Positions 1 through 27,901 of a DNA stretch of 27,901 nucleotides are shown piece after piece. A model generated the notes under the pieces. The model saw only the letters and a list, made by a program, of their open reading frames with translations, had not been told where the DNA came from and did no database searches. Positions within the stretch are counted from its first letter, which is position 1. Each line of letters opens with the position of its first letter. Source of the DNA: a virus (lineage: Duplodnaviria > Heunggongvirae > Uroviricota > Caudoviricetes). Made by a program: the position numbers and the translations under genes. The stretch lies in the IMG/VR virus record IMGVR_UViG_2684622620_000012. One strand, 5' to 3'.

Positions 1-255
1 ATGAACACTAAGGTGAAAGAAGCAGTAAAATGTTGGGCTTCTAGTCCAACGTGGTTTAGCAGGCATCCAATGGATACGGCGGAGTTCCGACGGGCTGTTT
101 CAAATCTCAAGCGCATTACCCCTACCCCATCTTTCGAAGAAATCAAAGAAGCGATCATGTTCTTTGTTTCCGATGCGCCGACAATGCTAGGTACGCCGTC
201 GGATATTCCTCAGGCGGTTCATGACTTCGCTGGAAAAATTTATAACAAGCTGTGA
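1..255 (+). CDS. hypothetical protein, 84 aa
   Basis: ATG at base 1, stop TGA 253-255, followed by a hairpin at 263-281. No motif recognised. May be the C-terminal part of a longer gene if the window edge cuts it. Confidence 0.4.
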   Translation: MNTKVKEAVKCWASSPTWFSRHPMDTAEFRRAVSNLKRITPTPSFEEIKEAIMFFVSDAPTMLGTPSDIPQAVHDFAGKIYNKL

Positions 256-262
256 GCAAAAT

Positions 263-281
263 GCGGGCTATCCCAGCCCGC
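263..281. terminator. hairpin GCGGGCT-ATCCC-AGCCCGC between convergent ORFs
   Basis: Perfect 7 bp inverted repeat with 5 nt loop; on the minus strand it is followed by ATTTTG. Sits between the stops of 1..255 (+) and 290..493 (-). Confidence 0.4.
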
Positions 282-289
282 ATCCCTAA

Positions 290-493
290 TTAACGCCGTA
301 ACTTGTTTGGCTTCGTCCATTGGTACGCCTTTTCGTTTTCCCGCCGCTGGTGGCGTTCCTGTTGCAGCACAACGGAAACAGGCGCTGAACACCTGTTAAT
401 TTTGCTTGCTGGTTGTTTGATTCCGGCAATGCTGCGGATCATCTCCAGCATATCGGCTTCGGTGATGGTCATAGGTTTCCTATCAGCACTCAT
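290..493 (-). CDS. hypothetical small protein, about 67 aa
   Basis: Track ORF 290..499 opens with TTG; first ATG is at 493. No clear Shine-Dalgarno. A plus-strand ORF 303..503 competes. Confidence 0.3.
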   Translation of the reverse strand: MSADRKPMTITEADMLEMIRSIAGIKQPASKINRCSAPVSVVLQQERHQRRENEKAYQWTKPNKLRR

Positions 494-521
494 ATCCAAT
501 TAATAAGTTCAATACAATGGA

Positions 522-1106
522 TTATCCCGTTTTAGTGACTAACCATTGCAGAATAACGATAATTAAATATGTTAATGTGCCAGTTCCAAGAAGTATTAAT
601 AATTGATAGCAACGTAGGGCAATATTACTAATCGATTTTTGCATCACGATATTCACTGGCTCAGCCACACACTCTTTAGATCTTATCGATAGAATACTTG
701 GAACTTCTCTATTTATTGATAATATTTCACATTGAATAGACTCACTAGGTGCAAGGCTTTCAAACTTGATAATATAGCGACCATCCTGTTCAATATTTTC
801 TTCAAAATGGTGGACAGGCCAAAAATTAATATGCATTGGCTTATAGTTAAAAACCAATGATATATTAGTAGCACTTTCTCGCCCTTCATTAACAAGAATA
901 ATAGATCGTGTATACACCAACTGTGAATTAGATATTACCTCACCATTAGCATTCCGTAAGGGTTCATTGAGAAGAAAAGTAAATCCATGCTGATAACCAT
1001 AGGATAACTTTGCCTTGCTTTTAAATCTGTTATTCAGTATCCATGTTAAAATCGCTATAAAAAAAGAAAATAGTTCTTTCCCATAAAGATTAAAAAAACT
1101 CATCAC
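522..1106 (-). CDS. membrane protein with N- and C-terminal transmembrane helices, 194 aa
   Basis: Hydrophobic helices FSFFIAILTWIL (N-term) and LLILLGTGTLTYLIIVILQWLV (C-term) flank a ~140 aa soluble region. GTG at 1106 and ATG at 1103, with AAGGAAA upstream. Markedly AT-rich compared with neighbours. Confidence 0.6.
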   Translation of the reverse strand: MMSFFNLYGKELFSFFIAILTWILNNRFKSKAKLSYGYQHGFTFLLNEPLRNANGEVISNSQLVYTRSIILVNEGRESATNISLVFNYKPMHINFWPVHHFEENIEQDGRYIIKFESLAPSESIQCEILSINREVPSILSIRSKECVAEPVNIVMQKSISNIALRCYQLLILLGTGTLTYLIIVILQWLVTKTG

Positions 1107-1225
1107 ACATTTCCTTCAGTAATCTGATTCTGCTGTCAAAGTTACCAGCACTATAGTCATTCATCCACATTGCGACAAGAAGGTTACAGCACGTTCAATC
1201 ACACCTTAGGAAATCTTAGGGGGCT

Positions 1226-1499
1226 GGTTGACACTTTCCGGCTTAAGACCTTAATAAATCTTAATATCGCAGGTTGACACACTTGACACTTTTTCGGGAA
1301 AAACCTTAACAAAACTTAACCATCCCTGGCATTTCTAAGCATGGCAACTTGACACTTTTCGCGATTTTTTCGGTTTTTTGACGTGGTGAATATGGTACAA
1401 GGCCAGTAATGGCGCGGCTTCCAGCAAGGTTGACACTTTTTCGCGTTCAGAGTGTAAAGTGTCAACCTGGCAAGCTGCTCAACTTGACACTTTTTGAGG
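1226..1499. repeat. array of six direct and one inverted copy of GGTTGACACTTTT(CG) (iteron-like)
   Basis: Direct copies at about 1226-1239, 1272-1280, 1281-1298, 1345-1363, 1426-1445 and 1481-1499; inverted copy AAAGTGTCAACC at 1457-1468. Second motif CTTAA(T/C)AAA(A/T)CTTAA occurs twice at 1248-1266 and 1305-1320. Confidence 0.7.
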
Positions 1500-2027
1500 T
1501 CATTGATGGCCTGATTTTTCCCATTCAGCCAGGGCGTTTAGTCCTGCCTCACTCCATGTGTCCTGTTCATCGGGACAATCGCTGGCAACATAGCATAGTT
1601 CACAACGCAGCATATGAATTGCCAGCCAGGCATTACCCCGCAAATTGTATTGTTCAAAGTAATGCTGTCCTTCATCATCCTCAAGGCAGATAGCACCATC
1701 ATCAAGAAAGTGCACTTCCCAGCCTAATTCCCCGGCTGCATTCAGCACACGCTGCCGTATGTCATCGTCCGTTACTGGCGCAGGGATTTTACCGTCTCTG
1801 GCCTTAACTGCTTTCCAGAACTCGCCCCACGTCATTTCCAGCGTTCTCTCTGGCCACATTTCAGAAACGGTGTCTTTCCCCTGTGCTGGTGGGCTGTTCC
1901 GCTGATCTGTCGCATCCACATCAATTTTTTTGCCAGACATGATCACTTCGCCTTTCTCGATCCAGTCGTAAACTGTCTGGCGGCTTACGCCTTTGTATTT
2001 GGCGTATTCGGCTTTACTCATCAACAT
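1500..2027 (-). CDS. DNA-binding protein with N-terminal helix-turn-helix (MerR/excisionase-like), about 175 aa
   Basis: N-terminal SKAEYAKYKGVSRQTVYDWIEKGEV resembles HTH_17/excisionase-type motifs. GAGGTGA sits 5 nt upstream of the ATG at 2027; the track ATG at 2045 lacks an SD. Confidence 0.6.
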   Translation of the reverse strand: MLMSKAEYAKYKGVSRQTVYDWIEKGEVIMSGKKIDVDATDQRNSPPAQGKDTVSEMWPERTLEMTWGEFWKAVKARDGKIPAPVTDDDIRQRVLNAAGELGWEVHFLDDGAICLEDDEGQHYFEQYNLRGNAWLAIHMLRCELCYVASDCPDEQDTWSEAGLNALAEWEKSGHQ

Positions 2028-2127
2028 GTAGCTCACCTCATGCATATACGATAAAAAAATAATTTCATGCGGAAAGGGAATGCGTTGTGGGTATGGAGGA
2101 AAGGGGCAATAACCGCCCCTTACTGAT

Positions 2128-2400
2128 TCAGTTGCGCCAGGATGGCTGGCTAAGCGTGGTTTTCATTACATCATTGACGACCTGTTTTACGATTTCTGTG
2201 TTGGCAGTCGTGCTTTCAACATCAACAAAGCCATAATCGCCAATTTCCACCGTCAGGGATTCCAGTTTCTTCCCTAGAGCATCAGGCAACTCTCCACTGA
2301 ACCGGTGCTGAAGATTTTCCACCAGCAACGCCCTGAATGCCTCGCTGTTCTCTTTTTTCTGCCATAGCTGGCGTTTATCCACTCTGATATTTAATTTCAC
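2128..2400 (-). CDS. hypothetical protein, 90 aa
   Basis: GTG start with strong SD AAGAGGTGA 5 nt upstream; start overlaps the stop of the upstream gene (GTGA), suggesting translational coupling. Confidence 0.55.
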   Translation of the reverse strand: MKLNIRVDKRQLWQKKENSEAFRALLVENLQHRFSGELPDALGKKLESLTVEIGDYGFVDVESTTANTEIVKQVVNDVMKTTLSQPSWRN

Positions 2401-2564
2401 AGTCTCACCTCTTTAAGTGCCTTATCCATCAGTTGCCGAGCGATAACATGAATCGACGGTGCCACACCAAGCACAGATTTCTGACGCTCTTCGTCCTGGA
2501 TGCGTTGCAGGGCTTCGATCTGCCTCCGGGAAAGTAAAACTGGCTTTACTCCGTGATTTTTCAT
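2397..2564 (-). CDS. small putative ribbon-helix-helix-like DNA-binding protein, 55 aa
   Basis: MKNHGVKPVLLSRRQIEALQRIQ...: short beta-strand-like N-terminus followed by two predicted helices. ATG at 2564; stop overlaps the downstream GTG start. Fold assignment is tentative. Confidence 0.45.
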   Translation of the reverse strand: MKNHGVKPVLLSRRQIEALQRIQDEERQKSVLGVAPSIHVIARQLMDKALKEVRL

Positions 2565-2842
2565 GATGATCCCTTCTGAATGACAATAATTGCAATTATT
2601 GCACAAATTGAAATGATACCAGAGACAATTGCAATAAATGAAACGAAAAGCATCAATAAACCAACCTTCGGCACTGAATGCTCTGATTTTTCTGCAAAGG
2701 TATGGCAGATGTTGGTGCATGCAAACATAAAGGCAATAGCAGAAGAAACAGCGGGGAGTGAAAAGGGGAAGTTTTTATAAATACACGATTGTCGCCTCAC
2801 TGCAGGTTAACAGCCACAAGCTCCATGATAATAACTTGTTAA

Positions 2843-3166
2843 TTATTTCATCAGATTTTTCATTATTTGCGCGATTGAGTACACAAGCAAAAACTCGGCA
2901 GCCGCAAGAGTATAAAAAACATAAATTCGCTTAGCCCACCGACGATGAAAGAACTCCTCAGCATGGCCGGATGTTCGAGATACAAGCCATGCACCTACTG
3001 CACACAGAGCAGGTGCAATGAGCACAGTTATAAACCAGATTGTGATGCCCATCCCATACCTACTGATAATAGCCATTGGTATTGCAAAAATGAATGTTAG
3101 AGCAGCATTAGCTAATAGAATATCTTTTAAAGTATTTTCAATTAGTTTTTCTAGATTATCTTTCAT
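2843..3166 (-). CDS. small integral membrane protein, 107 aa
   Basis: Three hydrophobic segments (e.g. ILLANAALTFIFAIPMAII, ITIWFITVLIAPALCAVGAWLV); ATG at 3166 preceded by a G-rich SD; AT-rich. Confidence 0.6.
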   Translation of the reverse strand: MKDNLEKLIENTLKDILLANAALTFIFAIPMAIISRYGMGITIWFITVLIAPALCAVGAWLVSRTSGHAEEFFHRRWAKRIYVFYTLAAAEFLLVYSIAQIMKNLMK

Positions 3167-3196
3167 CTAATCCCCCCCGTTGAACATTAATATATA

Positions 3197-3219
3197 AAAG
3201 CCCCTTACTAAGGGGCTTT
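3197..3219. terminator. perfect hairpin AAAGCCCCTTA/TAAGGGGCTTT between lipoprotein and membrane protein genes
   Basis: 11 bp inverted repeat with A-run upstream and T-rich sequence downstream on the minus strand; sits just after the lipoprotein stop at 3231. Confidence 0.55.
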
Positions 3220-3230
3220 GCACGGATTGT

Positions 3231-4373
3231 TTAAAGGGAACTTTTTTTCGCCCCTTCAATTTCTGCCTGACAAATTTCGTCATTTGTAAATGAGTACTGC
3301 AAATAGACATATCCCTGAGTGGAATTGTTCGCTCTGGCCTCAATATATATAGTATCAATATTGTTTTTTAATGGTATTTCTTTTGTTCCCTTCCATGTGG
3401 CAGATAAGAAGCGTTCTTTTTTGTTTAGCCCCCTCATCCAGTCCTGAGGATCTTTCCAAATTGAACCAGCCAGCAAAAAGTCTGTAGTATCAGCCTTTCC
3501 ATACAGAGAACTTAAAGAATTACTCAATTCTTCAAACTTGGATTTAAGAGCCAATCCATAGCTATCAGTATCAATATTTTTTCCTAAAGCCCGTATTTGA
3601 CATAAACCAGCTTTCGGGGAGATCAACAAACCATACATTTCAAAATCTGCGTTTTGCTTCGGTAATTTATCAGAAGTATACAGATTCACACTGTCTGGTA
3701 GTGGCTTGAGCTTAGCACCGATCATATCTTCGATGTTTTTCTGTGTAAGACCGGCTTCTAAGCCAAACGGACCATCCGCTGGCGGGAGTAAAGGAAGTTG
3801 CTCTTGGGAATTTTTGGCTGTTACTTCCGTTTCAGTACTGTTTTTTGCGTCATTATCTTGTACTGATGCCAGCTTAACTTCAGCGAGGCCATACTTGGCT
3901 GTGAGGTACTTTTGCTGCAACATTGCCATGGTCTGCTCTTCAGTGGCAACAGTAGATAATTTTAGTACCTTTATCAGACCACCACTATACTGACGAGCAT
4001 CAGCTTTGGCTTCGTTGATTTTTGCATCTAAGCTGTCAATTTCAGTTTTAATTGAAGCCGCAAGCTCAGGATCAGGTTTTACTCCAGATACAACAACATC
4101 AATTTTGGCGCCTGATTCAATAGCATTAATACGCTGTTCCAAAAGCGCTTTATTAGTTCCTAATATTTCCAGTCTTGCTGTTGTCAGATTTTTTATCAAC
4201 CCACCAGAAAACTGCTGGTCAACTTCCTTAGCTGCTGATATTTCACCTTCCGTTTGCGACAGTTCAGCTTTAAGAGCCGCTACTTCCTGTTTCTGTTCTG
4301 GAGTTAACTCTTCTGGCCCACATCCGGTTAACATTACTATACCGACTAATGTTGCAATTAAAGTTTTATTCAT
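3231..4373 (-). CDS. lipoprotein with coiled-coil-like internal repeats, 380 aa
   Basis: Signal peptide plus lipobox (MNKTLIATLVGIVMLTGC); an internal ~40 aa segment is duplicated (QQFSGGLIKNLTTARLEILG... and RQYSGGLIKVLKLSTVATEE); ATG at 4373; AT-rich. Confidence 0.75.
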   Translation of the reverse strand: MNKTLIATLVGIVMLTGCGPEELTPEQKQEVAALKAELSQTEGEISAAKEVDQQFSGGLIKNLTTARLEILGTNKALLEQRINAIESGAKIDVVVSGVKPDPELAASIKTEIDSLDAKINEAKADARQYSGGLIKVLKLSTVATEEQTMAMLQQKYLTAKYGLAEVKLASVQDNDAKNSTETEVTAKNSQEQLPLLPPADGPFGLEAGLTQKNIEDMIGAKLKPLPDSVNLYTSDKLPKQNADFEMYGLLISPKAGLCQIRALGKNIDTDSYGLALKSKFEELSNSLSSLYGKADTTDFLLAGSIWKDPQDWMRGLNKKERFLSATWKGTKEIPLKNNIDTIYIEARANNSTQGYVYLQYSFTNDEICQAEIEGAKKSSL

Positions 4374-4507
4374 ATCCCTATTCCAAATGAAAATATTCAG
4401 ATTAATCGTATCAGGAACCCAGATGCAATTGAATATTCATCTGCTCAGCAACGTAGTAGATTTCCTCAGAAAGCATCAACAAAAAACCAAGAGAATCCCA
4501 TCCTCTG

Positions 4508-4795
4508 TTACTGACTACAATTGTTCTTTTTTTGGTATTTCCTGAATGCCTCACCATTGGGCTGATGTAATCCCATCCCGACATGTGCCCGGCTGATGGT
4601 TTTGCGCATCTCCCCGAAATTATCCTGCCTTGCTGGTGGGCGTGCTGCCTTGTGGATACATTCCGCGCGACGTTTTGCCGCCTGTTCCCGTGCCTTGTCA
4701 TCATTCGCCAGCATGATGACCTCAGCCCACCGAGCCGCCGCTCTCCGGTACAGACCACGCGCTTCCAGTGCTTCCGCTTTGCTGTCGTGAATCAT
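4508..4795 (-). CDS. PerC-like transcriptional regulator (tentative), 95 aa
   Basis: N-terminal SKAEALEARGLYRRAAARWAEVIM resembles the conserved N-terminus of PerC/Pch-type regulators as I recall it; start overlaps the FinO-like stop (ATGA). Confidence 0.45.
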   Translation of the reverse strand: MIHDSKAEALEARGLYRRAAARWAEVIMLANDDKAREQAAKRRAECIHKAARPPARQDNFGEMRKTISRAHVGMGLHQPNGEAFRKYQKKNNCSQ

Positions 4796-5370
4796 GCGCC
4801 TGTTTTCTCCTTTGCTGCCCGGCGCTGACGTTTGCGCTTCTCATTCAGCGCCACCAGCCGCGTTTCTGCGTCCTGTTGTTCCTGTGGTGTCACCTCGCCG
4901 CACGGCTGGCCTTTCAGGTCGTAGCGTACCCCACCAGCCATTAAGGCGCGGTAATAGCGCGGACACTGCGCATAAGATGCCAGCGTCGCACGTAATGCCC
5001 CTGGCCCGAATGCCAGCCCCCTGACGGCGAGATTCTGCATCAGGTCGTCAAATATTCCCACCTTAAGCGGCTTCGGTGCTTCCCGGTTGAATAATTCAGG
5101 CCACAACTCAGTAAGGCGGTTAACGCGCCTGCGATTTTTGCGCTGGCGTTTGGTCATATGCCGCCACGATGTCGCCCCTGTGAGCTTCTGCTGCGCTTTC
5201 TGGTTACCGAGCATCACTTTATGCGCCGATGGGGTTTTATCCTGCTCCTGTGCCGCCTGCGTCGTTTTCTGCGGCGTGCCGTAAATGCCTTTCGGTTTTC
5301 TGTTAATGGTCAGCTTAGTCATGCTTTGCCCCATCGTTTTTACTGATTGTTTCATGCCCGGTACTTTCAT
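4792..5370 (-). CDS. FinO/ProQ-domain RNA-binding protein with basic N-terminal extension, 192 aa
   Basis: C-terminal half (LTELWPELFN...PLKVGIFDDLMQNL...LRATLASYAQCPRYYRALMAGGVRYDLKGQPCGEV) aligns by eye with the ProQ N-terminal/FinO domain of E. coli ProQ. Start uncertain: no good SD at any in-frame ATG. Confidence 0.75.
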   Translation of the reverse strand: MKVPGMKQSVKTMGQSMTKLTINRKPKGIYGTPQKTTQAAQEQDKTPSAHKVMLGNQKAQQKLTGATSWRHMTKRQRKNRRRVNRLTELWPELFNREAPKPLKVGIFDDLMQNLAVRGLAFGPGALRATLASYAQCPRYYRALMAGGVRYDLKGQPCGEVTPQEQQDAETRLVALNEKRKRQRRAAKEKTGA

Positions 5371-5399
5371 CTACCATCAACGTCAAAACTACGAAACGG

Positions 5400-5674
5400 G
5401 ATGCATTCATATAGATGCGCTGAACGTATACTGCAATAATGGCTGGGTGGAAATCGACAAAAACATCGCCGAAAACGCCTAACGTGGTGTGGCAGTGGGC
5501 CGGAAAAACTGGTTGTTCGCAGGTTCCAACAGCGGTGGCGAACATACTGCGGTGCTGTACTTGCTGATCGGCACGTGCCGTCTGAACAAGGAGGAGCCAG
5601 AAAAATGGTTGCGTTACGTCATTGAGCATATCCCGGACTGGACGGCAAACCGGGTACGTGATCTGTTGTCCTAG
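5400..5674 (+). pseudogene. IS66-family transposase, C-terminal remnant with in-frame stop
   Basis: GWVEIDKNIAENA*RGVAVGRKNWLFAGSNSGGEHTAVLYLLIGTCRLN... matches the conserved IS66 TnpC C-terminus (EIDNN...GRKNWLF...); TAA at 5480-5482 interrupts the frame; only ~90 codons of a ~500 aa transposase are present. Confidence 0.65.
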
Positions 5675-5962
5675 AAAGCCGATCTAACCGGGCAATAAAT
5701 ATCAAAACGGTTTTGGCGAGCCGCTTGCATCTCAACAAAACAATTGATATTTAAATAATAAAAATACATACACTACAATAAGTTAAATTATGAGGTTATA
5801 TTGGGGATACTTCACATAAAGAGTTATGATGACCCCGGATAACTTTATCGAAAGTACCGATGATAATCTAAGTTAACAATGAGTTTCAGTTTTTCGATTC
5901 ATACATGACATGGCTTGCACTATGTAAGTGATTAATTATTAATATTATTTTACGCATAATCG

Positions 5963-5990
5963 AGAAGGGGGCGCTTAAGTACCCCCAAAC
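5963..5990. repeat. AAGGGGGCGCT + CTTAAGTACCCCCAAA motif, shared with the integrase upstream region
   Basis: AAGTACCCCCAA (5977-5988) recurs exactly at 16276-16287; CTTAAGTACCCC(C)AAA recurs inverted at 16299-16314; AAGGGGCGCT recurs at 16333-16342. Also forms a local hairpin (GGGGG...CCCCC) just 3' of the peptidase gene. Confidence 0.4.
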
Positions 5991-5992
5991 TT

Positions 5993-6889
5993 TTAGATAT
6001 GCCGAATAAAGGATTGGTTATTAGAGCCTTCAATAAGCTTAACTGTAGGAGTGTTGAAAAGGGTTTGTGTACAACAGTGATGTACTGTAAGAACTGCGTC
6101 CTGAAACTGGGGATGGTCTTCAAGCTGAGTGATCCGCAAACCTAATTCAATGGCTCTCTCTGCGTGGATATGCCGAGAATGATCCTTCGTATCCGTACGA
6201 TTGTTTAAGCTTTTGACAATCGCAGTGGCGAGTTCGCTACGCCGAGGTTCAGGTAAATCTTTAAGCATTCCATTTTTTAACCATTCAGTAACCAAATCAT
6301 CGGCAAGCTGAATAGCTTTGCTAGCTGTATCAAAAATGGTAGGTGGGTAGCGCGAGATGATTGTTTGCCAAATCGGGAGGCTGGAAGGTTCTTTTTGAAT
6401 GCTATCAATAGCATTTTTTAACTCTTCCAAAATACCATAAGCTGAAAGACCACCAAAGATATGAGGATCAAAAGGTCCGATACTTGAATGATGCCCCATT
6501 ACAATTTCTTTGCAGGCACACGCAATCATTGTTCCTGCAGACATGCTCATTTGAGGAACAATGGCCCGAATATCACCATTAAAAAGCTTTTTAAGGTAGT
6601 AAACCAGAGACTCAGCCGCAGTTATAGAACCACCAGGGGTATGCAAGAAAAGGTCTAAGCCTTTCGTTCTATCCATTCCGTTAACAACAGCCATGAAACC
6701 ATTTTTGTCATCATCATTGATGCTGACATGCTGATGATTACCGTTATGTAAAAAGTCTGTGTAGTAACATATTACGTTTCTATCAGTACTGTCACTCAAA
6801 GCTTTTATGTACTTACGGCGGACAATATCAAAGCGAGAATCGTCTTGGAGGCTTTGGATTTCCTCCAAGACTTGGGCCAGATTGGGCAT
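5993..6889 (-). CDS. ClpP/crotonase-fold serine peptidase (S49/SDH-like family), 298 aa
   Basis: [20 protein letters not shown]...[23 protein letters not shown] matches the TPGG...SAGT nucleophile region of ClpP/SppA/serine-dehydrogenase-type proteases; AAGGA sits 8 nt upstream of the ATG; AT-rich. Confidence 0.65.
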
Positions 6890-6907
6890 GGGATGGTAAC
6901 GTCCTTG

Positions 6908-7132
6908 TTAAGCTTTTGTAGTGGTGCTTACATGCAAAGTTGAGTAGCCAGTTGTTCTGGTAGAACACTTAAGCTTAGTCATCTCATGTTGATGAGAAAA
7001 ACTTGCAACACCGCTTAAGCCGCCGAACTCATGGCTCATTGCGCCAAATTGTTGTGGGAACTGGATACCTGAAGTATTTGATGCCACAAGTCCCGTTTCC
7101 AAGAGAATTTTTTCGTAATTGATTTCAGCCAT
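6908..7132 (-). CDS. small hypothetical protein, 74 aa, upstream partner of the peptidase
   Basis: ATG at 7132 with GGAG 8 nt upstream; stops 18 bp before the peptidase start. S/T/G-rich with no recognised motif. Confidence 0.4.
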   Translation of the reverse strand: MAEINYEKILLETGLVASNTSGIQFPQQFGAMSHEFGGLSGVASFSHQHEMTKLKCSTRTTGYSTLHVSTTTKA

Positions 7133-7210
7133 GTTAGTACTCCGCTAAATGTAGTGCTTGCGTCAATGCTTCGACACTACATGTTGTTTTTATAGTTCTT
7201 TTTAGACAGA

Positions 7211-7244
7211 AAAACCCCGCTGTCTGGCGAGGTTTTATTTTTCT
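7211..7244. terminator. hairpin AAAACCCCGC...GCGAGGTTTT with flanking T-runs
   Basis: ~10 bp imperfect stem with loop TGTCTG, followed by TTTATTTTTC on plus and TTTTTC on minus; separates the helicase-fragment region from the peptidase operon. Confidence 0.35.
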
Positions 7245-7379
7245 TATGCTGATAATAGCAGCAATTATAAGAAGTCAAAGTCTTTTTATGTAAATTTTAA
7301 GCTGTTAGGGGTGATTTTTCTCTAACTTGTTGATTCGTTCTCAAGCTAAGTCATGTTTTAAGAGCGGCAACTGCACTAA

Positions 7380-8274
7380 TAACCTGCCCGTTCTCAGACA
7401 TGATTCGTGAAAATGCGAGACGTTTCAGCTGCTCCATATCGAGTCCAGGAGCCCGTAGTAATGCATCAGACAGTTCCTGCTACTTTCCGCTGTACATCGA
7501 CAGCAGCATTTTCCTGACTGCTGCGCTCGAACCTACCGAATGCCTGAACATCATCAGATGCCAGTGGTTTAACCGGTGAGAATCTGTTCATCAGATAATC
7601 GAGAATGTTTGCAGTCTGCTTGCTTACGGCAGACACACCACGAGTAAAGGATTTAAGCGTGTCCAGATTCCACCCGCTCTGCGGTTTTTTGCCTGTTCGT
7701 TAAAATCCGGATCGTTGCGGATAACGTCAAGCAATTCTGCCTCTACTTCTGCCCGCTGCGCCATGACGCGTAGGTTAGTCAGTTCGCCGACCATGCCGCA
7801 GAATAAAGCATCCATCTGAGTATTTGGCGCAGCAACCTTACCGGCATAATCCACCAGCATTCCCACGCAATCAGCTAGCCGCTTCAGGTGGTCACAGAAG
7901 GCGTACAGCTTTACCTCCAGTGCCTCTTTGCTGTTCCGTTTCCTCAGCAGCAGCGCCCGCTCTTTTTCCGGGGTCCTTATCTTCCTCACTGACGCGACAG
8001 TTAAACTGGAAAATAACACGGCGACGGGCAACGCTTCCGGCGTGTTCGGTAAAAATCATCGGCGTATTATTCGTGGCCACAACCACCGCCCGGCATATTC
8101 TGTAAAACTTACGCTCTGTCCCTGTCGCATCCAGTGCGCAATCATGATCAGAGTTCTGGTAAAGCGGTGAATATCGCCGCATAGTCCACATGATGTCGCA
8201 AAACTTTTCAGCTCTTCACGCTCTATGTAAGTCATACCCTGAGGTATGTAACGTTCTGTTTTCATTTTTAACAT
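7380..8274 (-). pseudogene. decayed C-terminal fragment of a D5/P4-alpha-type (SF3) primase-helicase
   Basis: Three broken ORFs (8056..8274, 7892..8191, 7624..8031). The middle one carries VVVATNNTPMIFTEHAGSVARRRVIFQFN, resembling SF3 helicase motif C plus the downstream RR...F segment of D5/P4 primases. No Walker A/B upstream; frame changes and an in-frame stop present. Confidence 0.4.
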
Positions 8275-8280
8275 TCCTGA

Positions 8281-8680
8281 TTTTTTAATTCCTCACCTGC
8301 TGCGCAGTGAGAATTTATGAAGTTAATAACAATATGATTTTAAATATATTTTTAAGCACTCACTTTTTAATCCTTATATATACGCAAAAGTGAGGTAAAT
8401 AGTTAAGTTTTAGTTAATATCTTGCATGGTATGTTTTTTAACCTACCTGTTATTTTTATTACCTCATTTCTATTAACTCACCATTCCTCACTTTTGTTCC
8501 TCACTTTTTGTTATTCTTGTTCTGCTCCTCAGTCGTTTTCTTTATTGTTGTAATATGTTGTTTTGCAATGTTTTTTTAATTCCTCATTTTTTGATCTATA
8601 TACAGGTGAGAAAGTGAGGAAAACAGGGATGATTTTTAAATATTCCCTTCCCCCCTCACTTTTACGCTTCACTTTTTACA
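8281..8680. repeat. iteron-rich AT-rich region (more than 10 copies of TTCCTCACTTTT in both orientations), candidate origin
   Basis: Copies at about 8291, 8358, 8388 (inv), 8461, 8477, 8486, 8499, 8581, 8606-8620 (inv pair), 8653, 8668; exact 15-mer TTTTTTAATTCCTCA at 8281-8295 and 8573-8587; lies immediately 3' of the helicase gene. Confidence 0.6.
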
Positions 8681-10088
8681 GTGGGCGCACATCATCACCG
8701 TCAATAGCGATTACGCCGTCACCTTCCAGCTTGTACAGCCAGCGCCGGAAGTTTTTCATCTCATACCCCAGCTTTTTCATGTCATCGCGCAACAACGGAA
8801 TAGTACATTTATCTCCGCGTTGCGTGCGTGAACGAATACAACCCCATAGTGCGGCGTGATTCTCCGTCTTGTTCCCAGCTTCCTCGATGCGCTCCAGTTC
8901 AACCGGCGGACGGGGCTTATCCTCCAGCACCAGCGACGTGATTAACTCCCCGCCCTCATCCTTGAAAAGCTCAACCTCGCGCAAATCGCAAGCCATTTCT
9001 TTCAGTTCCTCCGCATCCTTCATCTTGGTACATGCGATAACCAGGGCTTCACTGCCTGCACCTTCACGGCGTATCCGGTATTCTGCATCCAGTGCTGCAC
9101 GAAACGCACTGGAACCGCGCGCACCCTTTGTTTCATCCTTGCCGGAATGGTGAATTACCAGCACTGTAGCGCCTGTACGTCGTTTCAGTTCGTCACATCC
9201 ATGGACAAATGCCCCCATATCCCGCGCATCATTTTCATCGCTGCCACCAAAGCAACGCGCCAGAGTATCCAGAATAATCATGCGTACAGGTTTACCCGTT
9301 TCCTGCTCAACCTGTCGGGCAGCAATAACCATTTCATCAACATCACCCGGTGCGGCCGGAAAAATTGGACGATTTACCAGGTATAGATTTTTCACCTGCT
9401 CACTGTTCACCAGTTCCCATGCCTTGATACGACGAGGAACACCGATCCCGCCCTCACCAACGACATACATCACCGCACCATGTACAACCCTGCGACCTCC
9501 CCACGGGATACCGGTAGCAACATGACACGCCCACGAACACGCAAGGAACGACTTATAAGAACCGCTCGCACCGTATGTGCTACATAGCGAATTAGCCGGA
9601 ATCACGCCCTTAACTACATAGCTAAGCTGTGAATCATATCCTTCCGATCCAATGCTCATTGGTAGCGTGGTTTTTCGCTGGCTGTATTGCTCGTCAGTAA
9701 GTATTTCCCCGCGCTCAGCCTGTTCGCGGATCCGTTGCAGGTAGTCGTGCCAGTTCTCCGGCTCCCCGTCGGTGATACCTTTGTATAATTTCGCCTCCTG
9801 TACGCCAGCCAGCGCCAGCTTTTCAGCGATAGCATTGATCTGGATTGGTTCGATCTCCCCCGCGAGATAGACACGCGCAAAGCGGCGTTCATCGTCGACA
9901 ATGCGGATATTCGCCAGGTCTGCCAGTTGCTTTGGCCCCAGGTAAACAGGTGGTACGTTATCGCCGTGTTTTCGTCCTTCGCTTTCAATCCAGTGTTGAG
10001 CATGGGCGTAAGCATCCGTCCCGGCAAAAATGATTACCTCGGTGAATTTATCCTTCGGCTGATATTTTAAATTCGGTGCGTTTTTCAC
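8676..10088 (-). CDS. RecA-like NTPase, RepA/DnaB-type replicative helicase (AAA_25-like), 470 aa
   Basis: P-loop YGASGSYKS, Walker B-like MIILDTLARCF, and VLVIHHSGKDETKGARGSSAF typical of RepA/DnaB-family helicases; GTG start with GGGAGGT 6 nt upstream, overlapping the upstream stop. Confidence 0.7.
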   Translation of the reverse strand: MKNAPNLKYQPKDKFTEVIIFAGTDAYAHAQHWIESEGRKHGDNVPPVYLGPKQLADLANIRIVDDERRFARVYLAGEIEPIQINAIAEKLALAGVQEAKLYKGITDGEPENWHDYLQRIREQAERGEILTDEQYSQRKTTLPMSIGSEGYDSQLSYVVKGVIPANSLCSTYGASGSYKSFLACSWACHVATGIPWGGRRVVHGAVMYVVGEGGIGVPRRIKAWELVNSEQVKNLYLVNRPIFPAAPGDVDEMVIAARQVEQETGKPVRMIILDTLARCFGGSDENDARDMGAFVHGCDELKRRTGATVLVIHHSGKDETKGARGSSAFRAALDAEYRIRREGAGSEALVIACTKMKDAEELKEMACDLREVELFKDEGGELITSLVLEDKPRPPVELERIEEAGNKTENHAALWGCIRSRTQRGDKCTIPLLRDDMKKLGYEMKNFRRWLYKLEGDGVIAIDGDDVRPL

Positions 10089-10375
10089 TTCTTACCTCCC
10101 GCAACCAACATTGCCCGGATTTTTTTAATATTCGTGGCTGCACGTCTCGCCACCGCCTGTTGTTTGTTTTCAACCAGAATAAAATCACGCTCAAACTGAC
10201 GGCGCGGCATTACGCAGTCATATTCGTAAGCCTCACGGCGGTAGGTGATATTGCCTGGCGTAACGTGACGAATAACCACTCGTCCCCCACGTCTGGTGTC
10301 GCGGTAAATATCTCCGTGTCTGATTTCAGGCCGAGAGAGACCGCTGGCAGTAAAGCCAGAATTTTTCTTTTTCAT
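10085..10375 (-). CDS. hypothetical basic protein, 96 aa
   Basis: Member of a chain of tightly packed minus-strand small genes; stop overlaps the helicase GTG start. Confidence 0.5.
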   Translation of the reverse strand: MKKKNSGFTASGLSRPEIRHGDIYRDTRRGGRVVIRHVTPGNITYRREAYEYDCVMPRRQFERDFILVENKQQAVARRAATNIKKIRAMLVAGGKK

Positions 10376-10379
10376 GGTT

Positions 10380-10580
10380 TTATTTTCCTGTCAGCAGTTC
10401 CGGTTTTATTTCCGCACGAATACAAAGTTCAGAAAAAAATTCAGGAGAACCAACAATCTCATTACTTTTCAGTCGGCATTGTGATTTCACTTTCCCTTTA
10501 TCTAGGTAAACCAGTACGCGTCCGGTGAAATCATCTGGCACATTAAGCACTACGGGTACATGCGCTTCATGATTATGCAT
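10380..10580 (-). CDS. hypothetical protein, 66 aa
   Basis: Start overlaps the upstream gene stop; no recognised motif. Confidence 0.45.
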   Translation of the reverse strand: MHNHEAHVPVVLNVPDDFTGRVLVYLDKGKVKSQCRLKSNEIVGSPEFFSELCIRAEIKPELLTGK

Positions 10581-10806
10581 GGCTTACATCCTCCGTGAAT
10601 TTTCTTCTGTAACGCGTCTCTGCCACATATTCCGCATAGTCTGACGCAATACTAAGAATCATTTCACCCTCTGACTTGTAGCCACTGGTATTGATAAGAA
10701 AATATGCAGCTTTCATCATGTCAGCAACGCTCAACAATGCGCCCGCTGCATCTTCCTGTGCGCCATCAAATTCCCGTTTCAGGGAATTAAAACGATCATC
10801 ACGCAT
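10573..10806 (-). CDS. hypothetical acidic protein, 77 aa
   Basis: Start overlaps the upstream stop; no recognised motif. Confidence 0.45.
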   Translation of the reverse strand: MRDDRFNSLKREFDGAQEDAAGALLSVADMMKAAYFLINTSGYKSEGEMILSIASDYAEYVAETRYRRKFTEDVSHA

Positions 10807-11164
10807 GTTTACCCCCCTGAATGACCTGATAACCGCAACTGGTCAGCAACTCGATAAATTCCGGCAGTGTGCCGAAACAGCAATCATCACGCAGCCGTTC
10901 GCAGGATACCTCGACGCCGTTTTCGTAGTGACTCACCATACGTCCGGTAAAATGCAGATCATCATCGTGATGACTCGTTGACGGCTTAATCAGTCGCGCA
11001 CGTTCCGCCAGTTCCAGCAATGCTTCAACGCTTCCGGCAATTGCACCATCCGGCAGGTGATAATTACGCACTATGCGCCCGTTCTCCACATTGACCAGCA
11101 ACTGCCCGGTAAATTTCTCGTCAAACTGAATGCTGTTAAGGTCAGAAATTGACAGGTTATGCAT
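10799..11164 (-). CDS. hypothetical protein, about 121 aa
   Basis: ATG at 11164 with AGGAGG upstream, 2 nt after the upstream stop; the track ORF extends to 11182 without an RBS. Confidence 0.5.
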   Translation of the reverse strand: MHNLSISDLNSIQFDEKFTGQLLVNVENGRIVRNYHLPDGAIAGSVEALLELAERARLIKPSTSHHDDDLHFTGRMVSHYENGVEVSCERLRDDCCFGTLPEFIELLTSCGYQVIQGGKHA

Positions 11165-11381
11165 AGTGCACCTCCTGCACATCAGCCATGATAATTTTTC
11201 CGGCCTTATCCAGTGCCTGATCGGCTTTTAGCTGCACAAATGCTAAATAATGGAAGATGCATTCTGATTCTCTGGCTGCGTGTTTATGCGCCACACCAGC
11301 GATAGCAGAAATCTCAATAAGTGAATCCATCAGCGTTTTGATAGTGTCTACCGCTGCATCAGGCCATGTTGCATTACACAT
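11157..11381 (-). CDS. hypothetical protein, 74 aa
   Basis: ATG at 11381 overlaps the stop of the upstream gene. Confidence 0.45.
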   Translation of the reverse strand: MCNATWPDAAVDTIKTLMDSLIEISAIAGVAHKHAARESECIFHYLAFVQLKADQALDKAGKIIMADVQEVHYA

Positions 11382-11739
11382 GCTCCACCTCCTGGCGAAT
11401 ACGGGCAGTGAATACCATCACGCAGCCATCAGGAGATTGCTGGCGTGCTTCCTGTTCGCTGGTGGCCTCGATGTGAATCACGCGCGGTTGTGCCGTACTC
11501 AGGGCGATAAAACGCCATATAAAATTGTTTTCGCATTTCTGAATAAACAGCGTGTTTTCTTCGCGCCCTTTCCATGTTGCCGAGATATAGCCCATGTCAT
11601 TGAGCATCTTGCAGGCATCAACCAGCGTATCGGCGGCTACGTGTACAGTGTTTTTACCGTCAGCCATGCAATCACGGTGCACCGCCAGGAAGGTGTATAT
11701 AAATTTAGGGTGAGTTTGAGTATGCTGTGTTCCAGCCAT
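11374..11739 (-). CDS. hypothetical protein, 121 aa, first gene of the early operon
   Basis: ATG at 11739 with GAGGT 7 nt upstream; the track ORF runs on upstream to 12831 in the same frame, but that upstream part looks non-coding or frameshifted. Confidence 0.5.
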   Translation of the reverse strand: MAGTQHTQTHPKFIYTFLAVHRDCMADGKNTVHVAADTLVDACKMLNDMGYISATWKGREENTLFIQKCENNFIWRFIALSTAQPRVIHIEATSEQEARQQSPDGCVMVFTARIRQEVEHV

Positions 11740-11813
11740 AATCGTTACCTCATTTAACGGTTTGGTTAGACGCCCTGCATGTGTTGCGAGCACTGCGGGG
11801 CGTTGCTCTTTTA

Positions 11814-11861
11814 GGTGTATTTCACCTTTGCTTTTTAATTTACTTACTGGTGAAATACACT
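11814..11861. promoter_or_regulatory. operator-like inverted repeat GGTGTATTTCACC ... GGTGAAATACAC(T) in a divergent promoter region
   Basis: 12/13 bp inverted repeat separated by 22 bp, between the early operon start (11739) and the divergent RHH gene (11927); TATACT -10-like hexamer at 11891-11896. Confidence 0.5.
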
Positions 11862-11926
11862 TCAAGCCTTTTTTTATCATTTTTTTTGCGTATACTGACA
11901 TACACCAATTTTTAGGAGATCCAGAA

Positions 11927-12106
11927 ATGGCAACTGGTGCAAAGAACGCAAAATCACAAATGACAACTGTCAGAATCCCACATGAAGTAATGGATGATAT
12001 TGAGCAACTTAAAGAACCTGGCGAAAGTACCGCTGGTTTTTTAGTTACTGCTGCAAAAGGCGAGATCAAACGCCGCCAGCGCCGCAAGGCCAAAGAACAG
12101 GAGTAA
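11927..12106 (+). CDS. small ribbon-helix-helix-like regulator, 59 aa
   Basis: AGGAGAT SD 6 nt upstream of the ATG; MTTVRIPHEVMDDIEQL fits an RHH beta-strand plus helix; divergent from the early operon; basic C-terminal tail. Confidence 0.5.
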   Translation: MATGAKNAKSQMTTVRIPHEVMDDIEQLKEPGESTAGFLVTAAKGEIKRRQRRKAKEQE

Positions 12107-12823
12107 CCATCACCAGCGCCGTGGTGTGAGGGACTACGGTGCATCGTTTTACAGGGCAGCGCCATGACCAACAAAGAATCAACCAATACACCATCACCGG
12201 CACGGAAAAGACAGCGCAGAAAGATAGCGTACGAGCATGAGTCAAACAGATTCGCGCCCTGTGCGTTTATCCTTGAGAAATTCCTTAAAGAGTACAGGCG
12301 CACAAAAATGGGATCGCATACCTGGAAAACATCGCGGCATGGCGATGTTAAAGAGCAGGAATAGCCCACCAGCAAGCCAGCATATTCACCATAATGACCC
12401 TCAGTTAAACATAGAGTCATTGGTGCAAAGCTGACACATTGCCCACCAGCCGCAAATCTGGCATTGTTGGCGATGCGTTCAAGTATGTAGCTTTCCCACT
12501 GGCGGCCCTCTGCGGTCGCCTTTGTTTTATCCAGAACGAAATCAGACATCAGATTGATCAGCACCTGGCGACCTGACAAAATCGCATCAGTCGCGCCACC
12601 AGCAAAATTTTTTGCTTTTCGGACAGTGTGATCAACGACATTTTGCAGCAAAATATTCTGCATTTCTGGCGTGCTGTAGTAACGGTGATCAGCGCCTTCA
12701 CTCTGTGCGACCACAACGCTATAATCTGCCTCGTAGACAGTAAGCAATATGGCGCAGTAGGCTATTCGTTCACAAAGGCGCTCCGGCAACGGGGCGCTTT
12801 CTCTTTTTGTAACGGTCAGAGCG

Positions 12824-13624
12824 TTACACATGGCTGTTTTCCTCCATGCGACGGGCTAACCAACGCTGCGAAAGACGAATTAATTCAGCCTTCCGCTGGT
12901 GGTAGTCCTGGCCTAACTCAATCAGCGTGATATTGCTCTGCTCAAGGTAAGAAAGGTGCTCAAGCTGCAACGTGCTCATGTGGTCGCGTGGTTCGCCTGT
13001 AATGCCGTTCGCCAGTGCCCACTGTTTTGCAGTCATGCCACCCAGCACGATACGCGCCAGCATGCTCGCTTCCGTGGTGTAGTGGTGCTGGAGTGTGTTT
13101 TTACCCAGTTCAGCCCGGTACGCCTCCAGCGCGGCACACATTGGCTTAAAGTAGCTGGCAACTGTGATACGGGCTTTCAGTTCCCGGCGTAACGCTGCGG
13201 AACGAACAGGCGCAACCTTGTGTAGCTCCTCCTCGCATTTGATAAAGTACTGGCGAACGGCGCGGCCCTGTTCGGTACGTTCGACCATCGCCAGTTCTTT
13301 CGCCATGTTCACTGTGATGATGTACTCAAGAGCGGTTTGCTGGCGAGATTTTGCGCTCACCGGATCGGGTCGGCTCAAATATTCAACAACCTCATAATCC
13401 ACGCCTTCCGTGAACCCGTATTCTTCAATGCGCCCCTTGATCCACGAACGGAAAACGCGCCCTACACCTAACGCCTTATGTAACGCTCTGGCGCTAACAA
13501 TAGTGGTTTCACTCCCGCCAATAACGCCGGAAATAATCGGGATAATTTCGCCGAAATTTTGCAGATTCTGGTTTTCAGGCCGAACGAAGCCCCGCCCCTG
13601 TACGGGCGTTTTTGGAAATTTCAT
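12824..13624 (-). CDS. phage antirepressor-like protein (AntA-type N-terminal domain), 266 aa
   Basis: TTIVSARALHKALGVGRVFRSWIKGRIEEYGFTEGVDYEV resembles the AntA/AntB antirepressor N-terminal domain; downstream of alpA on the same strand. Confidence 0.6.
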   Translation of the reverse strand: MKFPKTPVQGRGFVRPENQNLQNFGEIIPIISGVIGGSETTIVSARALHKALGVGRVFRSWIKGRIEEYGFTEGVDYEVVEYLSRPDPVSAKSRQQTALEYIITVNMAKELAMVERTEQGRAVRQYFIKCEEELHKVAPVRSAALRRELKARITVASYFKPMCAALEAYRAELGKNTLQHHYTTEASMLARIVLGGMTAKQWALANGITGEPRDHMSTLQLEHLSYLEQSNITLIELGQDYHQRKAELIRLSQRWLARRMEENSHV

Positions 13625-13701
13625 AAAAACTCCTGCTATCGAATTAAGTTACTTTTATTTGCTGGTGGATAGCTGGGGGCAATAGCCCCGTAGCCATTTA
13701 A

Positions 13702-13899
13702 TCAGGTAGCTGTTCCGCGTGATTCCGCAATACGCTGATTAATCCACTCGTCAATTTCACTCTCAACGAAAGCAATAGCTCGCGAGCCAATTTTAACTGA
13801 TGCAGGAAATTTACCTTGCCCCATAAGGCGATAAATCCATGCCTTGCTATATCCAGTTCTACGCTGAACTTCTGTTAAACGAATAAGCGTATTTGACAT
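13702..13899 (-). CDS. alpA: AlpA-family transcriptional regulator, 65 aa
   Basis: LIRLTEVQRRTGYSKAWIYRLMGQGKFPASVKIGSRAIAFVESEIDEWI is a close match to the AlpA (CP4-57 regulatory protein) HTH signature. Confidence 0.85.
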   Translation of the reverse strand: MSNTLIRLTEVQRRTGYSKAWIYRLMGQGKFPASVKIGSRAIAFVESEIDEWINQRIAESRGTAT

Positions 13900-14093
13900 A
13901 TATTTACCTCATAACGTCTACTCAATTTGACGAGGTAATCATGGCACAGAAATAACGAATATTTTCATACCCTCAGGCCTAATGGTTACCGGAAGGAAAT
14001 TAACCCTAAGGGTGATGGTAAAATTGACGGGGAAGATAAAAAAATACCCTCAGGGTAACAGTAAATCACCCTCAGGGTATGCGGTATGGTGCG

Positions 14094-14891
14094 TTAATCC
14101 GGCTTTGCGTTCTTTTGGCTGTTGTCTCGGTTAATAGGGCAGGCAGTCCTCTCTATGAGCGTTGCAAGTGCATTACTTGCCCCCCACTGCTTAAGCTCCC
14201 TAGTTATCGCTTCTTGATTTCCCCTGGTGGCAAAATCATTTTCTGGATCGTAATTGGCCCACTCTCTGTTTCTAATCTCAATAGCCTTAGCTAATGGGTC
14301 TTTATCCCAGTATTTATATAAGTGTATCGGGCGCTCTTGCTCTAACTGCTCTATCCTTGCCCTTAACTCTGCGTTTTCTTTTTCCAGCATTGCGATTTGG
14401 GATAATAAATCATCCTCTGTACGCAACTCTTTCTTTTCAATATCGCGTCCTTGTGCCTCGTCATTTTCAGAAGAGTTAGCGCCTTCCAGCTTCGTTAACG
14501 CGTCAAGGACATCGGGAAAAATTGCGAAAATTTCACCCCTTATAAATCCAATGTTCTCAAATTCGGGATCTTCCCAATAACCGGACACCAGAAAACCATT
14601 TTCATCCCTCTCACCAGGTAAACAACCACGTTTCCGAACCGCATTCAGATTTCTATAAAGAACATCATAATCAAATTCATCCCGATACGGGTTACAAAAA
14701 GATTCCAACAGCTTAAATTCATTTACTGTGTACAGGCGGATATGTTCTCCGCTTATTCTCCTGAGTATCCAAGTTATGACATCTGAAACATCATAATCAT
14801 CACCAGCGACCTTAAGCACGACCTCAAGAAATTCACGTAAAGAAATAAAATCTTTTTTGTATTCGTTTAATTCGGCATGAATATCAATCAT
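14094..14891 (-). CDS. hypothetical protein with central coiled coil, 265 aa; cargo gene between int and alpA
   Basis: ATG at 14891 with GAGGT 6 nt upstream; leucine-zipper-like segment LLSQIAMLEKENAELRARIEQLEQE; lower GC than flanking genes; no recognised catalytic motif. Confidence 0.6.
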   Translation of the reverse strand: MIDIHAELNEYKKDFISLREFLEVVLKVAGDDYDVSDVITWILRRISGEHIRLYTVNEFKLLESFCNPYRDEFDYDVLYRNLNAVRKRGCLPGERDENGFLVSGYWEDPEFENIGFIRGEIFAIFPDVLDALTKLEGANSSENDEAQGRDIEKKELRTEDDLLSQIAMLEKENAELRARIEQLEQERPIHLYKYWDKDPLAKAIEIRNREWANYDPENDFATRGNQEAITRELKQWGASNALATLIERTACPINRDNSQKNAKPD

Positions 14892-15019
14892 ACGCACACC
14901 TCAGCGTCCTCTACTGTAGTGGCTGTACCAGTCCGTCGAGGTGTACGGATTTTCGGGAGCGACCCTAGACACAGCCTTTTCTTTCGTCGCTCAAAGTCTA
15001 CTACTGTATACGCAACCAG

Positions 15020-16234
15020 TCATCCACATTTTCCGAACTTGCCATGCACCACGTTACCGCCATGTTCGAGCGAATCCATATAGTCGGCGTACCACTGGAG
15101 CATCTCGCGCCGCCCGTCCAGATATTGCGCATGATTGTACGTGCCACGAATTGAGTTCTTATCAACGTGTGCAAGCTGCGTTTCTATCCACGCGGTGTTA
15201 TAGCCCTGCTCATGTAAAATCGTGCTCATGGTGTGCCGGAATCCATGACCAGTAACCTTTCCGTTATAGCCGATGCGTTTAAATACTTGGTTTATGCTAG
15301 CCTCGCTCATTGTTTTCCTTGGATCATTGCGGCCGGGAAACATAAGCGGATAATTACCAGTTAATTCTTTAATCTGCCCAATAAGAGAAAGAGCCTGCTT
15401 AGACAAAGGCACCACATGAGGGCGACGCATTTTCATCCGTGAAGCAGGTATCTCCCAGATAGCCTTGTTGAGATCGATTTCATCCCATAATGCACCGCGC
15501 AGTTCGCCAGTTCGCAAACCAGTGATAATCAGTAGACGAGCCGCCATAACAACCAATGCACTTCCTGAGTAACTGGACAATGCCTTGAAAAAATCAGGCA
15601 ATTCTTTGGCTGTGAGGAAAGGATAATGATTAGATTCATGGCCTTGCATCGCGCTAGTAAGATCTGGGGCAGGGTTATACTCTGCGCGACCAGTGACTAT
15701 TGCATAGCGGAAAACTTCCCCGCACCGCTGCCTCACTTTTTTGGCTTTTTCTGTAGCACCGCGCCCCTCGATGCGTCGCAGCACATTCAGAAGTTCAAGT
15801 GGTTTGATTTCGGCAATTGGTTTTTTGCCAATGTAAGGGAACACATCTTTGTTGAAGGCTTCGAGGATATCTGAAGCATAACCAGCAGACCATTTTTTTA
15901 ATTTGCTGCTGTGCCACTCAAGGGCAATATCTTTGAAGGTATTGTTTAACTGCGTTTCCCGGGCAATCTTTTCCTCTCGTTTCGCTTCCATCGGATCGAT
16001 ACCCCCAGCGATACCCCTTTTAGCTTCTTCACGTTTTGCACGAGCATCAGCCAAGGTAACTTCAGGATACACACCTAGTGCTAACAGCTTCTCTTTACCA
16101 GCTACACGATATTTAAAGCGCCAGTATTTTCCTCCACTAGGTTTTACCAGGAGATACAGACCACCACCATCAGCCAGCTTGTAAGCCTTCTCTTTTGGCT
16201 TGGCAGTGTCTATTTGACGGGCATTGAGTTTCAC
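15020..16234 (-). CDS. int: tyrosine integrase, P4-type (DUF4102 N-terminus plus phage integrase catalytic domain), 404 aa
   Basis: N-terminal KLNARQIDTAKPKEKAYKLADGGGLYLLVKPSGGKYWRFKYR is the hallmark of P4-family integrases; C-terminal HGFRHT...LAH...RGTY contains the catalytic residues; GTG start with GGAGGT upstream. Confidence 0.9.
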   Translation of the reverse strand: MKLNARQIDTAKPKEKAYKLADGGGLYLLVKPSGGKYWRFKYRVAGKEKLLALGVYPEVTLADARAKREEAKRGIAGGIDPMEAKREEKIARETQLNNTFKDIALEWHSSKLKKWSAGYASDILEAFNKDVFPYIGKKPIAEIKPLELLNVLRRIEGRGATEKAKKVRQRCGEVFRYAIVTGRAEYNPAPDLTSAMQGHESNHYPFLTAKELPDFFKALSSYSGSALVVMAARLLIITGLRTGELRGALWDEIDLNKAIWEIPASRMKMRRPHVVPLSKQALSLIGQIKELTGNYPLMFPGRNDPRKTMSEASINQVFKRIGYNGKVTGHGFRHTMSTILHEQGYNTAWIETQLAHVDKNSIRGTYNHAQYLDGRREMLQWYADYMDSLEHGGNVVHGKFGKCG

Positions 16235-16342
16235 TTGGGGGTACCTCCACTAAACCGAACAGCAAATACCCCCAAAAGTACCCCCAATTGACTGTAGATT
16301 TTGGGGTACTTAAGTAGACGTCAAAAGACTAAAAGGGGCGCT
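16234..16342. repeat. cluster of GTACCCCCAA / GGGGTAC motifs and AAGGGGCGCT upstream of the integrase
   Basis: TTGGGGGTACC (16235-16245, inverted), ATACCCCCAAAAGTACCCCCAA (16266-16287), TTTTGGGGTACTTAAG (16299-16314, inverted), AAAAGGGGCGCT (16331-16342); one copy each also at 5963-5990. Confidence 0.5.
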
Positions 16343-16562
16343 AACATGCGGATTATAAGAGGTTTTTAAATACTTGAGTAGACTTGGGGAGACGTTAGAA
16401 TGGTGCCGATAATAGGAGTAAAACACTCGATTAATCTCGTGTTAATGCCATCACCTACGACCATTACTAATTGATTGAATCTTATAGAAAAAATCATCAT
16501 TTTCTATGCGTTACAATCAATTTTCACATTACAAACGCTCCGACACTTTAGCCGGGGAGTTT

Positions 16563-17840
16563 ATGAGATACAAGCCCAATCAATACATAATCTGTGATTC
16601 TTACGGTAACTACTATTTAAGGATCACGCTGCCTGTGTATATGCAGCCCTTTTTTGAAGGAAAAAGGACGTTTGTCAGAAGTCTACACACAAGTAATCTT
16701 CGTGTTGCACGTAGAAAGCGTGATCAGATTGCAGATGAATACCATTGTCTACGGGAGAGTGTCGCCCCTGTAAACAGCACAATAGAGAACACGCTGGAAC
16801 TGTTACGCAGTAAGGCTAAATACGCCAAAACAGCTACCAGAATGCAAGATACAGCGTCTTCGTGTCCGTCATTGCTTAAAATTCTTGAAATCTACCTGAC
16901 AATTAACAGCACGAAGAAGAAGCCAGCCACTTTAGCTAAAGCAAGAAAAGCGGTAGAGATGTTTCTCTCCTACCGTAAAAAGCCTGATATTGCATTGCAA
17001 GATGTGAGCCGCACCACTGTTACAGGCTGGATTGAACACATGCAAAAAACCCTTTCACAACAATCAATTGCAAATTATATCAGCCCAATGGCCCAGCTAT
17101 GGGAATTAGCTTCATCACGTTACCACGATGCGCCAGAAAGGGCGCTCTCCCCCTGGCGAGGGCATAGGCTTGATGTGGCACAAAGTAGAGAGAGCTACGA
17201 GGCATTTTCTAACAAAGAGCTATTGCAGGTGTTGCAAGTATTTTCCGGTAATTCAGCAGAAAACAAAGAAATGATGGCTTTGTGTCTTATCGGTGCTTAT
17301 ACAGGTATGCGGATCAATGAGATAGCAAGTCTCACAATAGACGATGTGAAAGAGATCGAAGGTGTGCTGTGTTTTGAAATCACACAGGGAAAAACGAAAG
17401 CTGCGGCACGTGTTGTGCCTGTACATAGCCTTATCACTCCGTTGGTGTTGTCGCTGCGTGAAAAGCCTCATAATGGCTTTTTGTTCTATCACGCCAGCAT
17501 TACAGAGCGTGTAGATGGTAAACGTTCCACGTGGCACACGCAGAGATTTACAAGAGCTAAACGAAAGGCTTTAGGGGAAAAGGGAACAGAAAGGAAGGTG
17601 TTTCATTCTCTGAGACACGGAGTAGCACAGCTTCTTGATCGAAATCAAATTCCAGAAGACAGGATCGCCCTTCTCCTGGGCCATACACGCGGTAAAACGG
17701 AGACATTCCGCACATATAGCAAGAATGCAGCTTCTCCAGTAGAGCTTAAAAAATATATTGAGCTTCTACGCTACCCTGAAATAGAGAAAGGCTTATCAAT
17801 CAATAAAAAATCAAATTTAAGGCGTAAAACAACGCCATAG
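16563..17840 (+). CDS. tyrosine recombinase/integrase (second, divergent), about 425 aa
   Basis: C-terminal catalytic signature FHSLRHGVAQLL ... LLGHTRG ... TFRTYSK (R, H-x-x-R, H, Y); ATG at 16563 preceded by GGGGAG; the track ATG at 16506 lacks an SD. AT-rich. Confidence 0.8.
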   Translation: MRYKPNQYIICDSYGNYYLRITLPVYMQPFFEGKRTFVRSLHTSNLRVARRKRDQIADEYHCLRESVAPVNSTIENTLELLRSKAKYAKTATRMQDTASSCPSLLKILEIYLTINSTKKKPATLAKARKAVEMFLSYRKKPDIALQDVSRTTVTGWIEHMQKTLSQQSIANYISPMAQLWELASSRYHDAPERALSPWRGHRLDVAQSRESYEAFSNKELLQVLQVFSGNSAENKEMMALCLIGAYTGMRINEIASLTIDDVKEIEGVLCFEITQGKTKAAARVVPVHSLITPLVLSLREKPHNGFLFYHASITERVDGKRSTWHTQRFTRAKRKALGEKGTERKVFHSLRHGVAQLLDRNQIPEDRIALLLGHTRGKTETFRTYSKNAASPVELKKYIELLRYPEIEKGLSINKKSNLRRKTTP

Positions 17841-17847
17841 ACGTAAT

Positions 17848-17880
17848 AAAGAGGCTTCAACATAGATTGGTAGCCTCTTT
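17848..17880. terminator. bidirectional hairpin AAAGAGGCT...AGCCTCTTT between convergent genes
   Basis: Perfect 9 bp inverted repeat with 15 nt loop and flanking A/T runs, in the 80 bp gap between the recombinase stop (17840) and the 17922..18635 gene stop. Confidence 0.55.
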
Positions 17881-17921
17881 TATAATTACATCGTTACAGA
17901 GCGTTTTAGAGGCGTTTACGG

Positions 17922-18635
17922 CTATTCCTGTTTAAAGGCAGGAGTAATAGTGTCTTCACCTTCACTACTTGATTTTTCAGTGTTAACACGTTTTTTCATA
18001 TTCGCCCCGATGTTCTTAGATGGCTGTGTTTTGATAGCTACAGTGTTTACAGTGCCATACGAAACGAGCCTGATCTGCTCAAAGCTAAGATCAAATACCA
18101 GGGATTCGCTTGCCTCTTCTGTGTATTCGATGCCTGTTAAAACAACGTTCTCAAAAGTTTTATTTTCTGTAACAAGAAGAAAAGGCTGTCTACTGTCCAT
18201 AATCTGATTCAGGTAGTCTATAGCTAATGATCTTCTGTTCCCGTTCACCCCTGCACTCTTTAACAAGCCAGGATCGCTTTTAATCGGTGTTTCAGTGATC
18301 CTACCTTTAAGAGAAAACTTATTGTTTTTAATTTGAACGTGATCAGACACAGTAGCACCATTTTCTACAGGATAGCTAGTAACATCTGCTTGACGTTTTA
18401 CGTTCACATCGTCTACACTGTCAAAAGCCAGTGCCATATAATTTTCATAAACGTCATTGCCAGAAGAAGCCAAGCCACTGGTAACAATAGCAAATCCGTT
18501 CTCTCCTTTTGTTGTATTAGCTTTGCTATTTTCGTTTTTTGTAGAGTTTATATCTTGTTCTGCTTTGTAAACAGCCTGAACGTGTTGTTCTGGAGTATTT
18601 GCTGCACGTATGGTTAAAATCCCGGCGGTCGCCAT
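17922..18635 (-). CDS. hypothetical protein, 237 aa (possible virion/tail-associated protein)
   Basis: Immediately downstream of the tape-measure-like gene; AAGGAAA SD; no motif recognised. Confidence 0.5.
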   Translation of the reverse strand: MATAGILTIRAANTPEQHVQAVYKAEQDINSTKNENSKANTTKGENGFAIVTSGLASSGNDVYENYMALAFDSVDDVNVKRQADVTSYPVENGATVSDHVQIKNNKFSLKGRITETPIKSDPGLLKSAGVNGNRRSLAIDYLNQIMDSRQPFLLVTENKTFENVVLTGIEYTEEASESLVFDLSFEQIRLVSYGTVNTVAIKTQPSKNIGANMKKRVNTEKSSSEGEDTITPAFKQE

Positions 18636-18669
18636 AATAATAATTTTCCTTGTAATGTTATGGCGGGAA

Positions 18670-20508
18670 TTACCCGCCGTTGGATTGTCCTGATAAGCTG
18701 GTTAATGTTAATGATTTCAAGAAGCTATCCCGACTTGCTCTTGCTGTAAAATCCACATAATCGCTTAATCTTGATGTGTCAGAATTAATAGTAAGAGGAA
18801 CCTCTGTTACCACTTCAAATGTAGGATTCAGATTAAACACAGGAGATAAATTATAAGCCGGAGTTGTCATTGCAAGATTATTTAAAGCACCCTGTTTGAG
18901 ATTGGTTATCGGTGCTTCATTGACTGACATTTTTACATCTGACACAGAAGATTTATCATCGAAAAGCAATCCCTTAATCGTGTTAAAGAGAGAATGACTA
19001 TTATCAGGTGTAGTTGTTGCAGTGCCAGCGCCTTTATATTGGTCAGGAACGAGATTAGAAAGATTCTGTTTCATTCCTTCATTGCTTAATGGCGGTGCAT
19101 CACCTAAATTTTTCTGAATAGCCTCTGTCTTATCATCATTACGATTAAACCAGTTTACAATCTTCATAATAGCTTCAAAGAGACTTCCTGTAGCTTCTCC
19201 CAGCTTCGTAAAATACGGAGTGAGATTAGAAAGGTTTTTCATAAACTCTTCCGTTACTTTTGGATCAAGAGATTTCATAAAGCCGTCTACGAATGCTACT
19301 TGTCTTGCATCAGAAAGCTGTGAAAGCTGTCTGTTTAGTTCTCTGAATTTAACGATAGATTCTTGCTGTGTTTCTGTTAGCCATTTTCCAGAGGCTTTTT
19401 GCTGGTTAATACTTTCTTGTACATCTTTAACGGAACGTTGCCAATATTTTGACGTAAGCATCAAATCATCGCCCAGGTCTTCTAAACGTTGTCCAATTTG
19501 AGAATCTGAAAACCCTTTTTTCATCATTCCATTAACAGCCTTAGAAATTAATCCAGCCGGATTATCAGCAAATTTTTTAAGGTCGCTTTTGTTAATAACA
19601 CCGATGTTTAGAAGTTCATTAATAGCGTTATCACCGCCTTTCCATTCAGATTTTCCGGTTTTCTTGTCTTTCACCAATTCAGCTTCACTGTAGGATTTTG
19701 CGGCACGTTCCCTAACATCTTTCATCTGATCCAGGTATTTTCTAGCCCCTTGATCACCCATCATAGAGTCAACGCCGTTTTTATACGCCCATTCTGTAAT
19801 ATTATACATCTGGTTAACGTCTACACCGCCAAGCCTTGCACGTTGGATCAATTCCCCTTGTGTCTCAGCATTGGCAAAACTATTAGCAACGAATTCGTTT
19901 GCTTTACTCATAGCCATCACGCCAGCAGCCGCTGTAGCGCCTCCAAATAACAGAGCGCCCATAGTGGCGGCATTCCCTGATCCTCCCTTAACAGGTGCAT
20001 AGGCTTTAGCGTGAGCGTTACGATTGCCATTAATCTTACGTTGTTGTTGTTGTAAGCGTTTCATCTGGCTATTCATACGTGCAAGCGAGATAGCCCCTTG
20101 CTCATATTGTTTTGCTATCTCTCTAGCCTGTGCAATAGCTTTATATTGTTCCGCTACAGAGAGGCGGTGCATTGCACTAATGCTTGATCCAACGTCTAAC
20201 AGTTTTAAGGCTGCCTTCTCACTGCGTGCTGCTATTTGTGCCTGTTGCCTTGCCTGTGCTCTTGCTGCGGCAGCTTGTGCTCTTTGATTCTGTTTTTCGG
20301 TTTTAGCTTTCTGTTGAGCAATCTTGTCTACTTCGTTTTGTGCTTTCTTATAGCCTTTAGTGACATTATCAAACCTTAATTTAGCTGGCTTGATATTTTC
20401 TGCGAATTCCTTTAAGCCTGTAATAGAGTCTTTCGCTTTTTTCAAGCTGTCTTTATCTACACTAAATGTAACTGTGTTCTTAATTTTAGAAGTGTTAATT
20501 TCTAACAT
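18670..20508 (-). CDS. tape-measure-like protein, 612 aa (long coiled coils plus Gly/Ala-rich hydrophobic segment)
   Basis: N-terminal Q/A/K/R-rich coiled-coil region and GALLFGGATAAAGVMAMS segment resemble phage tail tape-measure proteins; AAGGGGA SD; assignment is by composition only. Confidence 0.45.
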   Translation of the reverse strand: MLEINTSKIKNTVTFSVDKDSLKKAKDSITGLKEFAENIKPAKLRFDNVTKGYKKAQNEVDKIAQQKAKTEKQNQRAQAAAARAQARQQAQIAARSEKAALKLLDVGSSISAMHRLSVAEQYKAIAQAREIAKQYEQGAISLARMNSQMKRLQQQQRKINGNRNAHAKAYAPVKGGSGNAATMGALLFGGATAAAGVMAMSKANEFVANSFANAETQGELIQRARLGGVDVNQMYNITEWAYKNGVDSMMGDQGARKYLDQMKDVRERAAKSYSEAELVKDKKTGKSEWKGGDNAINELLNIGVINKSDLKKFADNPAGLISKAVNGMMKKGFSDSQIGQRLEDLGDDLMLTSKYWQRSVKDVQESINQQKASGKWLTETQQESIVKFRELNRQLSQLSDARQVAFVDGFMKSLDPKVTEEFMKNLSNLTPYFTKLGEATGSLFEAIMKIVNWFNRNDDKTEAIQKNLGDAPPLSNEGMKQNLSNLVPDQYKGAGTATTTPDNSHSLFNTIKGLLFDDKSSVSDVKMSVNEAPITNLKQGALNNLAMTTPAYNLSPVFNLNPTFEVVTEVPLTINSDTSRLSDYVDFTARASRDSFLKSLTLTSLSGQSNGG

Positions 20509-20519
20509 TTAAAATCCCC

Positions 20520-20723
20520 TTAATCATTTTTACCACCTTCTTTACTTAAGAAATGGTGTAGAGCCTGATCAATACTCTCGTTTAATCTGAACATACGGGC
20601 TTTTACTCCTTCATATGGAACATCTAGGAGAGAACAGAGATATTTCAGATTTAACAAGCCTCTAGAATCATTAGCATCTAAATGTACGTGTACACCATTT
20701 TTTGATTTCAAAATCACTTCCAT
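20520..20723 (-). CDS. hypothetical small protein, 67 aa
   Basis: Strong SD GAGGTGA upstream of the ATG; 11 bp before the tape-measure-like gene. Confidence 0.5.
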   Translation of the reverse strand: MEVILKSKNGVHVHLDANDSRGLLNLKYLCSLLDVPYEGVKARMFRLNESIDQALHHFLSKEGGKND

Positions 20724-20753
20724 ATTTTAATCACCTCTCAAAATTTAAAAAAA

Positions 20754-20779
20754 TAAAAAAAAAGGCGAAGCGTGAATAC
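20754..20779 (-). terminator. hairpin followed by a T9 run (minus-strand sense) after the 342 aa gene
   Basis: GCGTG-AATA-CACGC core stem within GGCGAAGCGTG...CGCCACGCC; on the minus strand it is followed by TTTTTTTTTATTTTTTT. Confidence 0.4.
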
Positions 20780-20808
20780 ACGCCACGCCTCTAATACACG
20801 TTAAAATA

Positions 20809-21837
20809 TTATTTAACTGTGATCTGCACAGAGAAGCCAACACCGTGGTTTACCACCATCTGGCTATTCTCTGTAACAACGTTAACAGCATCACCACGAG
20901 AAGATTCATAGCTATAGCTGTACACCTCAGCAGGAGCGGCATTAATCAGTTCAAAGGTGCTGGAAGCCGCCCCATAGATGGCCTGGTAGACGTTAGAGCA
21001 TTTAGCGAATTTAGGCACGGCTACAGCGTCAGCGGTCATATGTGCAAGGTGTAGCGGATCTACCAGTTTAACAACATCAATGTTAGTTCCTGGAATAGTG
21101 AACGCTGTCACCCCTGGCAGCAGGTCACGACGCTGATACACAACGTTCCCTTCTTCCAGTGGGCTTACATACTGGAATGCGTTTGCCATACCCGCAGAGA
21201 ATCGAATTGCAGAGAAGGCTTCCGGCTTACAGAAAACAACAATACGCTCTACAGCAGCCGCCTGGCTTTGTGCTTTCTCGATAATGTCAGTAGCAATCTG
21301 ATCAAATTCTTTAAAAATCTTCGTGGTGTCAGTGCTGGAGGCGTTAACAGTGGCTTTCATAGGTGTCACATTAAACAGCTTGCCCCACTCGATAAGAACA
21401 TCATCAGTTTTCGGGGTGTAGGTGCGACCACTAAACAGAGAAGCAGCCAATACGCTCTCTTTTGTACGCTGATACGCTACGTGGTGTTTAGCAACATAGT
21501 CAGCATAGATATCAGTGAGTGTTTCCTGAAAATCAGTGCCAGGCTTACGCTTGCCTTGCACGTCCTGCGGTTTGATCAGGTCTTGCCTTAAAAAGTACGG
21601 AATTTCAATAAGATATTCTTTACCTTGTTCTCGCTTAGTAACGTTGTGTTCAGAAGAGAAACGAGAGGTTTCTTTGTTGAACAGAGATTCGTTGCTTTCG
21701 ACAAGCTGGGAAACAGCTACTTTATGAGATGTAACCCCTACAGAATCCGTAAAATCAAGAGTAGAGAGCAGATAGTTTCTAGTGCTATGAGCCTGGAAAA
21801 GCGGAGCTAAATCAACGTAATCATTACCTAGAATCAT
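20809..21837 (-). CDS. phage structural-like protein, 342 aa (major capsid or major tail candidate)
   Basis: Size and position (after two small genes, before a terminator and the tape-measure-like gene) fit a major structural protein; no diagnostic motif recognised, so capsid versus tail is unresolved. Confidence 0.4.
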   Translation of the reverse strand: MILGNDYVDLAPLFQAHSTRNYLLSTLDFTDSVGVTSHKVAVSQLVESNESLFNKETSRFSSEHNVTKREQGKEYLIEIPYFLRQDLIKPQDVQGKRKPGTDFQETLTDIYADYVAKHHVAYQRTKESVLAASLFSGRTYTPKTDDVLIEWGKLFNVTPMKATVNASSTDTTKIFKEFDQIATDIIEKAQSQAAAVERIVVFCKPEAFSAIRFSAGMANAFQYVSPLEEGNVVYQRRDLLPGVTAFTIPGTNIDVVKLVDPLHLAHMTADAVAVPKFAKCSNVYQAIYGAASSTFELINAAPAEVYSYSYESSRGDAVNVVTENSQMVVNHGVGFSVQITVK

Positions 21838-21855
21838 TTATTATTATTCCTTTTA

Positions 21856-22218
21856 TTAAGAAGTGAAAACTGTATTAAAGCCTTCAAGCTGGAAGCCTTT
21901 TTTAATTAATGCTGTTTTTGCTGCTTCACTTACAGCATTCAGCGCATCAGCTTTGATGCAGACAAGCCCAGCATTGCTACGTAAAACATCTACAGGCTTG
22001 TTTTCTCCAGCCGTTACAAATTCACTCATAACAACATAAATATCATCTCCTGATTCATATATAGCGCCAGTGCTGGTGATCAAGTCTCCGCATTCAACAT
22101 CAGCAGAAAGAGAAGCAAAAACCTTGCTTTCTACAGAGGCAAACGGATCAGTACAATAACTTACAATATCTGTGAAAGTCTTTCGGACTGGAAACAGAGT
22201 GTCTAAATCAATAATCAT
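21856..22218 (-). CDS. hypothetical protein, 120 aa (possible decoration/connector-type structural protein)
   Basis: ATG overlaps the upstream stop (ATGA); positional inference only. Confidence 0.45.
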   Translation of the reverse strand: MIIDLDTLFPVRKTFTDIVSYCTDPFASVESKVFASLSADVECGDLITSTGAIYESGDDIYVVMSEFVTAGENKPVDVLRSNAGLVCIKADALNAVSEAAKTALIKKGFQLEGFNTVFTS

Positions 22219-22427
22219 TTAGTAATCTCCTTAGCTTTTAATTTGATTAATTCATTAAGGGAAGGTGTAGACGGAGAAGAAGGAGAAAAATATTTTTCAA
22301 CACATCTTTCTACTTCCTCTACAGAACACCCAGCGTATTTAGCTACCATTTCGGTAATTTGTGGATTGATCTTTAGCATTTCATCGCGATACTTGATGAT
22401 TTGCTCTTTATCATTTAAAAACAACAT
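22215..22427 (-). CDS. hypothetical protein, 70 aa
   Basis: ORF with a weak SD; first gene after the terminator at 22495-22521. Confidence 0.4.
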   Translation of the reverse strand: MLFLNDKEQIIKYRDEMLKINPQITEMVAKYAGCSVEEVERCVEKYFSPSSPSTPSLNELIKLKAKEITK

Positions 22428-22494
22428 TTATATAAACCTTGTTACCTTGTTTAAAGTAAGAAATACAACTTTTAAGTTGCATAACGGGCAAAAT

Positions 22495-22521
22495 AAAAGG
22501 CAGCATTTAAAGCCGCCTTTT
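22495..22521. terminator. hairpin AAAAGGCAGC-ATTTAAA-GCCGCCTTTT
   Basis: 10 bp stem with one mismatch, A-run 5' and T-run 3'; separates the upstream early-type genes from the structural-like genes. Confidence 0.45.
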
Positions 22522-22770
22522 ATTAACTTGTACCTATGTAATTACCCTATGTTATGCATACTCCAAGATGTATGCATAACAAAGGAAAAAAGAGGTAATA
22601 ATGACACTTAAGGAGGAGGAGAAGCGGGGAGCGGAGATTTTACTCCCCTTTAATGACAGGAAGAATTTTTAATATCGAACCAATAAAGGAAAAATAATCA
22701 CCCTATATAATTATATTAACATACAATAGATGAAATGTCAAGATATTTTACAACTTTTTTGTTGCTTTTT

Positions 22771-23106
22771 TTATTCTTCTGTGATAACGGCTAAGCGTTG
22801 AGCGAGTTCGATAAGGCCATCTCCCACATAGCGAACATCAGATTCAATATCTTCTATCCAGTTTGATAGCTCCCATATCTGATCGGCTGTCAGGTATGCG
22901 TTCTCACGCTTACAGAGCATCTCTACACGCTTAGAGAGGTTCTCAAAGGCATTCACAGCTAAATCCCAGTGTTTAAACGCCTCATTTAGTGCCGCTGGGG
23001 TGTTTTCTTTGTATGCTTCAAGTTCAGCGCGGTTTAAAGGCAGGAGGTAATCATCCTCATAATAATTAATTAGTGAGTAAATTGTATCATACGTGTTTTT
23101 GTTCAT
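22771..23106 (-). CDS. hypothetical acidic protein, about 111 aa
   Basis: ATG at 23106 with GGAGA upstream, 1 nt after the upstream stop; the track ORF starts at 23133 without an SD. Confidence 0.45.
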   Translation of the reverse strand: MNKNTYDTIYSLINYYEDDYLLPLNRAELEAYKENTPAALNEAFKHWDLAVNAFENLSKRVEMLCKRENAYLTADQIWELSNWIEDIESDVRYVGDGLIELAQRLAVITEE

Positions 23107-23107
23107 A

Positions 23108-23518
23108 TTAAAAGTCTCCATAGTGATCAGCATTATCTAGAATTTGGAATTCAGGAACTAAATTATTTAGGCCATTGGTGGCGAGATAACCAACGTAGTG
23201 ATTATAATCTTCAAATCCTAAAATCTGGTATTTGCGTAAATCAGAGCTGTCAACAATATACTCTTTTCTTTTTCTAGGTTTCCAGAATACGCCAGGTGTT
23301 GAAGATAAGATTTCTTGTAATGCGATATATTCATCTCCACAAGGCACAGAGGGAGAATGTTCTATGATCTCTGTTTTCCATTCGCCAGGGGCGCTATTAT
23401 GCTTGGTGAGCGTAACTAGCTCTTTAAAGTCTTTGCGTCTTAGAATAGATTTAGGTTTACTTAGAAGAGAAGCTGAATCACCGATCTTCTTAACAACGTT
23501 GTTTTTTCTTTTTGCCAT
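23108..23518 (-). CDS. hypothetical protein with basic N-terminus, 136 aa
   Basis: AAGGAAAA SD; N-terminal MAKRKNNVVKK suggests nucleic-acid binding; no motif recognised. Confidence 0.5.
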   Translation of the reverse strand: MAKRKNNVVKKIGDSASLLSKPKSILRRKDFKELVTLTKHNSAPGEWKTEIIEHSPSVPCGDEYIALQEILSSTPGVFWKPRKRKEYIVDSSDLRKYQILGFEDYNHYVGYLATNGLNNLVPEFQILDNADHYGDF

Positions 23519-23650
23519 TATTTACTTTTCCTTTTCTTTTAAAGGAAAACACCCCGAAATATGTTTCTAACGTGAGAAAGAACAATAACCAATACATAGC
23601 TACTATCATAATAATGTTTTCCTTTTATATTTTAATTAAATAGAGAGATT

Positions 23651-23929
23651 TTAGAGAGTGGAATAGATGAATTCTATTTCTTTATCTAGTCTTTTGAGAT
23701 TGAATGTAGAGAAAGATAATTCTTTAATCTCTATAACACCGAAATTTGATAGCTGTTTAAGCCAGAATTTTAAACCATCTTCAGAGCACCCTGCTCGATG
23801 TAACACATCGCTATATTTTAGCGGTGTTGGCTTTCCTTTATAGAGGTAAGCAAGTGTTTCGTAGATGCGTTTTCCTGTGTCATTACACTGAATTCTGTCT
23901 ACTTGATTTTTTACTAAATATTGAATCAT
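23651..23929 (-). CDS. hypothetical protein, 92 aa
   Basis: Strong SD TAAGGAGGG upstream of the ATG. Confidence 0.5.
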   Translation of the reverse strand: MIQYLVKNQVDRIQCNDTGKRIYETLAYLYKGKPTPLKYSDVLHRAGCSEDGLKFWLKQLSNFGVIEIKELSFSTFNLKRLDKEIEFIYSTL

Positions 23930-23940
23930 AACCCTCCTTA

Positions 23941-24594
23941 TTAAAATGGAATATCAAAGTCATCATACACATTTGGGTAATGCTTAGAAAAATATGCCTC
24001 AATACCATTTGGTAGCTTTAACCTGTGCTTATAGGCTAACGATGTTGCAAATTCTATAAAGGATGCTCCTGCTGTTCTGGTGTTTTTCTGCTGGCAGATA
24101 AGAGAGGCAAAATTCTCTAACACATCCTCCTCATTATCATTAGCTACTTTTTCACTTGATGAAACAGGTGTTTCTTCCGTCTCCCACGGCAAAGGCGCAT
24201 CCCAATCATCAAGAACATCAAAAGAAGACTCTTTATTATCTTCCGTAGGGGGAAGCTGATCAGGAACAGCTTTAACAGTAGCTTCTTGTTGTGTCTGGGC
24301 TTCTTGTCTAGCTTCTTCTTGTGGAATATCTACCACTTGATAGACATTAGAACTTCCTGGTCGTGCATCTTTTATAATTAATCCCATTTCGAGCAATTTC
24401 TTAACCCTTTCCTCTGCTGCTCTTGGTGTTATGCCAAAAACATCGCCTATCTTAGCGTAAGAGGGAAATGCACGATCAAACCCTTTCAGATAGCAGTAAA
24501 GGTTTTTAGCACTATCTGTAAATTTATGCCCGTTTACTTGGCTTATTTTTAGAATCCACATAGGAACTTTTACAAATTGTTCTTCATTAATCAT
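23941..24594 (-). CDS. winged-helix DNA-binding protein with acidic C-terminal region, 217 aa (replication-initiator-like)
   Basis: AKNLYCYLKGFDRAFPSYAKIGDVFGITPRAAEERVKKLLEMGLII resembles winged-helix N-terminal domains of replication initiators/replisome organisers; AAGGAG SD. Confidence 0.45.
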   Translation of the reverse strand: MINEEQFVKVPMWILKISQVNGHKFTDSAKNLYCYLKGFDRAFPSYAKIGDVFGITPRAAEERVKKLLEMGLIIKDARPGSSNVYQVVDIPQEEARQEAQTQQEATVKAVPDQLPPTEDNKESSFDVLDDWDAPLPWETEETPVSSSEKVANDNEEDVLENFASLICQQKNTRTAGASFIEFATSLAYKHRLKLPNGIEAYFSKHYPNVYDDFDIPF

Positions 24595-24645
24595 TAAAAA
24601 TCTCCTTATAAATCACGCTTAATGCGCTACTAAAGTGAATGAGGA

Positions 24646-24813
24646 TCACTTACCCTTTTTTTGTTTGATGTTCTCTGCTGCTTCAGTAATGATTTCTAAC
24701 ATCAAATCACTGACCATAATTTGCCTTTTCTTGGCTTCAGCAAATAAAACCTTGAAGATTTCAGGGTCAACGTGTAGGTAAGTGCGCGGAATTGGTTTCT
24801 TGGTTTCGCTCAT
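24646..24813 (-). CDS. ribbon-helix-helix (CopG/Arc-like) DNA-binding protein, 55 aa
   Basis: Not in the ORF track (under 60 aa). GAAGGAGAAAACT upstream of the ATG; PRTYLHVDPEIFKVLFAEAKKRQIMVSDLMLEIITEA fits beta-strand plus two helices. Confidence 0.55.
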   Translation of the reverse strand: MSETKKPIPRTYLHVDPEIFKVLFAEAKKRQIMVSDLMLEIITEAAENIKQKKGK

Positions 24814-24832
24814 AGTTTTCTCCTTCTATTCT

Positions 24833-25021
24833 TTACTCTGTTTCAGATTCTTTTTCATTTTTTCTTAGTTCATCAATAATCTTGAGTGCTTCATTGAAGC
24901 AAGCTGCTCGCTCTGGATAACCTCGACTCCTTGCCATATTACGATTCATTACTACTTGATGGCGAGATAACTCACCTTTTTTAAATGCCGAGACGACGTG
25001 CTCCGGTGTAAACCATTTCAT
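24833..25021 (-). CDS. hypothetical small protein, 62 aa, first gene of the minus-strand operon
   Basis: AAGGAG SD upstream of the ATG at 25021; putative promoter upstream. Confidence 0.5.
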   Translation of the reverse strand: MKWFTPEHVVSAFKKGELSRHQVVMNRNMARSRGYPERAACFNEALKIIDELRKNEKESETE

Positions 25022-25130
25022 AAAAACTCCTTATTCAGTTAAAAGAAAAAACACCTTGCAAGCCTGACGGCTTCAAAGTGCATTGATTTTGATTATTTAG
25101 AGAAGAATGTTTTTCTGTCCCTCTAATACC

Positions 25131-25159
25131 TATTATTACATATAAAGAAACATTTGTCA
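25131..25159 (-). promoter_or_regulatory. putative sigma70 promoter (TTGACA, 17 bp spacer, AATAAT) for the 25021 operon
   Basis: On the minus strand TTGACAAATGTTTCTTTATATGTAATAAT: perfect -35 hexamer and an AT-rich -10-like hexamer about 100 bp upstream of the first start codon. Confidence 0.4.
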
Positions 25160-26241
25160 ATACCTTTTCATAAAAAATCTGATCTTTTTCATGCACTTAC
25201 ATTTTTTCTTAGCAATTCGTGCTCTCTTGTGTAGTGCTATTCTTCATTATTGTCTAATAACGCTCTAAAACGCGTTATAACGAGATTTTGATAAAAGCAA
25301 TACATTCCCTTATGTAATGGCTGTTTAGCTCGCCAGAGGCTTATTTAAGGGGCTTATTTTGTATTTGTTAGGTATATGAAAAGGTGATGGTAGATATAAG
25401 ATAGAGAGTCACTTTATAAAACGCTCTGTAAAGCTCTGTAGTGAGCTTATATGTGTAGGCAATGCGTTTCCATTCCCTACCCTGCTTAATGCTGTTAGAG
25501 AAGCATTTAGACCCCTTATTTTTAATTACCTAAAGTATCCTCTATACACTCCTGTTATGAAACACCTCTGAATCCTTCATAAAACACATTATGACGCAAA
25601 GAACACTTTTCTAAGGTGATTCCCTTCCTGAATGCTGTTTCTTGCGTCAGAGAGCTACACAGAGCTTATAAAGCTATTATTAATAATAAAGTAGATAAAG
25701 TAAGTAAGATAAAGTAAGAAGATTAACTAAGATAGATAAGATTAATAAGATCAGAATTCTCTTTCGGTGTCGCCTCTGGCTTTTCCACCGAAAACAATTA
25801 CACGACTACAGAATGTAGGAAGTGAAATTGTATTGAGGCTTAGTGAAATTACACGAGGAAAGCAGAGTGTAATTGAGCTTTAGCCGCTCTCTCTTCGAGT
25901 AATTACACAACTACAGAGAATAACAGAGTTATTAAATGTAGGAGGGTAATTAAGAGTTAGAGAGAGTTAACACGTAAGCAATCAGTATGATTGGTTAGGT
26001 GATTACTCTTACTGCGCACAGCGCAATAGTATTTCTTCGTGGGCGTTACCGCCAACGAAGTTACACGAAGAAAGTAACGCTTTGCTTTCGGTGTGAGCGG
26101 AACGGGCCAGCCACGTAGCCCGAAAGGTAGCGGAGTAAGGCTGCTTGCCAGAGAGTGAAGCTAACGCCGGAAGGCAAAAAGATCATATAAATAAATATAT
26201 AATATTATAATTTAATAAGTAATTTAATAAATGATCTAATA

Positions 26242-26380
26242 GGTAACAGAATTCTGTGGGGGTGTCTAACAGTTTTCTGTGGGGGTGTCTAACAGAATTC
26301 TGTTAGGGTGGGGTAACAGAATTTTGTTAGGGTAAAAATCTCTTTAAAAGTTAAGATTAACAGAATTCTGTGGGGGTAGC
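26242..26380. repeat. five direct ~23 bp iterons TAACAGAATTCTGTGGGGGTGTC, each with an ACAGAATTCTGT palindrome
   Basis: Four abutting copies at 26242-26337 and a fifth at 26358-26380; variants TAACAGTTTTCTGTGGGGGTGTC, TAACAGAATTCTGTTAGGGTGGGG, TAACAGAATTTTGTTAGGGTAAAA. Confidence 0.75.
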
Positions 26381-26477
26381 TCACAGTGACCTACCGTTAC
26401 TACCAACTTTCTTACAGAGAGCATTTCAGATAGCTGAATGTAACCTCTCGTTACATCCATTTGTCACATAGCACTCA

Positions 26478-27263
26478 CTCTGTGTAATGCCTTTCTATGT
26501 GTGTGCCATAATCCCCCCTATATTCCCTGTGTAAATCATAGAATATCCCTAACTTATTCCTGTGTAATTCCATACTAAAAATTCAATGAAAAGTAGCTTA
26601 AAAGAGCAATTCTCACTTTCTTCACTTTTACATCACTTTCGCAAATCCTTGTGTAGTGCGGCTTACAGAGCACCATCAGAAATTGTTGGCTAAAAATTGT
26701 TCTGCTTGTTTCTGAACGAGTTCTCTCGTTTGTGCAAATTTTAAAATTTATTTTGTTTTTACAGCCTTATTTCGTGTAATGCGTGGCATAGCAAGCCCTT
26801 TTCTTGTGTTGTCAAAACATTTGGCAACGTTCAAACATCTGTTTAGAAATGCCAAATTGTTGATCTAACAAATAAACCTGTATAAACAGAACACCATTTA
26901 ATCTATTCCCCTGTGTAATCCACTACATCACACGATAAAAACAAAAAAACCTTTAATTATATTTCATAACATATAAAAGTCAACAGAAGCCCTCTCGTGC
27001 TCCTACGTAAAAAATCCATCACTTTTCCCCTGATACATCAATTCAAGGCGTTCTATGTGTTCCTTAGTGCATATTACGATTATTATGTTAAATGGATTTT
27101 GGCCTATATTTTGACCTGCACCCGCATAAACACTGGTTTCATCGCTTACAGCCCTTGTGAGACGTGGTGCTGTTTCTAGCATCTGATCCGACATAAAACC
27201 GATCATTCTCGTGTTTAGTGAAAGTTTAGTGAGAGACATTACAGAAAGGCTTTCTGTGTAATG
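26478..27263. repeat. dispersed same-orientation motif (T)TCCTGTGTA(A/G)T(G)C, at least 7 copies
   Basis: Copies at about 26478, 26525, 26567, 26647, 26770, 26908 and 27251, plus CTTGTGTAGTGC at 25228; spacing 45-350 bp. Confidence 0.65.
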
Positions 27264-27402
27264 ATTTAATAGGTAAAAACGATGTTGATTACGCAAGAAA
27301 ATTCCTTGCTGATATTTGGGGATTCTGGATTTTCCAGATCGGGGGGCGCTGAAAATCGCGTTAAGCACCTCTCGCAATCTAGCCATAAGGGAGGGGATTC
27401 AT

Positions 27403-27495
27403 ATGTATTTAGATGTATTTATAGCTATTTATAGCTATTTATGGCTATTTATTTTTTATTTACCTTTATTCAAAAATAACCTTATAAATCAATAA
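27403..27495 (+). CDS. putative 30 aa hydrophobic peptide (MYLDVFIAIYSYLWLFIFYLPLFKNNLINQ)
   Basis: Near-consensus SD AAGGGAGGGG 6 nt upstream of the ATG; ~22-residue hydrophobic stretch; coding sequence overlaps a tandem TATTTATAGC repeat. Not in the ORF track (under 60 aa). Confidence 0.3.
   Translation: MYLDVFIAIYSYLWLFIFYLPLFKNNLINQ
27404..27452. repeat. tandem 10 bp repeat TATTTATAGC (3-4 copies)
   Basis: GTATTTAGATGTATTTATAGCTATTTATAGCTATTTATGGCTATTTATT; followed at 27545-27580 by three CCTTAAAT(A) repeats. Confidence 0.6.
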
Positions 27496-27742
27496 GATGC
27501 AGAGCTATCTGTTTATATTTTAATCAATTAAATCAAGTTTAATACCCTTAAATCCCCTTAAAATAGCCTTAAATACCCCAATAATTAATTTTAAGGTTTT
27601 CCGTGTTCTCTTCTGCATTATGAAAATGCAAAATAAGGCACAAAACAAGCTCACAGACGCATTAAACACACATCACATATACATCCCTATACCAAGCAAT
27701 GAAAACAGCGTTAGAATGCGTCTTGTTGCGTTCTGGAGATTT

Positions 27743-27901
27743 TCAGAAATCCTCTCTAAGCCATTTCAACTCACTAAGGAGTTTTCTTTCTTCGTTCTCT
27801 CGTTGCTTTCGCTCTAGCCAGGCTTTTCCCTCTGGCGTAGACAGGAACTTACGAGCGTGAATCTTGCGGTTATTACGTTTTATAGCTGCAATGTTTTTCA
27901 T
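27743..27901 (-). CDS. small basic protein, 52 aa, starting at the window edge (possibly 5'-truncated)
   Basis: ATG at 27899-27901, TGA at 27743-27745; K/R/E-rich; RBS cannot be assessed because it lies outside the window; plus-strand ORF 27620..27817 competes. Confidence 0.3.
   Translation of the reverse strand: MKNIAAIKRNNRKIHARKFLSTPEGKAWLERKQRENEERKLLSELKWLREDF

Follow-up and report, generated by a model that had tools for sequence, protein, structure and literature searches.

The stretch of DNA that was analysed, hereafter the window, comprises 27,901 nt of the IMG/VR virus record IMGVR_UViG_2684622620_000012 and carries near its first letter a solitary minus-strand gene for a small protein with a predicted membrane helix at either end. 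The following features were assigned in the window, with the basis of the assignment in brackets:

290–472, minus strand: 60-aa backbone gene directly downstream of the gene under study (annotated in UTAK-5, ABU 83972 and F9792)
479–1200, no strand: single-gene cassette of 722 bp, a presence/absence indel in the island family (junctions in sister islands)
522–1103 including the stop codon, minus strand: coding sequence of a 193-aa protein (ORF list; RefSeq WP_054626966.1; homologue starts; dN/dS)
534–611, minus strand: putative C-terminal membrane helix, residues ~165–190 (hydropathy, AlphaFold helix 160–192, helical periodicity of conservation)
681–1007, minus strand: beta-sandwich domain, residues 33–141, predicted cytoplasmic
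1029–1079, minus strand: putative N-terminal membrane helix, residues ~9–25 (hydropathy, AlphaFold helix 2–27, alignments)
1112–1116, minus strand: Shine-Dalgarno sequence AAGGA, 8 nt 5' of the ATG (read from the sequence)
1150–1178, minus strand: sigma-70-like promoter candidate TTGTCG-17-TATAGT within the cassette (consensus scan, 9 of 12 matches)
1228–1493, plus strand: array of seven TTGACAC(TTT) repeats, six direct and one inverted, in the island backbone outside the cassette
1500–2027, minus strand: gene for a 175-aa DNA-binding protein with an N-terminal winged helix of the Xis/TerS(gpNu1)/Rpp class
16408–16417, minus strand: att core TCCTATTATC, integrase-side end of the island (single occurrence in the window)

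A preliminary description had placed a gene for a 194-aa protein at 522–1106, where the program-made ORF list does hold a minus-strand reading frame; the frame stood, and the protein is most likely one residue shorter. The GTG at 1106 is an alternative start that would yield 194 aa, and it is probably not used because the N-termini of all homologues align to the ATG at 1103 and because the RefSeq hypothetical protein WP_054626966.1, encoded over the same span in the identical sequence of E. coli UTAK-5, is given with 582 nt (193 aa); the true start is probably this ATG. Window positions 1–2400 are 100% identical to UTAK-5. Pairwise comparison of the gene with three orthologues yielded dN/dS values of 0.09–0.12, and to judge from such sequence evidence the gene is genuine, coding and under purifying selection. 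The low GC content that had drawn attention to it was confirmed at 32.5% (GC3 26%) versus 42.7% in the window and ~47% in the flanks, and the gene had a lower GC content than its flanks in 11 of 11 loci checked. Being AT-rich, rare and without annotation, it might be taken for an ORF without function, or one in decay, within AT-rich junk DNA; a dN/dS of about 0.1, a confident fold model and conservation over the full length in 578 clusters, down to 25% identity, effectively refute that reading, to which we attach next to no probability.

An AlphaFold model computed with a 12-sequence alignment (mean pLDDT 81) showed a helix at residues 2–27, a beta-sandwich at residues 33–141 (pLDDT 85–93), a poorly defined linker and a helix at residues 160–192; in the predicted layout, a cytoplasmic Ig/CARDB-like beta-sandwich follows a membrane helix and is joined by a linker to a second one. 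A transmembrane helix at each end had been proposed before: the C-terminal one is strong (Kyte-Doolittle 2.16), with a near-invariant G173 and a conserved Y179 on one face, and the N-terminal one is present but weaker and short (Kyte-Doolittle 1.28; 13–17 hydrophobic residues behind the conserved K9-E10). The middle domain, put at ~140 aa, was upheld in its folded part and resolves in the model into a sandwich of ~110 aa plus a linker of ~20 aa. Residues conserved throughout the family are N72-x-G74, A78, N86, P89, W95-P96, R109, L117-A-P-x-E121, P135 and R141, with NxG..A (72–78), WP (95–96), LAPxE (117–121) and P135 as the family motifs of the sandwich; the NxG...A and LAPxE turn motifs recall CARDB/DUF11 repeats. 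Because the conserved sandwich residues are mostly located at turns, they look structural, and no binding or catalytic site was evident in the sandwich. Loops 46–62 and 99–106 and the linker are variable among relatives.

Topology was predicted from charge. Lysine plus arginine averaged 5.4 in the sandwich-adjacent segments versus 1.5 in the two short tails over 111 relatives and lay on the sandwich side of both helices in 99% of these, and the N-terminal tail was net acidic. These charge statistics, read with the positive-inside rule, predict a cytoplasmic sandwich and two periplasmic termini, in which case only ~8 residues at the N-terminus and ~5 at the C-terminus would be exposed to the periplasm. 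This topology conflicts with the usual extracytoplasmic site of Ig/CARDB-like domains, and in the same respect the predicted domain differs from the Ig-like sandwiches of CARDB, TRAP-beta and carbohydrate-binding modules, which are extracytoplasmic. A periplasmic disulfide was considered as a further topology clue and discarded, C125 and C145 being without co-variation in a 27-sequence alignment inspected by eye.

The limits of the cassette were read from sister islands: those of ABU 83972 and F9792 lack the gene, and in them the sequence of window positions 472–478 is directly joined to that of 1201. Besides the ORF, the cassette contains a ribosome-binding site and a promoter-like site. It was found complete (722 bp), once each, in 15 of 5,426 complete E. 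coli genomes; among 169 genomes bearing the island backbone junction, ~15 carried it, 74 had the empty site, and most others held different cargo straight after the repeats. The gene thus has two of the marks of a moron, namely a deviant base composition and presence or absence among otherwise collinear elements. The claim that it is transcribed from the repeat-rich region at 1226–1499 was not sustained: sister islands join 478 to 1201, which makes the repeats part of the backbone and leaves the gene with a 97-bp 5' region of its own. As the gene's promoter the repeats were also rejected on the grounds that they lie mostly on the opposite strand and that no promoter-like site was called there; read-through into the gene from upstream may nevertheless occur. 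Promoter-like sites in the region were no more numerous than in shuffles, and the candidate at 1150–1178 is weak when taken by itself; its −10 element TATAGT is kept in the 5' region of the Citrobacter orthologue, the remaining leader of which has diverged. No terminator was found 3' of the gene within the window, nor any minus-strand terminator-like site between 472 and 522, and the 60-aa gene is possibly co-transcribed with the cassette gene since no terminator separates the two. This 60-aa gene was dismissed as a conserved partner, being backbone and present in ABU 83972 and F9792 without the cassette. A hairpin followed by a T-run was seen downstream in 4 of 10 homologue loci inspected by eye in printed sequences, namely a Hafnia island, two P2-like phages and a tail-module moron.

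The repeat array reported beside the gene was verified, with six exact copies of TTGACACTTT and one TTGACAC and none elsewhere in the window; the copy number of TTGACAC(TTT) is far above chance. Arrays of 5–8 copies occupy the same place in related islands carrying the adjacent winged-helix gene, and no array stood there in three PICI-like loci for which the gene lists include no counterpart to it. The N-terminal winged helix of the 175-aa protein is of the class of Xis, lambda gpNu1, RppC and Cox. The protein probably binds the TTGACAC repeats, and the array possibly represents its putative binding sites, as a packaging-specificity (cosB/pac-like) or regulatory site. A reading of the protein as an Rpp homologue acting on a cos site of the lambda type found no support: there was no sequence match, the winged-helix resemblance is at the level of class only, and no lambda-type cosN was found. 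Lying next to this putative packaging-specificity module (the TerS/Xis/Rpp-class gene plus the TTGACAC array), the cassette gene could be thought to serve the life cycle of its carrier, in lysis timing, packaging or helper exploitation, and holins and antiholins do include two-helix membrane proteins. Such a role is very unlikely because most sister islands are without the gene: it is absent from ~90% of islands with the same backbone, and the repeats and the winged-helix gene occur without it. Homologues in full phages moreover lie away from lysis cassettes, and one stands alone in a core genome.

The host element was identified as an EcCIMP1-like PICI spanning window positions 1–16417, since the EcCIMP1 att core sits exactly where homology ends. 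Homology to the islands of UTAK-5 and APEC stops at 16408–16417, and TCCTATTATC is identical to the att core of EcCIMP1, a PICI experimentally shown to be mobilised by a helper phage (PMC11773190). The UTAK-5 island is integrated at tRNA-Thr, flanked by proA on one side and the pao/yagU region on the other, and encodes an integrase, an AntA antirepressor, an Icd-like protein, a DUF4222 protein, an AAA_25 helicase, a ProQ/FinO protein and PerC; the integration site and the integrase, antirepressor and PerC gene types are held in common with EcCIMP1 (PMC11773190). By sequence, the gene content and the att core at the homology boundary are those of a PICI. No tRNA genes were detected in the whole window.

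Several further observations concern the rest of the window. An IS1 insertion together with an IS66 fragment interrupts the UTAK-5 locus (L001, 25414–26378), and both are absent from window positions ~5400–5990; the strain behind the window is therefore a different, IS1-free one despite the identity over 1–2400, and positions 3000–27901 were covered to only 77% by the closest complete genome. Between the replication helicase and ProQ/PerC, at 5993–7132, lie an SDH-type ClpP-like serine protease (298 aa) and a 74-aa ORF, a region without a PADLOC v2 match; a recent paper places an extra PICI accessory region about there, adjoining the PICI pri gene. A 380-aa lipoprotein-like protein and a 107-aa multi-helix membrane protein (2843–4373) belong to the island backbone in E. 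coli and Citrobacter, and neither had a significant family match. Behind the island, at 16418–27901, a second integrative element follows in tandem, with an integrase (16506–17840, plus strand), a Dit-like tail protein (17922–18635, minus strand), a 612-aa ORF without a Pfam or PADLOC match (18670–20508, minus strand) and a major capsid protein E (20809–21837, minus strand); this element could represent the remnant of a prophage or else a satellite that forms capsids.

Among the cargo of the integrase-distal variable region, in which sister islands hold defence systems, the cassette gene comes first, and it occupies a small slot of its own between the repeat array and the conserved 60-aa gene. 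PARIS (AriA/AriB) was found in this hotspot in the islands of E. coli O104:H4 C227-11 and Res13, bSEFIR in a Citrobacter sister island, GapS1 in UTAK-5 just outside the window, and elsewhere among sister islands a DUF4747 pair, a 662-aa protein with weak pAgo-associated matches, and gene pairs without an assigned function. In C227-11, which belongs to the 2011 outbreak lineage, PARIS lies directly after the TTGACAC array (locus L017, 2646–4602; also L019). Immune systems are reported to sit at one or other end of PICIs, 5' or 3' (PMC11364771), the P4 hotspot adjoins cos (PMC9122126), and 6 of 8 randomly chosen unknown loci from P4 hotspots gave phage protection (PMC13586616). The slot is a bona fide satellite defence hotspot. 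The element resembles the EcCIMP1-type PICIs with immune cargo at their ends in its att core, its integrase, AntA, DUF4222, AAA_25 helicase, ProQ and PerC genes and the position of the gene at the integrase-distal end; it differs in that the gene matches no system reported there and sits in its own small slot. The protein resembles none of the systems recently named from P4 hotspots (Bandua, Aernus, Toga, Reve, Crouga and Hailong).

An exhaustive profile search recovered 578 clusters at 50% identity with E ≤ 1e-3, 339 of them with E ≤ 1e-10; most of the best 150 of the 578 measured 180–210 aa and matched end to end, and most of the clusters sampled were metagenomic singletons. A close-alignment scan of species-representative genomes returned one locus, in Escherichia ruysiae. 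The query matched no family of Pfam-A, NCBIfam or PHROGs at E ≤ 0.1 and nothing in PADLOC-DB v2.0, a sequence search of the PDB gave no match, and 111 relatives searched against the same family collections produced scattered chance-level matches only; in PADLOC-DB v2.0, one of the 111 matched PDC-M38B (E = 0.003). The only recurring hints were TRAP_beta and CARDB, in 2–3 of the 111 relatives and at E > 0.1, which is not significant. Homology to a housekeeping membrane protein family, which had been named beforehand as speaking against an anti-phage role, was thus looked for in PDB sequences and in Pfam, NCBIfam, PHROGs and PADLOC without a match, and membership of a housekeeping or other known family was rejected on these searches with query and relatives. 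No homology was found to described exclusion families (Imm, SieB and others in Pfam or PHROGs), structure matches of the sandwich were to generic folds only, with no link to a known defence or exclusion protein, and no enzymatic or toxic domain was detected. Literature searches by accession and by phage name retrieved nothing on the protein, and by its sequence the family is so far undescribed. By every homology-based test applied, the gene falls outside both the exclusion proteins and the membrane-disrupting effectors.

The genomic positions of relatives were compared in ~16 contexts, most of which were cargo positions of satellites or phages or integrase islets. In Citrobacter the relative lies in the same island and the same slot, with an ars operon beside the island; in Hafnia and in the metagenome contigs P0010 and P0007 it is the last gene of a PICI-like island and is followed by core genes; in contig P0003 it stands at the end of an apparent insert with a TTGACAC array, adjoining torS; and in Erwinia it is part of a P4-like satellite. 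Five P2-like phages, including Yersinia phage vB_YenM_324, carry the homologue 3' of the last tail gene near the att end, a slot other than the canonical gpA–gpQ hotspot. In vB_YenM_324 the space from the last tail gene to the end of the genome is occupied by a 192-aa and a 193-aa gene (locus L015, 27038–28809), and only the second is homologous. One homologue is an opposite-strand moron within a myophage tail module, and others occur in small integrase islets or, in one contig, beside an S24 repressor-like gene. Two contexts, a Serratia core genome and one metagenome contig set, contained no mobile-element or defence genes. The immediate neighbours differ in every context, and a conserved partner gene was rejected on that ground. 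A 34%-identical homologue lies 9 bp 5' of an AbiJ_NTD4/Abi_C gene in an integrase/resolvase islet (L006, 8001–9496), where the two genes possibly form an operon; this islet is the only context hinting at a partner.

These contexts bear on whether the gene is a defence gene at all. An accessory membrane protein with a part in envelope physiology, transport or stress tolerance might simply ride in cargo slots, which also receive non-defence genes (PerC in this island type, PMC11773190; ars beside the Citrobacter island); the homologues placed without phage or defence genes and the lack of a defence-database match for the family agree with this. It is set against the prevalence of satellite or phage cargo positions and integrase islets among the ~16 contexts, the defence systems that are direct neighbours within the same hotspot, and the very rare and patchy occurrence of the gene, which is typical of conflict genes, and we consider a non-defence role plausible but rather unlikely. 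All anti-phage readings taken together have about an even chance. The exclusion or abortive-infection role suggested at the outset kept the part of its case that rests on context, a PICI defence hotspot with a solitary AT-rich cargo gene, and found no link by homology or structure.

T4 Imm, P22 SieA and HK97 gp15 are small inner-membrane exclusion factors expressed from prophages and devoid of an enzymatic domain, and HK97 gp15 is a moron on the opposite strand inside a tail-gene cluster. The protein is comparable to these in being a small membrane protein without an enzymatic domain and in having relatives carried by temperate phages, and the gene is like those of moron exclusion proteins in being solitary and AT-rich with its own promoter-like site and in having one homologue as a tail-module moron. 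By this analogy, superinfection exclusion would mean that, from its place in the inner membrane, the protein acts as a passive block to phage genome entry and the cell survives; it could do so by interfering with the way ejection or tape-measure proteins insert, or by closing off the entry channel at its cytoplasmic exit. The absence of a detectable enzymatic or toxic domain, the opposite-strand homologue in a tail-gene cluster, as with HK97 gp15, and the retention of the homologue beside the att end in five P2-like phages speak for exclusion. There is however no sequence similarity to HK97 gp15, T4 Imm, P22 SieA or other known exclusion proteins. Some exclusion proteins have an exposed domain known to face outward, unlike the predicted cytoplasmic sandwich, and to our knowledge the helix-sandwich-helix layout has not been described for these three proteins. 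By the charge statistics almost nothing would be exposed to the periplasm, and the unrelated helpers and hosts of the carriers argue against a receptor-specific block. Passive exclusion is thus regarded as rather improbable, to about the same degree as the non-defence role.

The second group of candidates for comparison comprises the effectors CBASS Cap15, S-2TMbeta and PycTM, which combine a cytoplasmic beta domain with two membrane helices and no enzyme, as the protein is predicted to do. Effectors of this type have both helices at one end, bind a nucleotide signal that a partner enzyme makes, and are encoded in operons. In the protein studied here the predicted helices flank the domain, no conserved partner was found and no PADLOC model matched. 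If the analogy holds in part, the protein could be a one-protein abortive-infection sensor-effector, a tentative reading that, although the favoured one, is by itself less likely than not. Abortive infection is slightly favoured over passive entry exclusion because the globular domain is predicted to be cytoplasmic, little would be exposed to the periplasm, and the helpers and hosts of the carriers are unrelated.

For abortive infection the following course of events can be proposed. The resident element would express the protein as an anti-phage determinant that protects its host. The target recognised by the sandwich, with its variable loops, would be a phage product or a genome-entry complex at its inner face, and recognition would allow the helices to assemble into a leak or pore by way of the C-terminal helix, which is strongly hydrophobic and has an invariant glycine face; the weak N-terminal helix might serve as a latch that can be released. 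The membrane potential would be lost and phage development would stop. In its widest form, the proposal that the gene is the founding member of a new and widespread single-protein anti-phage family (~580 clusters at 50% identity), which senses and permeabilises and travels as a 0.7-kb cassette of satellites and temperate phages, is speculative and somewhat less probable than the abortive-infection reading as such. The layout, in which two membrane helices would hold an Ig-like cytoplasmic sensor between them, could be one without earlier description.

The comparison refines the map of EcCIMP1-type PICIs, in which the integrase-distal end swaps PARIS, bSEFIR, GapS1 and unknown cargo, and other unknown genes at this swap site are good defence candidates too. 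Single-gene candidates from hotspots are now common; what is unusual here is the layout together with the compact cassette. If the gene were to have no anti-phage phenotype, it would be a caution against reading defence from hotspot position alone. If it is protective, it would add a very small defence module (0.7 kb, one gene) of unusual layout and would offer a tractable model of a membrane hairpin coupled to a cytoplasmic recognition domain.

Follow-up and report, generated by a model that had tools for sequence, protein, structure and literature searches.

The window, by which we mean the whole stretch of 27,901 nucleotides that was analysed, contains an island in its left-hand 16.3 kb. 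The queried 1 kb of this island is 100% identical to an island in E. coli APEC20/16, strain UTAK-5 has it at 100% identity as well, and the island type, as represented by that 1-kb region, is present in 167 of 5,426 complete E. coli genomes. Pfam matches identify a P4-type integrase (15020-16234), AlpA beside the integrase (13702-13899; PF05930, E 2e-19), a RepA-like AAA_25 helicase on the minus strand (8676-10088) and AntA antirepressor, PerC and ProQ/FinO proteins among the products of the island genes; an int-alpA RNA motif is also present. Among the annotated genes of the island there is none for a structural protein, terminase, capsid or portal. The features by which Gram-negative PICIs are recognised, an integrase, AlpA, a primase or helicase followed by an origin, a size of some 10-20 kb and no genes for virion structure, are all found here, and because of this combination the island is a Gram-negative PICI-type satellite of the PerC-carrying kind. 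Its replication origin lies 3' of the helicase gene at 8280-8680, where AT-rich DNA (33-37% GC) contains about ten (T)CCTCACTTT iterons; an AT-rich iteron stretch following the helicase is the expected PICI origin. When positions 1-16400 were compared with the INPHARED collection by megablast, no phage segment with at least 85% identity was found, and the 1-kb region likewise found none.

In several E. coli genomes the homology to the window ends at about position 1201, which is the outer edge of an array of short repeats. The array and the gene of a helix-turn-helix (HTH) protein beside it, referred to here as HTH-A, form the last conserved block before variable cargo. The HTH-A gene (1500-2027, minus strand) encodes a protein of 175 amino acids, the length given in a preliminary description of this DNA; it matches the RefSeq CDS WP_032200748 and begins with MLMSK, a start that is conserved in all homologues. 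Directly upstream is the gene for a protein of 90 amino acids (2128-2400, minus strand) that is conserved in closer relatives only, accompanied by that for a small protein of 55 amino acids (2397-2564, minus strand). The small protein looks like a ribbon-helix-helix protein when its sequence is read by eye, and it has no Pfam, PHROG or PADLOC family. PADLOC also returned no match for HTH-A or its neighbours. On the far side of the array a promoter-like site (TTGTCG-17-TATAGT; 1150-1178, minus strand) lies upstream of a gene for 194 amino acids (522-1106). It is the sole promoter-like site near the array and belongs to the variable cargo, not to the conserved array. A GapS1 gene, an example of defence cargo, is annotated just to the left of the window.

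The array begins 7 nt past the stop codon of HTH-A and is therefore 3' of the gene, which is read from the minus strand; the preliminary description, in placing the repeats immediately 3' of an HTH gene as six direct copies and one inverted copy, was correct on both counts, and the copies extend over about 270 bp. The 10-mer TTGACACTTT has six exact copies in the window, all of them inside 1228-1493: five are on the plus strand (1228-1237, 1283-1292, 1349-1358, 1430-1439 and 1484-1493) and one is inverted (1456-1465, minus strand). A seventh copy, at 1274-1280, matches over 7 nucleotides only. Shuffled sequences are expected to hold 0.11 copies of TTGACACTTT, and none of 100 shuffles reached six. 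The heptamer TTGACAC shows the same confinement, with 7 of its 7 occurrences in the window falling within 1228-1493. A logo built from 47 of these A sites in 11 diverse arrays gave the consensus, on the gene's strand, AAAGTGTCAA(C/G)(C/T). The unit put forward in the preliminary description survives in part: TTGACA is present in every copy, but the GG prefix occurs in four only, with CT in the others. The cluster of seven AAAGTGTCAA sites is thus real and conserved. Its GC content is 43% and it contains no AT-rich unwinding stretch; none of the Rfam families was found in it. No terminal repeats were detected in any IMG/VR contig examined, and the position of the array relative to the contig ends was inconsistent.

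Seven perfect TTGACA hexamers could be taken for a promoter cluster in which each one serves as a -35 element, an alternative that was raised in the preliminary description. It now appears highly improbable. A scan of positions 400-2500 revealed no copy followed at 16-18 nt by a -10 hexamer that has A2 and T6, six of the seven hexamers are oriented towards the end of the HTH gene and antisense to it, and the conservation of the A site covers AAAGTGTCAAC and so extends beyond the hexamer alone.

The array contains more than A sites. Four B motifs of the CCTTAnnAAAnCTTA type were identified by sequence at 1204-1220, 1249-1265, 1304-1320 and 1325-1340, and the two CTTAA-N-CTTAA motifs reported previously, which we find at 1250-1264 and 1305-1319, are part of this set. 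Across arrays the B motif takes the form GCTTAGAAATGCCAGG, GTTAAGTTTTGTTAAGG or CCTAAGATTTCCTAAGG (a CTTAG/TTAAG motif) and starts 13-15 nt past the beginning of an A site, so that the two together form a composite unit of about 32 bp. The spacing from A to B is fixed in the E. coli, Raoultella and Pantoea arrays, and A-then-B units are visible by sequence in the array of Scandinavium, where the protein is only 36% identical. Between the gene-proximal and distal groups of sites is a central conserved box, CAAGGCCAGTAATGGCGCGGCTTCCAGC (1398-1425, 28 nt), with the consensus GCTGyAAGCCCCGCCrTTACTGGnTTTG on the gene's strand; it is kept in the arrays of E. coli, Raoultella, Pantoea, Serratia and Erwinia. 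The different genera have the whole layout in common: the first site begins 9-25 nt past the stop codon, the inverted site follows 25-45 nt further on, and then come the 28-nt box and two to four composite A+B units.

The central box is a candidate site for a host factor or for cleavage. In the chi-like phage YSD1, 440 nt from the cos end and between TTGTAACC repeats near the primase gene, a 35-nt stretch matches the box at 86% and agrees with its consensus; the match is weak and at chance level (E=1) and is kept as a lead only. The array alone gave chance-level matches only against phages at E values up to 10, and a scan of IMG/VR for the box returned about 120 unrelated contigs with a 15-mer query that is too short for a collection of this kind. 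The box also contains ACTGGCTT, an 8-mer resembling CTGG/CTTAA, which we take to be the nick region of ColE1. This resemblance, together with the presence of accessory DNA-binding proteins (HTH-A and the possibly RHH-like protein of 55 amino acids) beside a repeat-rich site, is what one would look for if the array imitated an oriT through which a conjugative or mobilisable plasmid could mobilise the island. The island is without a relaxase, however, and a comparison of the array with 72,556 plasmids produced chance-level matches only, making mobilisation a very improbable purpose for the array.

HTH-A has 72 clusters of homologues, all of them in the Enterobacterales and nearly all annotated as hypothetical. 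An AF2 model (pLDDT 87.9) divides the protein into a winged helix (residues 1-43), a disordered linker (approximately 45-56) and an alpha/beta C-terminal domain. Its likeness to anything known is limited to the first 45 or so residues. Here the structural matches are Pukovnik Xis (7.2), a TerS N-terminal domain (7lxs; 6.6), lambda TerS (6.3), BldC (6.1), RppC (6.0) and P2 Cox (5.8), with a consistent result from Foldseek; this part of the protein has a winged-helix fold like that in Xis, BldC, TerS and RppC. At the level of sequence, the N-terminus has an HTH_17 match below the Pfam threshold and a match to PHROG 57, 'terminase small subunit', that covers residues 1-42 only (E 1.4e-6). When HTH-A was used in a tblastn search of a phage collection, the single match was to TerS of Citrobacter phage phiNP, at its N-terminus, with 44% identity over 39 residues (residues 5-43). 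VSRQTVY.W, the putative recognition helix, is invariant across the HTH-A family. For the C-terminal domain there was no convincing relative in the PDB or BFVD, the BFVD matches being to the winged helix only. Two proteins considered as informative domain fusions, P0056 (with AntA) and P0068 (with an integrase), look like deletion derivatives and were set aside.

The preliminary description had likened HTH-A to terminase small subunits and to Rpp-type packaging proteins and suggested a search against TerS, gpNu1 and Rpp profiles. That search did not support membership of these families: Pfam Nu1 gave no match, PHROG 57 matched residues 1-42 only and RppC was not found. When all PDB chains (in which RppC is 6HLK and 6HN7) were searched by phmmer and with profiles, no homology to RppC was detected up to E=1 and E=10, RppC being the Rpp protein covered by the comparison; nor was Nu1 found with HTH-A in sequence and profile searches of the PDB. 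What stands of the resemblance is the N-terminal winged-helix fold; homology in sequence, the C-terminal domain and membership of the family do not. HTH-A thus belongs to neither the TerS nor the Rpp family, although its mode of action may be similar.

The best structural matches of HTH-A, BldC, Xis and P2 Cox, bind direct-repeat arrays head to tail and bend DNA. These are single-domain proteins of 50-90 amino acids with roles in transcription or site-specific recombination, whereas HTH-A has an extra domain of about 115 amino acids and its sites are far from att. If HTH-A were an excisionase or a Cox-like directionality factor, the array would serve in excision of the island or the helper, or in the capture or exchange of cargo. 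We consider this improbable in view of the size of the protein, which with its extra domain is twice that of known directionality factors, and of the island's possession of a canonical AlpA (PF05930, E 2e-19) adjoining the integrase. In addition, the array is several kb from either end of the island, approximately 2.6 kb in the island of E. coli ABU 83972 and more in the island described here.

The motif accompanies the gene. We fetched 15 loci by the similarity of the HTH-A protein alone, without selection for the motif, and in these the 7-mer is rare overall and clustered just past the HTH-A stop codon. Such clusters are found in E. coli/E. ruysiae, Rouxiella, Raoultella, Buttiauxella and Pantoea, where the proteins are 48-89% identical: there are seven copies in E. 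ruysiae (L002), four each in Rouxiella (L005) and Raoultella (L007), three in Buttiauxella (L008) and three in each of two Pantoea loci (L009 and L011), and the variant sites GTGTAAA and GTGTTAA are seen in other Pantoea copies. The association persists down to 36-50% protein identity, with Scandinavium at 36%. In the Serratia and Erwinia loci the array is 1.5-4 kb from the gene, with an IS element or cargo genes in between; since these arrays persist beyond the inserted DNA, the array is retained despite its separation from the gene. When IMG/VR was searched with the inverted pair of sites as a pattern, 65 stretches were found, and HTH-A adjoined the array in 49 of them; these stretches were selected by motif and are biased in a way that the genome loci are not. 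Unrelated phage contigs, too, have dense GTGTCAA arrays, beside AT-rich DNA and replication genes and without HTH-A or HTH-B, the sister family of HTH-A; therefore the motif by itself does not imply packaging. Judged from these sequence patterns, the gene and its array are very likely to be a protein-DNA recognition module, and we think it highly probable that HTH-A is the protein that binds these sites.

The sister family suggests a link between this module and packaging. HTH-B proteins have 186-194 amino acids and were found at eight IMG/VR loci, most of which are PICI-like satellites (with primase, AntA and integrase genes), one being inside a myovirus prophage. They have only the winged helix in common with HTH-A (49% identity over 41 amino acids), and their N-terminal 59 amino acids are shared with the TerS of phiNP. 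Homologues (n=119) are all annotated as hypothetical except P0117, which has the JGI label 'DNA-binding transcriptional MerR regulator'. By tblastn the small protein of 55 amino acids accompanies HTH-A and HTH-B cassettes at 58 of 83 loci, family B included. The HTH-B gene has a TTGACACTTT array upstream (5') of it. Beyond that array lie about 100 nt that are homologous to the DNA upstream of phiNP terS, including an invariant GGGCATTGCGCGCCG, and this region corresponds to positions 1-73 of Serratia phage BZS1, whose genome is linear. Bases 1-12 of BZS1, GCATTGCGCGCC, were annotated by its depositors as the left cohesive end. BZS1 and phiNP have the order cohesive end, GGTAACA repeats, terS; the family B order is the GCATTGCGCGCC end, the TTGACACTTT array and then the HTH-B gene at the position of terS, with no terL after it. 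The recognition helices differ along with the sites: HTH-A and HTH-B have R-Q-x-x-Y with TTGACAC, and the TerS proteins of BZS1 and phiNP have R-K-x-x-T with GGTAACA.

In EcCICFT073 a helper-type cosQ/cosN is combined with a satellite-specific cosB and Rpp (Fillol-Salom et al. 2019, PMC6739421). Family B has the same arrangement, a helper-type cosQ/cosN with a satellite-specific cosB. Such a pairing of a helper-like cosQ/cosN with a different cosB is seen with HTH-B and not with HTH-A. What HTH-A does have is the pattern of a cosB or pac site, namely several short sites, at which binding is predicted, near a gene for a TerS-type winged helix. Because the reading domains of HTH-A and HTH-B are homologous and the site is identical, the array in the window is most simply seen as a recognition site of the same functional class as the HTH-B array, with HTH-A as the putative specifier. 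B motifs are missing from the family B arrays, and for this reason we speculate that the second specificity, for the B motif, may belong to the C-terminal domain of HTH-A or to a partner protein.

From the observed sites, their conservation, the link through the recognition domain and the island context, we infer that the array is bound by HTH-A and that the two together are a packaging-recognition module, that is, a cosB/pac-like site plus its specifier, of a PICI-type satellite; to the second of these propositions we give about an even chance. Several HTH-A protomers would load on the gene-proximal inverted pair and on the distal composite units, in the same mode as Xis, BldC and TerS-type winged helices on their repeats, and would wrap the region of about 270 bp around the central box. 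The family-specific C-terminal domain would then recruit or retarget the terminase of a helper phage, such that replicated island DNA is packaged instead of, or alongside, the DNA of the helper. As no cosN-like end sequence is present, either the helper would package by the headful (pac) mechanism or cutting would take place within the central box. In favour of packaging, the module has the position of a PICI packaging module, behind the replication module and last before the variable cargo, and the array is 92-95% conserved between islands that have different replicons and origin iterons. Other observations weaken the inference. The preliminary description had suggested a search for cleavage near the array, and no known cosN was found: neither the window nor the remainder of the island nor any HTH-A locus contains a cohesive end of the lambda, P2, chi or BZS1 type, in a search whose lambda pattern recovered the lambdoid prophage of CFT073 as a positive control. 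INPHARED contained no phage with DNA in common with the island, and hence no helper was identified. The array is 3' of the HTH-A gene, unlike in lambda, BZS1 and family B, where such sites lie on the 5' side of the gene, and the C-terminal domain is unlike that of TerS or Rpp and has no structural relative in PDB or BFVD.

The strongest rival to the packaging module is a regulatory array, with HTH-A acting as a transcription factor and the sites as an operator, a roadblock or an insulator that would set the long leftward operon of the island apart from the cargo or govern the expression of the cargo. The array is exactly at the border of the conserved core and the variable cargo, and the promoter-like site of the next gene is just beyond it. 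Regulatory roles are common among small winged helices of this kind (BldC, P2 Cox and AlpA are examples), and two Pantoea homologues have the label 'Repressor' in UniRef, as annotation only. Nevertheless, regulation strikes us as unlikely to be the principal function of the array. The array is constant, whereas the cargo changes from island to island together with the DNA upstream of it; seven sites, a box and B motifs distributed over 270 bp exceed the needs of an operator, and none of them overlaps a promoter; and the array of the sister family is in the cosB position.

A role in replication or maintenance is the second alternative, in which the array would be an HTH-A-dependent second origin, a cis region like crr of P4, or a centromere-like site. 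It consists of iteron-like repeats beside the gene of a DNA-binding protein, the GTGTCAA arrays of unrelated phage contigs are near AT-rich DNA and replication genes, the CCTCACTTT iterons of the origin have CACTTT in common with the array motif, and the weak match to the central box in YSD1 is in a repeat region near the primase gene and the cos end. Against this, a canonical AT-rich iteron origin (33-37% GC) is already present after the helicase, and the array is at 43% GC. The island of ABU 83972 has a primase and P4-type TGTTCACC iterons with a different initiator and yet keeps the same array at 92-95% identity. The element is integrative, and no ParA or other partition motor was found in it. 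We therefore regard replication or maintenance as a doubtful explanation, and the suggestion of origin iterons in the preliminary description is disfavoured by the separate origin at 8280-8680 and by the retention of the array with another replicon in ABU 83972. The stack of protein-binding sites that it envisaged is upheld as a set of predicted sites, with packaging (cos/pac-type) the best supported of its options and the promoter and origin options losing ground.

Comparison with known packaging proteins shows where the proposed module conforms and where it departs. Like HTH-A, the lambda-type TerS (Nu1) and the TerS proteins of BZS1 and phiNP have an N-terminal winged helix, and in these systems the protein recognises several short repeats, as is predicted for HTH-A, and a conserved non-repeat element separates groups of sites, as the central box does here. 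In lambda that element is the IHF site I1. Unlike TerS, HTH-A has no detected part for oligomerisation or TerL binding (PHROG 57 covers residues 1-42); its gene is not followed by terL and has the 90-aa ORF, the array and cargo as neighbours; and its motif is TTGACAC in place of the GGTAACA of BZS1 and phiNP. Rpp also has an N-terminal winged helix with the TerS DNA-binding fold in common with HTH-A. Rpp proteins are defined further by binding to the TerS of the helper, by blocking the packaging of helper DNA and by favouring that of the satellite. In contrast, RppC, the member compared, has no detectable sequence similarity to HTH-A; Rpp ends in a three-helix coiled-coil dimeriser and HTH-A in an alpha/beta domain; and EcCICFT073 has cos beside its Rpp gene, whereas the HTH-A array is without cosN and 3' of its gene. 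The PLE proteins GpsA and GpsB are satellite packaging specifiers that operate with pac-site mimicry (Boyd and Seed 2024, PMC11417361). As proposed for HTH-A, they are satellite factors that direct the packaging motor of a helper and have a cis site, which in our case is predicted; they differ in being unrelated proteins from an unrelated host system (Vibrio, ICP1), and PLE mimics the pac site of its helper while the sites described here appear to be satellite-specific.

We suggest, more tentatively, a broader scheme that on balance we would not yet favour. The AAAGTGTCAA-reading winged helix would be a portable module that enterobacterial phage satellites have fused to at least three unrelated effector domains (those of HTH-A, HTH-B and the P0072 type). 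HTH-B with its array would replace cosB at a cos of the BZS1/phiNP type, while the composite array of HTH-A, its B motif read by the C-terminal domain or a partner, would be a cos-less packaging signal of a kind not yet described. The contrast between HTH-A and HTH-B would then show satellites evolving packaging specificity by keeping the DNA-reading domain and its sites and swapping the domain that engages the helper. Many PICI-like islands of E. coli are unclassifiable for want of recognisable packaging genes, a matter discussed for the 'Type C' class, and the PerC-type PICIs related to this island are likewise without a recognisable packaging module (Pick et al. 2025, PMC11773190). If the scheme is true, HTH-A with its array would be the missing packaging module of these abundant 'Type C' PICIs, and a cis site with a candidate specifier protein gives a handle on the transfer of such islands and of the defence cargo that adjoins them. 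The array also marks the edge of a cargo hot spot and is an aid in delimiting islands. EcCIMP1, a 'Type C' element, has P22-like ejection-protein genes after the primase and has neither the HTH-A gene nor the array. It has the thrW locus, between proA and yagU, in common with the island (PMC11773190). Both are without recognisable capsid or terminase genes, and they share a backbone of integrase, AlpA, AntA, Icd-like protein, DUF4222, primase/helicase and PerC.

The second protein family, HTH-B, shares the winged helix and the site motif of HTH-A, the 175-aa protein encoded beside the array of TTGACAC-type sites, and differs in its C-terminal part. Its gene lies in a cassette (locus L044, 9255-9600; further copies in L022, L049, L052, L069, L073, L075 and L080) that has the exact cohesive end of the type found in phages BZS1 and phiNP, GCATTGCGCGCC, with conserved flanks. 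The cohesive end is followed by an array of TTGACACTTT at the place that is occupied in the phage by GGTAACA repeats, and the HTH-B gene (186-194 aa) stands downstream of this array in the position of terS, without terL. Ahead of the cassette lie two paralogous genes, one of 173 aa and one of 235-275 aa, together with a tail-fibre-assembly fragment. Its hosts are PICI-like satellites and, in L044, a myovirus prophage, where it is found between the tail-fibre-assembly and sheath genes.

In the chi-like Salmonella phage YSD1 a cos-proximal, non-coding segment (L202, 240-520) carries TTGTAACC/GGTTACAA repeats on both sides of a box-like sequence, and the sequence between the repeats matches the consensus of the central box of the HTH-A array. 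Very dense GTGTCAA/TTGACAC arrays, with 7-11 sites per 400 nt, were found in unrelated viral contigs (L215, 11180-11900; L300, 7030-7520; L251, 8950-9120; L257, 12590-12960). These adjoin AT-rich DNA and replication genes, the four contigs hold no homologue of HTH-A or HTH-B, and the arrays are probably the origins of other phages. In the window island CACTTT is common to the origin iterons, (T)CCTCACTTT (8280-8680), and the array motif, TGACACTTT. This likeness is probably a coincidence because the sister island of ABU 83972 has P4-type TGTTCACC iterons beside its primase (L082, 17270-17510) and the same array.

The HTH-A gene and the array are separated by inserted cargo in three loci: a 251-aa gene in L006 (6520-8130), an IS-like transposase in L010 (6480-8000) and three genes, one encoding a 571-aa ATPase, in L012 (6650-10290). 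An ATATACAGTTTTATACA element that precedes the array is common to all three. The window island has an extra insert relative to the ABU 83972 island, at 2843-4373 between PerC and a 55-aa gene, with ORFs of 107 aa (2843-3166) and 380 aa (3231-4373), which suggests a second variable spot. Among the homologues of HTH-A, P0056 has an AntA domain fused to the C-terminal half of HTH-A and P0068 an integrase N-terminus fused to its last 45 residues; the two probably arose as deletion derivatives of islands. P0072 has the same winged helix and a C-terminal part of a third, unrelated kind. An Rfam int-alpA RNA motif (RF02996, 45.5 bits) lies at 14908-14975 on the minus strand, between the integrase gene and its neighbour.

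A small second phage-like element (16300-27901) adjoins the island at thrW/proA. It encodes a tyrosine recombinase (16506-17840, plus strand), a tail-fibre-like protein (17922-18635) and a tape-measure-like protein of 612 aa (18670-20508). A major head protein of the HK97 type is encoded at 20809-21837 and an O-like replication initiator at 23941-24594; the segment at about 25200-27000 has no ORF of at least 50 aa. DNA similar to this element is present in 1,339 of 5,426 E. coli genomes.

Follow-up and report, generated by a model that had tools for sequence, protein, structure and literature searches.

Systems that exclude superinfecting phages at the cell envelope include Imm and Sp of phage T4, of which Sp, small and helical, inhibits lysozyme, and gp15 of phage HK97. 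The gene for gp15 is an exclusion moron located between the tail assembly chaperone gene (TAC) and the tape-measure gene (TMP) (PMC3594210). Among phage satellites, EcCIMP1, inserted between proA/thrW and yagU, is a proven PICI, and PerC-family regulators have been linked to virulence regulation in PICIs (PMC11773190). Here we describe a lipoprotein gene and a gene for a small membrane protein on an island related to EcCIMP1. The window, that is the whole stretch of viral DNA analysed (IMG/VR record IMGVR_UViG_2684622620_000012), is 27,901 nucleotides in length.

Predicted architecture of the lipoprotein

The lipoprotein gene (positions 3231..4373, minus strand) encodes a protein of 380 aa, as the original prediction had proposed, which belongs to an uncharacterised two-domain family. 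Besides the open reading frame and the homologues, the gene is supported by a dN/dS of 0.05-0.07, indicating purifying selection; the downstream 107-aa gene is likewise under purifying selection (dN/dS of 0.12-0.20), and on account of these values both open reading frames were taken to be real genes. The 380-aa product is predicted to be a lipid-anchored periplasmic protein composed of a lipobox, a stalk of two hairpins, a flexible linker and a "GPFGL" head with a conserved pair of cysteines.

A protein was classified as a lipoprotein by the presence of a positively charged n-region, a hydrophobic core and a lipobox of the pattern [LVI][ASTVI][GAS]C within the first ~35 residues. The 380-aa protein carries such a signal peptide and lipobox at aa 1-18 (4320..4373, minus strand), recognised by the lipobox pattern, with L-T-G-C and Gly at +2. 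The stretch, MNKTLIATLVGIVMLTG followed by C18, agrees with the PROSITE-type rule, the same pattern was found in 20 of 20 homologues, and G17-C18-G19-P20 was invariant in all of these 20. Under the +2 rule of E. coli, the Gly at +2 suggests sorting to the outer membrane. On the two points named in advance as able to overturn the lipoprotein assignment, an unsound signal peptide and homology to a housekeeping family, the signal peptide and lipobox proved sound, and no homology to any housekeeping lipoprotein family was detected in Pfam or NCBIfam.

The internal duplication of a coiled-coil-like segment was borne out by self-alignment. The alignment score of aa 21-98 against aa 99-175 was 76, as compared with 27.6 +/- 5.0 (maximum 48) for 500 shuffles, and each copy was modelled by AlphaFold2 as a helical hairpin. 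Repeat 1 (aa 22-98; 4080..4310, minus strand) includes helices H25-53 and H59-87 and the turn FSGGLIK, and repeat 2 (aa 99-165; 3879..4079, minus strand) includes the turn YSGGLIK, the [FY]SGGLIK turn thus being common to both copies. The following linker (aa 166-196; 3786..3878, minus strand), which ends in LLPP, is the most variable part of the alignment and lies within a region of low model confidence (pLDDT < 50 across aa 163-209). The C-terminal alpha/beta head (aa 197-380; 3234..3785, minus strand) contains the conserved Cys258 and Cys368, which presumably form a disulfide.

No significant match of the lipoprotein was found in Pfam, NCBIfam, PHROGs or PADLOC, and a sequence search of the PDB gave designed coiled coils only. 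The weak NCBIfam matches (LpoB, SA0632, and Lpp) covered the signal peptide or coiled coil only and stayed far under the cut-offs. Homologues formed 320 clusters, every one annotated as hypothetical, and the protein was present in 52 IMG/VR viral contigs. Each of the two domains can be assigned to a large, unnamed, modular family of predicted periplasmic proteins. In other proteins the stalk is fused to different C-terminal domains, some relatives are anchored by a transmembrane helix and others lack any anchor, and the head and stalk domains together make up 2833 clusters at 50% identity. Both domains also occur in ordinary, non-mobile chromosomal contexts, with other anchors or partner domains, and with this wide distribution the basic role of the family may lie in general periplasmic biology. 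The double-hairpin stalk and the GPFGL head, both of them large periplasmic domains that lack a Pfam model, are thereby given a first description.

The small membrane protein and the intergenic hairpin

The second gene (2843..3166, minus strand), identified by its open reading frame and the hydrophobicity of its product, encodes a 107-aa small membrane protein with a conserved APALCAVGAW motif, and its ATG is preceded by a G-rich ribosome-binding stretch, GGGGGGGATTAG, read from the sequence at 3167..3178 (minus strand). The product had been described as a three-helix protein: two hydrophobic segments, at approximately aa 16-35 and aa 38-62, were strong, while a third at approximately aa 81-101 was weaker, so that the number of transmembrane helices is better given as two to three. 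With the lipobox of the one and the hydrophobic helices of the other, both products appear to be targeted to the envelope, as had been anticipated. The 107-aa family consists of only 17 clusters, and nothing significant was found for it in Pfam, NCBIfam, PHROGs or PADLOC, nor among PDB sequences, the single hit at a Pfam E <= 0.1 being a chance match to DUF554.

Small membrane proteins of three unrelated families were found near the lipoprotein gene. One is the 107-aa protein, another, present in prophages, is of the 2TM+Zn-ribbon type, and the third, which matches PF14373 Imm_superinfect (E 3.8e-16), is encoded ~0.7 kb from the lipoprotein gene on satellites of a clade with 64% identity. The 107-aa protein itself was rejected as a T4 Imm-like member of PF14373, with no profile match and a probability of 0.1% by hhalign against a true member, and its comparison with the 2TM+Zn-ribbon protein was also negative. 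Assignment of the pair as a spanin (Rz/Rz1 or unimolecular) was likewise rejected. In a spanin the periplasmic coiled coil belongs to the inner-membrane partner and the genes lie in a lysis cassette, whereas in this pair it is the lipoprotein that has the coiled-coil-like segment, the 107-aa protein is almost devoid of a periplasmic domain, and no lysis-family match was found among the neighbouring ORFs that were scanned or annotated.

The hairpin predicted between the two genes was found in the form AAAGCCCCTTA-g-TAAGGGGCTTT at 3197-3219 (10-11 bp), followed by TTATATATT, and together with this T-rich tail it makes up a putative intrinsic terminator at 3187..3219 (minus strand), identified by a terminator scan and by comparison. 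It was scored as a terminator-like site with 10 pairs and a 3-nt loop. The scan alone was not above chance (six sites vs 3.5 +/- 1.9 expected). The stem is kept in Klebsiella and Yokenella, and the stop codon of most lipoprotein orthologues is followed by a non-homologous GC hairpin with a T-run.

Location on a PICI-like satellite

The location on a mobile island, also expected, was confirmed. An island was regarded as a PICI by an integrase, a regulator plus antirepressor, a pri/rep module, a size of ~10-20 kb, the absence of structural and lysis genes, and site-specific insertion. The island examined here carries an integrase, an HTH regulator, AntA, an Icd-like gene and a RepA-family helicase, no virion structural genes were found on it, and in annotated hit genomes it measures ~19 kb and lies beside tRNA-Thr. 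The window contains no tRNA, and in matching E. coli genomes the island is located at thrW, between proA/thrW and yagU. By its gene content the surrounding island can thus be classified as a PICI-like phage satellite of E. coli.

Upstream of the lipoprotein gene are a PerC-family gene (4508-4795, minus strand; Pfam E 9.1e-32) and a ProQ/FinO-family gene (4792-5370, minus strand; Pfam E 1.3e-23), and the same proQ/perC order was found in 17 satellite loci. The downstream block, consisting of ORFs for 55 aa (2397-2564), 90 aa (2128-2400), an HTH/TerS-like protein of 181 aa (1500-2045) and a protein of 194 aa with a C-terminal hydrophobic helix (522-1106), all on the minus strand, travels with the gene pair in E. 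coli-type satellites (522..2564). Parts of the island matched 2136 E. coli genomes, the lipoprotein and 107-aa genes being carried by only 113 of 5426 E. coli genomes, and the same lipoprotein was found on satellites with three different replication modules. The lipoprotein is unmentioned in the cited PICI papers and in the literature found by a search on PICI cargo.

GapS1 and SEFIR/TIR defence genes are present at the island ends, and distant relatives of the lipoprotein are encoded within a type I-E cas operon and adjoining BREX; this proximity to defence genes is anecdotal and not a statistical enrichment.

Prophage tail modules and moron-type organization

Orthologues of the lipoprotein were also found in the tail modules of lambda-like prophages, beside TMP. 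In three loci (L093, L101, and L104) the gene lies between TAC and TMP, the slot occupied by the HK97 gp15 moron, in another (L091) it lies 65 nt upstream of TMP, and in Xenorhabdus (L041) it is inserted between TMP and gpM.

Three features of morons were recognised in the gene pair. First, the GC contents of the lipoprotein gene (40.0%) and the small gene (38.3%) differ from that of the adjacent perC/proQ block (52-57%). Both genes are thus AT-rich as originally stated; the backbone is not of a uniform ~50% GC as had been assumed, the whole window being a mosaic of 42.7% GC on average. Second, the hairpin with its T-run provides a terminator of its own, with analogous hairpins in most orthologous loci. 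Third, the genes are present or absent between related elements (113 vs 2136 genomes), and prophage orthologues of the lipoprotein gene occupy known moron slots (TAC-TMP and TMP-gpM). The 134-nt spacer upstream of the lipoprotein gene contained no sigma-70 consensus site of >= 9/12, and orphan copies of the gene with long upstream gaps (as in L040) imply a promoter. By its composition, terminator and distribution, the lipoprotein gene is a self-contained, AT-rich, "moron"-style add-on with its own terminator, located in the accessory part of the satellite.

Possible function in superinfection exclusion

Exclusion of incoming phages at the level of the envelope is the best guess for the function of the lipoprotein and the 107-aa protein, with a probability of roughly 0.35. 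We infer this function indirectly because neither protein matches a known exclusion or defence family (PHROGs and Pfam; zero families of PADLOC-DB 2.0 at E <= 0.1). Exclusion becomes more plausible by the location of orthologues beside TMP in tail modules and near a PF14373 protein on related satellites. On these grounds the candidate put forward in the original prediction is retained, also in view of the mobile location, the moron features, the recurrent small membrane neighbours and the defence genes at the island ends. Against it stand the lack of a family match, the failure of tblastn to find either protein in 50,697 phage genomes, the weak fold matches, the frameshifted copy in strain APEC20/16 and the occurrence of both domains in chromosomal contexts. 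The alternative of surface modification, raised together with it, was discarded, since no sign of any enzyme domain was found.

For the exclusion, the lipoprotein would be anchored in the outer membrane at its inner face, with its head extending into the periplasm, where it would bind, without enzymatic activity, a conserved component that crosses the periplasm. When a siphophage infects, this target could be its tape-measure or ejection apparatus; alternatively, it could be a host factor on which that apparatus depends. The strong purifying selection on the lipoprotein fits such a conserved target, and the relatives with a transmembrane anchor or none point to a target in the periplasm and not to a receptor in the outer membrane. 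The 107-aa protein, assumed to reside in the inner membrane and to be made at a lower level through read-through of the terminator, might reinforce the block there. The net outcome would be superinfection exclusion that protects the host of the satellite, analogous but not homologous to HK97 gp15 or T4 Imm/Sp.

A rather unlikely alternative is that the genes encode an envelope factor of lysogenic conversion, like Bor of lambda or TraT of plasmids, which would serve serum resistance, envelope stability, adhesion or stress tolerance without any direct action on phages. The PerC-family regulator adjoining the lipoprotein gene, the pathogenic lineages among the E. coli carriers (O104:H4, 55989, and APEC), one relative in which the stalk occurs together with a peptidoglycan-binding domain, and the spread of the domains outside mobile DNA are in line with this role. 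The carriers, however, also include genera associated with plants, insects or the environment, such as Erwinia, Pantoea, Xenorhabdus and Rouxiella, which argues against a host-specific virulence role, Pfam and NCBIfam gave no similarity to Bor/Iss, TraT or Lom, nor to any other named virulence lipoprotein, and the placement in tail modules would be left unexplained.

The fusion of the stalk to the T6SS-associated VasI domain in relatives raises another reading, to which we give a low probability, that the lipoprotein serves as an orphan immunity protein of the periplasm, whose head neutralises a toxin of competitors (a T6SS/Rhs effector or a colicin-type bacteriocin) and whose protection is spread by the satellite. 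One plasmid-borne orthologue has an Abi-family gene ~6 kb upstream and a colicin-like tRNase gene with its immunity gene ~3 kb downstream, and the strong conservation of the lipoprotein would fit a conserved toxin as well. No adjacent toxin gene, however, was found in any of more than 70 loci examined, and the repeated location beside TMP genes and on satellites is not accounted for.

The relationship between the two genes bears on whether they act together at all. In every locus examined that carries the 107-aa gene, this gene is located 25-70 nt behind the 380-aa lipoprotein gene, and this order is kept across at least four distinct backbones of islands, down to 47% identity. The pairing is one-sided: the 107-aa gene is always behind the lipoprotein gene, and not the reverse. 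An obligate pair was rejected, as most lineages with the lipoprotein gene lack the 107-aa gene, and the term "cassette" in the original prediction overstates the link for this reason and because of the terminator between the genes. That terminator, the unequal size of the families (320 clusters vs 17) and the gene order in Pantoea and Tatumella, where a 55-aa ORF is directly behind the lipoprotein gene and the small gene therefore looks like an insertion, would all be expected if the two were functionally unrelated neighbours, the lipoprotein acting alone and the 107-aa gene being a separate small moron inserted downstream. The constant position of the 107-aa gene, the conservation of the intergenic hairpin along with it, and the presence of different small membrane proteins next to the lipoprotein gene in other lineages speak against this view, which we consider quite unlikely.

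It is very unlikely that the genes serve the lytic cycle of the satellite or phage, either late, by sparing particles from the debris of lysed cells as does T5 Llp, or by interfering with tail or lysis functions of the helper: the position in the main operon of E. hormaechei-type satellites, just past the primase and a region of origin-like repeats, the embedding in the late tail operon of prophages and the possession of a tape-measure gene by related satellites would agree with it, but the own terminator and AT-rich composition suggest independent, moron-type expression, the absence from many similar satellites and the frameshift in the copy of strain APEC20/16 indicate that the gene is not needed for the life cycle, and no lysis genes are nearby (none of the surrounding ORFs that were scanned or annotated had a lysis-family match).

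Envelope-level exclusion is thus the reading carried forward. In a bolder form, which we regard as speculative and improbable, the lipoprotein would be the founder of an unrecognised periplasmic anti-phage class that blocks genome delivery by siphophages, with interchangeable small inner-membrane partners, and the head family would form a widespread layer of envelope-level immunity spread by satellites and prophages. In that form the blocking might take place, for example, by engaging the tape-measure or the ejection complex, and the partners would be the 107-aa protein, Imm-like proteins and the 2TM+Zn-ribbon proteins. Should the pair indeed exclude phages, the few exclusion systems known to act at the envelope would be joined by one with a new protein architecture, and satellites would spread envelope exclusion alongside cytoplasmic defences. 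If it is ordinary conversion cargo, it would still be one more hypothetical gene pair with its context explained.

Comparison with known systems

The island resembles the Gram-negative PICIs EcCICFT073, EcCIEDL933 and EcCIMP1 in its integrase, antirepressor, Icd-like gene, helicase/primase and PerC-family regulator, and also in carrying, at its far end, accessory and defence genes that vary. In the matching E. coli genomes this putative PICI shares the insertion site of EcCIMP1.

The fold matches of the lipoprotein head were weak and generic, and the best were to the periplasmic alpha+beta fold of the Mog1/PsbP/DcrB type (DcrB, PA1624, LpqN, Eag chaperones, and several T6SS immunity proteins), which the modelled head may share; many proteins of this type are periplasmic lipoproteins or binding proteins. 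No small helical lysozyme inhibitor like Sp was found among the listed fold matches of the lipoprotein. The combination of a periplasmic factor and a small inner-membrane factor in T4 Imm and Sp follows the same logic as the pair proposed here. The 107-aa protein is no homologue of Imm, and a true PF14373 protein is encoded on related satellites.

Llp of T5 resembles the lipoprotein in being predicted to reside in the outer membrane and in having its gene in or beside a tail module. The same is the case for Cor of phi80 and N15 (for Cor, PMC3594210); all of them are lipoproteins encoded by phages or mobile elements. Cor and Llp are of ~60-80 aa and block the FhuA receptor, whereas the lipoprotein described here has a modular build, exceeds them fivefold in size and shows no homology to them. 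Its membership in a Cor/Llp-type family was rejected, as no significant PHROG or Pfam match was found and tblastn against 50,697 sequenced phage genomes gave no match, whether for the lipoprotein or for the 107-aa protein; a DNA match in the phage genome collection was also lacking.

Finally, gp15 of HK97, which blocks DNA entry, belongs to the YebO family and is a small protein of the inner membrane. It is different from the 380-aa two-domain lipoprotein, which has no sequence relationship to it and for which exclusion is proposed. The gp15 moron and the lipoprotein unit are similar with respect to their organization, each appearing as an independent add-on with deviating GC content, its own terminator and an envelope-located product.

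The lipoprotein and the small membrane protein

The two ORFs claimed in the original prediction are both present on the minus strand, at 3231..4373 for the lipoprotein (380 aa) and at 2843..3166 for the small membrane protein (107 aa). Both are AT-rich as claimed (40.0% and 38.3% GC, respectively), but the supposed backbone of about 50% GC does not hold, the window being a mosaic of 42.7% GC overall with 52–57% GC in the perC/proQ block beside the pair. Among copies compared across genera, dN/dS was 0.05–0.07 for the lipoprotein and 0.12–0.20 for the small protein, indicating that both genes are genuine and under constraint. Purifying selection of this strength is in keeping with a conserved target.

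The lipoprotein N-terminus, MNKTLIATLVGIVMLTG-C18, satisfies the lipobox rule; the lipobox pattern was passed by 20 of 20 homologues, and G17-C18-G19-P20 is invariant in the alignment of 20 homologues with 59–89% identity. The internal duplication is real: aa 21–98 and 99–175 aligned with a score of 76 (shuffles, 27.6 ± 5.0), and both copies contain the motif [FY]SGGLIK. In the AlphaFold2 model, each copy of this N-terminal stalk is a helical hairpin (H25–53/H59–87 and H102–126/H133–161), followed by a low-confidence linker (aa 163–209) and an alpha/beta domain. The C-terminal head, modelled by itself with pLDDT 83 and pTM 0.80, begins at GPFGL, which is invariant in the homologue alignment together with C258 and C368, presumed to form a periplasmic disulfide.

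Neither protein was matched in Pfam, NCBIfam, PHROGs, PADLOC or PDB sequences, or in 50,697 phage genomes searched by tblastn; the sole viral structural match was a "lipoprotein" without name from Erwinia phage Midgardsormr38. The lipoprotein profile detected 2833 clusters at E <= 1e-3 among 1.84 billion representatives, and the family is large and modular. The head alone is found as secreted proteins of ~200 aa, with GPFGL right after the signal-peptide cleavage site, while the stalk is also fused to a C-terminal VasI domain, a peptidoglycan-binding protein or at least three unnamed beta-rich domains. Some members carry a cytoplasmic domain and a transmembrane helix in place of the lipid anchor, and in Azospirillum stalk and head are two adjoining genes. 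As the head works with an anchor in either membrane and with none, a periplasmic target is more likely than a specific outer-membrane receptor. Scattered relatives occur next to BREX and within a type I-E cas operon. The latter, on Deinococcus geothermalis plasmid pDGEO01 (homologous locus L049, 5944–6528), is a stand-alone secreted GPFGL-head homologue inserted between cas6e and cas1e of the CRISPR-Cas operon.

Relationship between the two genes

The 107-aa protein contains two strong and one weaker hydrophobic segments, and the loop joining the second to the third is positively charged. Its family is tiny (17 clusters), and in every locus examined, covering E. coli and E. ruysiae, Klebsiella (68% identity), Citrobacter (73%), Yokenella (47%) and metagenomic islands, the gene lies 25–70 nt behind the 380-aa lipoprotein gene; these loci differ in backbone and downstream genes. 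The lipoprotein gene, however, stands without it at no fewer than 14 species-level loci, and thus the dependence is one-sided: the 107-aa protein needs the lipoprotein, but not vice versa. The proposed cassette overstates this link, the lipoprotein gene being alone in most lineages. As a homologue of the window's 55-aa ORF directly follows the lipoprotein gene in Pantoea and Tatumella, the small gene looks like a later insertion.

Other small membrane proteins are encoded near the lipoprotein gene in further lineages, a 2TM+Zn-ribbon protein in prophages and, in a satellite clade of 64% identity, a 106-aa Zn-ribbon protein that is a genuine member of PF14373 Imm_superinfect (E 3.8e-16). The 107-aa protein was considered as a relative of either, but is homologous to neither.

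Between the two genes, at 3187–3219, lies the hairpin AAAGCCCCTTA-g-TAAGGGGCTTT with a T-rich stretch behind it, scored as terminator-like with 10 pairs and a 3-nt loop. This hairpin is kept wherever the pair occurs, suggesting that the small gene is expressed at a low level by read-through. In most lineages, covering no fewer than 16 among 23 loci inspected, a GC-rich hairpin with a T-run is located within ~70 nt past the lipoprotein stop codon. Because the hairpins of different lineages are not homologous to one another, the terminator belongs to the lipoprotein gene as a unit.

The host island

Sequence of 99–100% identity to the region, in all cases chromosomal, is present in 113 of 5426 complete E. 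coli genomes, including O104:H4, 55989, UTAK-5 and APEC20/16. In annotated carriers it lies in a ~19 kb island adjoining tRNA-Thr, between proA and the yagU/pao region; within the window, neither this attachment-site tRNA nor any other tRNA gene was found by ARAGORN. The island encodes an integrase, an HTH regulator, an AntA/AntB antirepressor, an Icd-like gene, DUF4222, a RepA-family helicase, an SDH-type Clp-fold protease, ProQ/FinO, PerC, the lipoprotein and 107-aa protein, several small ORFs and, at its far end, the defence gene GapS1. This layout is that of Gram-negative PICI satellites, and EcCIMP1, a PICI proven by experiment, is described from between proA and yagU (PMC11773190). The island of APEC20/16 is otherwise ~100% identical to the window, but its annotation gives the lipoprotein gene (L054 9230–10373) as a frameshifted pseudogene; the copy in the window is intact.

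Several neighbouring features were also recorded. The SDH-family Clp-fold serine protease (5993–7132, minus strand; PF01972, E 9e-19) has a 74-aa ORF in front of it; the two resemble a PICI-borne "HP + SDH" candidate defence pair, and gave no match in PADLOC. An IS66-family transposase remnant (5315–5674) lies between proQ and this protease, and UTAK-5 has an additional IS1 at the corresponding position. A 181-aa ORF (1500–2045, minus strand) with an excisionase/TerS-type HTH (HTH_17; phrog_57 small terminase, E 6e-7) may serve the satellite as an Rpp-like packaging redirector. A 194-aa ORF (522–1106, minus strand; 33% GC), matching no family, carries a C-terminal hydrophobic helix; since its homologue lies immediately upstream of the Klebsiella lipoprotein gene (L008 6904–7479), it may travel with the pair. 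A 485-aa frame (11374–12831, minus strand), without Pfam or PADLOC match, runs across the 121-aa Icd-like gene of RefSeq and two small plus-strand genes, and may be an over-extended ORF call. Directly past the island's integrase, the segment 16506–21837 looks like a second element in tandem: behind another, divergent integrase of the DUF6538 type come a Dit-like tail protein, a 612-aa ORF and a major-capsid-E-like gene, in DNA of 35–40% GC.

Distribution on satellites and prophages

Enterobacterales satellites with the lipoprotein use three replication modules (RepA helicase; D5_N/Pox_D5 primase; Zn-ribbon/Toprim/DUF927 primase). Klebsiella and Pseudenterobacter have the gene in degraded islands at this same site, the proBA locus; one orphan copy lies among housekeeping genes, and 52 IMG/VR viral contigs contain the gene. 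It is thus a mobile unit complete in itself. Morons are marked by low GC, a terminator of their own and patchy presence (PMC3594210), and the description of the lipoprotein as an envelope-targeted, moron-like accessory of a phage satellite, to which a membrane protein is optionally added, is well supported.

In one prophage group (L093, L101 and L104), the genes for tail tube and tail assembly chaperone are followed by those for a divergent S24 repressor, two Bro-N proteins, the lipoprotein, a 273-aa 2TM+Zn-ribbon membrane protein and finally the tape measure (TMP_2). In L091 and its relatives the lipoprotein gene ends 65 nt ahead of a TMP_3 tape-measure gene, and in Xenorhabdus it lies between tape measure and gpM. 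The LexA-like S24 repressor and Bro-N genes (L093 5425–7869), a small regulatory unit between chaperone and tape measure, hint at SOS-linked control.

The sister-clade satellites L073–L084 and L088 (IMG/VR) carry primase, Ash, AntA and a second small lipoprotein. They also carry a PF14373 Imm_superinfect+Zn-ribbon protein (L073 9811–10131) and a full-length tape measure (L073 11161–13965; TMP_3, E 2.6e-51, 934 aa); other tail genes were not seen in these satellites. A tape measure is unusual on a satellite, and could point to tail-length or ejection hijacking. Erwinia (L006 7601–7957) and Pantoea (L023 9601–9957) encode a further, unrelated small lipoprotein of 118 aa and no family, 44 nt ahead of the main lipoprotein gene.

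Possible function

Of the roles originally proposed, surface modification found no support. Envelope targeting and the accessory nature of the genes held up, and superinfection exclusion is the best-supported guess: the lipoprotein, with its optional membrane add-on, might exclude incoming phage in the envelope at the genome-delivery step (probability about 0.35). This reading is based on carriage by phage and satellite DNA, the tail-module or tape-measure neighbourhood, the Imm-type protein nearby in sister satellites, the defence cargo of the same islands (GapS1, SEFIR/TIR), and the relatives in the cas operon and beside BREX. Against it, homology to anything of known role is absent, the domains are very widespread, ordinary chromosomal settings included, the defence association is anecdotal, and one natural copy (APEC20/16) is frameshifted.

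Among the alternatives, a host-adaptive conversion factor is unlikely. Toxin immunity is less likely still, and so is functional independence of the two genes, a view that overlaps with the remaining alternatives. A service of the genes in the life cycle itself is very improbable.

Comparison with known systems

The pair would reasonably be included in a plating screen, but is on present evidence no surprising discovery. Its architecture differs from those of Cor, Llp, gp15, Imm/Sp and SieA. HK97 gene 15, the first moron ever named, sits where the tail assembly chaperone gene adjoins that of the tape measure, and its product is an inner-membrane exclusion protein whose block of DNA entry depends on the tail region of the incoming phage (PMC3594210). 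With the prophage lipoprotein genes the positional parallel is exact, albeit circumstantial, since insertions may simply be tolerated at that junction. The kind, envelope morons carried by prophages and satellites, is familiar; within it, both proteins are new and unnamed.

Follow-up and report, generated by a model that had tools for sequence, protein, structure and literature searches.

Has a fragment of an insertion sequence changed how a neighboring pair of regulatory genes is expressed? The question is raised by one locus of the window, the whole stretch of 27,901 nucleotides analyzed here (IMG/VR virus record IMGVR_UViG_2684622620_000012), in which IS66-like sequence lies upstream of a ProQ/FinO-domain gene and a PerC-family gene. 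A preliminary description had proposed that the native promoter and 5' context of the pair were replaced, and that the FinO-like gene might now be silent or driven from IS-derived sequence.

The IS66 sequence is a remnant and not a functional element, given that it lacks a complete tnpA-tnpB-tnpC set and contains two stop codons. Its parts are:

5414-5728, plus strand: IS66-family remnant, consisting of tnpC codons 430-523 and the non-coding right end

5414-5698, plus strand: tnpC part of the remnant (codons 430-523), with nonsense codons at 5480-5482 and 5672-5674

5699-5728, plus strand: non-coding right end of the remnant, with the terminal repeat

ISCro1 and a related plasmid IS66 copy each gave one significant match to the window, at 5414-5729/5730, with 86.7-87.1% identity (blastn, E values of 1e-107 to 2e-109). 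TnpC residues 430-523 of 523 aligned with 84% identity (tblastn, E of 8e-47), and the Pfam domain DDE_Tnp_IS66_C was detected in the remnant (3.2e-12; 46.9 bits, with a cut-off of 30). The remnant has matches in more than 4,000 plasmid records; those listed as best all begin at 5414, and the closest IS66 copy among them is 88.4% identical. The fragment with an in-frame TAA that was first placed at about 5400-5674 is thus real, with its boundaries corrected to 5414-5728. The TAA (5480-5482) occupies the position of a Leu codon in intact copies. What had been taken for the end of the fragment at 5674 is really the second nonsense codon (TGG to TAG, 5672-5674), and the tnpC frame extends to 5698. 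A search for the terminal repeat at 5700-5740 located it: the right terminus, ...GGCGAGCCGCTTGC (5715-5728), differs by one mismatch from the ...CGCTTAC of intact copies, and the left end, GTAAGCG..., is absent.

The likeness to ISCro1 and ISEc23-like IS66 elements is a 315-nt ungapped alignment (~87%) over the 3' end of tnpC and the right terminus ...GCCGCTT(A/G)C. Compared with these elements, the remnant keeps 316 of about 2,700 bp, is without tnpA, tnpB, 82% of tnpC and the left end, and has the two nonsense codons. Nothing in the window matched TnpA or TnpB, residues 1-429 of TnpC are absent, and a search for further IS66 pieces found none.

The remnant is separated from the leader of the ProQ/FinO gene by a short segment:

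5373-5413, no strand: junction filler of 41 bp, origin unassigned, without homology to the relatives compared and with none significant to IS66

We compared this segment by local alignment with the 140 nt that lie just before the homologous part of two IS copies. The alignments were no better than those of shuffled sequences (p = 0.43 and 0.14), and decayed IS66 sequence was rejected as its source. We read the scar as the trace of a past IS insertion that was followed by loss of the left ~2.4 kb of the element. Neither an empty site nor an intact IS beside the cargo described below was found in viral contigs (0 matches), metagenome contigs (2 matches, both scarred) or E. coli genomes, and the present sequences appear to fit arrival of either the IS or the cargo first.

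The gene content of the window is that of a phage-inducible chromosomal island (PICI) of E. coli, and the locus is to be read in this light rather than as an isolated regulator pair from a plasmid or prophage. It encodes a tyrosine integrase (Pfam Phage_integrase set), AlpA (Phage_AlpA PF05930, 2.4e-19), AntA and a DUF4222 protein that is RgdR-like (49% identical to RgdR), and the int-alpA RNA scored 45.5 bits against an Rfam gathering score of 35.8. Its replication region consists of:

8676-10088, minus strand: RepA-family helicase gene, encoding the replication initiator of this island variant (Pfam AAA_25, 3.1e-44; RefSeq annotation)

8285-8677, no strand: island replication origin, with iterons (CCTCACTTT) in both orientations flanking an AT-rich core (30% GC)

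The origin lies immediately 3' of the helicase gene. [quoted passage not shown] Among the features by which Fillol-Salom 2018 (PMC6092414) defined PICIs, the window has the integrase with AlpA and the replication gene followed by an iteron origin, and the RefSeq annotation has no structural genes between the integrase and the left part of the island. With its cargo the island is ~19 kb, its left end being outside the window, compared to ~12-15 kb in that definition. Two candidate functions were rejected: AlpA as an antiterminator, for which the literature matches concern the unrelated AlpA of P. aeruginosa, and the ProQ/FinO protein as the PICI regulator RgdR (ECs1581), which is a DUF4222 protein.

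The closest known islands are the E. coli PICIs EcCICFT073, EcCIEDL933 (O-island 51, Sakai Sp7) and EcCIMP1. Like the window, these have int, alpA, (an antirepressor), an icd-like gene, RgdR/DUF4222, a replication gene with the iteron origin 3' of it, and post-origin genes that include a PerC allele, mostly in one direction (PMC6092414). The window differs from them in having a RepA-family helicase rather than a primase, and a 2.7 kb extra block with the IS66 scar between the origin and the ProQ/FinO and PerC genes. It also has the ProQ/FinO gene before PerC, whereas in Sakai Sp7 pchE is directly after ssb.

Both genes of the pair belong to the families to which they had been provisionally assigned. 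The features are:

4792-5322, minus strand: ProQ/FinO-domain gene, 176 aa (Pfam PF04352), starting at the conserved ATG at 5322

4508-4795, minus strand: PerC-family gene, 95 aa, intact (Pfam PF06069)

4479-4507, minus strand: hairpin with a U6 tract, CAGAGGAUGGGAUUCUCUUGGUUUUUUG, directly after the PerC stop codon, a probable weak intrinsic terminator

The ProQ/FinO ORF matched PF04352 with 83.5 bits (cut-off of 27; 1.3e-23), and the protein matched the ProQ NTD (1.4e-11), FinO (6.5e-10), NMB1681 (1.3e-8) and RocC (4e-8) in the PDB. The ORF is open to 5370 (192 aa, 4792-5370); the ATG at 5322 is kept in all relatives and is also the RefSeq start. There is a single FinO domain (residues 63-167) between basic tails that are probably disordered, and the PDB alignment places equivalents of ProQ K35, R58, Y70 and R80 in it, residues needed for RNA binding in ProQ and RocC. 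The PerC-like protein of 95 aa has a full-length PF06069 match (109.6 bits against 22.6; E of 9.1e-32; profile positions 1-89 of 90) and shares 51% identity with O157 Sakai PchE. The ProQ/FinO stop codon overlaps the PerC start codon by 4 nt (ATGA). Length, this overlap and the RBS are conserved across relatives of the pair, with the length of PerC unchanged in 5 of them. The hairpin and U-tract after PerC are in the same place in all relatives; in L006 and L007, homology to which stops at 4479, the terminator is strong and canonical (-18.3 kcal/mol).

The satellite protein shares the FinO domain with FinO (F plasmid), FopA (pCol1B9), ProQ and RocC, and at 176 aa it is close to the size of FinO. 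In contrast to these, it is encoded by a phage satellite and not by a plasmid or the core chromosome, and is a predicted RNA chaperone without a known cognate RNA. It appears to be unstudied (we found no experimental work on it in the literature searched) and is a reasonable target for work on RNA chaperones or satellite-helper regulation. The PerC-family protein resembles PerC (EPEC pEAF) and PchA-E (EHEC prophages and islands) in its full-length PF06069 and in its PICI or prophage location.

An antisense RNA within proQ was also considered. The two plus-strand terminator-like hairpins found there occur at chance frequency and in coding sequence, with no plus-strand promoter, and the candidate was rejected. 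Some G-U or compensatory variation is seen in these hairpins in relatives.

It is highly improbable that the scar is a historical relic of no relevance, next to a pair that is a decaying passenger without function in this island. PICI PerC alleles vary: in PMC11773190, PchE, the 51%-identical homologue, is reported to be inactive on LEE1 and EcCIMP1_025 to repress LEE1. The former would fit decay, as would the ProQ/FinO pseudogene of E24377A and the frameshifted PerC copy of PU-1. However, the dN/dS of the ProQ/FinO gene versus relatives is 0.20-0.38, a family-wide value only, as the variant copies are at least 99.8% identical and give no statistical power for lineage-specific selection on ProQ or PerC. 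The conserved length, overlap and RBS and the retained RNA-binding residues also argue against decay.

The scar itself removed nothing that is conserved in relatives, and the leader, its RBS and both ORFs are intact.

5323-5372, minus strand: retained 50-nt leader with an RBS (GGGG 7-10 nt before the ATG)

Positions -1 to -16 of the leader are identical in all five relatives compared, and -1 to -50, the whole of the leader outside the origin, are common to the window and strain CI5, its closest relative on the 5' side. Homology upstream of ProQ ends at -16 in STEC276 and E. ruysiae, at -23 in A17, at -27 in 52F4, and at -50 in CI5 and the window; beyond -50, the window is unlike every IS-free relative. 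Because the IS-free relatives diverge from one another at these points, there would be no conserved native promoter to lose. There is also no room for a promoter in A17, PU-1 and EF7, because the preceding same-strand gene ends 23 nt, 36 nt and 35 nt (after ssb), respectively, before the ProQ start. In other relatives, the iteron origin is the sole sequence upstream of ProQ, and in CI5-type relatives the iterons abut -50. In A17, the stretch from the icd-like gene to ProQ has no canonical terminator.

These comparisons divide the claim of a replaced 5' context. The sequence beyond -50 is indeed foreign, but the leader and RBS are kept and relatives have no promoter in common. Likewise, the IS66-derived sequence upstream starts at a distance of 44 nt when counted from the ATG of the longest ORF (5370), the "tens of bp" first described, but of 92 nt when counted from the conserved ATG (5322). 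That IS66 insertion and deletion removed a promoter of the pair's own and left ProQ/FinO and PerC silent or IS-driven is, in our view, quite improbable. The foreign sequence would be consistent with it, and in CI5-type relatives the iterons next to -50 might contain part of a promoter. The coding strand from 5323 to 5859, which includes 5370-5400, had no sigma-70-like site in a consensus scan, although such scans for promoters and terminators are insensitive, their counts match chance (6 promoter-like sites found versus 7.1 expected), and their negatives are weak. Against promoter loss, nothing upstream of -16 is common to the relatives, which indicates that there is no common promoter, and three relatives leave no space for one. 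In addition, the face of the IS66 region toward ProQ is the antisense interior of tnpC, from which we know of no outward promoter and in which we saw by eye only weak matches (TTGACG-17-TACCGG and TTGCAG-17-TATATG). The variant is also unchanged across many assemblies, with intact ORFs.

The layout indicates that it is the whole accessory block, and not the IS66 scar, that changes the context upstream of the pair. The remaining features of the block are:

5729-5992, no strand: AT-rich spacer (31% GC), unique to this island variant

5993-6889, minus strand: cargo gene for an SDH-family ClpP-fold serine protease, 298 aa (Pfam PF01972, 9.1e-19; phrog_11747, 4.6e-85)

6908-7132, minus strand: cargo ORF of 74 aa with a good RBS and without a family match

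7206-7236, minus strand: canonical intrinsic terminator (10-bp stem at 7211-7236, U-tract at 7206-7214)

7624-8265, minus strand: disrupted post-origin gene, the first 58 codons of which match a 258-aa gene of strain A17

The lineage-specific block spans 5373-8082 (2.7 kb), and the scar is only its ProQ-proximal 316 bp. The block replaced most of the 258-aa post-origin gene: the A17-like gene is cut after codon 58, with an in-frame stop at 8056-8058, and the frame then runs on as a lineage-specific 135-aa ORF (7624-8031). The segment 5729-8082 is present in 6 of 5,426 complete genomes, always with the scar, and both matching metagenome contigs (n = 2) have the same block layout and scarred arrangement. 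Strains with this variant include APEC20/16, F9792 and F8111-1SC3, and in the assembly collection 866 indexed blocks contain the identical SDH protein. All eight contexts shown have the same layout and intact ProQ and PerC at an identity of at least 99.8%, at which ORF integrity is uninformative on selection since the insertion. The cargo had no PADLOC match to a defence system.

The transcriptional context of the pair is probably altered, and the element most likely to affect its expression is the terminator at 7206-7236 rather than the IS fragment. The terminator folds at -19 kcal/mol in its 60-nt context (z = -4.0; none of 200 shuffled sequences folds as stably), and the hairpin after the SDH gene (5967-5986, minus strand) is weak (z = -1.05), with a poor U-tract. 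A cargo-supplied promoter, in the 74-aa/SDH unit or in the spacer at 5729-5992, could make the pair constitutive and uncoupled from induction; we consider this possible, if rather unlikely. The terminator implies a new transcription unit downstream, the weak hairpin makes read-through into the pair plausible, and there is one weak promoter-like site on the minus strand (5889 to 5860). However, promoter-like sites are no more frequent than expected by chance, no convincing -10/-35 pair was seen by eye between 7206 and 7133, and Rho-dependent termination would be favored by the 670 nt of RNA that go untranslated.

From the anatomy, boundaries, homologies and distribution above, we infer a model of transcription and polarity that we believe is probably correct: the pair is a cassette that lacks a promoter, is capped by a terminator and closes the replication operon, expressed by read-through, and in this lineage the block and scar rearranged the sequence upstream of it. 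ProQ/FinO and PerC would form a translationally coupled two-gene cassette with its own RBS, a terminator-like 3' end and no conserved promoter, situated beyond the origin and the genes for replication as the last part of a leftward replication operon, with read-through from upstream the most likely source of its transcripts. In relatives, this read-through would cross an origin region of 360-480 nt. Here, the block, made up of the remodelled post-origin ORF, the 74-aa ORF, the SDH-type protease and the AT-rich spacer, appears to have taken the place of most of the post-origin gene, with the inactive 3' end of an IS66 element resembling ISCro1 at its ProQ-proximal edge. The consequence, if any, would be polarity. 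Transcripts from the promoters of the island must cross the terminator, the weaker hairpin and an untranslated stretch of 670 nt, and expression of the pair is therefore probably reduced or driven by the transcription unit of the cargo.

SaPIs have a LexA-controlled operon I promoter. By analogy, Gram-negative PICIs may have a post-origin promoter, and one in the primase-type origin of a CI5-like ancestor might have been lost here; the origin, with any origin-proximal promoter, persists at 8266-8677. Terminator hairpins are the class of RNA 3' end bound by FinO domains. A speculative and unlikely reading is that the cassette is a dedicated RNA-based regulatory module of enterobacterial PICIs, in which the FinO protein would act on the 3' end of the island's own operon, on an island RNA such as the int-alpA RNA or on helper-phage transcripts, and that the cargo and IS66 rearrangement rewired it from induction-dependent to cargo-driven expression.

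An IS scar beside intact genes is routine, and E. coli phage satellites carry the pair as a standard component that has already been annotated; we consider the finding real but ordinary. The pairing of FinO- and PerC-like genes, first described as noteworthy in itself, is not: E. coli genomes indicate that the pair is common in E. coli PICIs, of which the window is one, and PerC alleles in these islands are already published (PMC6092414, PMC11773190). The 5' junction of the pair is a recurrent recombination point, where the cargo is the 258-aa gene, ssb or, here, the protease block; this diversity of contexts was taken from E. coli genomes. The satellite FinO-domain protein is widespread, with DNA similar to the pair region in roughly one in four complete genomes of E. 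coli (1,403 of 5,426 by blastn, including 161 with matches over 80% or more of the pair; 293 by megablast). A cross-species survey of contigs added one locus, in E. ruysiae, of the primase type.

The window is a new variant within a well-described class of phage satellite and carries an ordinary IS scar. It is 100% identical to a chromosomal island of E. coli APEC20/16 and has the organisation that defines Gram-negative phage-inducible chromosomal islands (PICIs; PMC6092414). The island also encodes an AntA antirepressor and an Icd-like gene, in addition to the features below.

Island features
15020-16234, tyrosine integrase
14908-14975, minus strand, int-alpA RNA (Rfam RF02996, 45.5 bits versus a gathering threshold of 35.8)
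13702-13899, AlpA regulator (PF05930, 2.4e-19)
10085-10375, minus strand, DUF4222 gene (49% identity, E 2e-25, to the published regulator RgdR/ECs1581)
8676-10088, RepA-family helicase
8285-8677, origin directly after the RepA helicase: CCTCACTTT iterons in both orientations flanking an AT-rich core, 30% GC
4792-5370, minus strand, ProQ/FinO domain ORF (PF04352, E 1.3e-23)
4508-4795, minus strand, full-length PerC-family protein of 95 aa (PF06069, E 9.1e-32, 109.6 bits versus a cut-off of 22.6)

RgdR, from O-island 51, is a published regulator that acts on LEE and motility; its functionally important RGD motif is HGD in the DUF4222 protein of the window.

The ProQ/FinO gene product is, by homology, a FinO-class RNA-binding protein. 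It has one FinO domain with basic tails around it and matched the solved structures of the ProQ N-terminal domain (1.4e-11) and FinO (6.5e-10), and also NMB1681 and RocC. The structure-match alignment contained equivalents of ProQ K35, R58, Y70 and R80, residues of importance in the ProQ/RocC literature. At identical or related loci, RefSeq starts the gene at the 5322 ATG, for a 176-aa product. This ATG and the preceding 16 nt, with a GGGG Shine-Dalgarno-like run, were identical across the five relatives compared, and the longer ORF (to 5370) was open in two lineages only. The dN/dS of 0.20-0.38, a family-wide value that is not informative on the scar-bearing lineage, shows purifying selection on ProQ/FinO at the family level. 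The ProQ/FinO and PerC ORFs overlap by 4 nt (ATGA). The 95-aa protein, suspected from the outset to be PerC, is 51% identical to PchE and is probably a small PerC-type transcription factor.

Two terminator-like hairpins lie antisense to proQ/finO (5114-5140 and 5273-5299, plus strand), with G-U changes and one compensatory change in the alignment of relatives. They are probably meaningless, because they occur at chance frequency, within coding sequence and without a promoter. Directly after the cassette is a gene for a predicted lipoprotein of 380 aa (3231-4373, minus strand; signal peptide ending LTGC), for which no family match was found; it is frameshifted in APEC20/16 and absent from one metagenome contig.

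The preliminary description overrated the oddity of the FinO/PerC pairing. The pair was present in 293 of 5,426 complete E. coli genomes (megablast, query 4400-5800); related DNA was in 1,403 of them (blastn, query 4508-5420), with at least 80% query coverage in 161. PerC alleles have been described as common PICI genes (PMC6092414, PMC11773190), and pchE itself lies in O-island 51, a PICI. They vary in activity: EcCIMP1_025 represses LEE1, and PchE is reported to be inactive (PMC11773190). In O157 Sakai Sp7 (O-island 51), the gene order is primase, origin, ECs1586, ssb, pchE; unlike in the window, pchE follows ssb by 10 nt (L020, 11104-12045) without a ProQ/FinO gene, which suggests that the FinO-domain gene is inserted in some post-origin modules and not in others.

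The sequence upstream of the pair differed among islands.

What precedes the ProQ/FinO gene, and the gap to the ProQ start
STEC276 (primase type): primase, then iteron origin; 381 nt
CI5 (primase type): primase, then iteron origin; 356 nt
E. ruysiae (primase type): GGTAGAC iterons as in STEC276
52F4 (RepA type): RepA (pseudogene), then origin; 477 nt
A17 (RepA type): 258-aa gene; 23 nt
PU-1 (DUF927 type): ssb; 36 nt
EF7-18-51 (DUF927 type): ssb; 35 nt
Window: SDH protease; 670 nt

Homology to the window stopped 16 (STEC276, E. ruysiae), 23 (A17), 27 (52F4) or 50 nt (CI5) upstream of the ProQ ATG. Every relative compared had a hairpin and U-tract directly after the PerC stop, a strong canonical terminator in A17 and 52F4 (-18.3 kcal/mol), and homology to these two stopped at 4479, just beyond the U-tract. 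The conserved unit thus appears to be the ribosome binding site, proQ/finO, perC and the terminator, without a conserved promoter. On the simplest reading, the cassette would close the replication operon that runs leftward in the island, and the 5' junction of the cassette would be a recurrent recombination point.

The junction between the origin and ProQ/FinO behaves as an accessory hotspot. Different islands carry different cargo there (window 5346-8265; A17 locus L006, 6401-7174; 52F4 locus L007, 6949-7000): A17 has a 258-aa gene, of which 52F4 keeps a remnant, PU-1 and EF7 have ssb, and the window has a protease block. 52F4 is a deletion derivative that kept only the first codons of the 258-aa gene.

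The window combines two island types. Its similarity to primase-type islands extends to 5338 in E. ruysiae (97.7% over 346-5338) and to 5372 in CI5, and returns from 9705 onwards, with a RepA-type replication module between; STEC276, CI5 and E. ruysiae are 95-98% identical on either side of this swap (5339-9704). Since homology resumes at 9705, the RepA helicase gene shares its first ~128 codons with the primase genes of other islands. Between 10200 and 8083 the window follows A17, through the origin and into the 258-aa gene (start 8265) as far as codon 58, after which it diverges, with an in-frame stop at 8056-8058 and the same frame continuing as a lineage-specific ORF to 7624. Because homology of relatives ends on either side, 5373-8082 is specific to this variant.

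The variant-specific block
To 7624, minus strand, remodelled post-origin ORF
7211-7236 (stem) and 7206-7214 (U-tract), minus strand, canonical intrinsic terminator (-19 kcal/mol in a 60-nt context, z = -4.0)
Within 5993-7132, minus strand, 74-aa ORF upstream of the protease
5993-6889, minus strand, SDH-type ClpP-fold serine protease
5967-5986, minus strand, weak hairpin
5729-5992, spacer of 31% GC
5414-5728, plus strand (opposite to the rest), IS66 scar

None of 200 shuffles was as stable as the terminator, and its A-tract/U-tract symmetry suggests that it could act in both directions. The 74-aa ORF and protease (5993-7132) had no match in PADLOC, and the closest protease relatives (35-48% identical) were in phages (Shewanella Mu-like, Porphyromonas, Gordonia) and plasmids; the protease could be a so far uncharacterised accessory or defence gene of the satellite. 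The block also contains an sRNA-like unit (7205-7300, minus strand) with sub-threshold Rfam matches only (isrJ, istR); promoter-like hexamers (TTGACT-15-TATTAT, TTTACA-19-TATAAT) lie ~45 nt upstream of the terminator hairpin.

The scar-bearing variant is not a one-off. The scar version and 5729-8082 were each found in only 6 of the 5,426 genomes. The identical SDH protein occurred in 866 indexed blocks of the assembly collection, and all eight contexts inspected, plus two metagenome contigs, had the same layout at ≥99.5% identity with ProQ/FinO and PerC intact.

The IS66 transposase fragment reported previously is real and longer than described. It aligned without gaps to the 3' ends of ISCro1 and a related IS66-family copy (86.7-87.0% identity) and comprises the C-terminal TnpC residues (430-523 of 523) together with a non-coding right end of 30 nt. 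It runs from 5414 to 5728 rather than from about 5400 to 5674, and the terminal repeat sought at 5700-5740 is present (...GGCGAGCCGCTTGC, ending at 5728, versus ...CGCTTAC in intact copies). Its in-frame TAA (TTA to TAA, 5480-5482) was correctly noted and is joined by a second nonsense change (TGG to TAG, 5672-5674). These two are among the codon differences, 18 of which are synonymous and 15 non-synonymous. The matches comprised over 4,000 plasmid records; among the matches listed, the best all start at 5414 and the highest identity was 88.4%. An alignment search found no further IS66-derived sequence in the window, and the 41 nt at 5373-5413 had no significant similarity to IS66. The intact right end faces the cargo and the truncated interior faces ProQ, indicating that an IS66 element formerly lay between cargo and cassette or was brought in with the cargo. 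The element would have lost its left ~2.4 kb by a deletion whose other end is 5372/5373. Searches of E. coli genomes and of viral and metagenome contigs found neither an empty site nor an intact IS copy. In UTAK-5 (L012, 7234-8001), one of the contexts inspected, IS1 is inserted within the scar and 5657-5665 (9 bp) is duplicated.

The likeliest effect of the rearrangement is polarity, and not promoter replacement. The preliminary description placed IS66 tens of bp from the FinO-like start and proposed that the native promoter was lost, leaving the pair silent or IS-driven. The sequence upstream is indeed foreign, but the cause was misidentified, the distance to the conserved ATG is 92 nt and the relative-conserved upstream sequence appears to be all retained: positions -1 to -50 are the whole non-iteron spacer of CI5. 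We regard promoter loss as improbable. The RepA-type origin region (8266-8677) is also kept, with any origin-proximal promoter that serves the post-origin genes of A17. A consensus scan of the coding strand found no promoter-like site in 5323-5859 and a single weak one from 5889 to 5860, and its counts overall equalled the shuffle expectation; on visual inspection, even the best candidates close to the junction were poor (TTGACG-17-TACCGG, TTGCAG-17-TATATG). A cargo or spacer promoter as the main driver of the pair is somewhat less improbable than promoter loss, though still unlikely. A pair without function, carried as a passenger, seems to us very improbable. In A17, a crude terminator scan of the stretch from the icd-like gene to ProQ found nothing canonical, whereas the cargo of the window contains a canonical terminator. 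Island transcripts would have to pass that terminator (7206-7236), the hairpin 3' to the protease gene and 670 nt of untranslated RNA, imposing polarity on the pair; alternatively, the pair could depend on read-through from the 74-aa/SDH unit. We believe that read-through with polarity, including a contribution from cargo-unit transcription, is probably the correct picture.

The sole lead of wider interest is a widespread satellite-borne FinO-domain protein that is apparently unstudied. To date, the ProQ/FinO genes of PICIs appear in the literature only as annotations (PMC13612085) and are not discussed in the FinO/ProQ family review. Because the cassette ends in a terminator hairpin of the kind bound by FinO domains, it is a reasonable idea that the protein may act on its own cassette (autoregulation), on island RNAs or on helper RNAs. 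The structured int-alpA RNA, located between the integrase gene and the next island gene, is a conceivable partner.

Follow-up and report, generated by a model that had tools for sequence, protein, structure and literature searches.

Candidate integrase arm-type sites at one end of a thrW-integrated phage satellite, with orphan copies of their motif inside its cargo cassette

Short repeats shared by two places about 10.3 kb apart, one of them beside an integrase gene, raise the question of whether they are recombinase sites delimiting an integrase island or belong to an element with other limits. The whole stretch of DNA analysed, here called the window, is 27,901 nt long, and the three matches listed by the first-pass annotation were all recovered in it: AAGTACCCCCAA occurs exactly at 5977-5988 and 16276-16287; the reverse complement of 16299-16314, CTTAAGTACCCCAAAA, differs at one position from CTTAAGTACCCCCAAA at 5974-5989; and AAGGGGGCGCT at 5965-5975 is matched by AAGGGGCGCT at 16333-16342. 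The window is best explained as holding most of a ~19-kb EcCIMP1-like phage-inducible chromosomal island (PICI) in the 3′ end of thrW, which forms a tandem with a second phage-like element likewise integrated in thrW. To this whole explanation, comprising P-arm integrase sites at the right and an orphan internal motif pair at the left, a probability of about 0.8 was assigned.

Repeat copies and the ends of the element

The motif GTACCCCC was found in three copies in the window against 0.21 expected, at least three being reached in 0/100 shuffles. Allowing up to two mismatches, the 12-mer AAGTACCCCCAA presented six copies, at 5801(-), 5977(+), 16235(-), 16264(+), 16276(+) and 16300(-), against 1.46 expected, and none of 100 shuffles reached six; at one mismatch or fewer the number was also six, confined to the two clusters 5801/5977 and 16235-16311. 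In the element interior (window 1-16200), two matches with at most one mismatch were observed against 0.047 expected, and 0/300 shuffles yielded two or more. Therefore, the clustering is more than chance, and the observation of the first-pass annotation is confirmed.

The element and its in-window end were delimited as follows:
1..16419, minus strand, in-window part of an EcCIMP1-like PICI (99.95% match to L001, the element of strain APEC20/16)
16399..16419, no strand assigned, attR core and direct repeat AATGGTGCCGATAATAGGAGT, 21 bp (match ends and starts across genomes, intact thrW)

The right boundary was read from the points at which matches stop or start across thousands of genomes. In satellite-only genomes the match to the window ends at about 16417-16419, and in satellite-free genomes it begins at 16395-16404, which puts the right end at 16399-16419, 57 bp past the position (16342) where the first-pass annotation had ended the island. 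Read as the reverse complement, 16401-16419 is the final 19 nt of tRNA-Thr thrW, this being the only copy of the thrW core in the window. In strains 4314, ARS-C101, PC6 and MP1 the core position, directly beside the same P arm, is occupied by an intact thrW. The empty site of the satellite-free genome LZHX12 consists of left flank, core and right flank, with the chromosomal flank joined directly to window 16399 onward; the distal CP4-6 end of K-12 gives a match to this flank.

At the other side, window 1-16417 aligns in a single block, at 99.95% identity, with L001 5002-21418. The APEC20/16 element extends over L001 2056-21420, and its left end carries the repeat AATGGTGCGATAATAGGA followed 55 bp on by ATACCCCCAAAAGTACCCCCAA, the true attL lying at L001 2056-2152. 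Judging from this near-identical relative, the left end of the window element would lie ~2.9 kb beyond position 1, so that the whole PICI, integrated in thrW, would measure ~19.4 kb, with its left 2.9 kb, attL included, outside the window. The core AATGGTGC(C)GATAATAGGA is present at window 16399-16417, at L001 2056-2076 and in the empty site L002, and hence stands as an identical direct repeat at both element ends and in the empty site, as in attachment sites of tyrosine integrases.

The annotation comprises int, an HTH/AlpA-like gene, antA, an Icd-like gene, DUF4222, a RepA helicase, ProQ and PerC, with iterons at 8260-8680. The size of 19.4 kb, the thrW site, int, the alpA-like gene and the replication module agree with the gene content, size and attachment site of Gram-negative PICIs. 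No virion structural gene was matched among the proteins scanned, a subset of the ORFs. Ten proteins scanned against PHROGs/Pfam, with partial coverage of small ORFs, gave no match to the P4 capsid-hijack proteins Psu, Sid and Delta, nor to Epsilon or the Alpha primase, and P4-family membership was seen for the integrase only.

The left-hand copies and the cargo cassette

Comparison with the sister elements showed that the 5963-5990 copy is internal to the element and is no island end. It is carried by a rare cargo cassette, flanked by the ProQ/FinO gene on one side and the replication origin on the other, in whose place L003 and L004 have other sequence. The cassette was found in 6/5426 complete E. 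coli genomes and, in the same context, in two metagenome contigs. Its features are:
5346..8082, no strand assigned, rare internal cargo cassette, 2.7 kb (absent from L003 and L004)
5414..5756, plus strand, IS66-family transposase gene, 3′ remnant, at the cassette's left edge (annotation)
5801..5812, minus strand, internal orphan copy I1 of the arm motif, AAGTATCCCCAA (12-mer match, one mismatch)
5977..5988, plus strand, internal orphan copy I2 of the arm motif (exact 12-mer match)
5993..6889, minus strand, cargo gene for an SDH-family protease of the ClpP-fold serine type (Pfam PF01972)

The IS66 remnant is 84-88% identical to plasmid ISCro1/IS66 elements, and relatives of the SDH protease, at 42-53% identity, occur in many phyla. 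I2 lies within an imperfect palindrome, AAGGGGGCGCTTAAGTACCCCCAA (5965-5988), that starts 4 nt past the protease stop codon. I1, which is additional to the copies in the first-pass annotation, is inverted relative to I2.

It is possible, albeit unlikely, that the 5963-5990 copy resembles the arm motif by coincidence and is a hairpin or weak terminator following the SDH protease gene. A 6-bp GC stem (-11.7 kcal/mol) does start 6 nt past the stop codon, and the homology of this copy to the attachment region spans at most 16 nt, with a best local score of 27 that falls within the shuffle maximum of 29 (20.5 +/- 2.4). However, the fold was no better than that of shuffled sequence (z = -0.77), exact 12-mer matches are expected about 0.002 times in 16 kb, and the second copy, with one mismatch, lies only 164 bp away, whereas two such matches were never obtained in the 300 shuffles. 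Moreover, no arm motif was found near distant SDH protease loci. A Rho-independent terminator at 5965-5988 was considered separately and rejected: it was not called in the terminator scan because a T run is absent, the tail being UUCUCGAUUAU, and its z was the same -0.77.

The most likely origin of the internal pair is an att-arm fragment brought in with the cassette through IS66-associated or inter-satellite recombination. No homology of the internal copies to the attachment region was detected past 12-16 nt, and this relic origin is therefore put forward as a conjecture. The pair is probably inert, and it is very improbable that the inverted copies at 5801 and 5977 serve as functional Int-binding sites. 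Were they to do so, either Int may control read-through into the ProQ/FinO-PerC operon downstream, or a promoter-like site (5889->5860) that feeds it, or the pair may be a secondary recombination site by which Int took up the cassette with the SDH protease or is able to exchange it.

The integrase-side cluster and its attachment arms

The right-hand cluster is best read as a set of candidate arm-type integrase sites in the P arm, overlapping the int 5′ region. The relevant features are:
13702..13899, minus strand, AlpA-like excisionase or transcriptional regulator, 65 aa (PHROG 2790 and 66, E about 1e-11)
15020..16234, minus strand, P4-family tyrosine integrase, 404 aa (Pfam)
16235..16246, minus strand, arm-type site candidate M1, AGGTACCCCCAA (12-mer match)
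16264..16287, plus strand, tandem arm-type site candidates M2-M3, AAATACCCCCAAAAGTACCCCCAA (12-mer match)
16300..16311, minus strand, site M4, AAGTACCCCAAA, the inverted copy of the first-pass annotation, overlapping X1
16307..16319, plus strand, repeat X1, TACTTAAGTAGAC, candidate site of the AlpA-like excision factor
16333..16342, plus strand, AAGGGGCGCT, third match of the first-pass annotation, in the P arm (alignment A2)
16371..16383, plus strand, repeat X2, TACTTGAGTAGAC, second X copy (exact-copy search)

M1 abuts the GTG start of int, overlaps its GGAGG ribosome-binding site and, in each of the five sister elements, is separated from the element end by 173-175 bp. The tandem pair M2-M3 recurs at the far end, in the P′ arm, in each of L001, L003, L004, L085 and L090. 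Across five elements of 12.4-20 kb, EcCIMP1 among them, every match with at most one mismatch falls either 86-91 bp from the left end or 108-175 bp from the right end, the cassette variant alone departing from this. A repeat distinct from the core is thus present on both arms at fixed distances, the window's own P′ arm lying outside the window. Apart from the core, no invariant block of the P′ alignment is longer than the tandem pair, which is kept in PC6 and MP1 despite their otherwise different gene content; in the vat island, which is immobile and decayed and has a truncated int, a 12-bp deletion hits this pair. M4 is less conserved, having diverged in PC6 and MP1, and at 16333-16342 the sister elements have no invariant bases other than GGGGC. 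With an overall P-arm conservation of 94%, footprinting by conservation discriminates little there.

The integrase matched Arm-DNA-bind_3 (E = 3.6e-29), Phage_int_M and Phage_integrase, combining, as lambda/P4-type enzymes do, an N-terminal arm-type DNA-binding domain with the catalytic domain, and it shares 389/404 residues (96%) with the EcCIMP1 integrase. Position, conservation and domain content together point to Int, rather than another protein, as the probable ligand of the motif. The earlier proposal that the repeats are recombinase-binding sites is supported for the integrase-side cluster, where the Arm domain and the recurrence of the motif at the true far end in five elements speak for it, and is lost as regards the delimitation of an island. 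As for the X repeat, exact copies were found only at 16307 and 16371, and in PC6 and MP1, which have an AlpA of 81% identity, both read GACTTTAGTAGAC instead; X1/X2 is a candidate binding site of the AlpA-like factor, the gene of which is annotated as an HTH regulator in L001.

It is rather improbable that GTACCCCC is bound by some other factor (the AlpA-like protein, PerC or a host protein) and has a regulatory role outside the recombination complex. The location of M1 over the int ribosome-binding site could be purely regulatory, but the motif keeps a fixed distance from the core on each of the two arms, like arm-type sites, whereas excision-factor sites normally occur on one arm only. Furthermore, the integrase possesses an arm-binding domain, and the motif is constant where Int is 96% identical, while it is X1/X2 that changes together with AlpA.

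With the sites assigned to Int, the P arm would consist of four copies of (A/G)(A/G)(G/A)TACCCC(C)AA at 16235-16311, including one tandem pair, the distance to the 21-bp core (16399-16419) being 88-185 bp. The N-terminal domain of the integrase would bind these copies and the matching P′ tandem pair at the far end, outside the window, and the catalytic domain would act at the thrW-derived core. Arm and core binding would assemble the integration complex and, together with the AlpA-like factor, the excision complex. With candidate sites filling the int 5′ region, one of them over the ribosome-binding site, it is probable, by analogy with P4 Int and KplE1 IntS, that the integrase represses its own gene; no sigma-70-like minus-strand int promoter was called in the scan.

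The reading from which the question arose, that 5963-5990 and 16276-16342 are the two att arms of a 10.3-kb integrase island, is scarcely credible: although the copies are exact and statistically non-random and the left one lies near a change of gene content beside the IS66 remnant, it sits inside the 5346-8082 cassette, no thrW core lies near 5963 (the sole match in the window being at 16401), homology with sister elements (L001) is unbroken across 5963-5990 down to window position 1, ProQ/FinO, PerC and other core PICI genes are situated left of 5963, the true attL is at L001 2056-2152, and sister elements have no internal motif copy. Comparative genomics mapped the boundaries elsewhere, at 16399-16419 and ~2.9 kb outside the window, an outcome that the first-pass annotation had itself named as refuting its reading, and the empty-site alignment suggested as a check by the first-pass annotation joins the flank at 16399 and not at 16342.

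Known relatives and significance

EcCIMP1 is a PICI of E. coli MP1 inserted in tRNA-Thr between proA and yagU; its boundaries were established by experiment, its excision needs int and alpA, its circular junction was sequenced, its core is TCCTATTATC, and its helper-phage-dependent excision, circularisation and packaging were shown (ISME J 2025, PMC11773190). This core is the reverse complement of window 16409-16418. The two elements share integration site, core, P/P′-arm motif layout and a 96% identical integrase, as well as alpA, an antA-type antirepressor, an Icd-like protein, DUF4222, PerC and a size of about 20 kb. Beyond the int-att module, however, their DNA is mostly unrelated: the window element carries a RepA-type helicase with CCTCACTTTT iterons where EcCIMP1 has a TOPRIM/DUF927 primase, its cargo is different, and it occupies the distal thrW repeat behind another element, whereas EcCIMP1 lies next to the intact tRNA. 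Arm-type sites are not described in the EcCIMP1 paper (PMC11773190).

A model of negative autoregulation by Int and an excision factor exists for P4 attP/Int and KplE1 (CPS-53) attL/IntS-TorI (PLoS Genet 2010, PMC2951348). Common to these systems and the window element are an arm-binding N-terminal integrase domain, an int start adjoining the attachment site, arm-type sites over the int 5′ region (candidates in the window) and integration at a tRNA 3′ end. They differ in target (leuX and argW against thrW) and site sequence, and binding and autoregulation, demonstrated for P4/KplE1, are inferred for the window element.

The lambda attP has the arm-type sites P1, P2 and P′1-P′3. Like the window element, lambda has a short non-core repeat on both arms, including a tandem P′ pair, and its excision-factor repeats occupy the interval from the P-arm sites to the core, to be compared with X1/X2. 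Its integrase clade and host site are different, and it is the 3′ end of int that adjoins att, in contrast to the 5′ end here. K-12 CP4-6 (intF/ptwF) and the vat pathogenicity island have the chromosomal locus and thrW-derived repeats in common with the window element but, unlike it, are degraded or immobile. The vat island keeps a truncated copy of the window-type integrase and a decayed P arm, and CP4-6 IntF is unrelated to both integrases considered here (24% identity, in the catalytic region only).

The feature is ordinary for a known kind of element, the repeats near int being most probably routine docking sites of the integrase, located at one end of a ~19-kb phage satellite in thrW. The main value of the finding is a correct annotation, namely a ~19-kb thrW PICI with thrW-derived repeat ends in place of a 10.3-kb island. 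The tandem arrangement, together with the reversed order that the two elements show in other strains, illustrates the repeated use of each thrW repeat for attachment. The int-att module is present in about 1000/5426 complete E. coli genomes and also drives EcCIMP1, where the reported part is the 10-bp core only, and the GTACCCCC repeats provide a concrete, testable candidate arm-site set for it.

Boundaries of the satellite element at thrW

Its ORFs, and the annotated genes of near-identical loci in E. coli, identify the integrase-bearing region as a satellite-type element, with the following genes, given leftwards on the minus strand:

15020-16234, minus strand: P4-family integrase (int), with Arm-DNA-bind_3, Phage_int_M and catalytic domains
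13702-13899, minus strand: AlpA-like excisionase/regulator
minus strand: AntA-type antirepressor gene
minus strand: genes for an Icd-like protein and a DUF4222 protein
8676-10088, minus strand: RepA-type helicase, with iterons preceding the gene
minus strand: ProQ/FinO and PerC genes

A 485-aa ORF at 11374-12831 (minus strand), taken from a mechanical ORF list, is probably spurious; for the identical locus, RefSeq has just a 121-aa Icd-like gene at the downstream end of this ORF, and two small plus-strand genes farther along the span.

The right boundary was mapped by searching 5426 complete E. coli genomes by megablast with window positions 4000-18500. In many satellite-carrying genomes the match ended at 16417-16419, and in genomes with the right-hand element only it began at 16395-16404. 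The two sets of matches overlap in AATGGTGCCGATAATAGGAGT (16399-16419), and this stretch holds the 3'-terminal 19 nt of the tRNA-Thr gene thrW in reverse-complement form. ARAGORN called no tRNA gene in the window, because only this 19-nt thrW fragment is present there. An intact thrW beside proA adjoins the same integrase gene and its upstream region in strains 4314, ARS-C101, PC6 and MP1. An empty site was found in strain LZHX12, which lacks the satellite and joins the chromosomal flank directly to the right-hand element, in the order paoD, a LysR-family remnant and ...TTTGATTTTAATGGTGCGATAATAGGAGTAAAACACTCG..., being alignable with window 16399-24307. The K-12 prophage CP4-6, too, has this flank next to its distal thrW fragment.

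The first-pass annotation had proposed an integrase island of ~10.3 kb delimited by repeats at 5963-5990 and 16276-16342. This island and its left boundary proved wrong: window 1-16417 aligned with APEC20/16 (L001 5002-21418) as a single block of 99.95% identity running through 5963, so the element extends past the proposed left end and beyond the window start, and its ends are thrW-derived repeats. The left end in APEC20/16 (L001 2056-2076) passes from chromosomal flank to AATGGTGCGATAATAGGA and, 55 bp inward, to ATACCCCCAAAAGTACCCCCAAT, the same tandem pair as that at window 16264-16287. From this near-identical locus, the element would measure ~19.4 kb, its left 2.9 kb lying outside the window, and its own left end would read AATGGTGC(C)GATAATAGGA, followed ~55 bp on by ATACCCCCAAAAGTACCCCCAA, beside the yagP'/paoD flank. 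The sister elements of 4314 and ARS-C101 carry 2.6-3.9 kb more to the left of the region matching window position 1.

Past 16419 the window belongs to a different element, which has its own integrase and phage structural genes; this second thrW-integrated, phage-like element (16420-27901), in tandem with the phage-inducible chromosomal island (PICI), encodes a DUF6538-domain integrase (16506-17840), a baseplate protein, a 612-aa protein and a major capsid protein. The identification of its integrase as K-12 IntF was rejected, since identity was 24% and limited to the catalytic region. Strain 4314 carries the two elements in the opposite order (window 27294-27901 corresponds to L003 1-596), and thus each thrW repeat seems to act as an attachment site. 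The only match in a phage database search, of ~100 bp, was located in this neighbouring element, where 18286-18401 (~115 bp, within the baseplate-protein gene) shares 84-91% identity with phi92/rV5-like virulent phages, whose counterpart is variously annotated as tail fibre or tail tube initiator.

Candidate arm-type sites and the integrase

All three repeat matches first reported were recovered in the window, at the coordinates given for them. The sequence GTACCCCC occurred three times against 0.21 expected, and AAGTACCCCCAA, allowing up to two mismatches, six times against 1.46. All six matches to the latter fell into two clusters:

5801, minus strand: internal copy, additional to those first reported
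5977, plus strand: internal copy
16235, minus strand: M1
16264 and 16276, plus strand: M2 and M3, a tandem pair (16264-16287)
16300, minus strand: M4

This clustering is real and beyond chance. When motif positions (up to one mismatch) were compared in five elements of 12.4-20 kb (L001, L003, L004, L085 and L090), every match lay either 86-91 bp inside the left end or 108-175 bp inside the right end, apart from one exception, the internal pair of the L001/window variant. In the alignment of the P' arms, opposite the integrase, the tandem pair was the longest invariant block apart from the core, and in PC6 and MP1 the sites were kept, together with an integrase 96% identical, although gene content was largely different. 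As the motif is conserved on both arms and the integrase has an arm-binding domain, the right-hand cluster was read as most likely the integrase's arm-type sites in the P arm. The earlier proposal that the integrase-side repeats are recombinase sites was supported, and its placing of the island end at 16342 was not, the true end being 16399-16419.

The integration module is closely related to that of EcCIMP1, the element of strain MP1, whose circular junction has been sequenced and whose excision requires int and alpA (PMC11773190). Its reported core, TCCTATTATC (PMC11773190), corresponds in reverse complement to window 16409-16418; arm sites go unmentioned in that paper (PMC11773190). The integrase-side cluster is most likely an ordinary P arm belonging to a PICI that targets thrW, a known kind of element.

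M1 adjoins the GTG start of int and overlaps its GGAGG ribosome-binding site, and M2-M4 occupy the int 5' region. Given this placement and the int autoregulation described for P4 and KplE1 (PMC2951348), it is reasonable to infer that the integrase may regulate or repress its own gene. A consensus scan called no int promoter on the minus strand, so that an overlap of the sites with this promoter is presumptive.

The interval from the candidate arm sites to the core contains a direct repeat, TACTTRAGTAGAC, at 16307-16319 and 16371-16383. In PC6 and MP1, where the AlpA-like protein is 81% identical, both copies become GACTTTAGTAGAC; this joint change where AlpA differs suggests that they are candidate binding sites of the AlpA-like excision factor. 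A weaker third match, with two mismatches, lies at 13916-13928, 17 bp upstream of alpA.

The vat pathogenicity island, located at thrW in ATCC 25922 and MP1 (L086 20100-20300, L090 710-1227), still has the same integrase in truncated form. In this immobile island, a 12-bp deletion in the P arm takes out most of the tandem pair, consistent with decay once the island became immobile.

The internal motif pair and its cargo cassette

The copies at 5801 and 5977 lie inside a segment (5346-8082) in whose place the sister elements have other sequence. It opens with what remains of the 3' part of an IS66-family transposase gene (5414-5756), and its products are two small proteins and an SDH-family ClpP-fold protease (5993-6889). 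The segment turned up in only 6 of 5426 complete E. coli genomes and two metagenome contigs, each time in this same PICI setting. Viral contigs gave no exact-pattern match, and plasmids matched the IS66 remnant only.

Our best guess is that the pair is an arm fragment brought in with the cassette by IS66-associated or inter-satellite recombination. A functional secondary Int site is a far less likely reading. The motif was absent from all 80 loci of SDH protease relatives, which belong to other phyla. Pure coincidence is unlikely, since the 16-kb interior holds two matches (up to one mismatch) against 0.047 expected and none of 300 shuffles gave two. A relic attachment site was not borne out by extended homology: in alignments of 5757-5992, in both orientations, with a composite attP, nothing but the 12-16-nt motif could be matched, and its score fell among those of shuffles. 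Comparing it by hand with the thrW core (TACCGATGATAAT, ATGGCTTGCAC) gave no convincing match. The exact copy lies within an imperfect palindrome beginning 4 nt past the protease stop codon; the palindrome was unconvincing as a terminator (5965-5988), the scan making no call and the fold being unexceptional. A promoter-like site, CTGAAA-18-TATCAT (5860-5889, minus strand), lies between both copies, facing the ProQ/FinO-PerC genes.

Variable replication and cargo modules

Upstream of the RepA-type helicase gene, iterons at 8260-8680 are CCTCACTTTT-type repeats, direct and inverted; a sister element with a primase carries other iterons, CTGTCTACC, at the equivalent position (L003 9340-9700). The genes of the two replication proteins share DNA similarity across the part coding for the first ~128 residues (window 9705-10088, L003 11129-11512), which suggests that replication modules have been swapped. 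In APEC20/16, a GapS1-family gene adjoins the P' arm in the left cargo region beyond the window (L001 2844-4442), and sister elements have there a methyltransferase/DUF262/HEPN set or other genes; this cargo region looks like a variable hotspot near the attachment site.

Follow-up and report, generated by a model that had tools for sequence, protein, structure and literature searches.

In a 27,901-nt stretch of viral DNA (hereafter the window, meaning this stretch at its full length) we identified two adjacent genes, coding for a 74-aa protein and a 298-aa serine peptidase. The best explanation overall, to which we assign a probability of roughly 0.7, is that they form an intact copy of the anti-phage module FS_HP_SDH_sah, carried as cargo by a satellite-type island integrated at thrW; control of the peptidase by its small partner is proposed. 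FS_HP_SDH_sah is catalogued in DefenseFinder as a defence system made of a hypothetical protein (HP) and SDH_sah. The system is already known, then, and it was found here in its usual kind of host element; its mechanism and the comparative features described below are what remains of interest. We take SDH_sah to be the earlier Pfam short name of PF01972, while the prefix FS presumably stands for Fillol-Salom et al. (Cell, 2022), reportedly a study of PICI-encoded immune systems in which systems from the accessory region of E. coli and Klebsiella PICI satellites were assayed against phages.

Judged by its architecture (a small hypothetical protein plus an SDH_sah peptidase) and by the type of element that carries it, the window pair would be a member of this system. 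A gene matching PF01972 above the Pfam cut-off is present; the 74-aa gene adjoins it, and the two are conserved together; and the carrying island has the int, AlpA-type HTH, Icd-like and primase/RepA genes of a PICI-type satellite. As in the catalogued system, two adjacent genes for a small hypothetical protein and a PF01972 peptidase are thus cargo of an int-alpA-primase satellite in Enterobacteriaceae. With this assignment, the annotation of the island, which also bears gapS1 just outside the window, gains a second catalogued defence system. The wider value is mechanistic, namely how a ClpP-fold peptidase without an ATPase can serve immunity. A literature search on PF01972, SDH-family Clp-fold and ClpP-like anti-phage proteins found no mechanistic study, and we know of no published mechanism for FS_HP_SDH_sah.

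The peptidase and its small partner

A first-pass annotation, made by a model from the sequence alone, had described a coupled pair of ORFs, the larger with TPGGS and MSMSAGT motifs, each preceded by its own Shine-Dalgarno sequence. Both ORFs were found intact (Table 1), with both motifs in the 298-aa protein. The partner ATG is preceded at 7 nt by GGAG (7143-7140) and the peptidase ATG at 12 nt, a rather long spacing, by AAGGA; 18 nt separate the partner stop codon from the peptidase start. The ClpP-like fold proposed for the larger protein was borne out by its match to PF01972 (SDH_protease, 'ClpP-like SDH-type serine proteinase'; E 9e-19, 68 bits against a gathering score of 31.3). An identical protein in RefSeq is named 'SDH family Clp fold serine proteinase', and the full-length PHROG match, phrog_11747 (E 4.6e-85), is a family of 'unknown function'. 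Against the NCBIfam equivalog NF047768 the peptidase scored 82.7, the cut-off being 250, and it therefore represents a distinct subfamily. A scan of both proteins and four neighbours against PADLOC-DB v2, which is without a corresponding model, gave no match, so this defence-profile check, one of those proposed in the first-pass annotation, comes back empty.

When 20 homologues, drawn from many phyla and including one archaeal sequence, were aligned, TPGG 84-87, Ser117, Asp141, His237, His240, His270 and His271 proved invariant. Ser117 (MSMS117AGT), the nucleophile, aligns with the ClpP active-site Ser in AASMG, and TPGG corresponds to the oxyanion region. The Ser, Asp and His candidates stand in that order along the sequence, the triad His being presumably one of the four invariant histidines. 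Given the invariant Ser117, TPGG, Asp141 and His residues and the alignment with ClpP, the peptidase looks catalytically competent on sequence grounds.

The structure model has a ClpP/SppA/NfeD fold; model and alignment together also delineate an extra helical C-terminal half of about 150 residues, which carries the conserved His residues. Solved structures gave just distant ClpP and NfeD matches, none within the peptidase's own family. ClpP (S14) and SppA (S49) have the same fold, with the nucleophile Ser in an equivalent G-x-S-x-G-type turn, but both differ from the window peptidase in having no such C-terminal half. ClpP differs further in that its Pfam profile PF00574 (Clp_protease) stayed below threshold (18.5 versus 20.2 bits) and in that the cassette contains no ClpX/ClpA partner or ATPase gene. 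In the NfeD (1510-N)/stomatin pairs, the protease cleaves the tail of stomatin, its operon partner. NfeD is membrane-anchored and has a Ser-Lys dyad, whereas the window enzyme is predicted to be soluble, with conserved Ser, Asp and His; stomatin is a large membrane scaffold protein, whereas the partners considered here have 50-80 aa and are predicted to be disordered. Similarity to NfeD likewise remained below threshold (PF25145, 26 versus 40 bits), the hit to NfeD1b_N being weaker than that to PF01972.

Homologues of the peptidase number in the thousands, at 45-55% identity over bacterial phyla and archaea. Among 8,000 candidates scored, 6,962 proteins had E<=0.001, a count to be read as at least that many. 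At least 579 hits lay in species-representative genomes, and homologues at E<=1e-30 formed 283 clusters at 50% identity.

The partner is much more variable between taxa. In the window it consists of a conserved N-terminal helix (INYEKxLLETGL), a variable middle and an invariant C terminus of 22 residues (KLKCSTRTxxYSTLHVSTTTKA). Its close relatives fall into seven clusters with 65-95% identity; variation and in-frame indels (one of 4 codons) are confined to the middle, the pattern expected of a real coding gene. The peptidase gene lay directly downstream in all loci of these homologues that were read. An AF2 model of the partner alone contained just one helix (residues 6-13), the remainder being unstructured (pLDDT 61). 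No family was assigned by Pfam, PHROG or NCBIfam to any of five small partners, the window's included, and PADLOC likewise had none for the window partner; no DNA-binding domain was recognisable in it.

Table 1. Features of the cassette and its surroundings in window coordinates
Feature	Position	Strand	Basis and remarks
Mosaic segment carrying the cassette, 4.4 kb	5339..9704	.	Interrupts homology to the WWCOL-236 island, matched up to 5338 and again from 9705
Whole mobile cassette: leader, partner gene, peptidase gene, 190-nt tail	5803..7363	-	Single blastn block
Weak hairpin, 7 nt past the peptidase stop codon	5967..5986	-	dG -11.7, z -1.8, poor U-tract
SDH-family ClpP-fold serine peptidase gene, 298 aa	5993..6889	-	ORF; PF01972; intact
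Small partner gene ('HP'), 74 aa	6908..7132	-	ORF; seven homologue clusters; intact
Second leader hairpin, ending 5 nt before GGAG (7143-7140)	7149..7182	-	Covariation
Intrinsic-terminator-like leader hairpin, AAAACCUCGC-CAGACA-GCGGGGUUUU, then UCUGUCU	7211..7236	-	Folding and covariation
Promoter-like element: -35 TTGACT (7278-7273), 15-nt spacer, extended -10 TGcTATTAT (7260-7252)	7252..7278	-	Read from sequence
Frameshifted remnants of a D5-type primase-helicase and of a 264-aa ORF, Klebsiella-type island	7400..8274	-	Three overlapping ORF fragments in different frames

The cassette within a mosaic island

The limits of the mobile unit are given by comparison with a Klebsiella int-HTH_17-DUF4222-D5 primase (int-alpA-primase) island, L104. 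Positions 7363-5803 of the window align by blastn with positions 8768-10328 of that island at 92% identity over 1566 nt, and the homology ends at both sides; the system is thus exchanged between satellites of Klebsiella and E. coli in the form of a 1.56-kb cassette. The first-pass annotation had instead bounded the module by two hairpins. Both hairpins exist, one strong (7236-7211) and one weak (5986-5967), but they lie inside the conserved unit.

Window positions 1-16417 are 100% identical to E. coli APEC20/16, and in sister strains the element is integrated beside thrW/proA. The order of genes on the island is int, HTH (AlpA-type), AntA/B, Icd-like, DUF4222, replication gene, ProQ/FinO, PerC and further genes, with gapS1 at the far end, outside the window. 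The cassette itself is sporadic: the segment 5700-7500 was present in 6 of 5426 complete E. coli genomes.

In sister islands ProQ comes straight after a D5/DUF5906 primase gene. The match to the WWCOL-236 island breaks at both edges of the segment around the cassette (Table 1); a 4.4-kb mosaic segment thus stands where sister islands have 1.8 kb of primase gene. Its end at 9704 holds the helicase part of a RepA/AAA_25 protein. Further along are an AT-rich iteron field (8280-8675) with many copies of GTGAGG/CCTCAC and a transposase remnant (5489-5674). The decayed helicase gene that had been noticed beside the module was confirmed as remnants of a D5-type primase-helicase: positions 8092-7908 match pieces of the intact L104 primase gene at 85-88%, and positions 7728-7681 match the L104 264-aa ORF at 90% (blastn). 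By these matches, a Klebsiella-type island is the source of both the remnants and the cassette.

The cassette sits mid-island, within the mosaic segment and beside decayed genes, and the island runs about 6 kb beyond it (ProQ, PerC and others). The first-pass placement of the module at the island end opposite the integrase was therefore wrong. In L104 the 92% identical cassette does occupy the distal cargo slot, as the last cargo opposite the integrase and before the chromosomal menA-hslUV junction; the rule of an end position opposite the integrase is true for the Klebsiella island and false for the window. The claim that the module is clearly more AT-rich than the island backbone held in so far as its GC content is 0.40 and that of the integrase, RepA and ProQ genes 0.47-0.56, but other cargo of the island is equally AT-rich (0.33-0.40).

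Association of the two genes across genomes

We surveyed the DNA beside 80 peptidase genes, each from a different species of bacteria or archaea. Nearly all 80 loci have an ORF of 50-80 aa just upstream of the peptidase gene on the same strand. Iterated partner profiles (E<=1e-3) detected an adjacent partner ORF in 56 loci and none in about a quarter of the 80; 54 of the detected partners are adjacent upstream, at gaps of -41 to +55 nt (25 run into the peptidase start codon), and two are adjacent downstream. Among the 7,962 ORFs of 30-160 aa in these loci, the sole non-adjacent match at the same threshold belongs to a pair split by an IS-like transposase ORF. The downstream neighbours of the pair lie on one strand in 39 cases and on the other in 39; this even split indicates that the unit is just two genes.

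What recurs among the partners is an N-terminal helix motif like EIExVFxxLGL together with an extended C-terminal segment, for example FKKC(S/T)(I/L)...Y.(S/T)(S/T) or SLEQPSPLK.VPS.TTYG. The tie of the window partner to these large families rests only on position and on motif-level resemblance (the N-terminal ...GL helix and the C-terminal K-C-S...Y-S-T). A merged profile of the large families missed the 74-aa protein, hhalign comparisons with them gave probabilities of about 1% or lower, and phmmer with the window partner found only the partner in one locus (L002, E 2.7e-6).

Reading the small protein as a RiPP or bacteriocin precursor was rejected: no modification enzyme or exporter recurs beside the pair, and the downstream neighbours lie equally on either strand.

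The pair recurs in variable cargo positions, a point that the first-pass annotation had proposed to check. Besides the distal slot of the Klebsiella island, it was found between Mor and lysis genes in Mu-like prophages and Shewanella phage MuM16-1, after gpD in a P2-like prophage, in the accessory region of P22-like prophages, between the attachment-site tRNA and the integrase in a Pseudomonas prophage, in the order integrase, pair, HicAB, acyltransferase in an enterobacterial prophage, and in the central region of Gordonia phage BeeGee. When the flanking genes of the 80 loci, two on either side, were classed by Pfam, most proved unrelated; the commonest neighbour family was the type I restriction-modification (R-M) specificity subunit, and HsdR, BrxL, integrases and IS transposases were also among the neighbours. 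Three Fibrobacterales loci, L065 and L085 in Fibrobacter MAGs and L078 in a Hallerella MAG, have HsdS as the next gene upstream of the pair. The two Fibrobacter loci read hsdS, partner, peptidase, hsdR, with 1-10 nt from peptidase to hsdR. In a Bacilli MAG, GmrSD is directly upstream of the pair. The accessory slots, the R-M operon contexts and the DefenseFinder listing support the defence- or toxin-type role that had been suggested for this cargo; taken overall, the first-pass observation was largely right, with parts of it corrected above, and its defence interpretation is supported.

A role in phage morphogenesis or life cycle (a prohead or scaffold protease, a factor redirecting capsid size or a repressor-cleaving enzyme) is highly improbable. 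The peptidase does show weak profile similarity to ClpP-related head-maturation proteases (phrog_53 at 2e-8; NF045542 at 3.5e-7, far under its cut-off), distant and limited to about 70 residues around the active site, and in Porphyromonas phages the pair lies within a block of structural genes, between portal/adaptor and neck genes. Even there it is flanked by unannotated ORFs and stands beside HicAB, and this is the sole structural-block case. Annotated capsid or scaffold genes adjoin the pair in none of the contexts examined, and none of these contexts other than that block shows a placement near portal, scaffold or major capsid genes such as marks a prohead protease. Prophage copies occupy accessory positions, and the pair also occurs outside phages, in R-M operons and in chromosomes without phage genes. 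On the window island no capsid genes are near it. The C-terminal half differs from that of head-maturation proteases, and the full-length PHROG match is to the family of unknown function. The prohead-protease reading was thus rejected on genomic context, in agreement with the first-pass annotation, the Porphyromonas block being the one caveat.

A plain addiction module, which would stabilise the island or prophage by post-segregational killing and have no specific anti-phage role, is unlikely, though it shares much of the gene logic. As in type II toxin-antitoxin systems, a small, labile-looking, fast-evolving first gene, predicted to encode a disordered protein, is translationally coupled to a larger enzyme gene with overlapping stop and start codons; both gene orders occur (peptidase then partner in three loci), and the pairs reside on mobile elements and in defence islands. 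HicAB repeatedly adjoins the pair, and many copies are solitary in chromosomes, such as the one among housekeeping genes of a Methanomicrobiales genome. Unlike a type II antitoxin, however, the partner has no recognisable DNA-binding domain, and to our knowledge ClpP-fold peptidases are not an established class of toxins in such systems. Positions between hsdS and hsdR and next to GmrSD, as well as satellite and prophage slots that usually carry immunity cargo, argue against mere addiction, as does the listing of the system as defence in DefenseFinder, although the two roles are compatible.

Proposed partner control and the cassette leader

Several features of the pair lend themselves to testable hypotheses on mechanism: the near-universal small partner, the occurrence of both gene orders, gene fusions, terminators that would bias the ratio of partner to enzyme, embedding in R-M operons and a structured leader. 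Two metagenomic proteins (P0225 and P0232) are in-frame fusions of partner and peptidase. In Pseudomonas and Aeromonas copies a terminator hairpin stands between the partner and peptidase genes, an arrangement that would yield more partner than enzyme.

The partner probably serves the peptidase as pseudo-substrate or regulator. Control by the partner is proposed because it is co-translated with the enzyme, sometimes in excess, disordered when modelled alone and fast-evolving except for its helix and extended tail. If the pair is a defence system, we tentatively suggest, well aware that other arrangements together have the better odds, that the active site is filled by the partner, acting as substrate or pseudo-substrate, until infection frees the enzyme. 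A cytoplasmic peptidase, predicted to be competent through its Ser117-Asp-His arrangement, would be held in check by a co-translated, intrinsically disordered partner whose N-terminal helix may dock on the enzyme, while the extended Ser/Thr-rich C-terminal tail would sit in the active-site groove. On infection the partner would be removed or diverted, leaving the peptidase free to cleave phage or essential host proteins, with the result that phage production stops. Such a working would follow the pattern of type II toxin-antitoxin pairs and resemble the cleavage of stomatin by NfeD proteases.

The small protein might instead be an adaptor, that is, a specificity factor that hands a phage protein to the peptidase and so confers direct, non-abortive immunity. 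We regard this as quite improbable. It would suit the contrast between a highly variable partner and a peptidase that stays 45-55% identical, as expected if the partner tracks phage proteins; the natural fusions, too, tolerate a permanent tether, which is easier to reconcile with an adaptor than with an inhibitor that must be removed. Yet conservation within each partner family peaks in an extended C-terminal tail rather than in a folded recognition domain, and terminators giving an excess of partner fit an inhibitor better.

An extension of the pseudo-substrate proposal, more speculative and rather doubtful as it stands, is that all partners form a single family of disordered pseudo-substrate 'antitoxins', ancient and fast-evolving, and that the SDH peptidase is a pan-prokaryotic abortive-infection effector which, on its release, cleaves a universally conserved cellular protein. 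This would explain how the enzyme has stayed about 50% identical from E. coli to methanogens while the partner has diverged beyond recognition. A second, transcriptional layer of control would then be added by the conserved promoter-terminator leader.

Across nine cassettes, conservation of the 150 nt preceding the partner gene equals or exceeds that of the genes. The promoter-like element (Table 1) is kept in seven of the eight leaders covering it, whose partner proteins are only 65-95% identical. A consensus promoter/terminator scan missed both this promoter and the hairpin downstream of it, its counts being no better than those for shuffled sequences; for the promoter, the 15-nt spacer accounts for the miss. 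Rfam models over 5400-8800 gave sub-threshold sRNA-like matches only, over the leader terminator.

The terminator-like hairpin 7236-7211 has a dG of -15.2 kcal/mol (z -3.55); 100% of its cells are paired in eight distinct homologous leaders, with two compensatory pairs. Standing between the sole conserved promoter-like element and the genes, it is not a module boundary. In the second hairpin (7182-7149) 82% of cells are paired and one G-C to A-U compensatory pair occurs, its fold alone being unexceptional (z -1.24). The arrangement suggests a leader of the attenuator type, or one giving a short RNA plus a read-through mRNA. The cassette's own promoter and structured leader with its terminator hairpin would probably keep expression low or conditional. 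At the other end of the cassette, the weak hairpin past the peptidase gene is followed by a further 160 nt of shared DNA.

Mosaic segment and replication gene

The segment at 5339-9704 is a mosaic replacement. Its replication gene retains the N-terminal ∼128 codons of the primase of the sister islands (related thrW-integrated islands where a D5/DUF5906 primase directly precedes ProQ), while the C-terminal part has been exchanged for a RepA-type helicase domain. After this gene come the candidate origin, decayed remnants of genes from a Klebsiella island, the defence cassette (leader, 74-aa partner gene and SDH-family ClpP-fold peptidase gene) and a transposase remnant. The AT-rich stretch immediately downstream of the RepA/AAA_25 helicase gene is dense in copies of AAAGTGAGG/CCTCACTTT, both direct and inverted, and probably serves this variant of the island as its iteron-type origin of replication.

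The leader ahead of the partner gene carries a conserved promoter-like element, a terminator hairpin and a second hairpin. Comparison of cassettes revealed compensatory base changes in this region, which could act as an attenuator or a short RNA; Rfam matches here were sub-threshold only (istR, isrJ).

Coordinates of features in the window and in loci of other genomes
Feature	Sequence	Coordinates	Strand	Remark
Transposase remnant	window	5489-5674	+	inside mosaic segment
Leader of partner gene	window	7149-7278		
AT-rich non-coding stretch	window	8280-8675		GC 0.30
485-aa ORF	window	11374-12831	-	no RefSeq annotation
Second tyrosine integrase gene	window	16506-17840	+	adjoins first island's integrase
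gapS1 (GAPS1 family)	L001 (E. coli APEC20/16)	12144-13742		far end of same island
Region with pair, Fibrobacter MAG	L065	4310-10134		
Region with pair, Fibrobacter MAG	L085	5109-10074		
Region with pair, Hallerella	L078	47-1775		hsdS directly upstream
Split pair	L084	3424-6909		

Partner-peptidase pair in other genomes

In both Fibrobacter loci a type I restriction-modification operon has the pair inserted between its hsdS and hsdR genes, at a distance of 1-10 nt from hsdR; the Hallerella locus is listed in the table. Two metagenomic proteins, P0225 and P0232, are each encoded by one ORF: a partner-like stretch at the N-terminus (for example, ...EEIQRMFEEMGLGTEEERRRF...) continues without a break into the peptidase (MANWNEV...). 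These are natural partner-peptidase fusions. At locus L084 the partner and peptidase genes are ∼2.4 kb apart, a fragment of an IS4-like transposase ORF lies within the gap, and the pair appears to have been broken up by IS insertion.

Other genes of the island and the neighbouring element

In strain APEC20/16, gapS1 is situated ∼560 nt to the left of the position matching the window start; with this gene at its far end, the island has at least two catalogued defence genes. The 485-aa ORF coincides in part with several short genes of the annotation (Icd-like; on the opposite strand, YlcI/YnfO) and is probably a chance long ORF.

In the part of the window at 16506-27901, the second integrase gene precedes a separate element that carries baseplate-like and major capsid genes (e.g. 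20809-21837). Since this element is present in WWCOL-236, which carries a sister island, and absent from APEC20/16, the window contains two mobile elements in tandem.

Follow-up and report, generated by a model that had tools for sequence, protein, structure and literature searches.

How many replication systems does a phage satellite carry when an intact helicase gene and the remains of a helicase of another kind lie on either side of one iteron field? The question arises at a locus in a 27,901-nt stretch of DNA, IMG/VR record IMGVR_UViG_2684622620_000012, which is called the window here and within which all coordinates are given. A first-pass annotation, made from the sequence alone, had described two replication systems at 7380–10088: an intact RecA-like helicase with iterons, and one decayed gene for an SF3 helicase of the D5/P4-alpha type, the latter being the older replicon, displaced by module replacement within the island. 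We consider it probable that the island has a single working replicon, made up of RepA and its origin, and that the debris at 7361–8265 is a scar without function, left by recombination between RepA-type and SF3-type modules (Table 1).

Table 1. Features of the replication module, the adjoining debris and the int-proximal genes in the window.
Feature	Position	Strand	Evidence or remark
Decayed copy, aa 14–196 of 261, of the gene following the SF3 origin in MB56	7361–7858	minus	tblastn E 1e-40, 73% nt identity
Chimeric ORF, PGAP "hypothetical protein" WP_369755561	7624–7989	minus	SF3 fragment B plus downstream-gene fragment
SF3 fragment B, MB56 primase aa 459–503	7851–7975	minus	75% nt identity, protein E 8e-14
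SF3 fragment A, MB56 primase-helicase aa ~395–435	7969–8092	minus	motif C, VVVATNNTP...RRRVIFQF
Truncated 5′ end (62 codons) of the 257-aa gene following the RepA origin in A17	8083–8265	minus	tblastn 82% identity, E 3e-30
Junction J1, RepA-module DNA to SF3 codon ~395	8083–8092		imperfect microhomology GCCrGsCrGTGG
Predicted replication origin	8275–8675		AT-rich intergenic, 8 AAAAGTGAGG/CCTCACTTTT iterons; directly 3′ of the RepA gene
RepA-type replication initiator-helicase, intact, 470 aa	8676–10088	minus	Pfam AAA_25, E 3e-44
RepA C-terminal winged-helix-like domain, aa 400–470	8679–8891	minus	
RepA RecA-like ATPase core (AAA_25, PF13481), aa 151–319	9132–9638	minus	Pfam coordinates, conserved motifs
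RepA N-terminal domain, ~130 aa	9699–10088	minus	common to SF3-, VapE- and DUF927-type satellite helicases
DUF4222 gene	10085–10375	minus	Pfam PF13973, E 1.4e-19
AlpA regulator	13702–13899	minus	PF05930, E 2.4e-19; near int
Integrase (tyrosine)	15020–16234		at one island end; Arm-DNA-bind_3, Phage_int_M, Phage_integrase

The Island and Its Replication Module

The window is an E. coli phage satellite of the Gram-negative PICI type, and the region 8275–10375 is its PICI replication module. It is so classed because its gene content and order fit the published definition (Fillol-Salom et al. 2018, PMC6092414), which includes an iteron origin 3′ of rep and a PerC encoded by the PICI. The island contains int, AlpA, AntA, an Icd-like gene, DUF4222, rep, the origin, ProQ and PerC. 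The integrase gene stands at the end with AlpA close by, rep is followed by the iteron origin, and transcription is in one direction, with the genes from int through rep to PerC on the minus strand except for two small plus-strand ORFs. A near-identical island in TUM9757 abuts tRNA-Thr beside proA. At 1500–2045, the window encodes a weakly TerS-like HTH protein (phrog_57, E 6e-7), the one hint of helper-phage induction and of packaging and transfer in phage particles.

The DUF4222 stop codon overlaps the GTG start of RepA (GTGA), an arrangement that suggests translational coupling of DUF4222 and rep. In related islands, DUF4222 precedes both RepA-type and SF3-type rep genes.

The RepA-Type Initiator and Its Origin

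The helicase that the first-pass annotation called intact is indeed so. PGAP labels it "helicase RepA family protein", and its protein sequence is 99% identical to that encoded by strain A17. Of 5,426 complete E. coli genomes, about 640 have a member of the family. Judging from the sequence, RepA is intact and under purifying selection. The P-loop core has both Walker A and Walker B (PF13481 and motif alignment), and the Walker A motif GASGSYKS and residue D274 are invariant across the 24 homologues compared. The Walker A is atypical, with Tyr at the canonical Gly position (GSYKS), and this feature is invariant through the family. The full-length structure model is poor (mean pLDDT 64), with a core of low confidence, and is usable only for the N- and C-terminal domains.

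The iteron field is equally well founded. When one mismatch at most is allowed and both orientations are searched, CCTCACTTTT has eight matches in 8358–8676 and three in the remaining 27.5 kb, and the GC content of the field is 26–31%, compared with about 52% in the flanks. The iterons form two direct pairs, at 8486/8499 and 8654/8667, and two inverted pairs around TATATA, at 8358/8386 and 8582/8610. Neither Rfam nor promoter and terminator searches of this region turned up matches beyond those expected by chance. The layout is that of the published E. coli PICI origin, located 3′ of rep (PMC6092414).

The AAAAGTGAGG iterons accompany RepA in the window, in A17, where they again lie 3′ of the gene, and in cq9, where they lie 3′ of a RepA fossil. 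The RepA of Enterobacter has another C-terminus and, instead, the iteron AAATGCGM. For the SF3 type, the cq9 gene is paired with the iteron GGTAGAY and the MB56 gene with GGTGTTCAT. The type of iteron co-varies with the type of initiator, and we suggest that the winged helix of RepA, residues 400–470, reads the iterons. Following induction of the island, RepA would bind the AAAAGTGAGG iterons through this domain, melt the AT-rich spacer, load itself as a hexameric helicase and recruit host replication proteins.

Three Gene Fragments Downstream of the Origin

The segment 7361–8265 consists of three gene fragments, not of the one decayed gene over 7380–8300 that had been proposed. The SF3-derived part is confined to 7851–8092, about 240 nt in two pieces of about 40 and 45 codons. 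Nearest the origin is the start of an unrelated gene, the one that lies downstream of the RepA origin; A17-like DNA (98% identity) stops at 8083, and the 72-aa ORF at 8056–8274 is a read-on of this truncated start.

The segment VVVATNNTP...ARRRVIFQF, earlier likened to SF3 motif C, does derive from an SF3 gene. In tblastn against intact "DNA primase family" proteins, it matches MB56 with E 3e-18 and cq9 with E 3e-14; the MB56 protein, WP_142503694, is also the one matched by fragment B, and the nucleotide identity of fragment A to MB56 is 86%. Profile searches, which had been proposed as the check on the fragment, give significant matches to phrog_864, "DNA primase", with E 1e-9 for fragment A and down to 2e-11. 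The sole NCBIfam match is a weak one to TIGR01613, the P4-family primase C-terminal domain (E 0.007, far under the cutoff). The SF3 homology is thus visible when intact relatives serve as tblastn references and in the PHROG and NCBIfam profile searches, and not with Pfam.

A frameshifting deletion of 71 nt precedes fragment B, which is also shorter by 5 codons. In the third fragment, the alignment reveals frameshifts and in-frame stops, and the 3′ end is cut off at 7361. The ORF called by PGAP at 7624–7989 is in all likelihood an artefact of annotation. Even the closest intact relative shares no more than 73–86% identity with the debris, too little for it to be the actual parent.

Junctions, Deletions and Replicon Exchange

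In a three-way alignment, the A17 alignment stops at 8083 and that of MB56 begins at 8092, setting the bounds of J1, which we interpret as an illegitimate crossover between RepA-module DNA and an SF3 gene. The 71-nt deletion lies between CCCGR repeats. A second deletion, of 875 nt, joins fragment B to the copy at 7361–7858 and removes most of the origin-binding domain and the entire SF3 iteron origin. All three breakpoints are in short microhomologies.

The comparison with related islands that the first-pass annotation had recommended is informative: an intact SF3 gene occupies exactly this position in MB56, TUM9757 and cq9. The cq9 island is a mirror image of the window, in that an intact SF3 gene is followed by a RepA C-terminal fossil and RepA iterons, and the reciprocal RepA fossil is also found in ETEC1738 and PapRG-04-4. 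Counting such fossils by subtraction of genome counts is valid only at 90% identity or above, where the numbers are 17 and 14 genomes; below 90%, the two queries are unequal in sensitivity. The TUM9757 backbone is ~100% identical to the window over 12800–16400 (int-AlpA-AntA), yet it carries an SF3 replicon, which shows a recent exchange of replicons on one backbone. In addition, the ~130-aa N-terminal domain is near-identical in the RepA and SF3 helicase types. Because of the debris, the reciprocal fossil in cq9 and the shared N-terminal domain, the sequences indicate replicon-cassette exchange between satellites.

We propose the following course. A homologous crossover would have fallen within the shared N-terminal domain or farther upstream, and an illegitimate crossover at 8083–8092 would have joined codon 62 of the RepA-downstream gene to SF3 codon ~395. 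The microhomology deletions of 71 and 875 nt would have come later, with the loss of most of the SF3 origin-binding domain and of all SF3 iterons.

The earlier idea of module replacement accordingly survives in part. The footprint of an exchange is there, in the intact SF3 genes of the three related islands and in the mirrored structure of cq9. That the SF3 replicon was the older one, and was replaced within this island, is not established: the TUM9757 backbone has an SF3 of a type other than the source of the debris, and the debris together with the adjoining left-hand cargo is found in only six genomes. For these two reasons, the overwritten SF3 may never have been part of this backbone, and the junction may be the product of a different island, from which the whole block was then acquired. 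On balance, we lean towards an SF3 module that was a resident replicon and was overwritten, over its arrival as passenger DNA.

If it did arrive as a passenger, RepA has always been the replicon of the island, and a foreign block was inserted downstream of the origin, where it took the place of codons 63–257 of the downstream gene without the SF3 ever having served the island. Such a block would comprise an IS66 fragment, the SDH-protease cargo and the end part of an SF3 module. The difference from A17 is exactly of this form, with codons 63–257 exchanged for ~2.7 kb (5346–8082); the IS66-family transposase fragment is at the left end of the block, and the restriction of cargo plus debris to the same six genomes fits as well. 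When GTDB species genomes were searched with the SDH protease for the source of debris and cargo, no donor emerged: the relatives recovered have at most 53% identity and belong to unrelated phyla. However, the passenger would need two illegitimate joints, against one homologous and one illegitimate joint for the overwriting of a replicon; the reciprocal structure in cq9 is what one would naturally expect if cassettes are replaced with the shared N-terminal domain as the anchor; and the decay of the debris is old and proceeded in several steps. We therefore regard the passenger origin as possible but rather unlikely. The two readings agree on what each sequence is; they part only over where the events took place and in which order.

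Can the Debris Still Function?

In the reading given above, the debris is without function. It might nevertheless have acquired a new role, in which the chimeric ORF (7624–8031) or a motif C peptide would interfere, as a decoy or a poison subunit, with SF3 helicases encoded by P4-like elements or by rival satellites. The grounds are circumstantial: satellites compete, and an E. coli genome can have up to four related islands. We find such a role very improbable, as the fragments are short and split over frames, and the promoter-like sites upstream do not go beyond chance expectation; conservation is confined to six identical genomes, so that selection cannot be assessed.

Still less likely is a second working replicon based on the SF3 gene, or a contribution of its expressed fragments to replication. 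Motif C is well preserved and PGAP calls the ORF at 7624–7989, but the homology begins only at codon ~395 of 587, and Walker A, Walker B and D5_N are absent. Of the origin-binding domain (MB56 aa 482–578; 1KA8), the window keeps aa 482–503, 22 residues. The reading frame is broken at least three times, has in-frame stops and is fused to another gene. No cluster of SF3-type iterons (GGTGTTCAT or GGTAGAY) is present anywhere in the window, and the debris ORFs, 7624–7989 included, have no Pfam match, the PGAP-called ORF being without a family match in the profile searches too. Since the SF3 piece has lost its iterons, both Walker motifs and the larger part of its origin-binding domain, the locus can have no more than one functional replicon, and "two replication systems" overstates what it holds.

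That the frameshifts are errors of sequencing or assembly in an intact gene has a negligible probability, since six complete E. coli genomes, assembled independently and coming from different hosts and countries, are 100% identical over 7130–8290. Moreover, what disrupts the sequence is not single-base indels but the loss of long segments: 71 nt, 875 nt and the 5′ 1.2 kb of the SF3 gene.

For annotation, it follows that the PGAP "hypothetical protein" is best recorded as a chimeric pseudogene, and that the 72-aa ORF at 8056–8274 represents the truncated start of a gene.

The Shared N-Terminal Domain

The N-terminal domain stands in front of at least four unrelated ATPase families: AAA_25, D5/SF3, VapE and DUF927. 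These architectures come from an exhaustive representative search; a homologue search with the 135-aa domain returned short fragments only. We tentatively assign it a Toprim-like fold, and a Foldseek search of the domain against the PDB returned nothing significant. In the alignment, the Toprim Glu and DxD metal-binding motifs are not found as a set: the acidic residue after strand 1 (D25/E) is largely kept and D65 is conserved, and in place of DxD after strand 3 there is AG-x-I. Primase activity of the domain is doubtful because this DxD is missing.

It is tempting to speculate that the N-terminal domain and DUF4222 form a constant socket, behind which satellites swap cassettes of helicase core, origin-binding domain and iterons, homologous recombination in the socket plus an illegitimate joint downstream being a recurrent switch of specificity. 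If this were true, switching could be selected as a means of escaping competition or incompatibility among co-resident satellites, and the history of such switches could be read from the 3′ fossils of the window and cq9. In any case, an unannotated domain common to four families of satellite helicases is a lead.

Comparison with Known Systems

P4 alpha combines a primase, an SF3 helicase and a winged-helix origin-binding domain with ori/crr iterons. The intact relatives of the debris match its family profile TIGR01613 (E 3e-30, 104.9 bits), as well as D5_N, DUF5906, Pox_D5 and the origin-binding domain 1KA8 (E 1.6e-17). The iteron of MB56, GGTGTTCAT, is similar to that of P4, TGTTCACC. The relatives of the debris are shorter, ~585 aa against 777 aa for P4 alpha, a short 130-aa N-terminal domain replacing the P4 primase domain. 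Nor does the island as a whole belong with P4: in the examined stretch, psu, sid and delta are absent from the annotation.

RSF1010 RepA (PDB 1G8Y) is a bare helicase, which needs a separate iteron-binding initiator, RepC, and the primase RepB′. The RepA of the window has N-terminal and winged-helix domains in addition, and because of these it is probably a self-contained initiator. In this, it follows the logic of the self-loading initiator-helicases of the SaPIs (PDB 7OLA; PMC9371898), in which the helicase of a satellite recognises iterons that lie 3′ of the gene encoding it. With 7OLA, the SF3 relatives of the debris give a match of E 2.8e-12; the SaPI Reps are of another lineage and host group, and the intact protein of the window is not an SF3 helicase.

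An analogy is offered by mosaic multi-replicon plasmids such as IncF (FIA/FIB/FII), where replicons have likewise recombined and left inactive rep and ori remnants beside a working one. The plasmids are another type of element, and in the satellites the exchange is anchored inside rep, at the shared N-terminal domain.

The closest system is the Pri-Rep/ori module of the Gram-negative PICIs, for example EcCICFT073. These islands have the same int-alpA-...-rep order, iteron sets flanking AT-rich DNA 3′ of rep, transcription in one direction and an island-borne PerC (PMC6092414). Four allelic Pri-Rep variants are described there for E. coli PICIs; the initiator of the window, RepA/AAA_25 with a RecA fold, contrasts with the P4-alpha-like PICI type. 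Replication-module exchange among PICIs has been deduced before, from the allelic Pri-Rep variants (PMC6092414) and from paraphyletic primase-replicase trees (PMC10085698). PICI replicon variation is already published. The debris is an ordinary by-product of a known kind of module shuffling, and it leaves our understanding of how these elements work unchanged. What the window adds to the account in the parts of PMC6092414 used here, where they are not described, is the physical fossils of exchange: junctions resolved to the base, which are physical evidence of replication-module exchange among PICI-type satellites.

A Three-Gene Composite Downstream of the RepA Origin

The broken gene pieces at 7361–8265, downstream of the RepA origin, were read in the first-pass annotation as one decayed gene for an SF3 (P4-alpha/D5-type) primase-helicase. 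Protein comparison with related islands, together with DNA alignment, shows instead a composite of three genes, as listed in the table. DNA like that of strain A17 (98% identity) ends at 8083, and DNA like that of strain MB56 starts at 8092. The two SF3 pieces are parted by a 71-nt deletion between CCCGR repeats, which leaves the frame shifted, and the second is joined to the third gene by an 875-nt deletion between GCTGGYGGRTWA repeats. Homology to the third gene breaks off sharply at 7361. The PGAP/RefSeq “hypothetical protein” at 7624–7989 (minus strand, 121 aa, WP_369755561) is a chimeric frame over the deletion joint, part SF3 fragment and part downstream-gene fragment.

Gene pieces making up the debris, with their closest counterparts in related islands
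Piece	Coordinates	Strand	Match
Codons 1–62 of the 257-aa gene 3′ of the A17 RepA origin	8265 to 8080	minus	82% identity, E 3e-30
MB56 “DNA primase family protein”, codons ~395–435, including motif C	8092 to 7969	minus	86% nucleotide identity, protein E 3e-18
MB56 “DNA primase family protein”, codons 459–503	7975 to 7851	minus	75% nucleotide identity, E 8e-14
Codons 14–196 of the 261-aa gene after the MB56 SF3 origin; frameshifts, in-frame stops	7858 to 7361	minus	E 1e-40

Debris and cargo genes are separated by an AT-rich spacer in which Rfam gives a weak match, below threshold, to the Hfq-binding RNA istR (7209–7304, minus strand; 25 bits vs. a gathering threshold of 45, E 0.08); next to it, at about 7209–7245, a GC-rich hairpin is followed by a T run.

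Identity and Loss of the SF3 System

The SF3 ancestry claimed for the fragment is borne out for the two middle pieces only. The MB56 protein scores 104.9 bits against TIGR01613 (E 3.4e-30; cutoff 108.7), and its residues 482–578 correspond to 1KA8, the origin-binding domain of P4 alpha (E 1.6e-17); its relative in strain cq9 matches D5_N, DUF5906, and Pox_D5. The window fragment matches phrog_864, “DNA primase” (E 1e-9, or 1.6e-11 with the two pieces stitched); its sole NCBIfam match is TIGR01613 (E 0.007), and a Pfam search returned none. Since the 875-nt deletion took out most of the origin-binding domain and the entire SF3 origin, and no SF3-type iteron cluster is found anywhere in the window, the SF3 system is dead in every respect.

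RepA and Its Iterons

The RepA gene (8676–10088, minus strand) encodes an intact 470-aa protein matching AAA_25 (E 3e-44), and its GTG start is overlapped by the DUF4222 stop codon. Compared with the 98%-identical A17 copy, there are 11 synonymous and 4 non-synonymous differences (dN/dS 0.11). Across 24 homologues of 62–98% identity from Escherichia, Salmonella, Shigella, and Enterobacter, no variation occurs in Walker A (GASGSYKS, in which the Tyr is unusual) or in Walker B (D274). The AlphaFold model is confident at both ends and poor in the core (mean pLDDT 64). Of 5,426 complete E. coli genomes, about 640 carry the family, and the alignment shows that N-terminal domain, core, and C-terminus are mosaic within the gene. 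One aligned protein, P0198, has a Salmonella-like ATPase core between an N-terminal domain and a C-terminus of the window type; another, P0191, has the window-type core behind a different N-terminal domain.

Within 8275–8675, GC drops to 26–31%. At no more than one mismatch, CCTCACTTTT is found eight times in the RepA origin, where the copies make up two pairs in direct orientation and two in inverted orientation around TATATA, and three times in the other 27.5 kb of the window. A lone perfect copy at 15731–15740, inside the integrase gene, is probably there by chance. The same iterons lie downstream of A17 RepA and of a RepA fossil in cq9. Downstream of an Enterobacter RepA with a divergent C-terminus, the repeats differ (AAATGCGM), and the repeats 3′ of SF3-type genes are GGTAGAY in cq9 and GGTGTTCAT in MB56. 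Because each of these initiators goes with its own repeats, iteron sequence co-varies with initiator type. The co-variation supports recognition of cognate iterons by the RepA C-terminal domain, a step that we infer. The MB56 iterons (7890–8150 of its locus) have ATGAACAC on the opposite strand; they resemble the phage P4 ori iteron TGTTCACC, a likeness that fits the P4-type origin-binding domain of the MB56 protein.

Evidence for Replicon Cassette Exchange

The cq9 island is the mirror image of the window. DUF4222 is followed by an intact 582-aa SF3 protein and GGTAGAY iterons; the SF3 module abuts RepA at codon ~335, and the last 136 RepA codons and their AAAAGTGAGG iterons remain. Two iteron fields stand in tandem (10052–11253 of the cq9 locus), GGTAGAY belonging to the intact SF3 gene and AAAAGTGAGG lying behind the RepA fossil, whose frame is still open. 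Strains ETEC1738 and PapRG-04-4 have the same arrangement, and among close relatives (at least 90% identity) the RepA C-terminus occurs in 17 genomes vs. only 14 for the ATPase core. The TUM9757 island, ~100% identical to the window over 12800–16400 and 98–99% in ProQ/PerC, carries an SF3 replicon between the N-terminal domain and ProQ.

The cq9 SF3 protein differs from window RepA at four of the first 128 residues, and similarity ends at the domain boundary. This domain of ~130 aa (window 9699–10088, RepA residues 1–130; 8303–8690 of the cq9 locus) belongs to no Pfam or NCBIfam family. An exhaustive search found it N-terminal to four ATPase cores: AAA_25, D5_N/DUF5906/Pox_D5, VapE-like, and DUF927. 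We tentatively assign it a Toprim-like fold; the DxD motif is absent. At the level of sequence, the window and cq9 structures argue for replicon cassette exchange.

Direction of the Event

In both islands the 3′ part of a different rep gene lies behind an intact incoming module. Such a pattern would result from two crossovers, a homologous one upstream and an illegitimate one within the resident rep gene. We favor, with some reserve, the reading that a resident SF3 replicon was overwritten. The replacement proposed in the first-pass annotation keeps its footprint of exchange, seen in the cq9 mirror image and the TUM9757 SF3 replicon. Its placing “within the island” is weakened, since the SF3 debris goes by type with MB56 rather than with TUM9757 or cq9, and only six genomes have the debris together with the adjoining SDH-protease cargo and the IS66 fragment. 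The joint may, therefore, have arisen elsewhere, in a different island, or the SF3 tail may be passenger DNA that came in with the cargo; we regard the passenger route as less likely, and overwriting of a resident replicon is preferred. The debris parent was not found: the closest intact relative is 73–86% identical, and scanning GTDB species genomes brought no lead.

The cargo block (5373–7360; 6 of 5,426 E. coli genomes) comprises an IS66-family transposase fragment, a 298-aa SDH-family Clp-fold serine protease, and a 74-aa ORF. Protease homologues of 42–53% identity are scattered over many phyla, including archaea, and the gene may be an accessory or defence gene.

Comparison with Known Satellites

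The window matches E. coli chromosomes; five complete genomes share 7300–10400 at 100% identity, and a sixth is 98.6% identical over most of the length. Nearly all genes of the annotated APEC20/16 copy are on the minus strand, in the order tyrosine integrase, hypothetical gene, HTH regulator (AlpA; PF05930, E 2.4e-19), AntA antirepressor, Icd-like gene, four small ORFs, DUF4222, “helicase RepA family protein”, gap, two hypotheticals, SDH-family Clp-fold protease, transposase fragment, ProQ/FinO, and PerC. An intact 380-aa ORF (3231–4373, minus strand), without a match in a PHROG search, is annotated as frameshifted in APEC20/16 (1,144 vs. 1,143 nt), the record being otherwise identical. A 181-aa protein (1500–2045, minus strand) has an N-terminal HTH with a weak resemblance to small terminases and excisionases (phrog_57, E 6e-7) and is 40% identical to a “DNA-binding protein” downstream of the MB56 replicon; it may be a packaging or interference gene.

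The layout is the published architecture of Gram-negative phage-inducible chromosomal islands (PICIs), for which one description reports an iteron origin directly 3′ of the replication gene, a PICI-encoded PerC, and, in E. coli, four allelic Pri-Rep variants (PMC6092414). Those variants and the replicon organization are thus already in print, and trees have been used to infer that primase-replicase genes flow from one satellite family to another (PMC10085698). To this the window adds a base-resolved exchange fossil, its reciprocal in other strains, and a shared N-terminal domain. The debris is a real finding with a good explanation, and it is what the known mosaicism of satellites ordinarily produces.

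Follow-up and report, generated by a model that had tools for sequence, protein, structure and literature searches.

The window, that is, the whole 27,901-nucleotide stretch of viral DNA analyzed here, raises the question of what a chain of six small genes running into a helicase gene is for, and how it is controlled from the divergent gene of a 59-residue protein. The region probably combines the regulatory switch of an E. coli PICI-type satellite with its early/replication operon, and we propose three layers of control for it on the basis of sequence comparison. The PICI-type hallmarks are present (int, the int-alpA RNA RF02996, AlpA, AntA, the helicase, ProQ and PerC), and the layout agrees with that of EcCIMP1 and with the four-zone plan of Gram-negative PICIs. 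Upstream on the minus strand lie the gene of an AlpA-family regulator (13702-13899; RefSeq annotation, with PF05930 on the identical layout in the related loci L085 and L086) and antA (12824-13624), which encodes an AntA/AntB-type antirepressor (PF08346, E = 2.4e-23). AlpA is the known activator of Gram-negative PICIs (PMC6092414). In the literature searched, no description of a YlcI repressor with three boxes, of the antisense RNA or of the read-through frame was found for such islands.

The six small ORFs on the minus strand, which encode 96, 66, 77, 121, 74 and 121 residues when read from the helicase outwards, are chained into the gene of a RepA-family replicative helicase (8676-10088, minus strand). 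This 470-residue protein, the last in the chain, matches PF13481 (AAA_25, E = 3e-44) and phrog_2850 (E = 4e-220), and is named "helicase RepA family protein" in RefSeq. The junctions comprise four 8-nt overlaps (ATGTGTAA, ATGCATAA, ATGCGTGA and ATGCATAA, as read from the sequence), one 4-nt GTGA overlap between the stop codon of the last small gene and the GTG start codon of the helicase gene, and a single 4-nt gap (10376-10379). The original prediction, all features of which lie where it had placed them, described every junction as overlapping; because of the gap this holds for five of the six.

All six ORFs match PHROG families and have dN/dS values of mostly 0.04-0.46 against five diverged relatives, with one outlier of 0.91 that stems from nine substitutions in a nearly identical copy of the 77-residue protein in locus L002; they are thus six genuine genes under purifying selection. 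The first cistron (11374-11739) encodes a 121-residue Icd-like protein (NF033153, 79 bits at a cut-off of 25; dN/dS 0.04-0.45), a tandem duplication of the 58-66-residue form found in most relatives and present as a single copy in L086; its gene comes first in nearly all of 77 related loci. Two proteins are of unknown function, one of 74 residues (11157-11381; phrog_5146, E = 1.5e-48; dN/dS 0.20-0.37) and the other, p77, of 77 residues (10573-10806; phrog_24341, E = 6e-49; dN/dS 0.19-0.46 against diverged copies). The second 121-residue protein (10799-11164), which would have 127 residues from an upstream ATG, consists of a tandem phrog_340 domain (two matched stretches, E = 5e-30), and the 66-residue protein (10380-10580; E = 2e-20; dN/dS 0.06-0.26) of a single one. 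Alignment showed that these two are paralogues, and that natural 66-97-residue variants of the longer one resemble recombinants between its repeats. The last small gene (10085-10375) encodes a 96-residue DUF4222 protein (PF13973, E = 1.4e-19; phrog_285; dN/dS 0.23-0.43) and lies directly upstream of a helicase or primase gene in related E. coli islands. Contrary to the earlier statement that none of the six carries a recognizable motif, the first and the last do.

Several of these proteins had been put forward as effectors of helper-phage interference or host takeover. The genes are indeed conserved, satellite-borne and under purifying selection, a lambdoid prophage also carries DUF4222 in its early-left region, and the first gene bears an Icd-like (cell-division inhibitor) domain, the name of which is the sole hint that suggests host takeover. 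However, searches of Pfam, NCBIfam, PHROGs and PADLOC revealed no named interference or defence family among the six, with no match to Psu, Sid, Delta, Ppi, Rpp or any PADLOC model, and the only structure attempted, an AlphaFold model of the 121-residue phrog_340 protein, was unusable (pLDDT 56). Moreover, the genes sit in the "replication zone" and are coupled directly to the helicase or primase, in contrast to the known PICI interference genes, which lie downstream of replication (PMC6092414). An effector role for several of them is not supported and appears unlikely.

Divergent from this operon, ylcI (11927-12106, plus strand) encodes a 59-residue protein of the YlcI/YnfO family (NF041551, 64 bits at a cut-off of 30), directly 3' of which a consensus scan alone picked out a terminator-like hairpin (12116-12142, plus strand). 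The structure model of YlcI is a confident ribbon-helix-helix (RHH) fold, as had been expected for this protein; no Pfam RHH family matched at E < 0.1, no sequence match was found in the PDB, and the Foldseek search gave nothing significant. The 187-bp region between ylcI and the small genes (11740-11926) contains the reported inverted repeat (11814-11826 and 11849-11861), with 12 of 13 positions complementary and an extension to 17 nt at 88% (11810-11826 and 11849-11865); after shuffling of the 187 bp, only 2 of 1000 sequences held a 13-mer repeat as good. This "palindrome" consists of two of three GTG-N5-CAC boxes, all of which are direct repeats in many relatives, and the third copy had been overlooked. 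Among 5000 shuffles, one contained three [GC]TG-N5-CAC boxes. Relative to the ylcI ATG, the boxes of 77 loci from many genera (Enterobacterales, Gilliamella and Pasteurellaceae) lie at about -112 or -100 (O1; here GTGTATTTCAC, 11815-11825), at a fixed -77 (O2; GTGAAATACAC, 11850-11860) and at -32 (O3; CTGACATACAC, 11895-11905).

Comparison of these loci revealed that the N5 sequences are alike within a locus and differ between loci, following residues 12 and 14 of the β-strand of YlcI. In 51 of 60 loci, the N5 of O2 differs from that of O3 at no more than one position, as against 66 of 1593 comparisons between loci with different proteins. The mutual information between peptide and N5 is 3.32 bits against a maximum of 2.32 in 5000 permutations, a statistic that overstates independence because the loci are related by descent. 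Residues 12 and 14 are the best predictors of class and are invariant within nine of ten classes, and R16 is invariant throughout. One Icd-like subtype is paired with three YlcI/box classes (L007/8, L032/64 and L062), and L085 and L086 differ by a swapped cassette of ylcI plus operators in a backbone that is otherwise 96-100% identical, excepting the single-copy Icd-like gene of L086; the boxes thus follow YlcI. Altogether, there is strong comparative evidence that YlcI and the boxes form a repressor-operator pair, and that such pairs fall into about 12 specificity classes. The proposed repressor-operator switch is therefore supported by the family match and by the covariation of boxes and protein across 60 loci, although its palindrome proves to be a special case of three boxes, and the RNA and the read-through frame described below, which share these 187 bp with the boxes, had been missed.

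The boxes are arranged around two predicted promoters. That of ylcI has a nearly invariant -10 element, TATACT (11891-11896, plus strand), which is overlapped by O3, and no convincing -35 element was found for it. The leftward promoter P_L (11837-11865, minus strand) is a prediction only, from consensus hexamers, with -35 TTGAAG (complement of 11860-11865) and -10 TAAATT (complement of 11837-11842) separated by a 17-nt spacer that contains O2; O1 would cover about +5 to +15. TTGA[CA] adjoins O2 in 42 of 51 loci, of which 40 also show TAnnnT at 16-18 nt. We propose that YlcI, a previously uncharacterized small repressor, represses both P_L and its own promoter, and it appears to hold the six-gene operon off. 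Alternatively, YlcI might bind the boxes yet only autoregulate, or act as an activator or partition-type binder, with the operon under AlpA and the RNA alone; the earlier designation as repressor of the small genes would then be wrong. This would fit with O3 as the only box that overlaps a well-conserved promoter element (TATACT), with the derivation of P_L from consensus hexamers, and with an O157:H7 island (L082) that runs the same operon, RNA included, in the absence of ylcI. By contrast, the abutment of O2 on the TTGAC/TTGAA hexamer, and the location of O1 over or just past the -10 element in both spacing variants (-112 and -100), correspond to a classic repression geometry. Three boxes across divergent promoters are, moreover, the usual layout of immunity switches. 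We regard the alternative as very unlikely and retain YlcI as the putative repressor of P_L. As L082 lacks ylcI, and YlcI is present in a subset of islands only, it is an optional module and not the universal PICI repressor.

A cis-antisense RNA of ~78 nt is predicted on the plus strand (11734-11812); its sequence is complementary to the Icd-like mRNA from the 5' UTR through the ribosome-binding site to the start codon. It would fold into hairpin 2 (11734-11767), with an anti-Shine-Dalgarno CCUC in its loop (11748-11754), and hairpin 1 (11769-11804), followed by a U-rich tail. Across the related loci, 97.3% of the alignment cells are paired and 14 of 19 pairs show compensatory changes, with a covariation score of 0.471 compared to at most 0.11 when slid. 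In the strand test, G·U pairs numbered 104 and A·C pairs 4, and the folding energy is -35.3 kcal/mol (MFE; z = -4.9) on the plus strand versus -21.9 (z = -1.75) on the minus strand. A covariance model recovers held-out loci at 57-86 bits. No Rfam family matched; the only faint signal, to R1162, scored 20 bits where the gathering score is 55 (E = 3.2) and lay on the wrong strand. The RNA constitutes a separate family (model R1), with members in satellites and two phages. Its predicted promoter (11698-11726, plus strand) lies in codons 5-7 of the Icd-like gene and combines a weak -35 element (TATAAA, 11698-11703) with the -10 element TATGCT (11721-11726), the T, A and final T of which are kept in 53, 52 and 53 of 53 loci, respectively, even where the encoded peptide differs.

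The weak -35 element would also suit another view, in which the hairpins are a terminator or insulator guarding ylcI, or the 5' leader of a longer transcript into ylcI or, in phages, a defence gene. In the island the element precedes ylcI on the same strand, and in phages mEp460 and IME1369 it precedes a plus-strand PD-T7-1 gene by ~100 nt. Against this, no upstream plus-strand gene has a transcript that needs terminating, and the O157:H7 island retains the RNA with no plus-strand gene after it. In addition, the TAnnCT hexamer is invariant and keeps a fixed distance of 10 nt to the start codon even though the coding sequences differ, and the anti-Shine-Dalgarno is kept in the loop of a stem with compensatory changes. 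We consider a terminator or leader quite unlikely, and a short antisense RNA acting on the Icd-like start region is the reading we favor.

The minus strand contains, besides, a stop-free frame of 485 codons, termed eta-like (11374-12831), the ATG of which overlaps the stop codon of its upstream partner antA (ATGTGTAA), as it overlaps that of antA or alpA among the relatives. It lies antisense to a 66-residue ORF (12164-12364) and then to ylcI, crosses the operators and the leader, and continues in frame into the Icd-like gene. Of 53 loci, 37 have an in-frame run of 122 codons or more, compared to a median of 4 in control frames; in 47 exactly one minus frame stays open across the intergenic segment, and in the other 6 every minus frame is interrupted there by stops. 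Opposite ylcI, the frame is free of stop codons in all 62 sequences, compared to ~24 of 62 when synonymous codons are drawn at random. The pN/pS values of ylcI and its antisense frame (0.35 versus 0.45) cannot separate the two, because their third codon positions coincide.

The long frame might simply be the gene of a functional Eta/Bro-like protein whose C-terminal domain is Icd-like, as annotated by PGAP, leaving ylcI, the boxes and the RNA secondary or mere shadows. The frame is open in nearly all loci, forms of 435-533 residues are annotated or called in hundreds of genomes (the 435-residue form is annotated in hundreds), and the profiles phrog_6928 and phrog_29966 include the translated leader. 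However, where no plus-strand gene is shared, dN/dS is about 1.0-1.4; the N-terminal 155 codons differ by 13 non-synonymous and 3 synonymous changes, and the intergenic part shows ~50% nucleotide identity in the same comparison. The N-terminal parts are unrelated between loci, and 9-10 loci have their open frame in a different register from the Icd-like gene, which fits the notion that translation matters and the product does not, though it is unusual. The confident RHH model of YlcI with its residue-to-box covariation, and the RNA structure selected on the plus strand, also argue against a protein product as the function, which we judge highly improbable.

In the three-layer control that we favor instead, YlcI would bind the three 11-bp GTG-N5-CAC boxes via β-strand residues 12, 14 and 16. 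O3, overlapping the -10/+1 of the ylcI promoter, would provide autoregulation, and O2 in the P_L spacer and O1 just downstream of the P_L -10, together with O3, would keep the operon shut, from the Icd-like gene through the four small proteins and DUF4222 to the helicase. In the second layer, the ~78-nt RNA would start inside codons 5-7 of the Icd-like gene, stop at the hairpin terminator, and, on any transcript leaking from P_L, base-pair with the ribosome-binding site and the 5' UTR; as stop/start overlaps chain the cistrons, a block of the first would starve those downstream. In the third layer, which would rest on the frame being stop-free from the end of the AlpA/AntA operon through antisense ylcI, operators and leader, a helper phage would turn on AlpA, and the upstream transcripts would bring ribosomes across the switch. 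Their passage may prevent termination, strip off the antisense RNA and cause collision with ylcI transcription, so that the replication genes are turned on. This read-through logic would be that of the nested eta/kil genes of satellite P4. What the sequences show are the features themselves with their conservation, covariation and strand asymmetry, from which DNA binding, promoter activity, the existence of the RNA, translation of the long frame and the order of events are inferred.

Several known systems share parts of this architecture. The immI region of P22 (Mnt, Arc, Ant and sar RNA) likewise has small RHH repressor(s) on operators between divergent promoters, an antirepressor gene nearby, and a short cis-antisense RNA over the ribosome-binding site of the controlled gene. 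Despite these similarities, there is no sequence-level relationship. The island has three 11-bp GTG-N5-CAC boxes and a single repressor, its RNA matches no Rfam family, sar included, and its operon leads to replication genes instead of Ant, with the antirepressor upstream in the AlpA operon. P4 immunity with its nested kil and eta genes (Forti et al. 1999, as summarized in PMC10111431) resembles the island in a long ORF that is translationally coupled to the operon of an AlpA/Vis homologue and holds an internal early promoter and regulatory sites, in a short first cistron nested at the 3' end of that ORF, and in translation from the upstream promoter, which was proposed to override the immunity block. 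By contrast, P4 immunity relies on a same-strand processed CI RNA of the C4/IsrK family acting on seqA/seqC, whereas the island RNA is cis-antisense, and Rfam revealed no C4 or IsrK match in the island. To our knowledge, P4 also has nothing like the repressor gene embedded on the strand opposite the long frame.

Compared to the Stl-Str region of SaPIs and Gram-positive PICIs, the island has a divergent repressor at the same map position, between the integrase side and the replication operon (PMC6092414). However, the Stl repressors are large proteins of the HTH type, which helper proteins inactivate, whereas YlcI is a 59-residue RHH protein confined to a subset of islands. The antisense RNA belongs to none of the families of IS10 RNA-OUT, SymR/SymE and the IncQ R1162 countertranscript, yet shares with them a length of ~70-80 nt, a promoter within the first codons of the target, complementarity to the start codon and Shine-Dalgarno sequence, a stable stem-loop plus terminator, and a potentially toxic or replication-controlling target gene. 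Finally, although the repressor is RHH rather than HTH, its boxes are arranged differently and its gene is embedded in an open antisense frame, the exchange of repressor gene and operators as a unit between near-identical backbones, with many specificity classes (12 here), parallels the imm434 and imm21 cassettes of lambdoid phages.

By its gene layout, the element in the window is a Gram-negative phage-inducible chromosomal island (PICI). The integrase and alpA genes share one orientation and are followed by a Bro/Ant zone, a replication zone and accessory genes, which is the order described for Gram-negative PICIs (Fillol-Salom 2018) and in the four zones of Tommasini 2023. Nearly all genes of the island, with one or two exceptions, are located on the minus strand. 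The integrase gene (15020-16234, minus) is separated from the next island gene by an int-alpA RNA motif (RF02996, 14908-14975, minus; Rfam, 45.5 bits against a gathering score of 35.8). Then come a 267-aa minus-strand protein with no assigned function, AlpA (13702-13899, minus), an AntA/AntB antirepressor (12824-13624, minus) and, after the six small ORFs, a RepA/AAA_25 helicase (8676-10088, minus). The cargo to the left of the helicase comprises a ProQ/FinO-family protein (4792-5370, minus), an SDH/ClpP-like serine proteinase (5993-6889, minus) and a PerC-family regulator; the cargo is located at 4792-6889 (minus) in the window and at L001:1244-2842. This layout fits the four-zone plan Integration-Bro-Replication-Late (PMC10111431), and particularly resembles EcCIMP1, which carries an integrase, AlpA, antirepressor, primase and PerC (PMC11773190). 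The segment 8600-13000 is 100% identical to E. coli chromosomes such as that of strain APEC20/16, in which a GapS1 defence gene sits just beyond the position of the window limit. No tRNA gene was found in the window. A second phage-like element (16506-21837) lies back-to-back beyond the island integrase, and encodes a tyrosine integrase (16506-17840, plus), a Dit-like tail protein (17922-18635, minus), a 612-aa protein with no assigned function (18670-20508, minus) and a major capsid protein E (20809-21837, minus).

The helicase gene is preceded by six small genes on the minus strand (10085-11739), which face the 59-aa ylcI gene (11927-12106, plus) across a 187-bp spacer. Upon re-reading the sequence, the coordinates and ORF sizes of the original prediction, as well as its spacer and inverted repeat, all proved correct. 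The genes are tightly joined, with four 8-nt overlaps, one 4-nt gap and a 4-nt overlap with the GTG of the helicase. Their coding signal and conservation are likewise borne out, as all six match PHROG families and dN/dS is mostly 0.04-0.46 against five diverged relatives. The statement that none carries a recognisable motif is wrong for two of them: the first gene (11374-11739) encodes an Icd-like protein and the last (10085-10375) a DUF4222 protein. The Icd-like protein matches NF033153 at residues 73-116 (79 bits against a curated cut-off of 25) and has a weaker second repeat at its N-terminal side; nearly every related locus has a 58-66-aa form as the first gene of the operon, of which the window protein is a tandem duplication. 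Icd of phage P1 is an inhibitor of host cell division. Here the label denotes homology only, and inhibition of cell division is putative. The DUF4222 gene directly precedes a helicase or primase gene in related islands. It is also present at L081:5192-5431, in the E. coli CFT073 prophage at icd, adjoining an excisionase remnant in the early-left region of this lambdoid prophage; the family is therefore common to satellites and helper-type phages.

Two of the remaining proteins, of 66 aa (10380-10580, minus) and 121 aa (10799-11164, minus), are paralogues within phrog_340 that both begin with MHN at a ATGCATAA stop/start junction. The 121-aa protein is an internal tandem duplication, and phrog_340 variants of 66-97 aa in databases resemble recombinants between the repeats. 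Several of the small proteins had been put forward as candidates for helper-phage interference; however, profile searches of Pfam, NCBIfam and PHROGs gave no match of the six to Psu, Sid, Delta or Ppi/Rpp, and the PADLOC defence models matched none of the small proteins. The only structure attempted, that of the 121-aa protein, was predicted at a pLDDT of 56, too poor for a fold search. A role in helper interference thus stays a guess.

The product of ylcI belongs to the YlcI/YnfO family (NCBIfam NF041551, DUF3950; 64 bits against a cut-off of 30, E = 9e-18, residues 9-50), a name also carried by 179 close relatives. An AlphaFold model built with 20 homologues (pLDDT 87) has an extended segment at residues 11-18 followed by two helices. 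This predicted β-strand, helix, helix fold of ~45 residues is that of the ribbon-helix-helix (RHH) proteins of the Arc/MetJ/CopG type. Searches for more direct similarity gave no Pfam RHH family at E < 0.1, no PDB sequence at E < 0.7 with the YlcI profile, and a non-significant best Foldseek hit of the model against the PDB (E = 3.1). In RHH proteins, alternate residues of one strand read the bases, and comparison among the YlcI sequences points to residues 12, 14 and R16 of the extended segment as the counterparts that would read repeated half-sites.

A scan of one genome per species yielded 77 ylcI loci. Almost all of them have AlpA and integrase genes to the right of ylcI and a divergent operon to the left that opens with a short Icd-like gene. 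The spacer of these loci contains three boxes of the form (G/C)TG-N5-CAC. Relative to the ylcI ATG, they are located near -112 or -100, -77 and -32; in the window they occupy 11815-11825 (O1), 11850-11860 (O2) and 11895-11905 (O3). The inverted repeat of the original prediction, equalled in only 2 of 1000 shuffles, corresponds to the first two boxes. It missed the third, and all three boxes are direct repeats in many relatives, so inverted symmetry is not the rule.

The five central bases (N5) are alike within a locus and unlike between loci. O2 and O3 differ by at most one mismatch in N5 in 51 of 60 loci, compared to 66 of 1593 pairs of loci with different proteins. YlcI residues 11-15 share 3.32 bits of mutual information with N5, where permutations reached at most 2.32, although the loci from which this and the following residue-to-box statistics derive are phylogenetically related. 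The boxes fall into 12 classes, for which residues 14 and 12 are the best single-position predictors; each is invariant within 9 of the 10 multi-member classes, and R16 does not vary across the loci. Two observations show that linkage by itself does not account for this coupling: one nearly identical Icd-like subtype is paired with three different YlcI/box classes, and two related loci, L085 and L086, carry a different ylcI-plus-operator cassette (67% and ~50% identity) in a backbone that is 96-100% identical to the window, apart from a single-copy Icd-like gene in L086.

The boxes also coincide with predicted promoters. O3 overlaps a TATACT that lies shortly before ylcI and hardly varies between loci. 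In 42 of 51 loci, O2 is directly adjoined on the opposite strand by a TTGAC/TTGAA hexamer, with TAnnnT 16-18 nt further on in 40 of those 42, which places O2 inside the spacer of a predicted leftward promoter (P_L) and O1 at or just past its -10 element. Neither of the two predicted rightward promoters has a good -35 element. This geometry would fit a protein that represses the Icd-like operon and regulates its own gene. Overall, YlcI and its boxes very probably form a repressor-operator pair: the switch first proposed is supported by the co-variation of boxes and protein residues, but its two-box palindrome is an incomplete picture of a three-box operator. YlcI is an optional module of these islands, as the O157:H7 island has no ylcI; the K-12 YlcI, encoded near cos in DLP12, is found without the three-box layout.

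Between O1 and the Icd-like start codon lies a segment of ~90 nt that is conserved across all loci and is the only part of the region with a nucleotide match in phages, when the whole region is used for searching. Alignment of 53 sequences revealed a two-hairpin fold, with 97.3% of cells paired and compensatory changes at 14 of the 19 pairs; its covariation score of 0.471 compares with at most 0.11 for slid controls. The fold has a clear strand preference. G·U cells outnumber A·C cells by 104 to 4, pairing is better on the plus strand than on the minus in 52 of 53 sequences, and a U-rich tail follows the hairpin on the plus strand only. In the window, the computed folding energy is -35.3 kcal/mol (z = -4.9) for the plus strand and -21.9 kcal/mol (z = -1.75) for the minus strand. 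By these comparative tests, the hairpin structure is selected on the plus strand. A TAnnCT hexamer lies 10 nt upstream of the start-codon complement (T in 53/53, A in 52/53 and T in 53/53 sequences), and is retained even where the overlapping codons give different residues.

The fold, the covariation, the strand bias and the invariant hexamer together therefore predict an antisense RNA of ~78 nt (11734-11812, plus), which would start inside codon 2 of the Icd-like gene, end at hairpin 1, and present an anti-Shine-Dalgarno CCUC in the loop of hairpin 2. We consider that such an RNA probably exists. A covariance model of it, R1, recovers held-out loci at 57-86 bits, and also finds the O157:H7 island and two phages, mEp460 and Morganella IME1369, in which the Icd-like ORF is reduced to 14 codons. 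In these phages (mEp460_ev081 and Morganella IME1369_01; L079:3046-3137 with L079:3244-4593, L080:2831-2922 with L080:3029-4378), the RNA copy lies ~100 nt upstream of a gene for the 449-aa anti-phage defence protein PD-T7-1 (PADLOC E = 4e-157). Rfam searches, at the gathering threshold and at E <= 10, gave only int-alpA elsewhere in the window along with chance-level matches, with neither C4, IsrK, sar nor any other family over the switch; specifically, the P4/P1 immunity RNAs C4 (RF01695) and IsrK (RF01394) have no gathering-level match in the window and none at E <= 10 in 9900-14000.

The reading frame of the Icd-like gene extends far beyond its start. It has no stop over 372 codons upstream and forms a 485-codon ORF (11374-12831, minus), whose ATG overlaps the antA stop (ATGTGTAA) and which passes through the leader, the operators, ylcI and a 66-aa ORF (12164-12364, plus), antisense to the latter two. 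In 37 of 53 loci, at least 122 codons stay open in this frame (median 179), compared to a median of 4 in control frames. In 47 of 53 loci, just one minus frame crosses the intergenic segment without a stop, with 1-12 stops in the other frames, and the open one always continues the frame antisense to ylcI whose third codon positions fall on those of ylcI. This antisense frame is open in all 62 distinct ylcI sequences, where random synonymous codons predict ~24. Moreover, indels between the window and the swapped cassette of L085/L086 are multiples of three. In loci without an ant gene, the long frame begins 8-11 nt before the alpA stop (e.g. ATGCCAGATAA). There, a conserved peptide, M..KTKAALQGRQC, opens the frame ~600-700 nt to the right of ylcI (L004, L005, L012, L013, L025 and L034, among other loci); what is conserved at this start is either a site of coupling or a nucleotide motif that overlaps it.

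The frame is kept open, but its amino-acid sequence is unconstrained outside the overlap with plus-strand genes: dN/dS is 1.0-1.4 where no such gene overlaps, and the N-terminal parts are unrelated between loci. In 9-10 loci the long frame and the Icd-like gene are in different registers, and a pN/pS comparison does not separate ylcI from its antisense frame. Taken together, these patterns could reflect a read-through override of the switch, a reading that we hold tentatively. The 66-aa ORF at 12164-12364, which follows a terminator-like hairpin (12116-12142), matches phrog_21027 (E = 1e-32) and is absent from the E. ruysiae relative L002; since the open minus-strand frame covers its full length, this may be a shadow ORF. 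A long form of 435 aa is annotated as Icd-like by PGAP and gene callers in hundreds of genomes. The same DNA (11374-12831, minus, versus 11927-12106, plus) is thus annotated in PGAP either as a 435-aa "host cell division inhibitor Icd-like protein" or as a short Icd-like gene plus YlcI/YnfO, and this conflict in public genomes is systematic.

Inferring binding, promoter activity, RNA and translation from the sequence, we propose the following mechanism. In the quiescent state, YlcI would repress P_L and its own gene, while the antisense RNA would block the ribosome-binding site of the first cistron on any leaky transcript, a block that translational coupling via the 8-nt overlaps would carry down the operon to the helicase. 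A helper phage raises AlpA (PMC6092414). Upon induction, alpA-antA transcripts would be translated through the long frame and thereby shielded from termination; the translated read-through transcripts would strip away both the antisense RNA and the structures around the start of the Icd-like gene, and would meet ylcI transcription head-on. A bolder proposal sees a new three-layer switch in which the RNA works in trans between elements, with phages and competing satellites silencing each other's replication operons, the ~12 YlcI/box classes giving element-specific immunity, and ylcI embedded antisense in a frame kept open only for ribosome passage. It draws on the Icd-like leader target, which is nearly identical in many satellites, and on the stand-alone RNA copies beside PD-T7-1 in phages, and we regard it as unlikely.

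Gram-negative PICIs are common and move virulence and defence genes, and parts of the present module match about one third of complete E. coli genomes. The analysis names a testable repressor candidate and its operators for a sizeable part of these islands, points to two residues that appear to set its specificity, and offers a probable function for YlcI/YnfO (DUF3950), a family with no assigned function. It also suggests an RNA family that is not in Rfam and a likely route for AlpA to override repressor and RNA. Synthetic biology could draw on the naturally matched repressor/operator classes as a set of orthogonal parts. Control of Gram-negative PICIs has been described only via the activator AlpA, and the existence of a repressor was stated to be unclear (PMC6092414, 2018); according to that description, none had been identified. 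Our literature search found no description of YlcI/YnfO as a repressor with ~12 natural specificity classes, of an antisense RNA in PICIs or this RNA family, of a repressor gene lying antisense in a translated frame, or of these ingredients in combination.

Each ingredient of the switch is of a known kind. Among close systems, P22 immI combines RHH repressors with the sar antisense RNA, the Stl switch operates in Gram-positive PICIs, and RNA-OUT and SymR are antisense RNAs to 5' ends. The nested eta/kil genes of P4 are likewise close in arrangement: in both systems, a long ORF coupled to the vis/alpA operon spans the early promoter, predicted here, and has the short first cistron as its end, in frame in 37 of 53 loci here. 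In P4, as described in PMC10111431, translation from the upstream promoter prevents immunity-dependent termination. The open but unconstrained long frame and its coupling to the AlpA operon match the described P4 arrangement, and by analogy its translation may suppress termination here as well.
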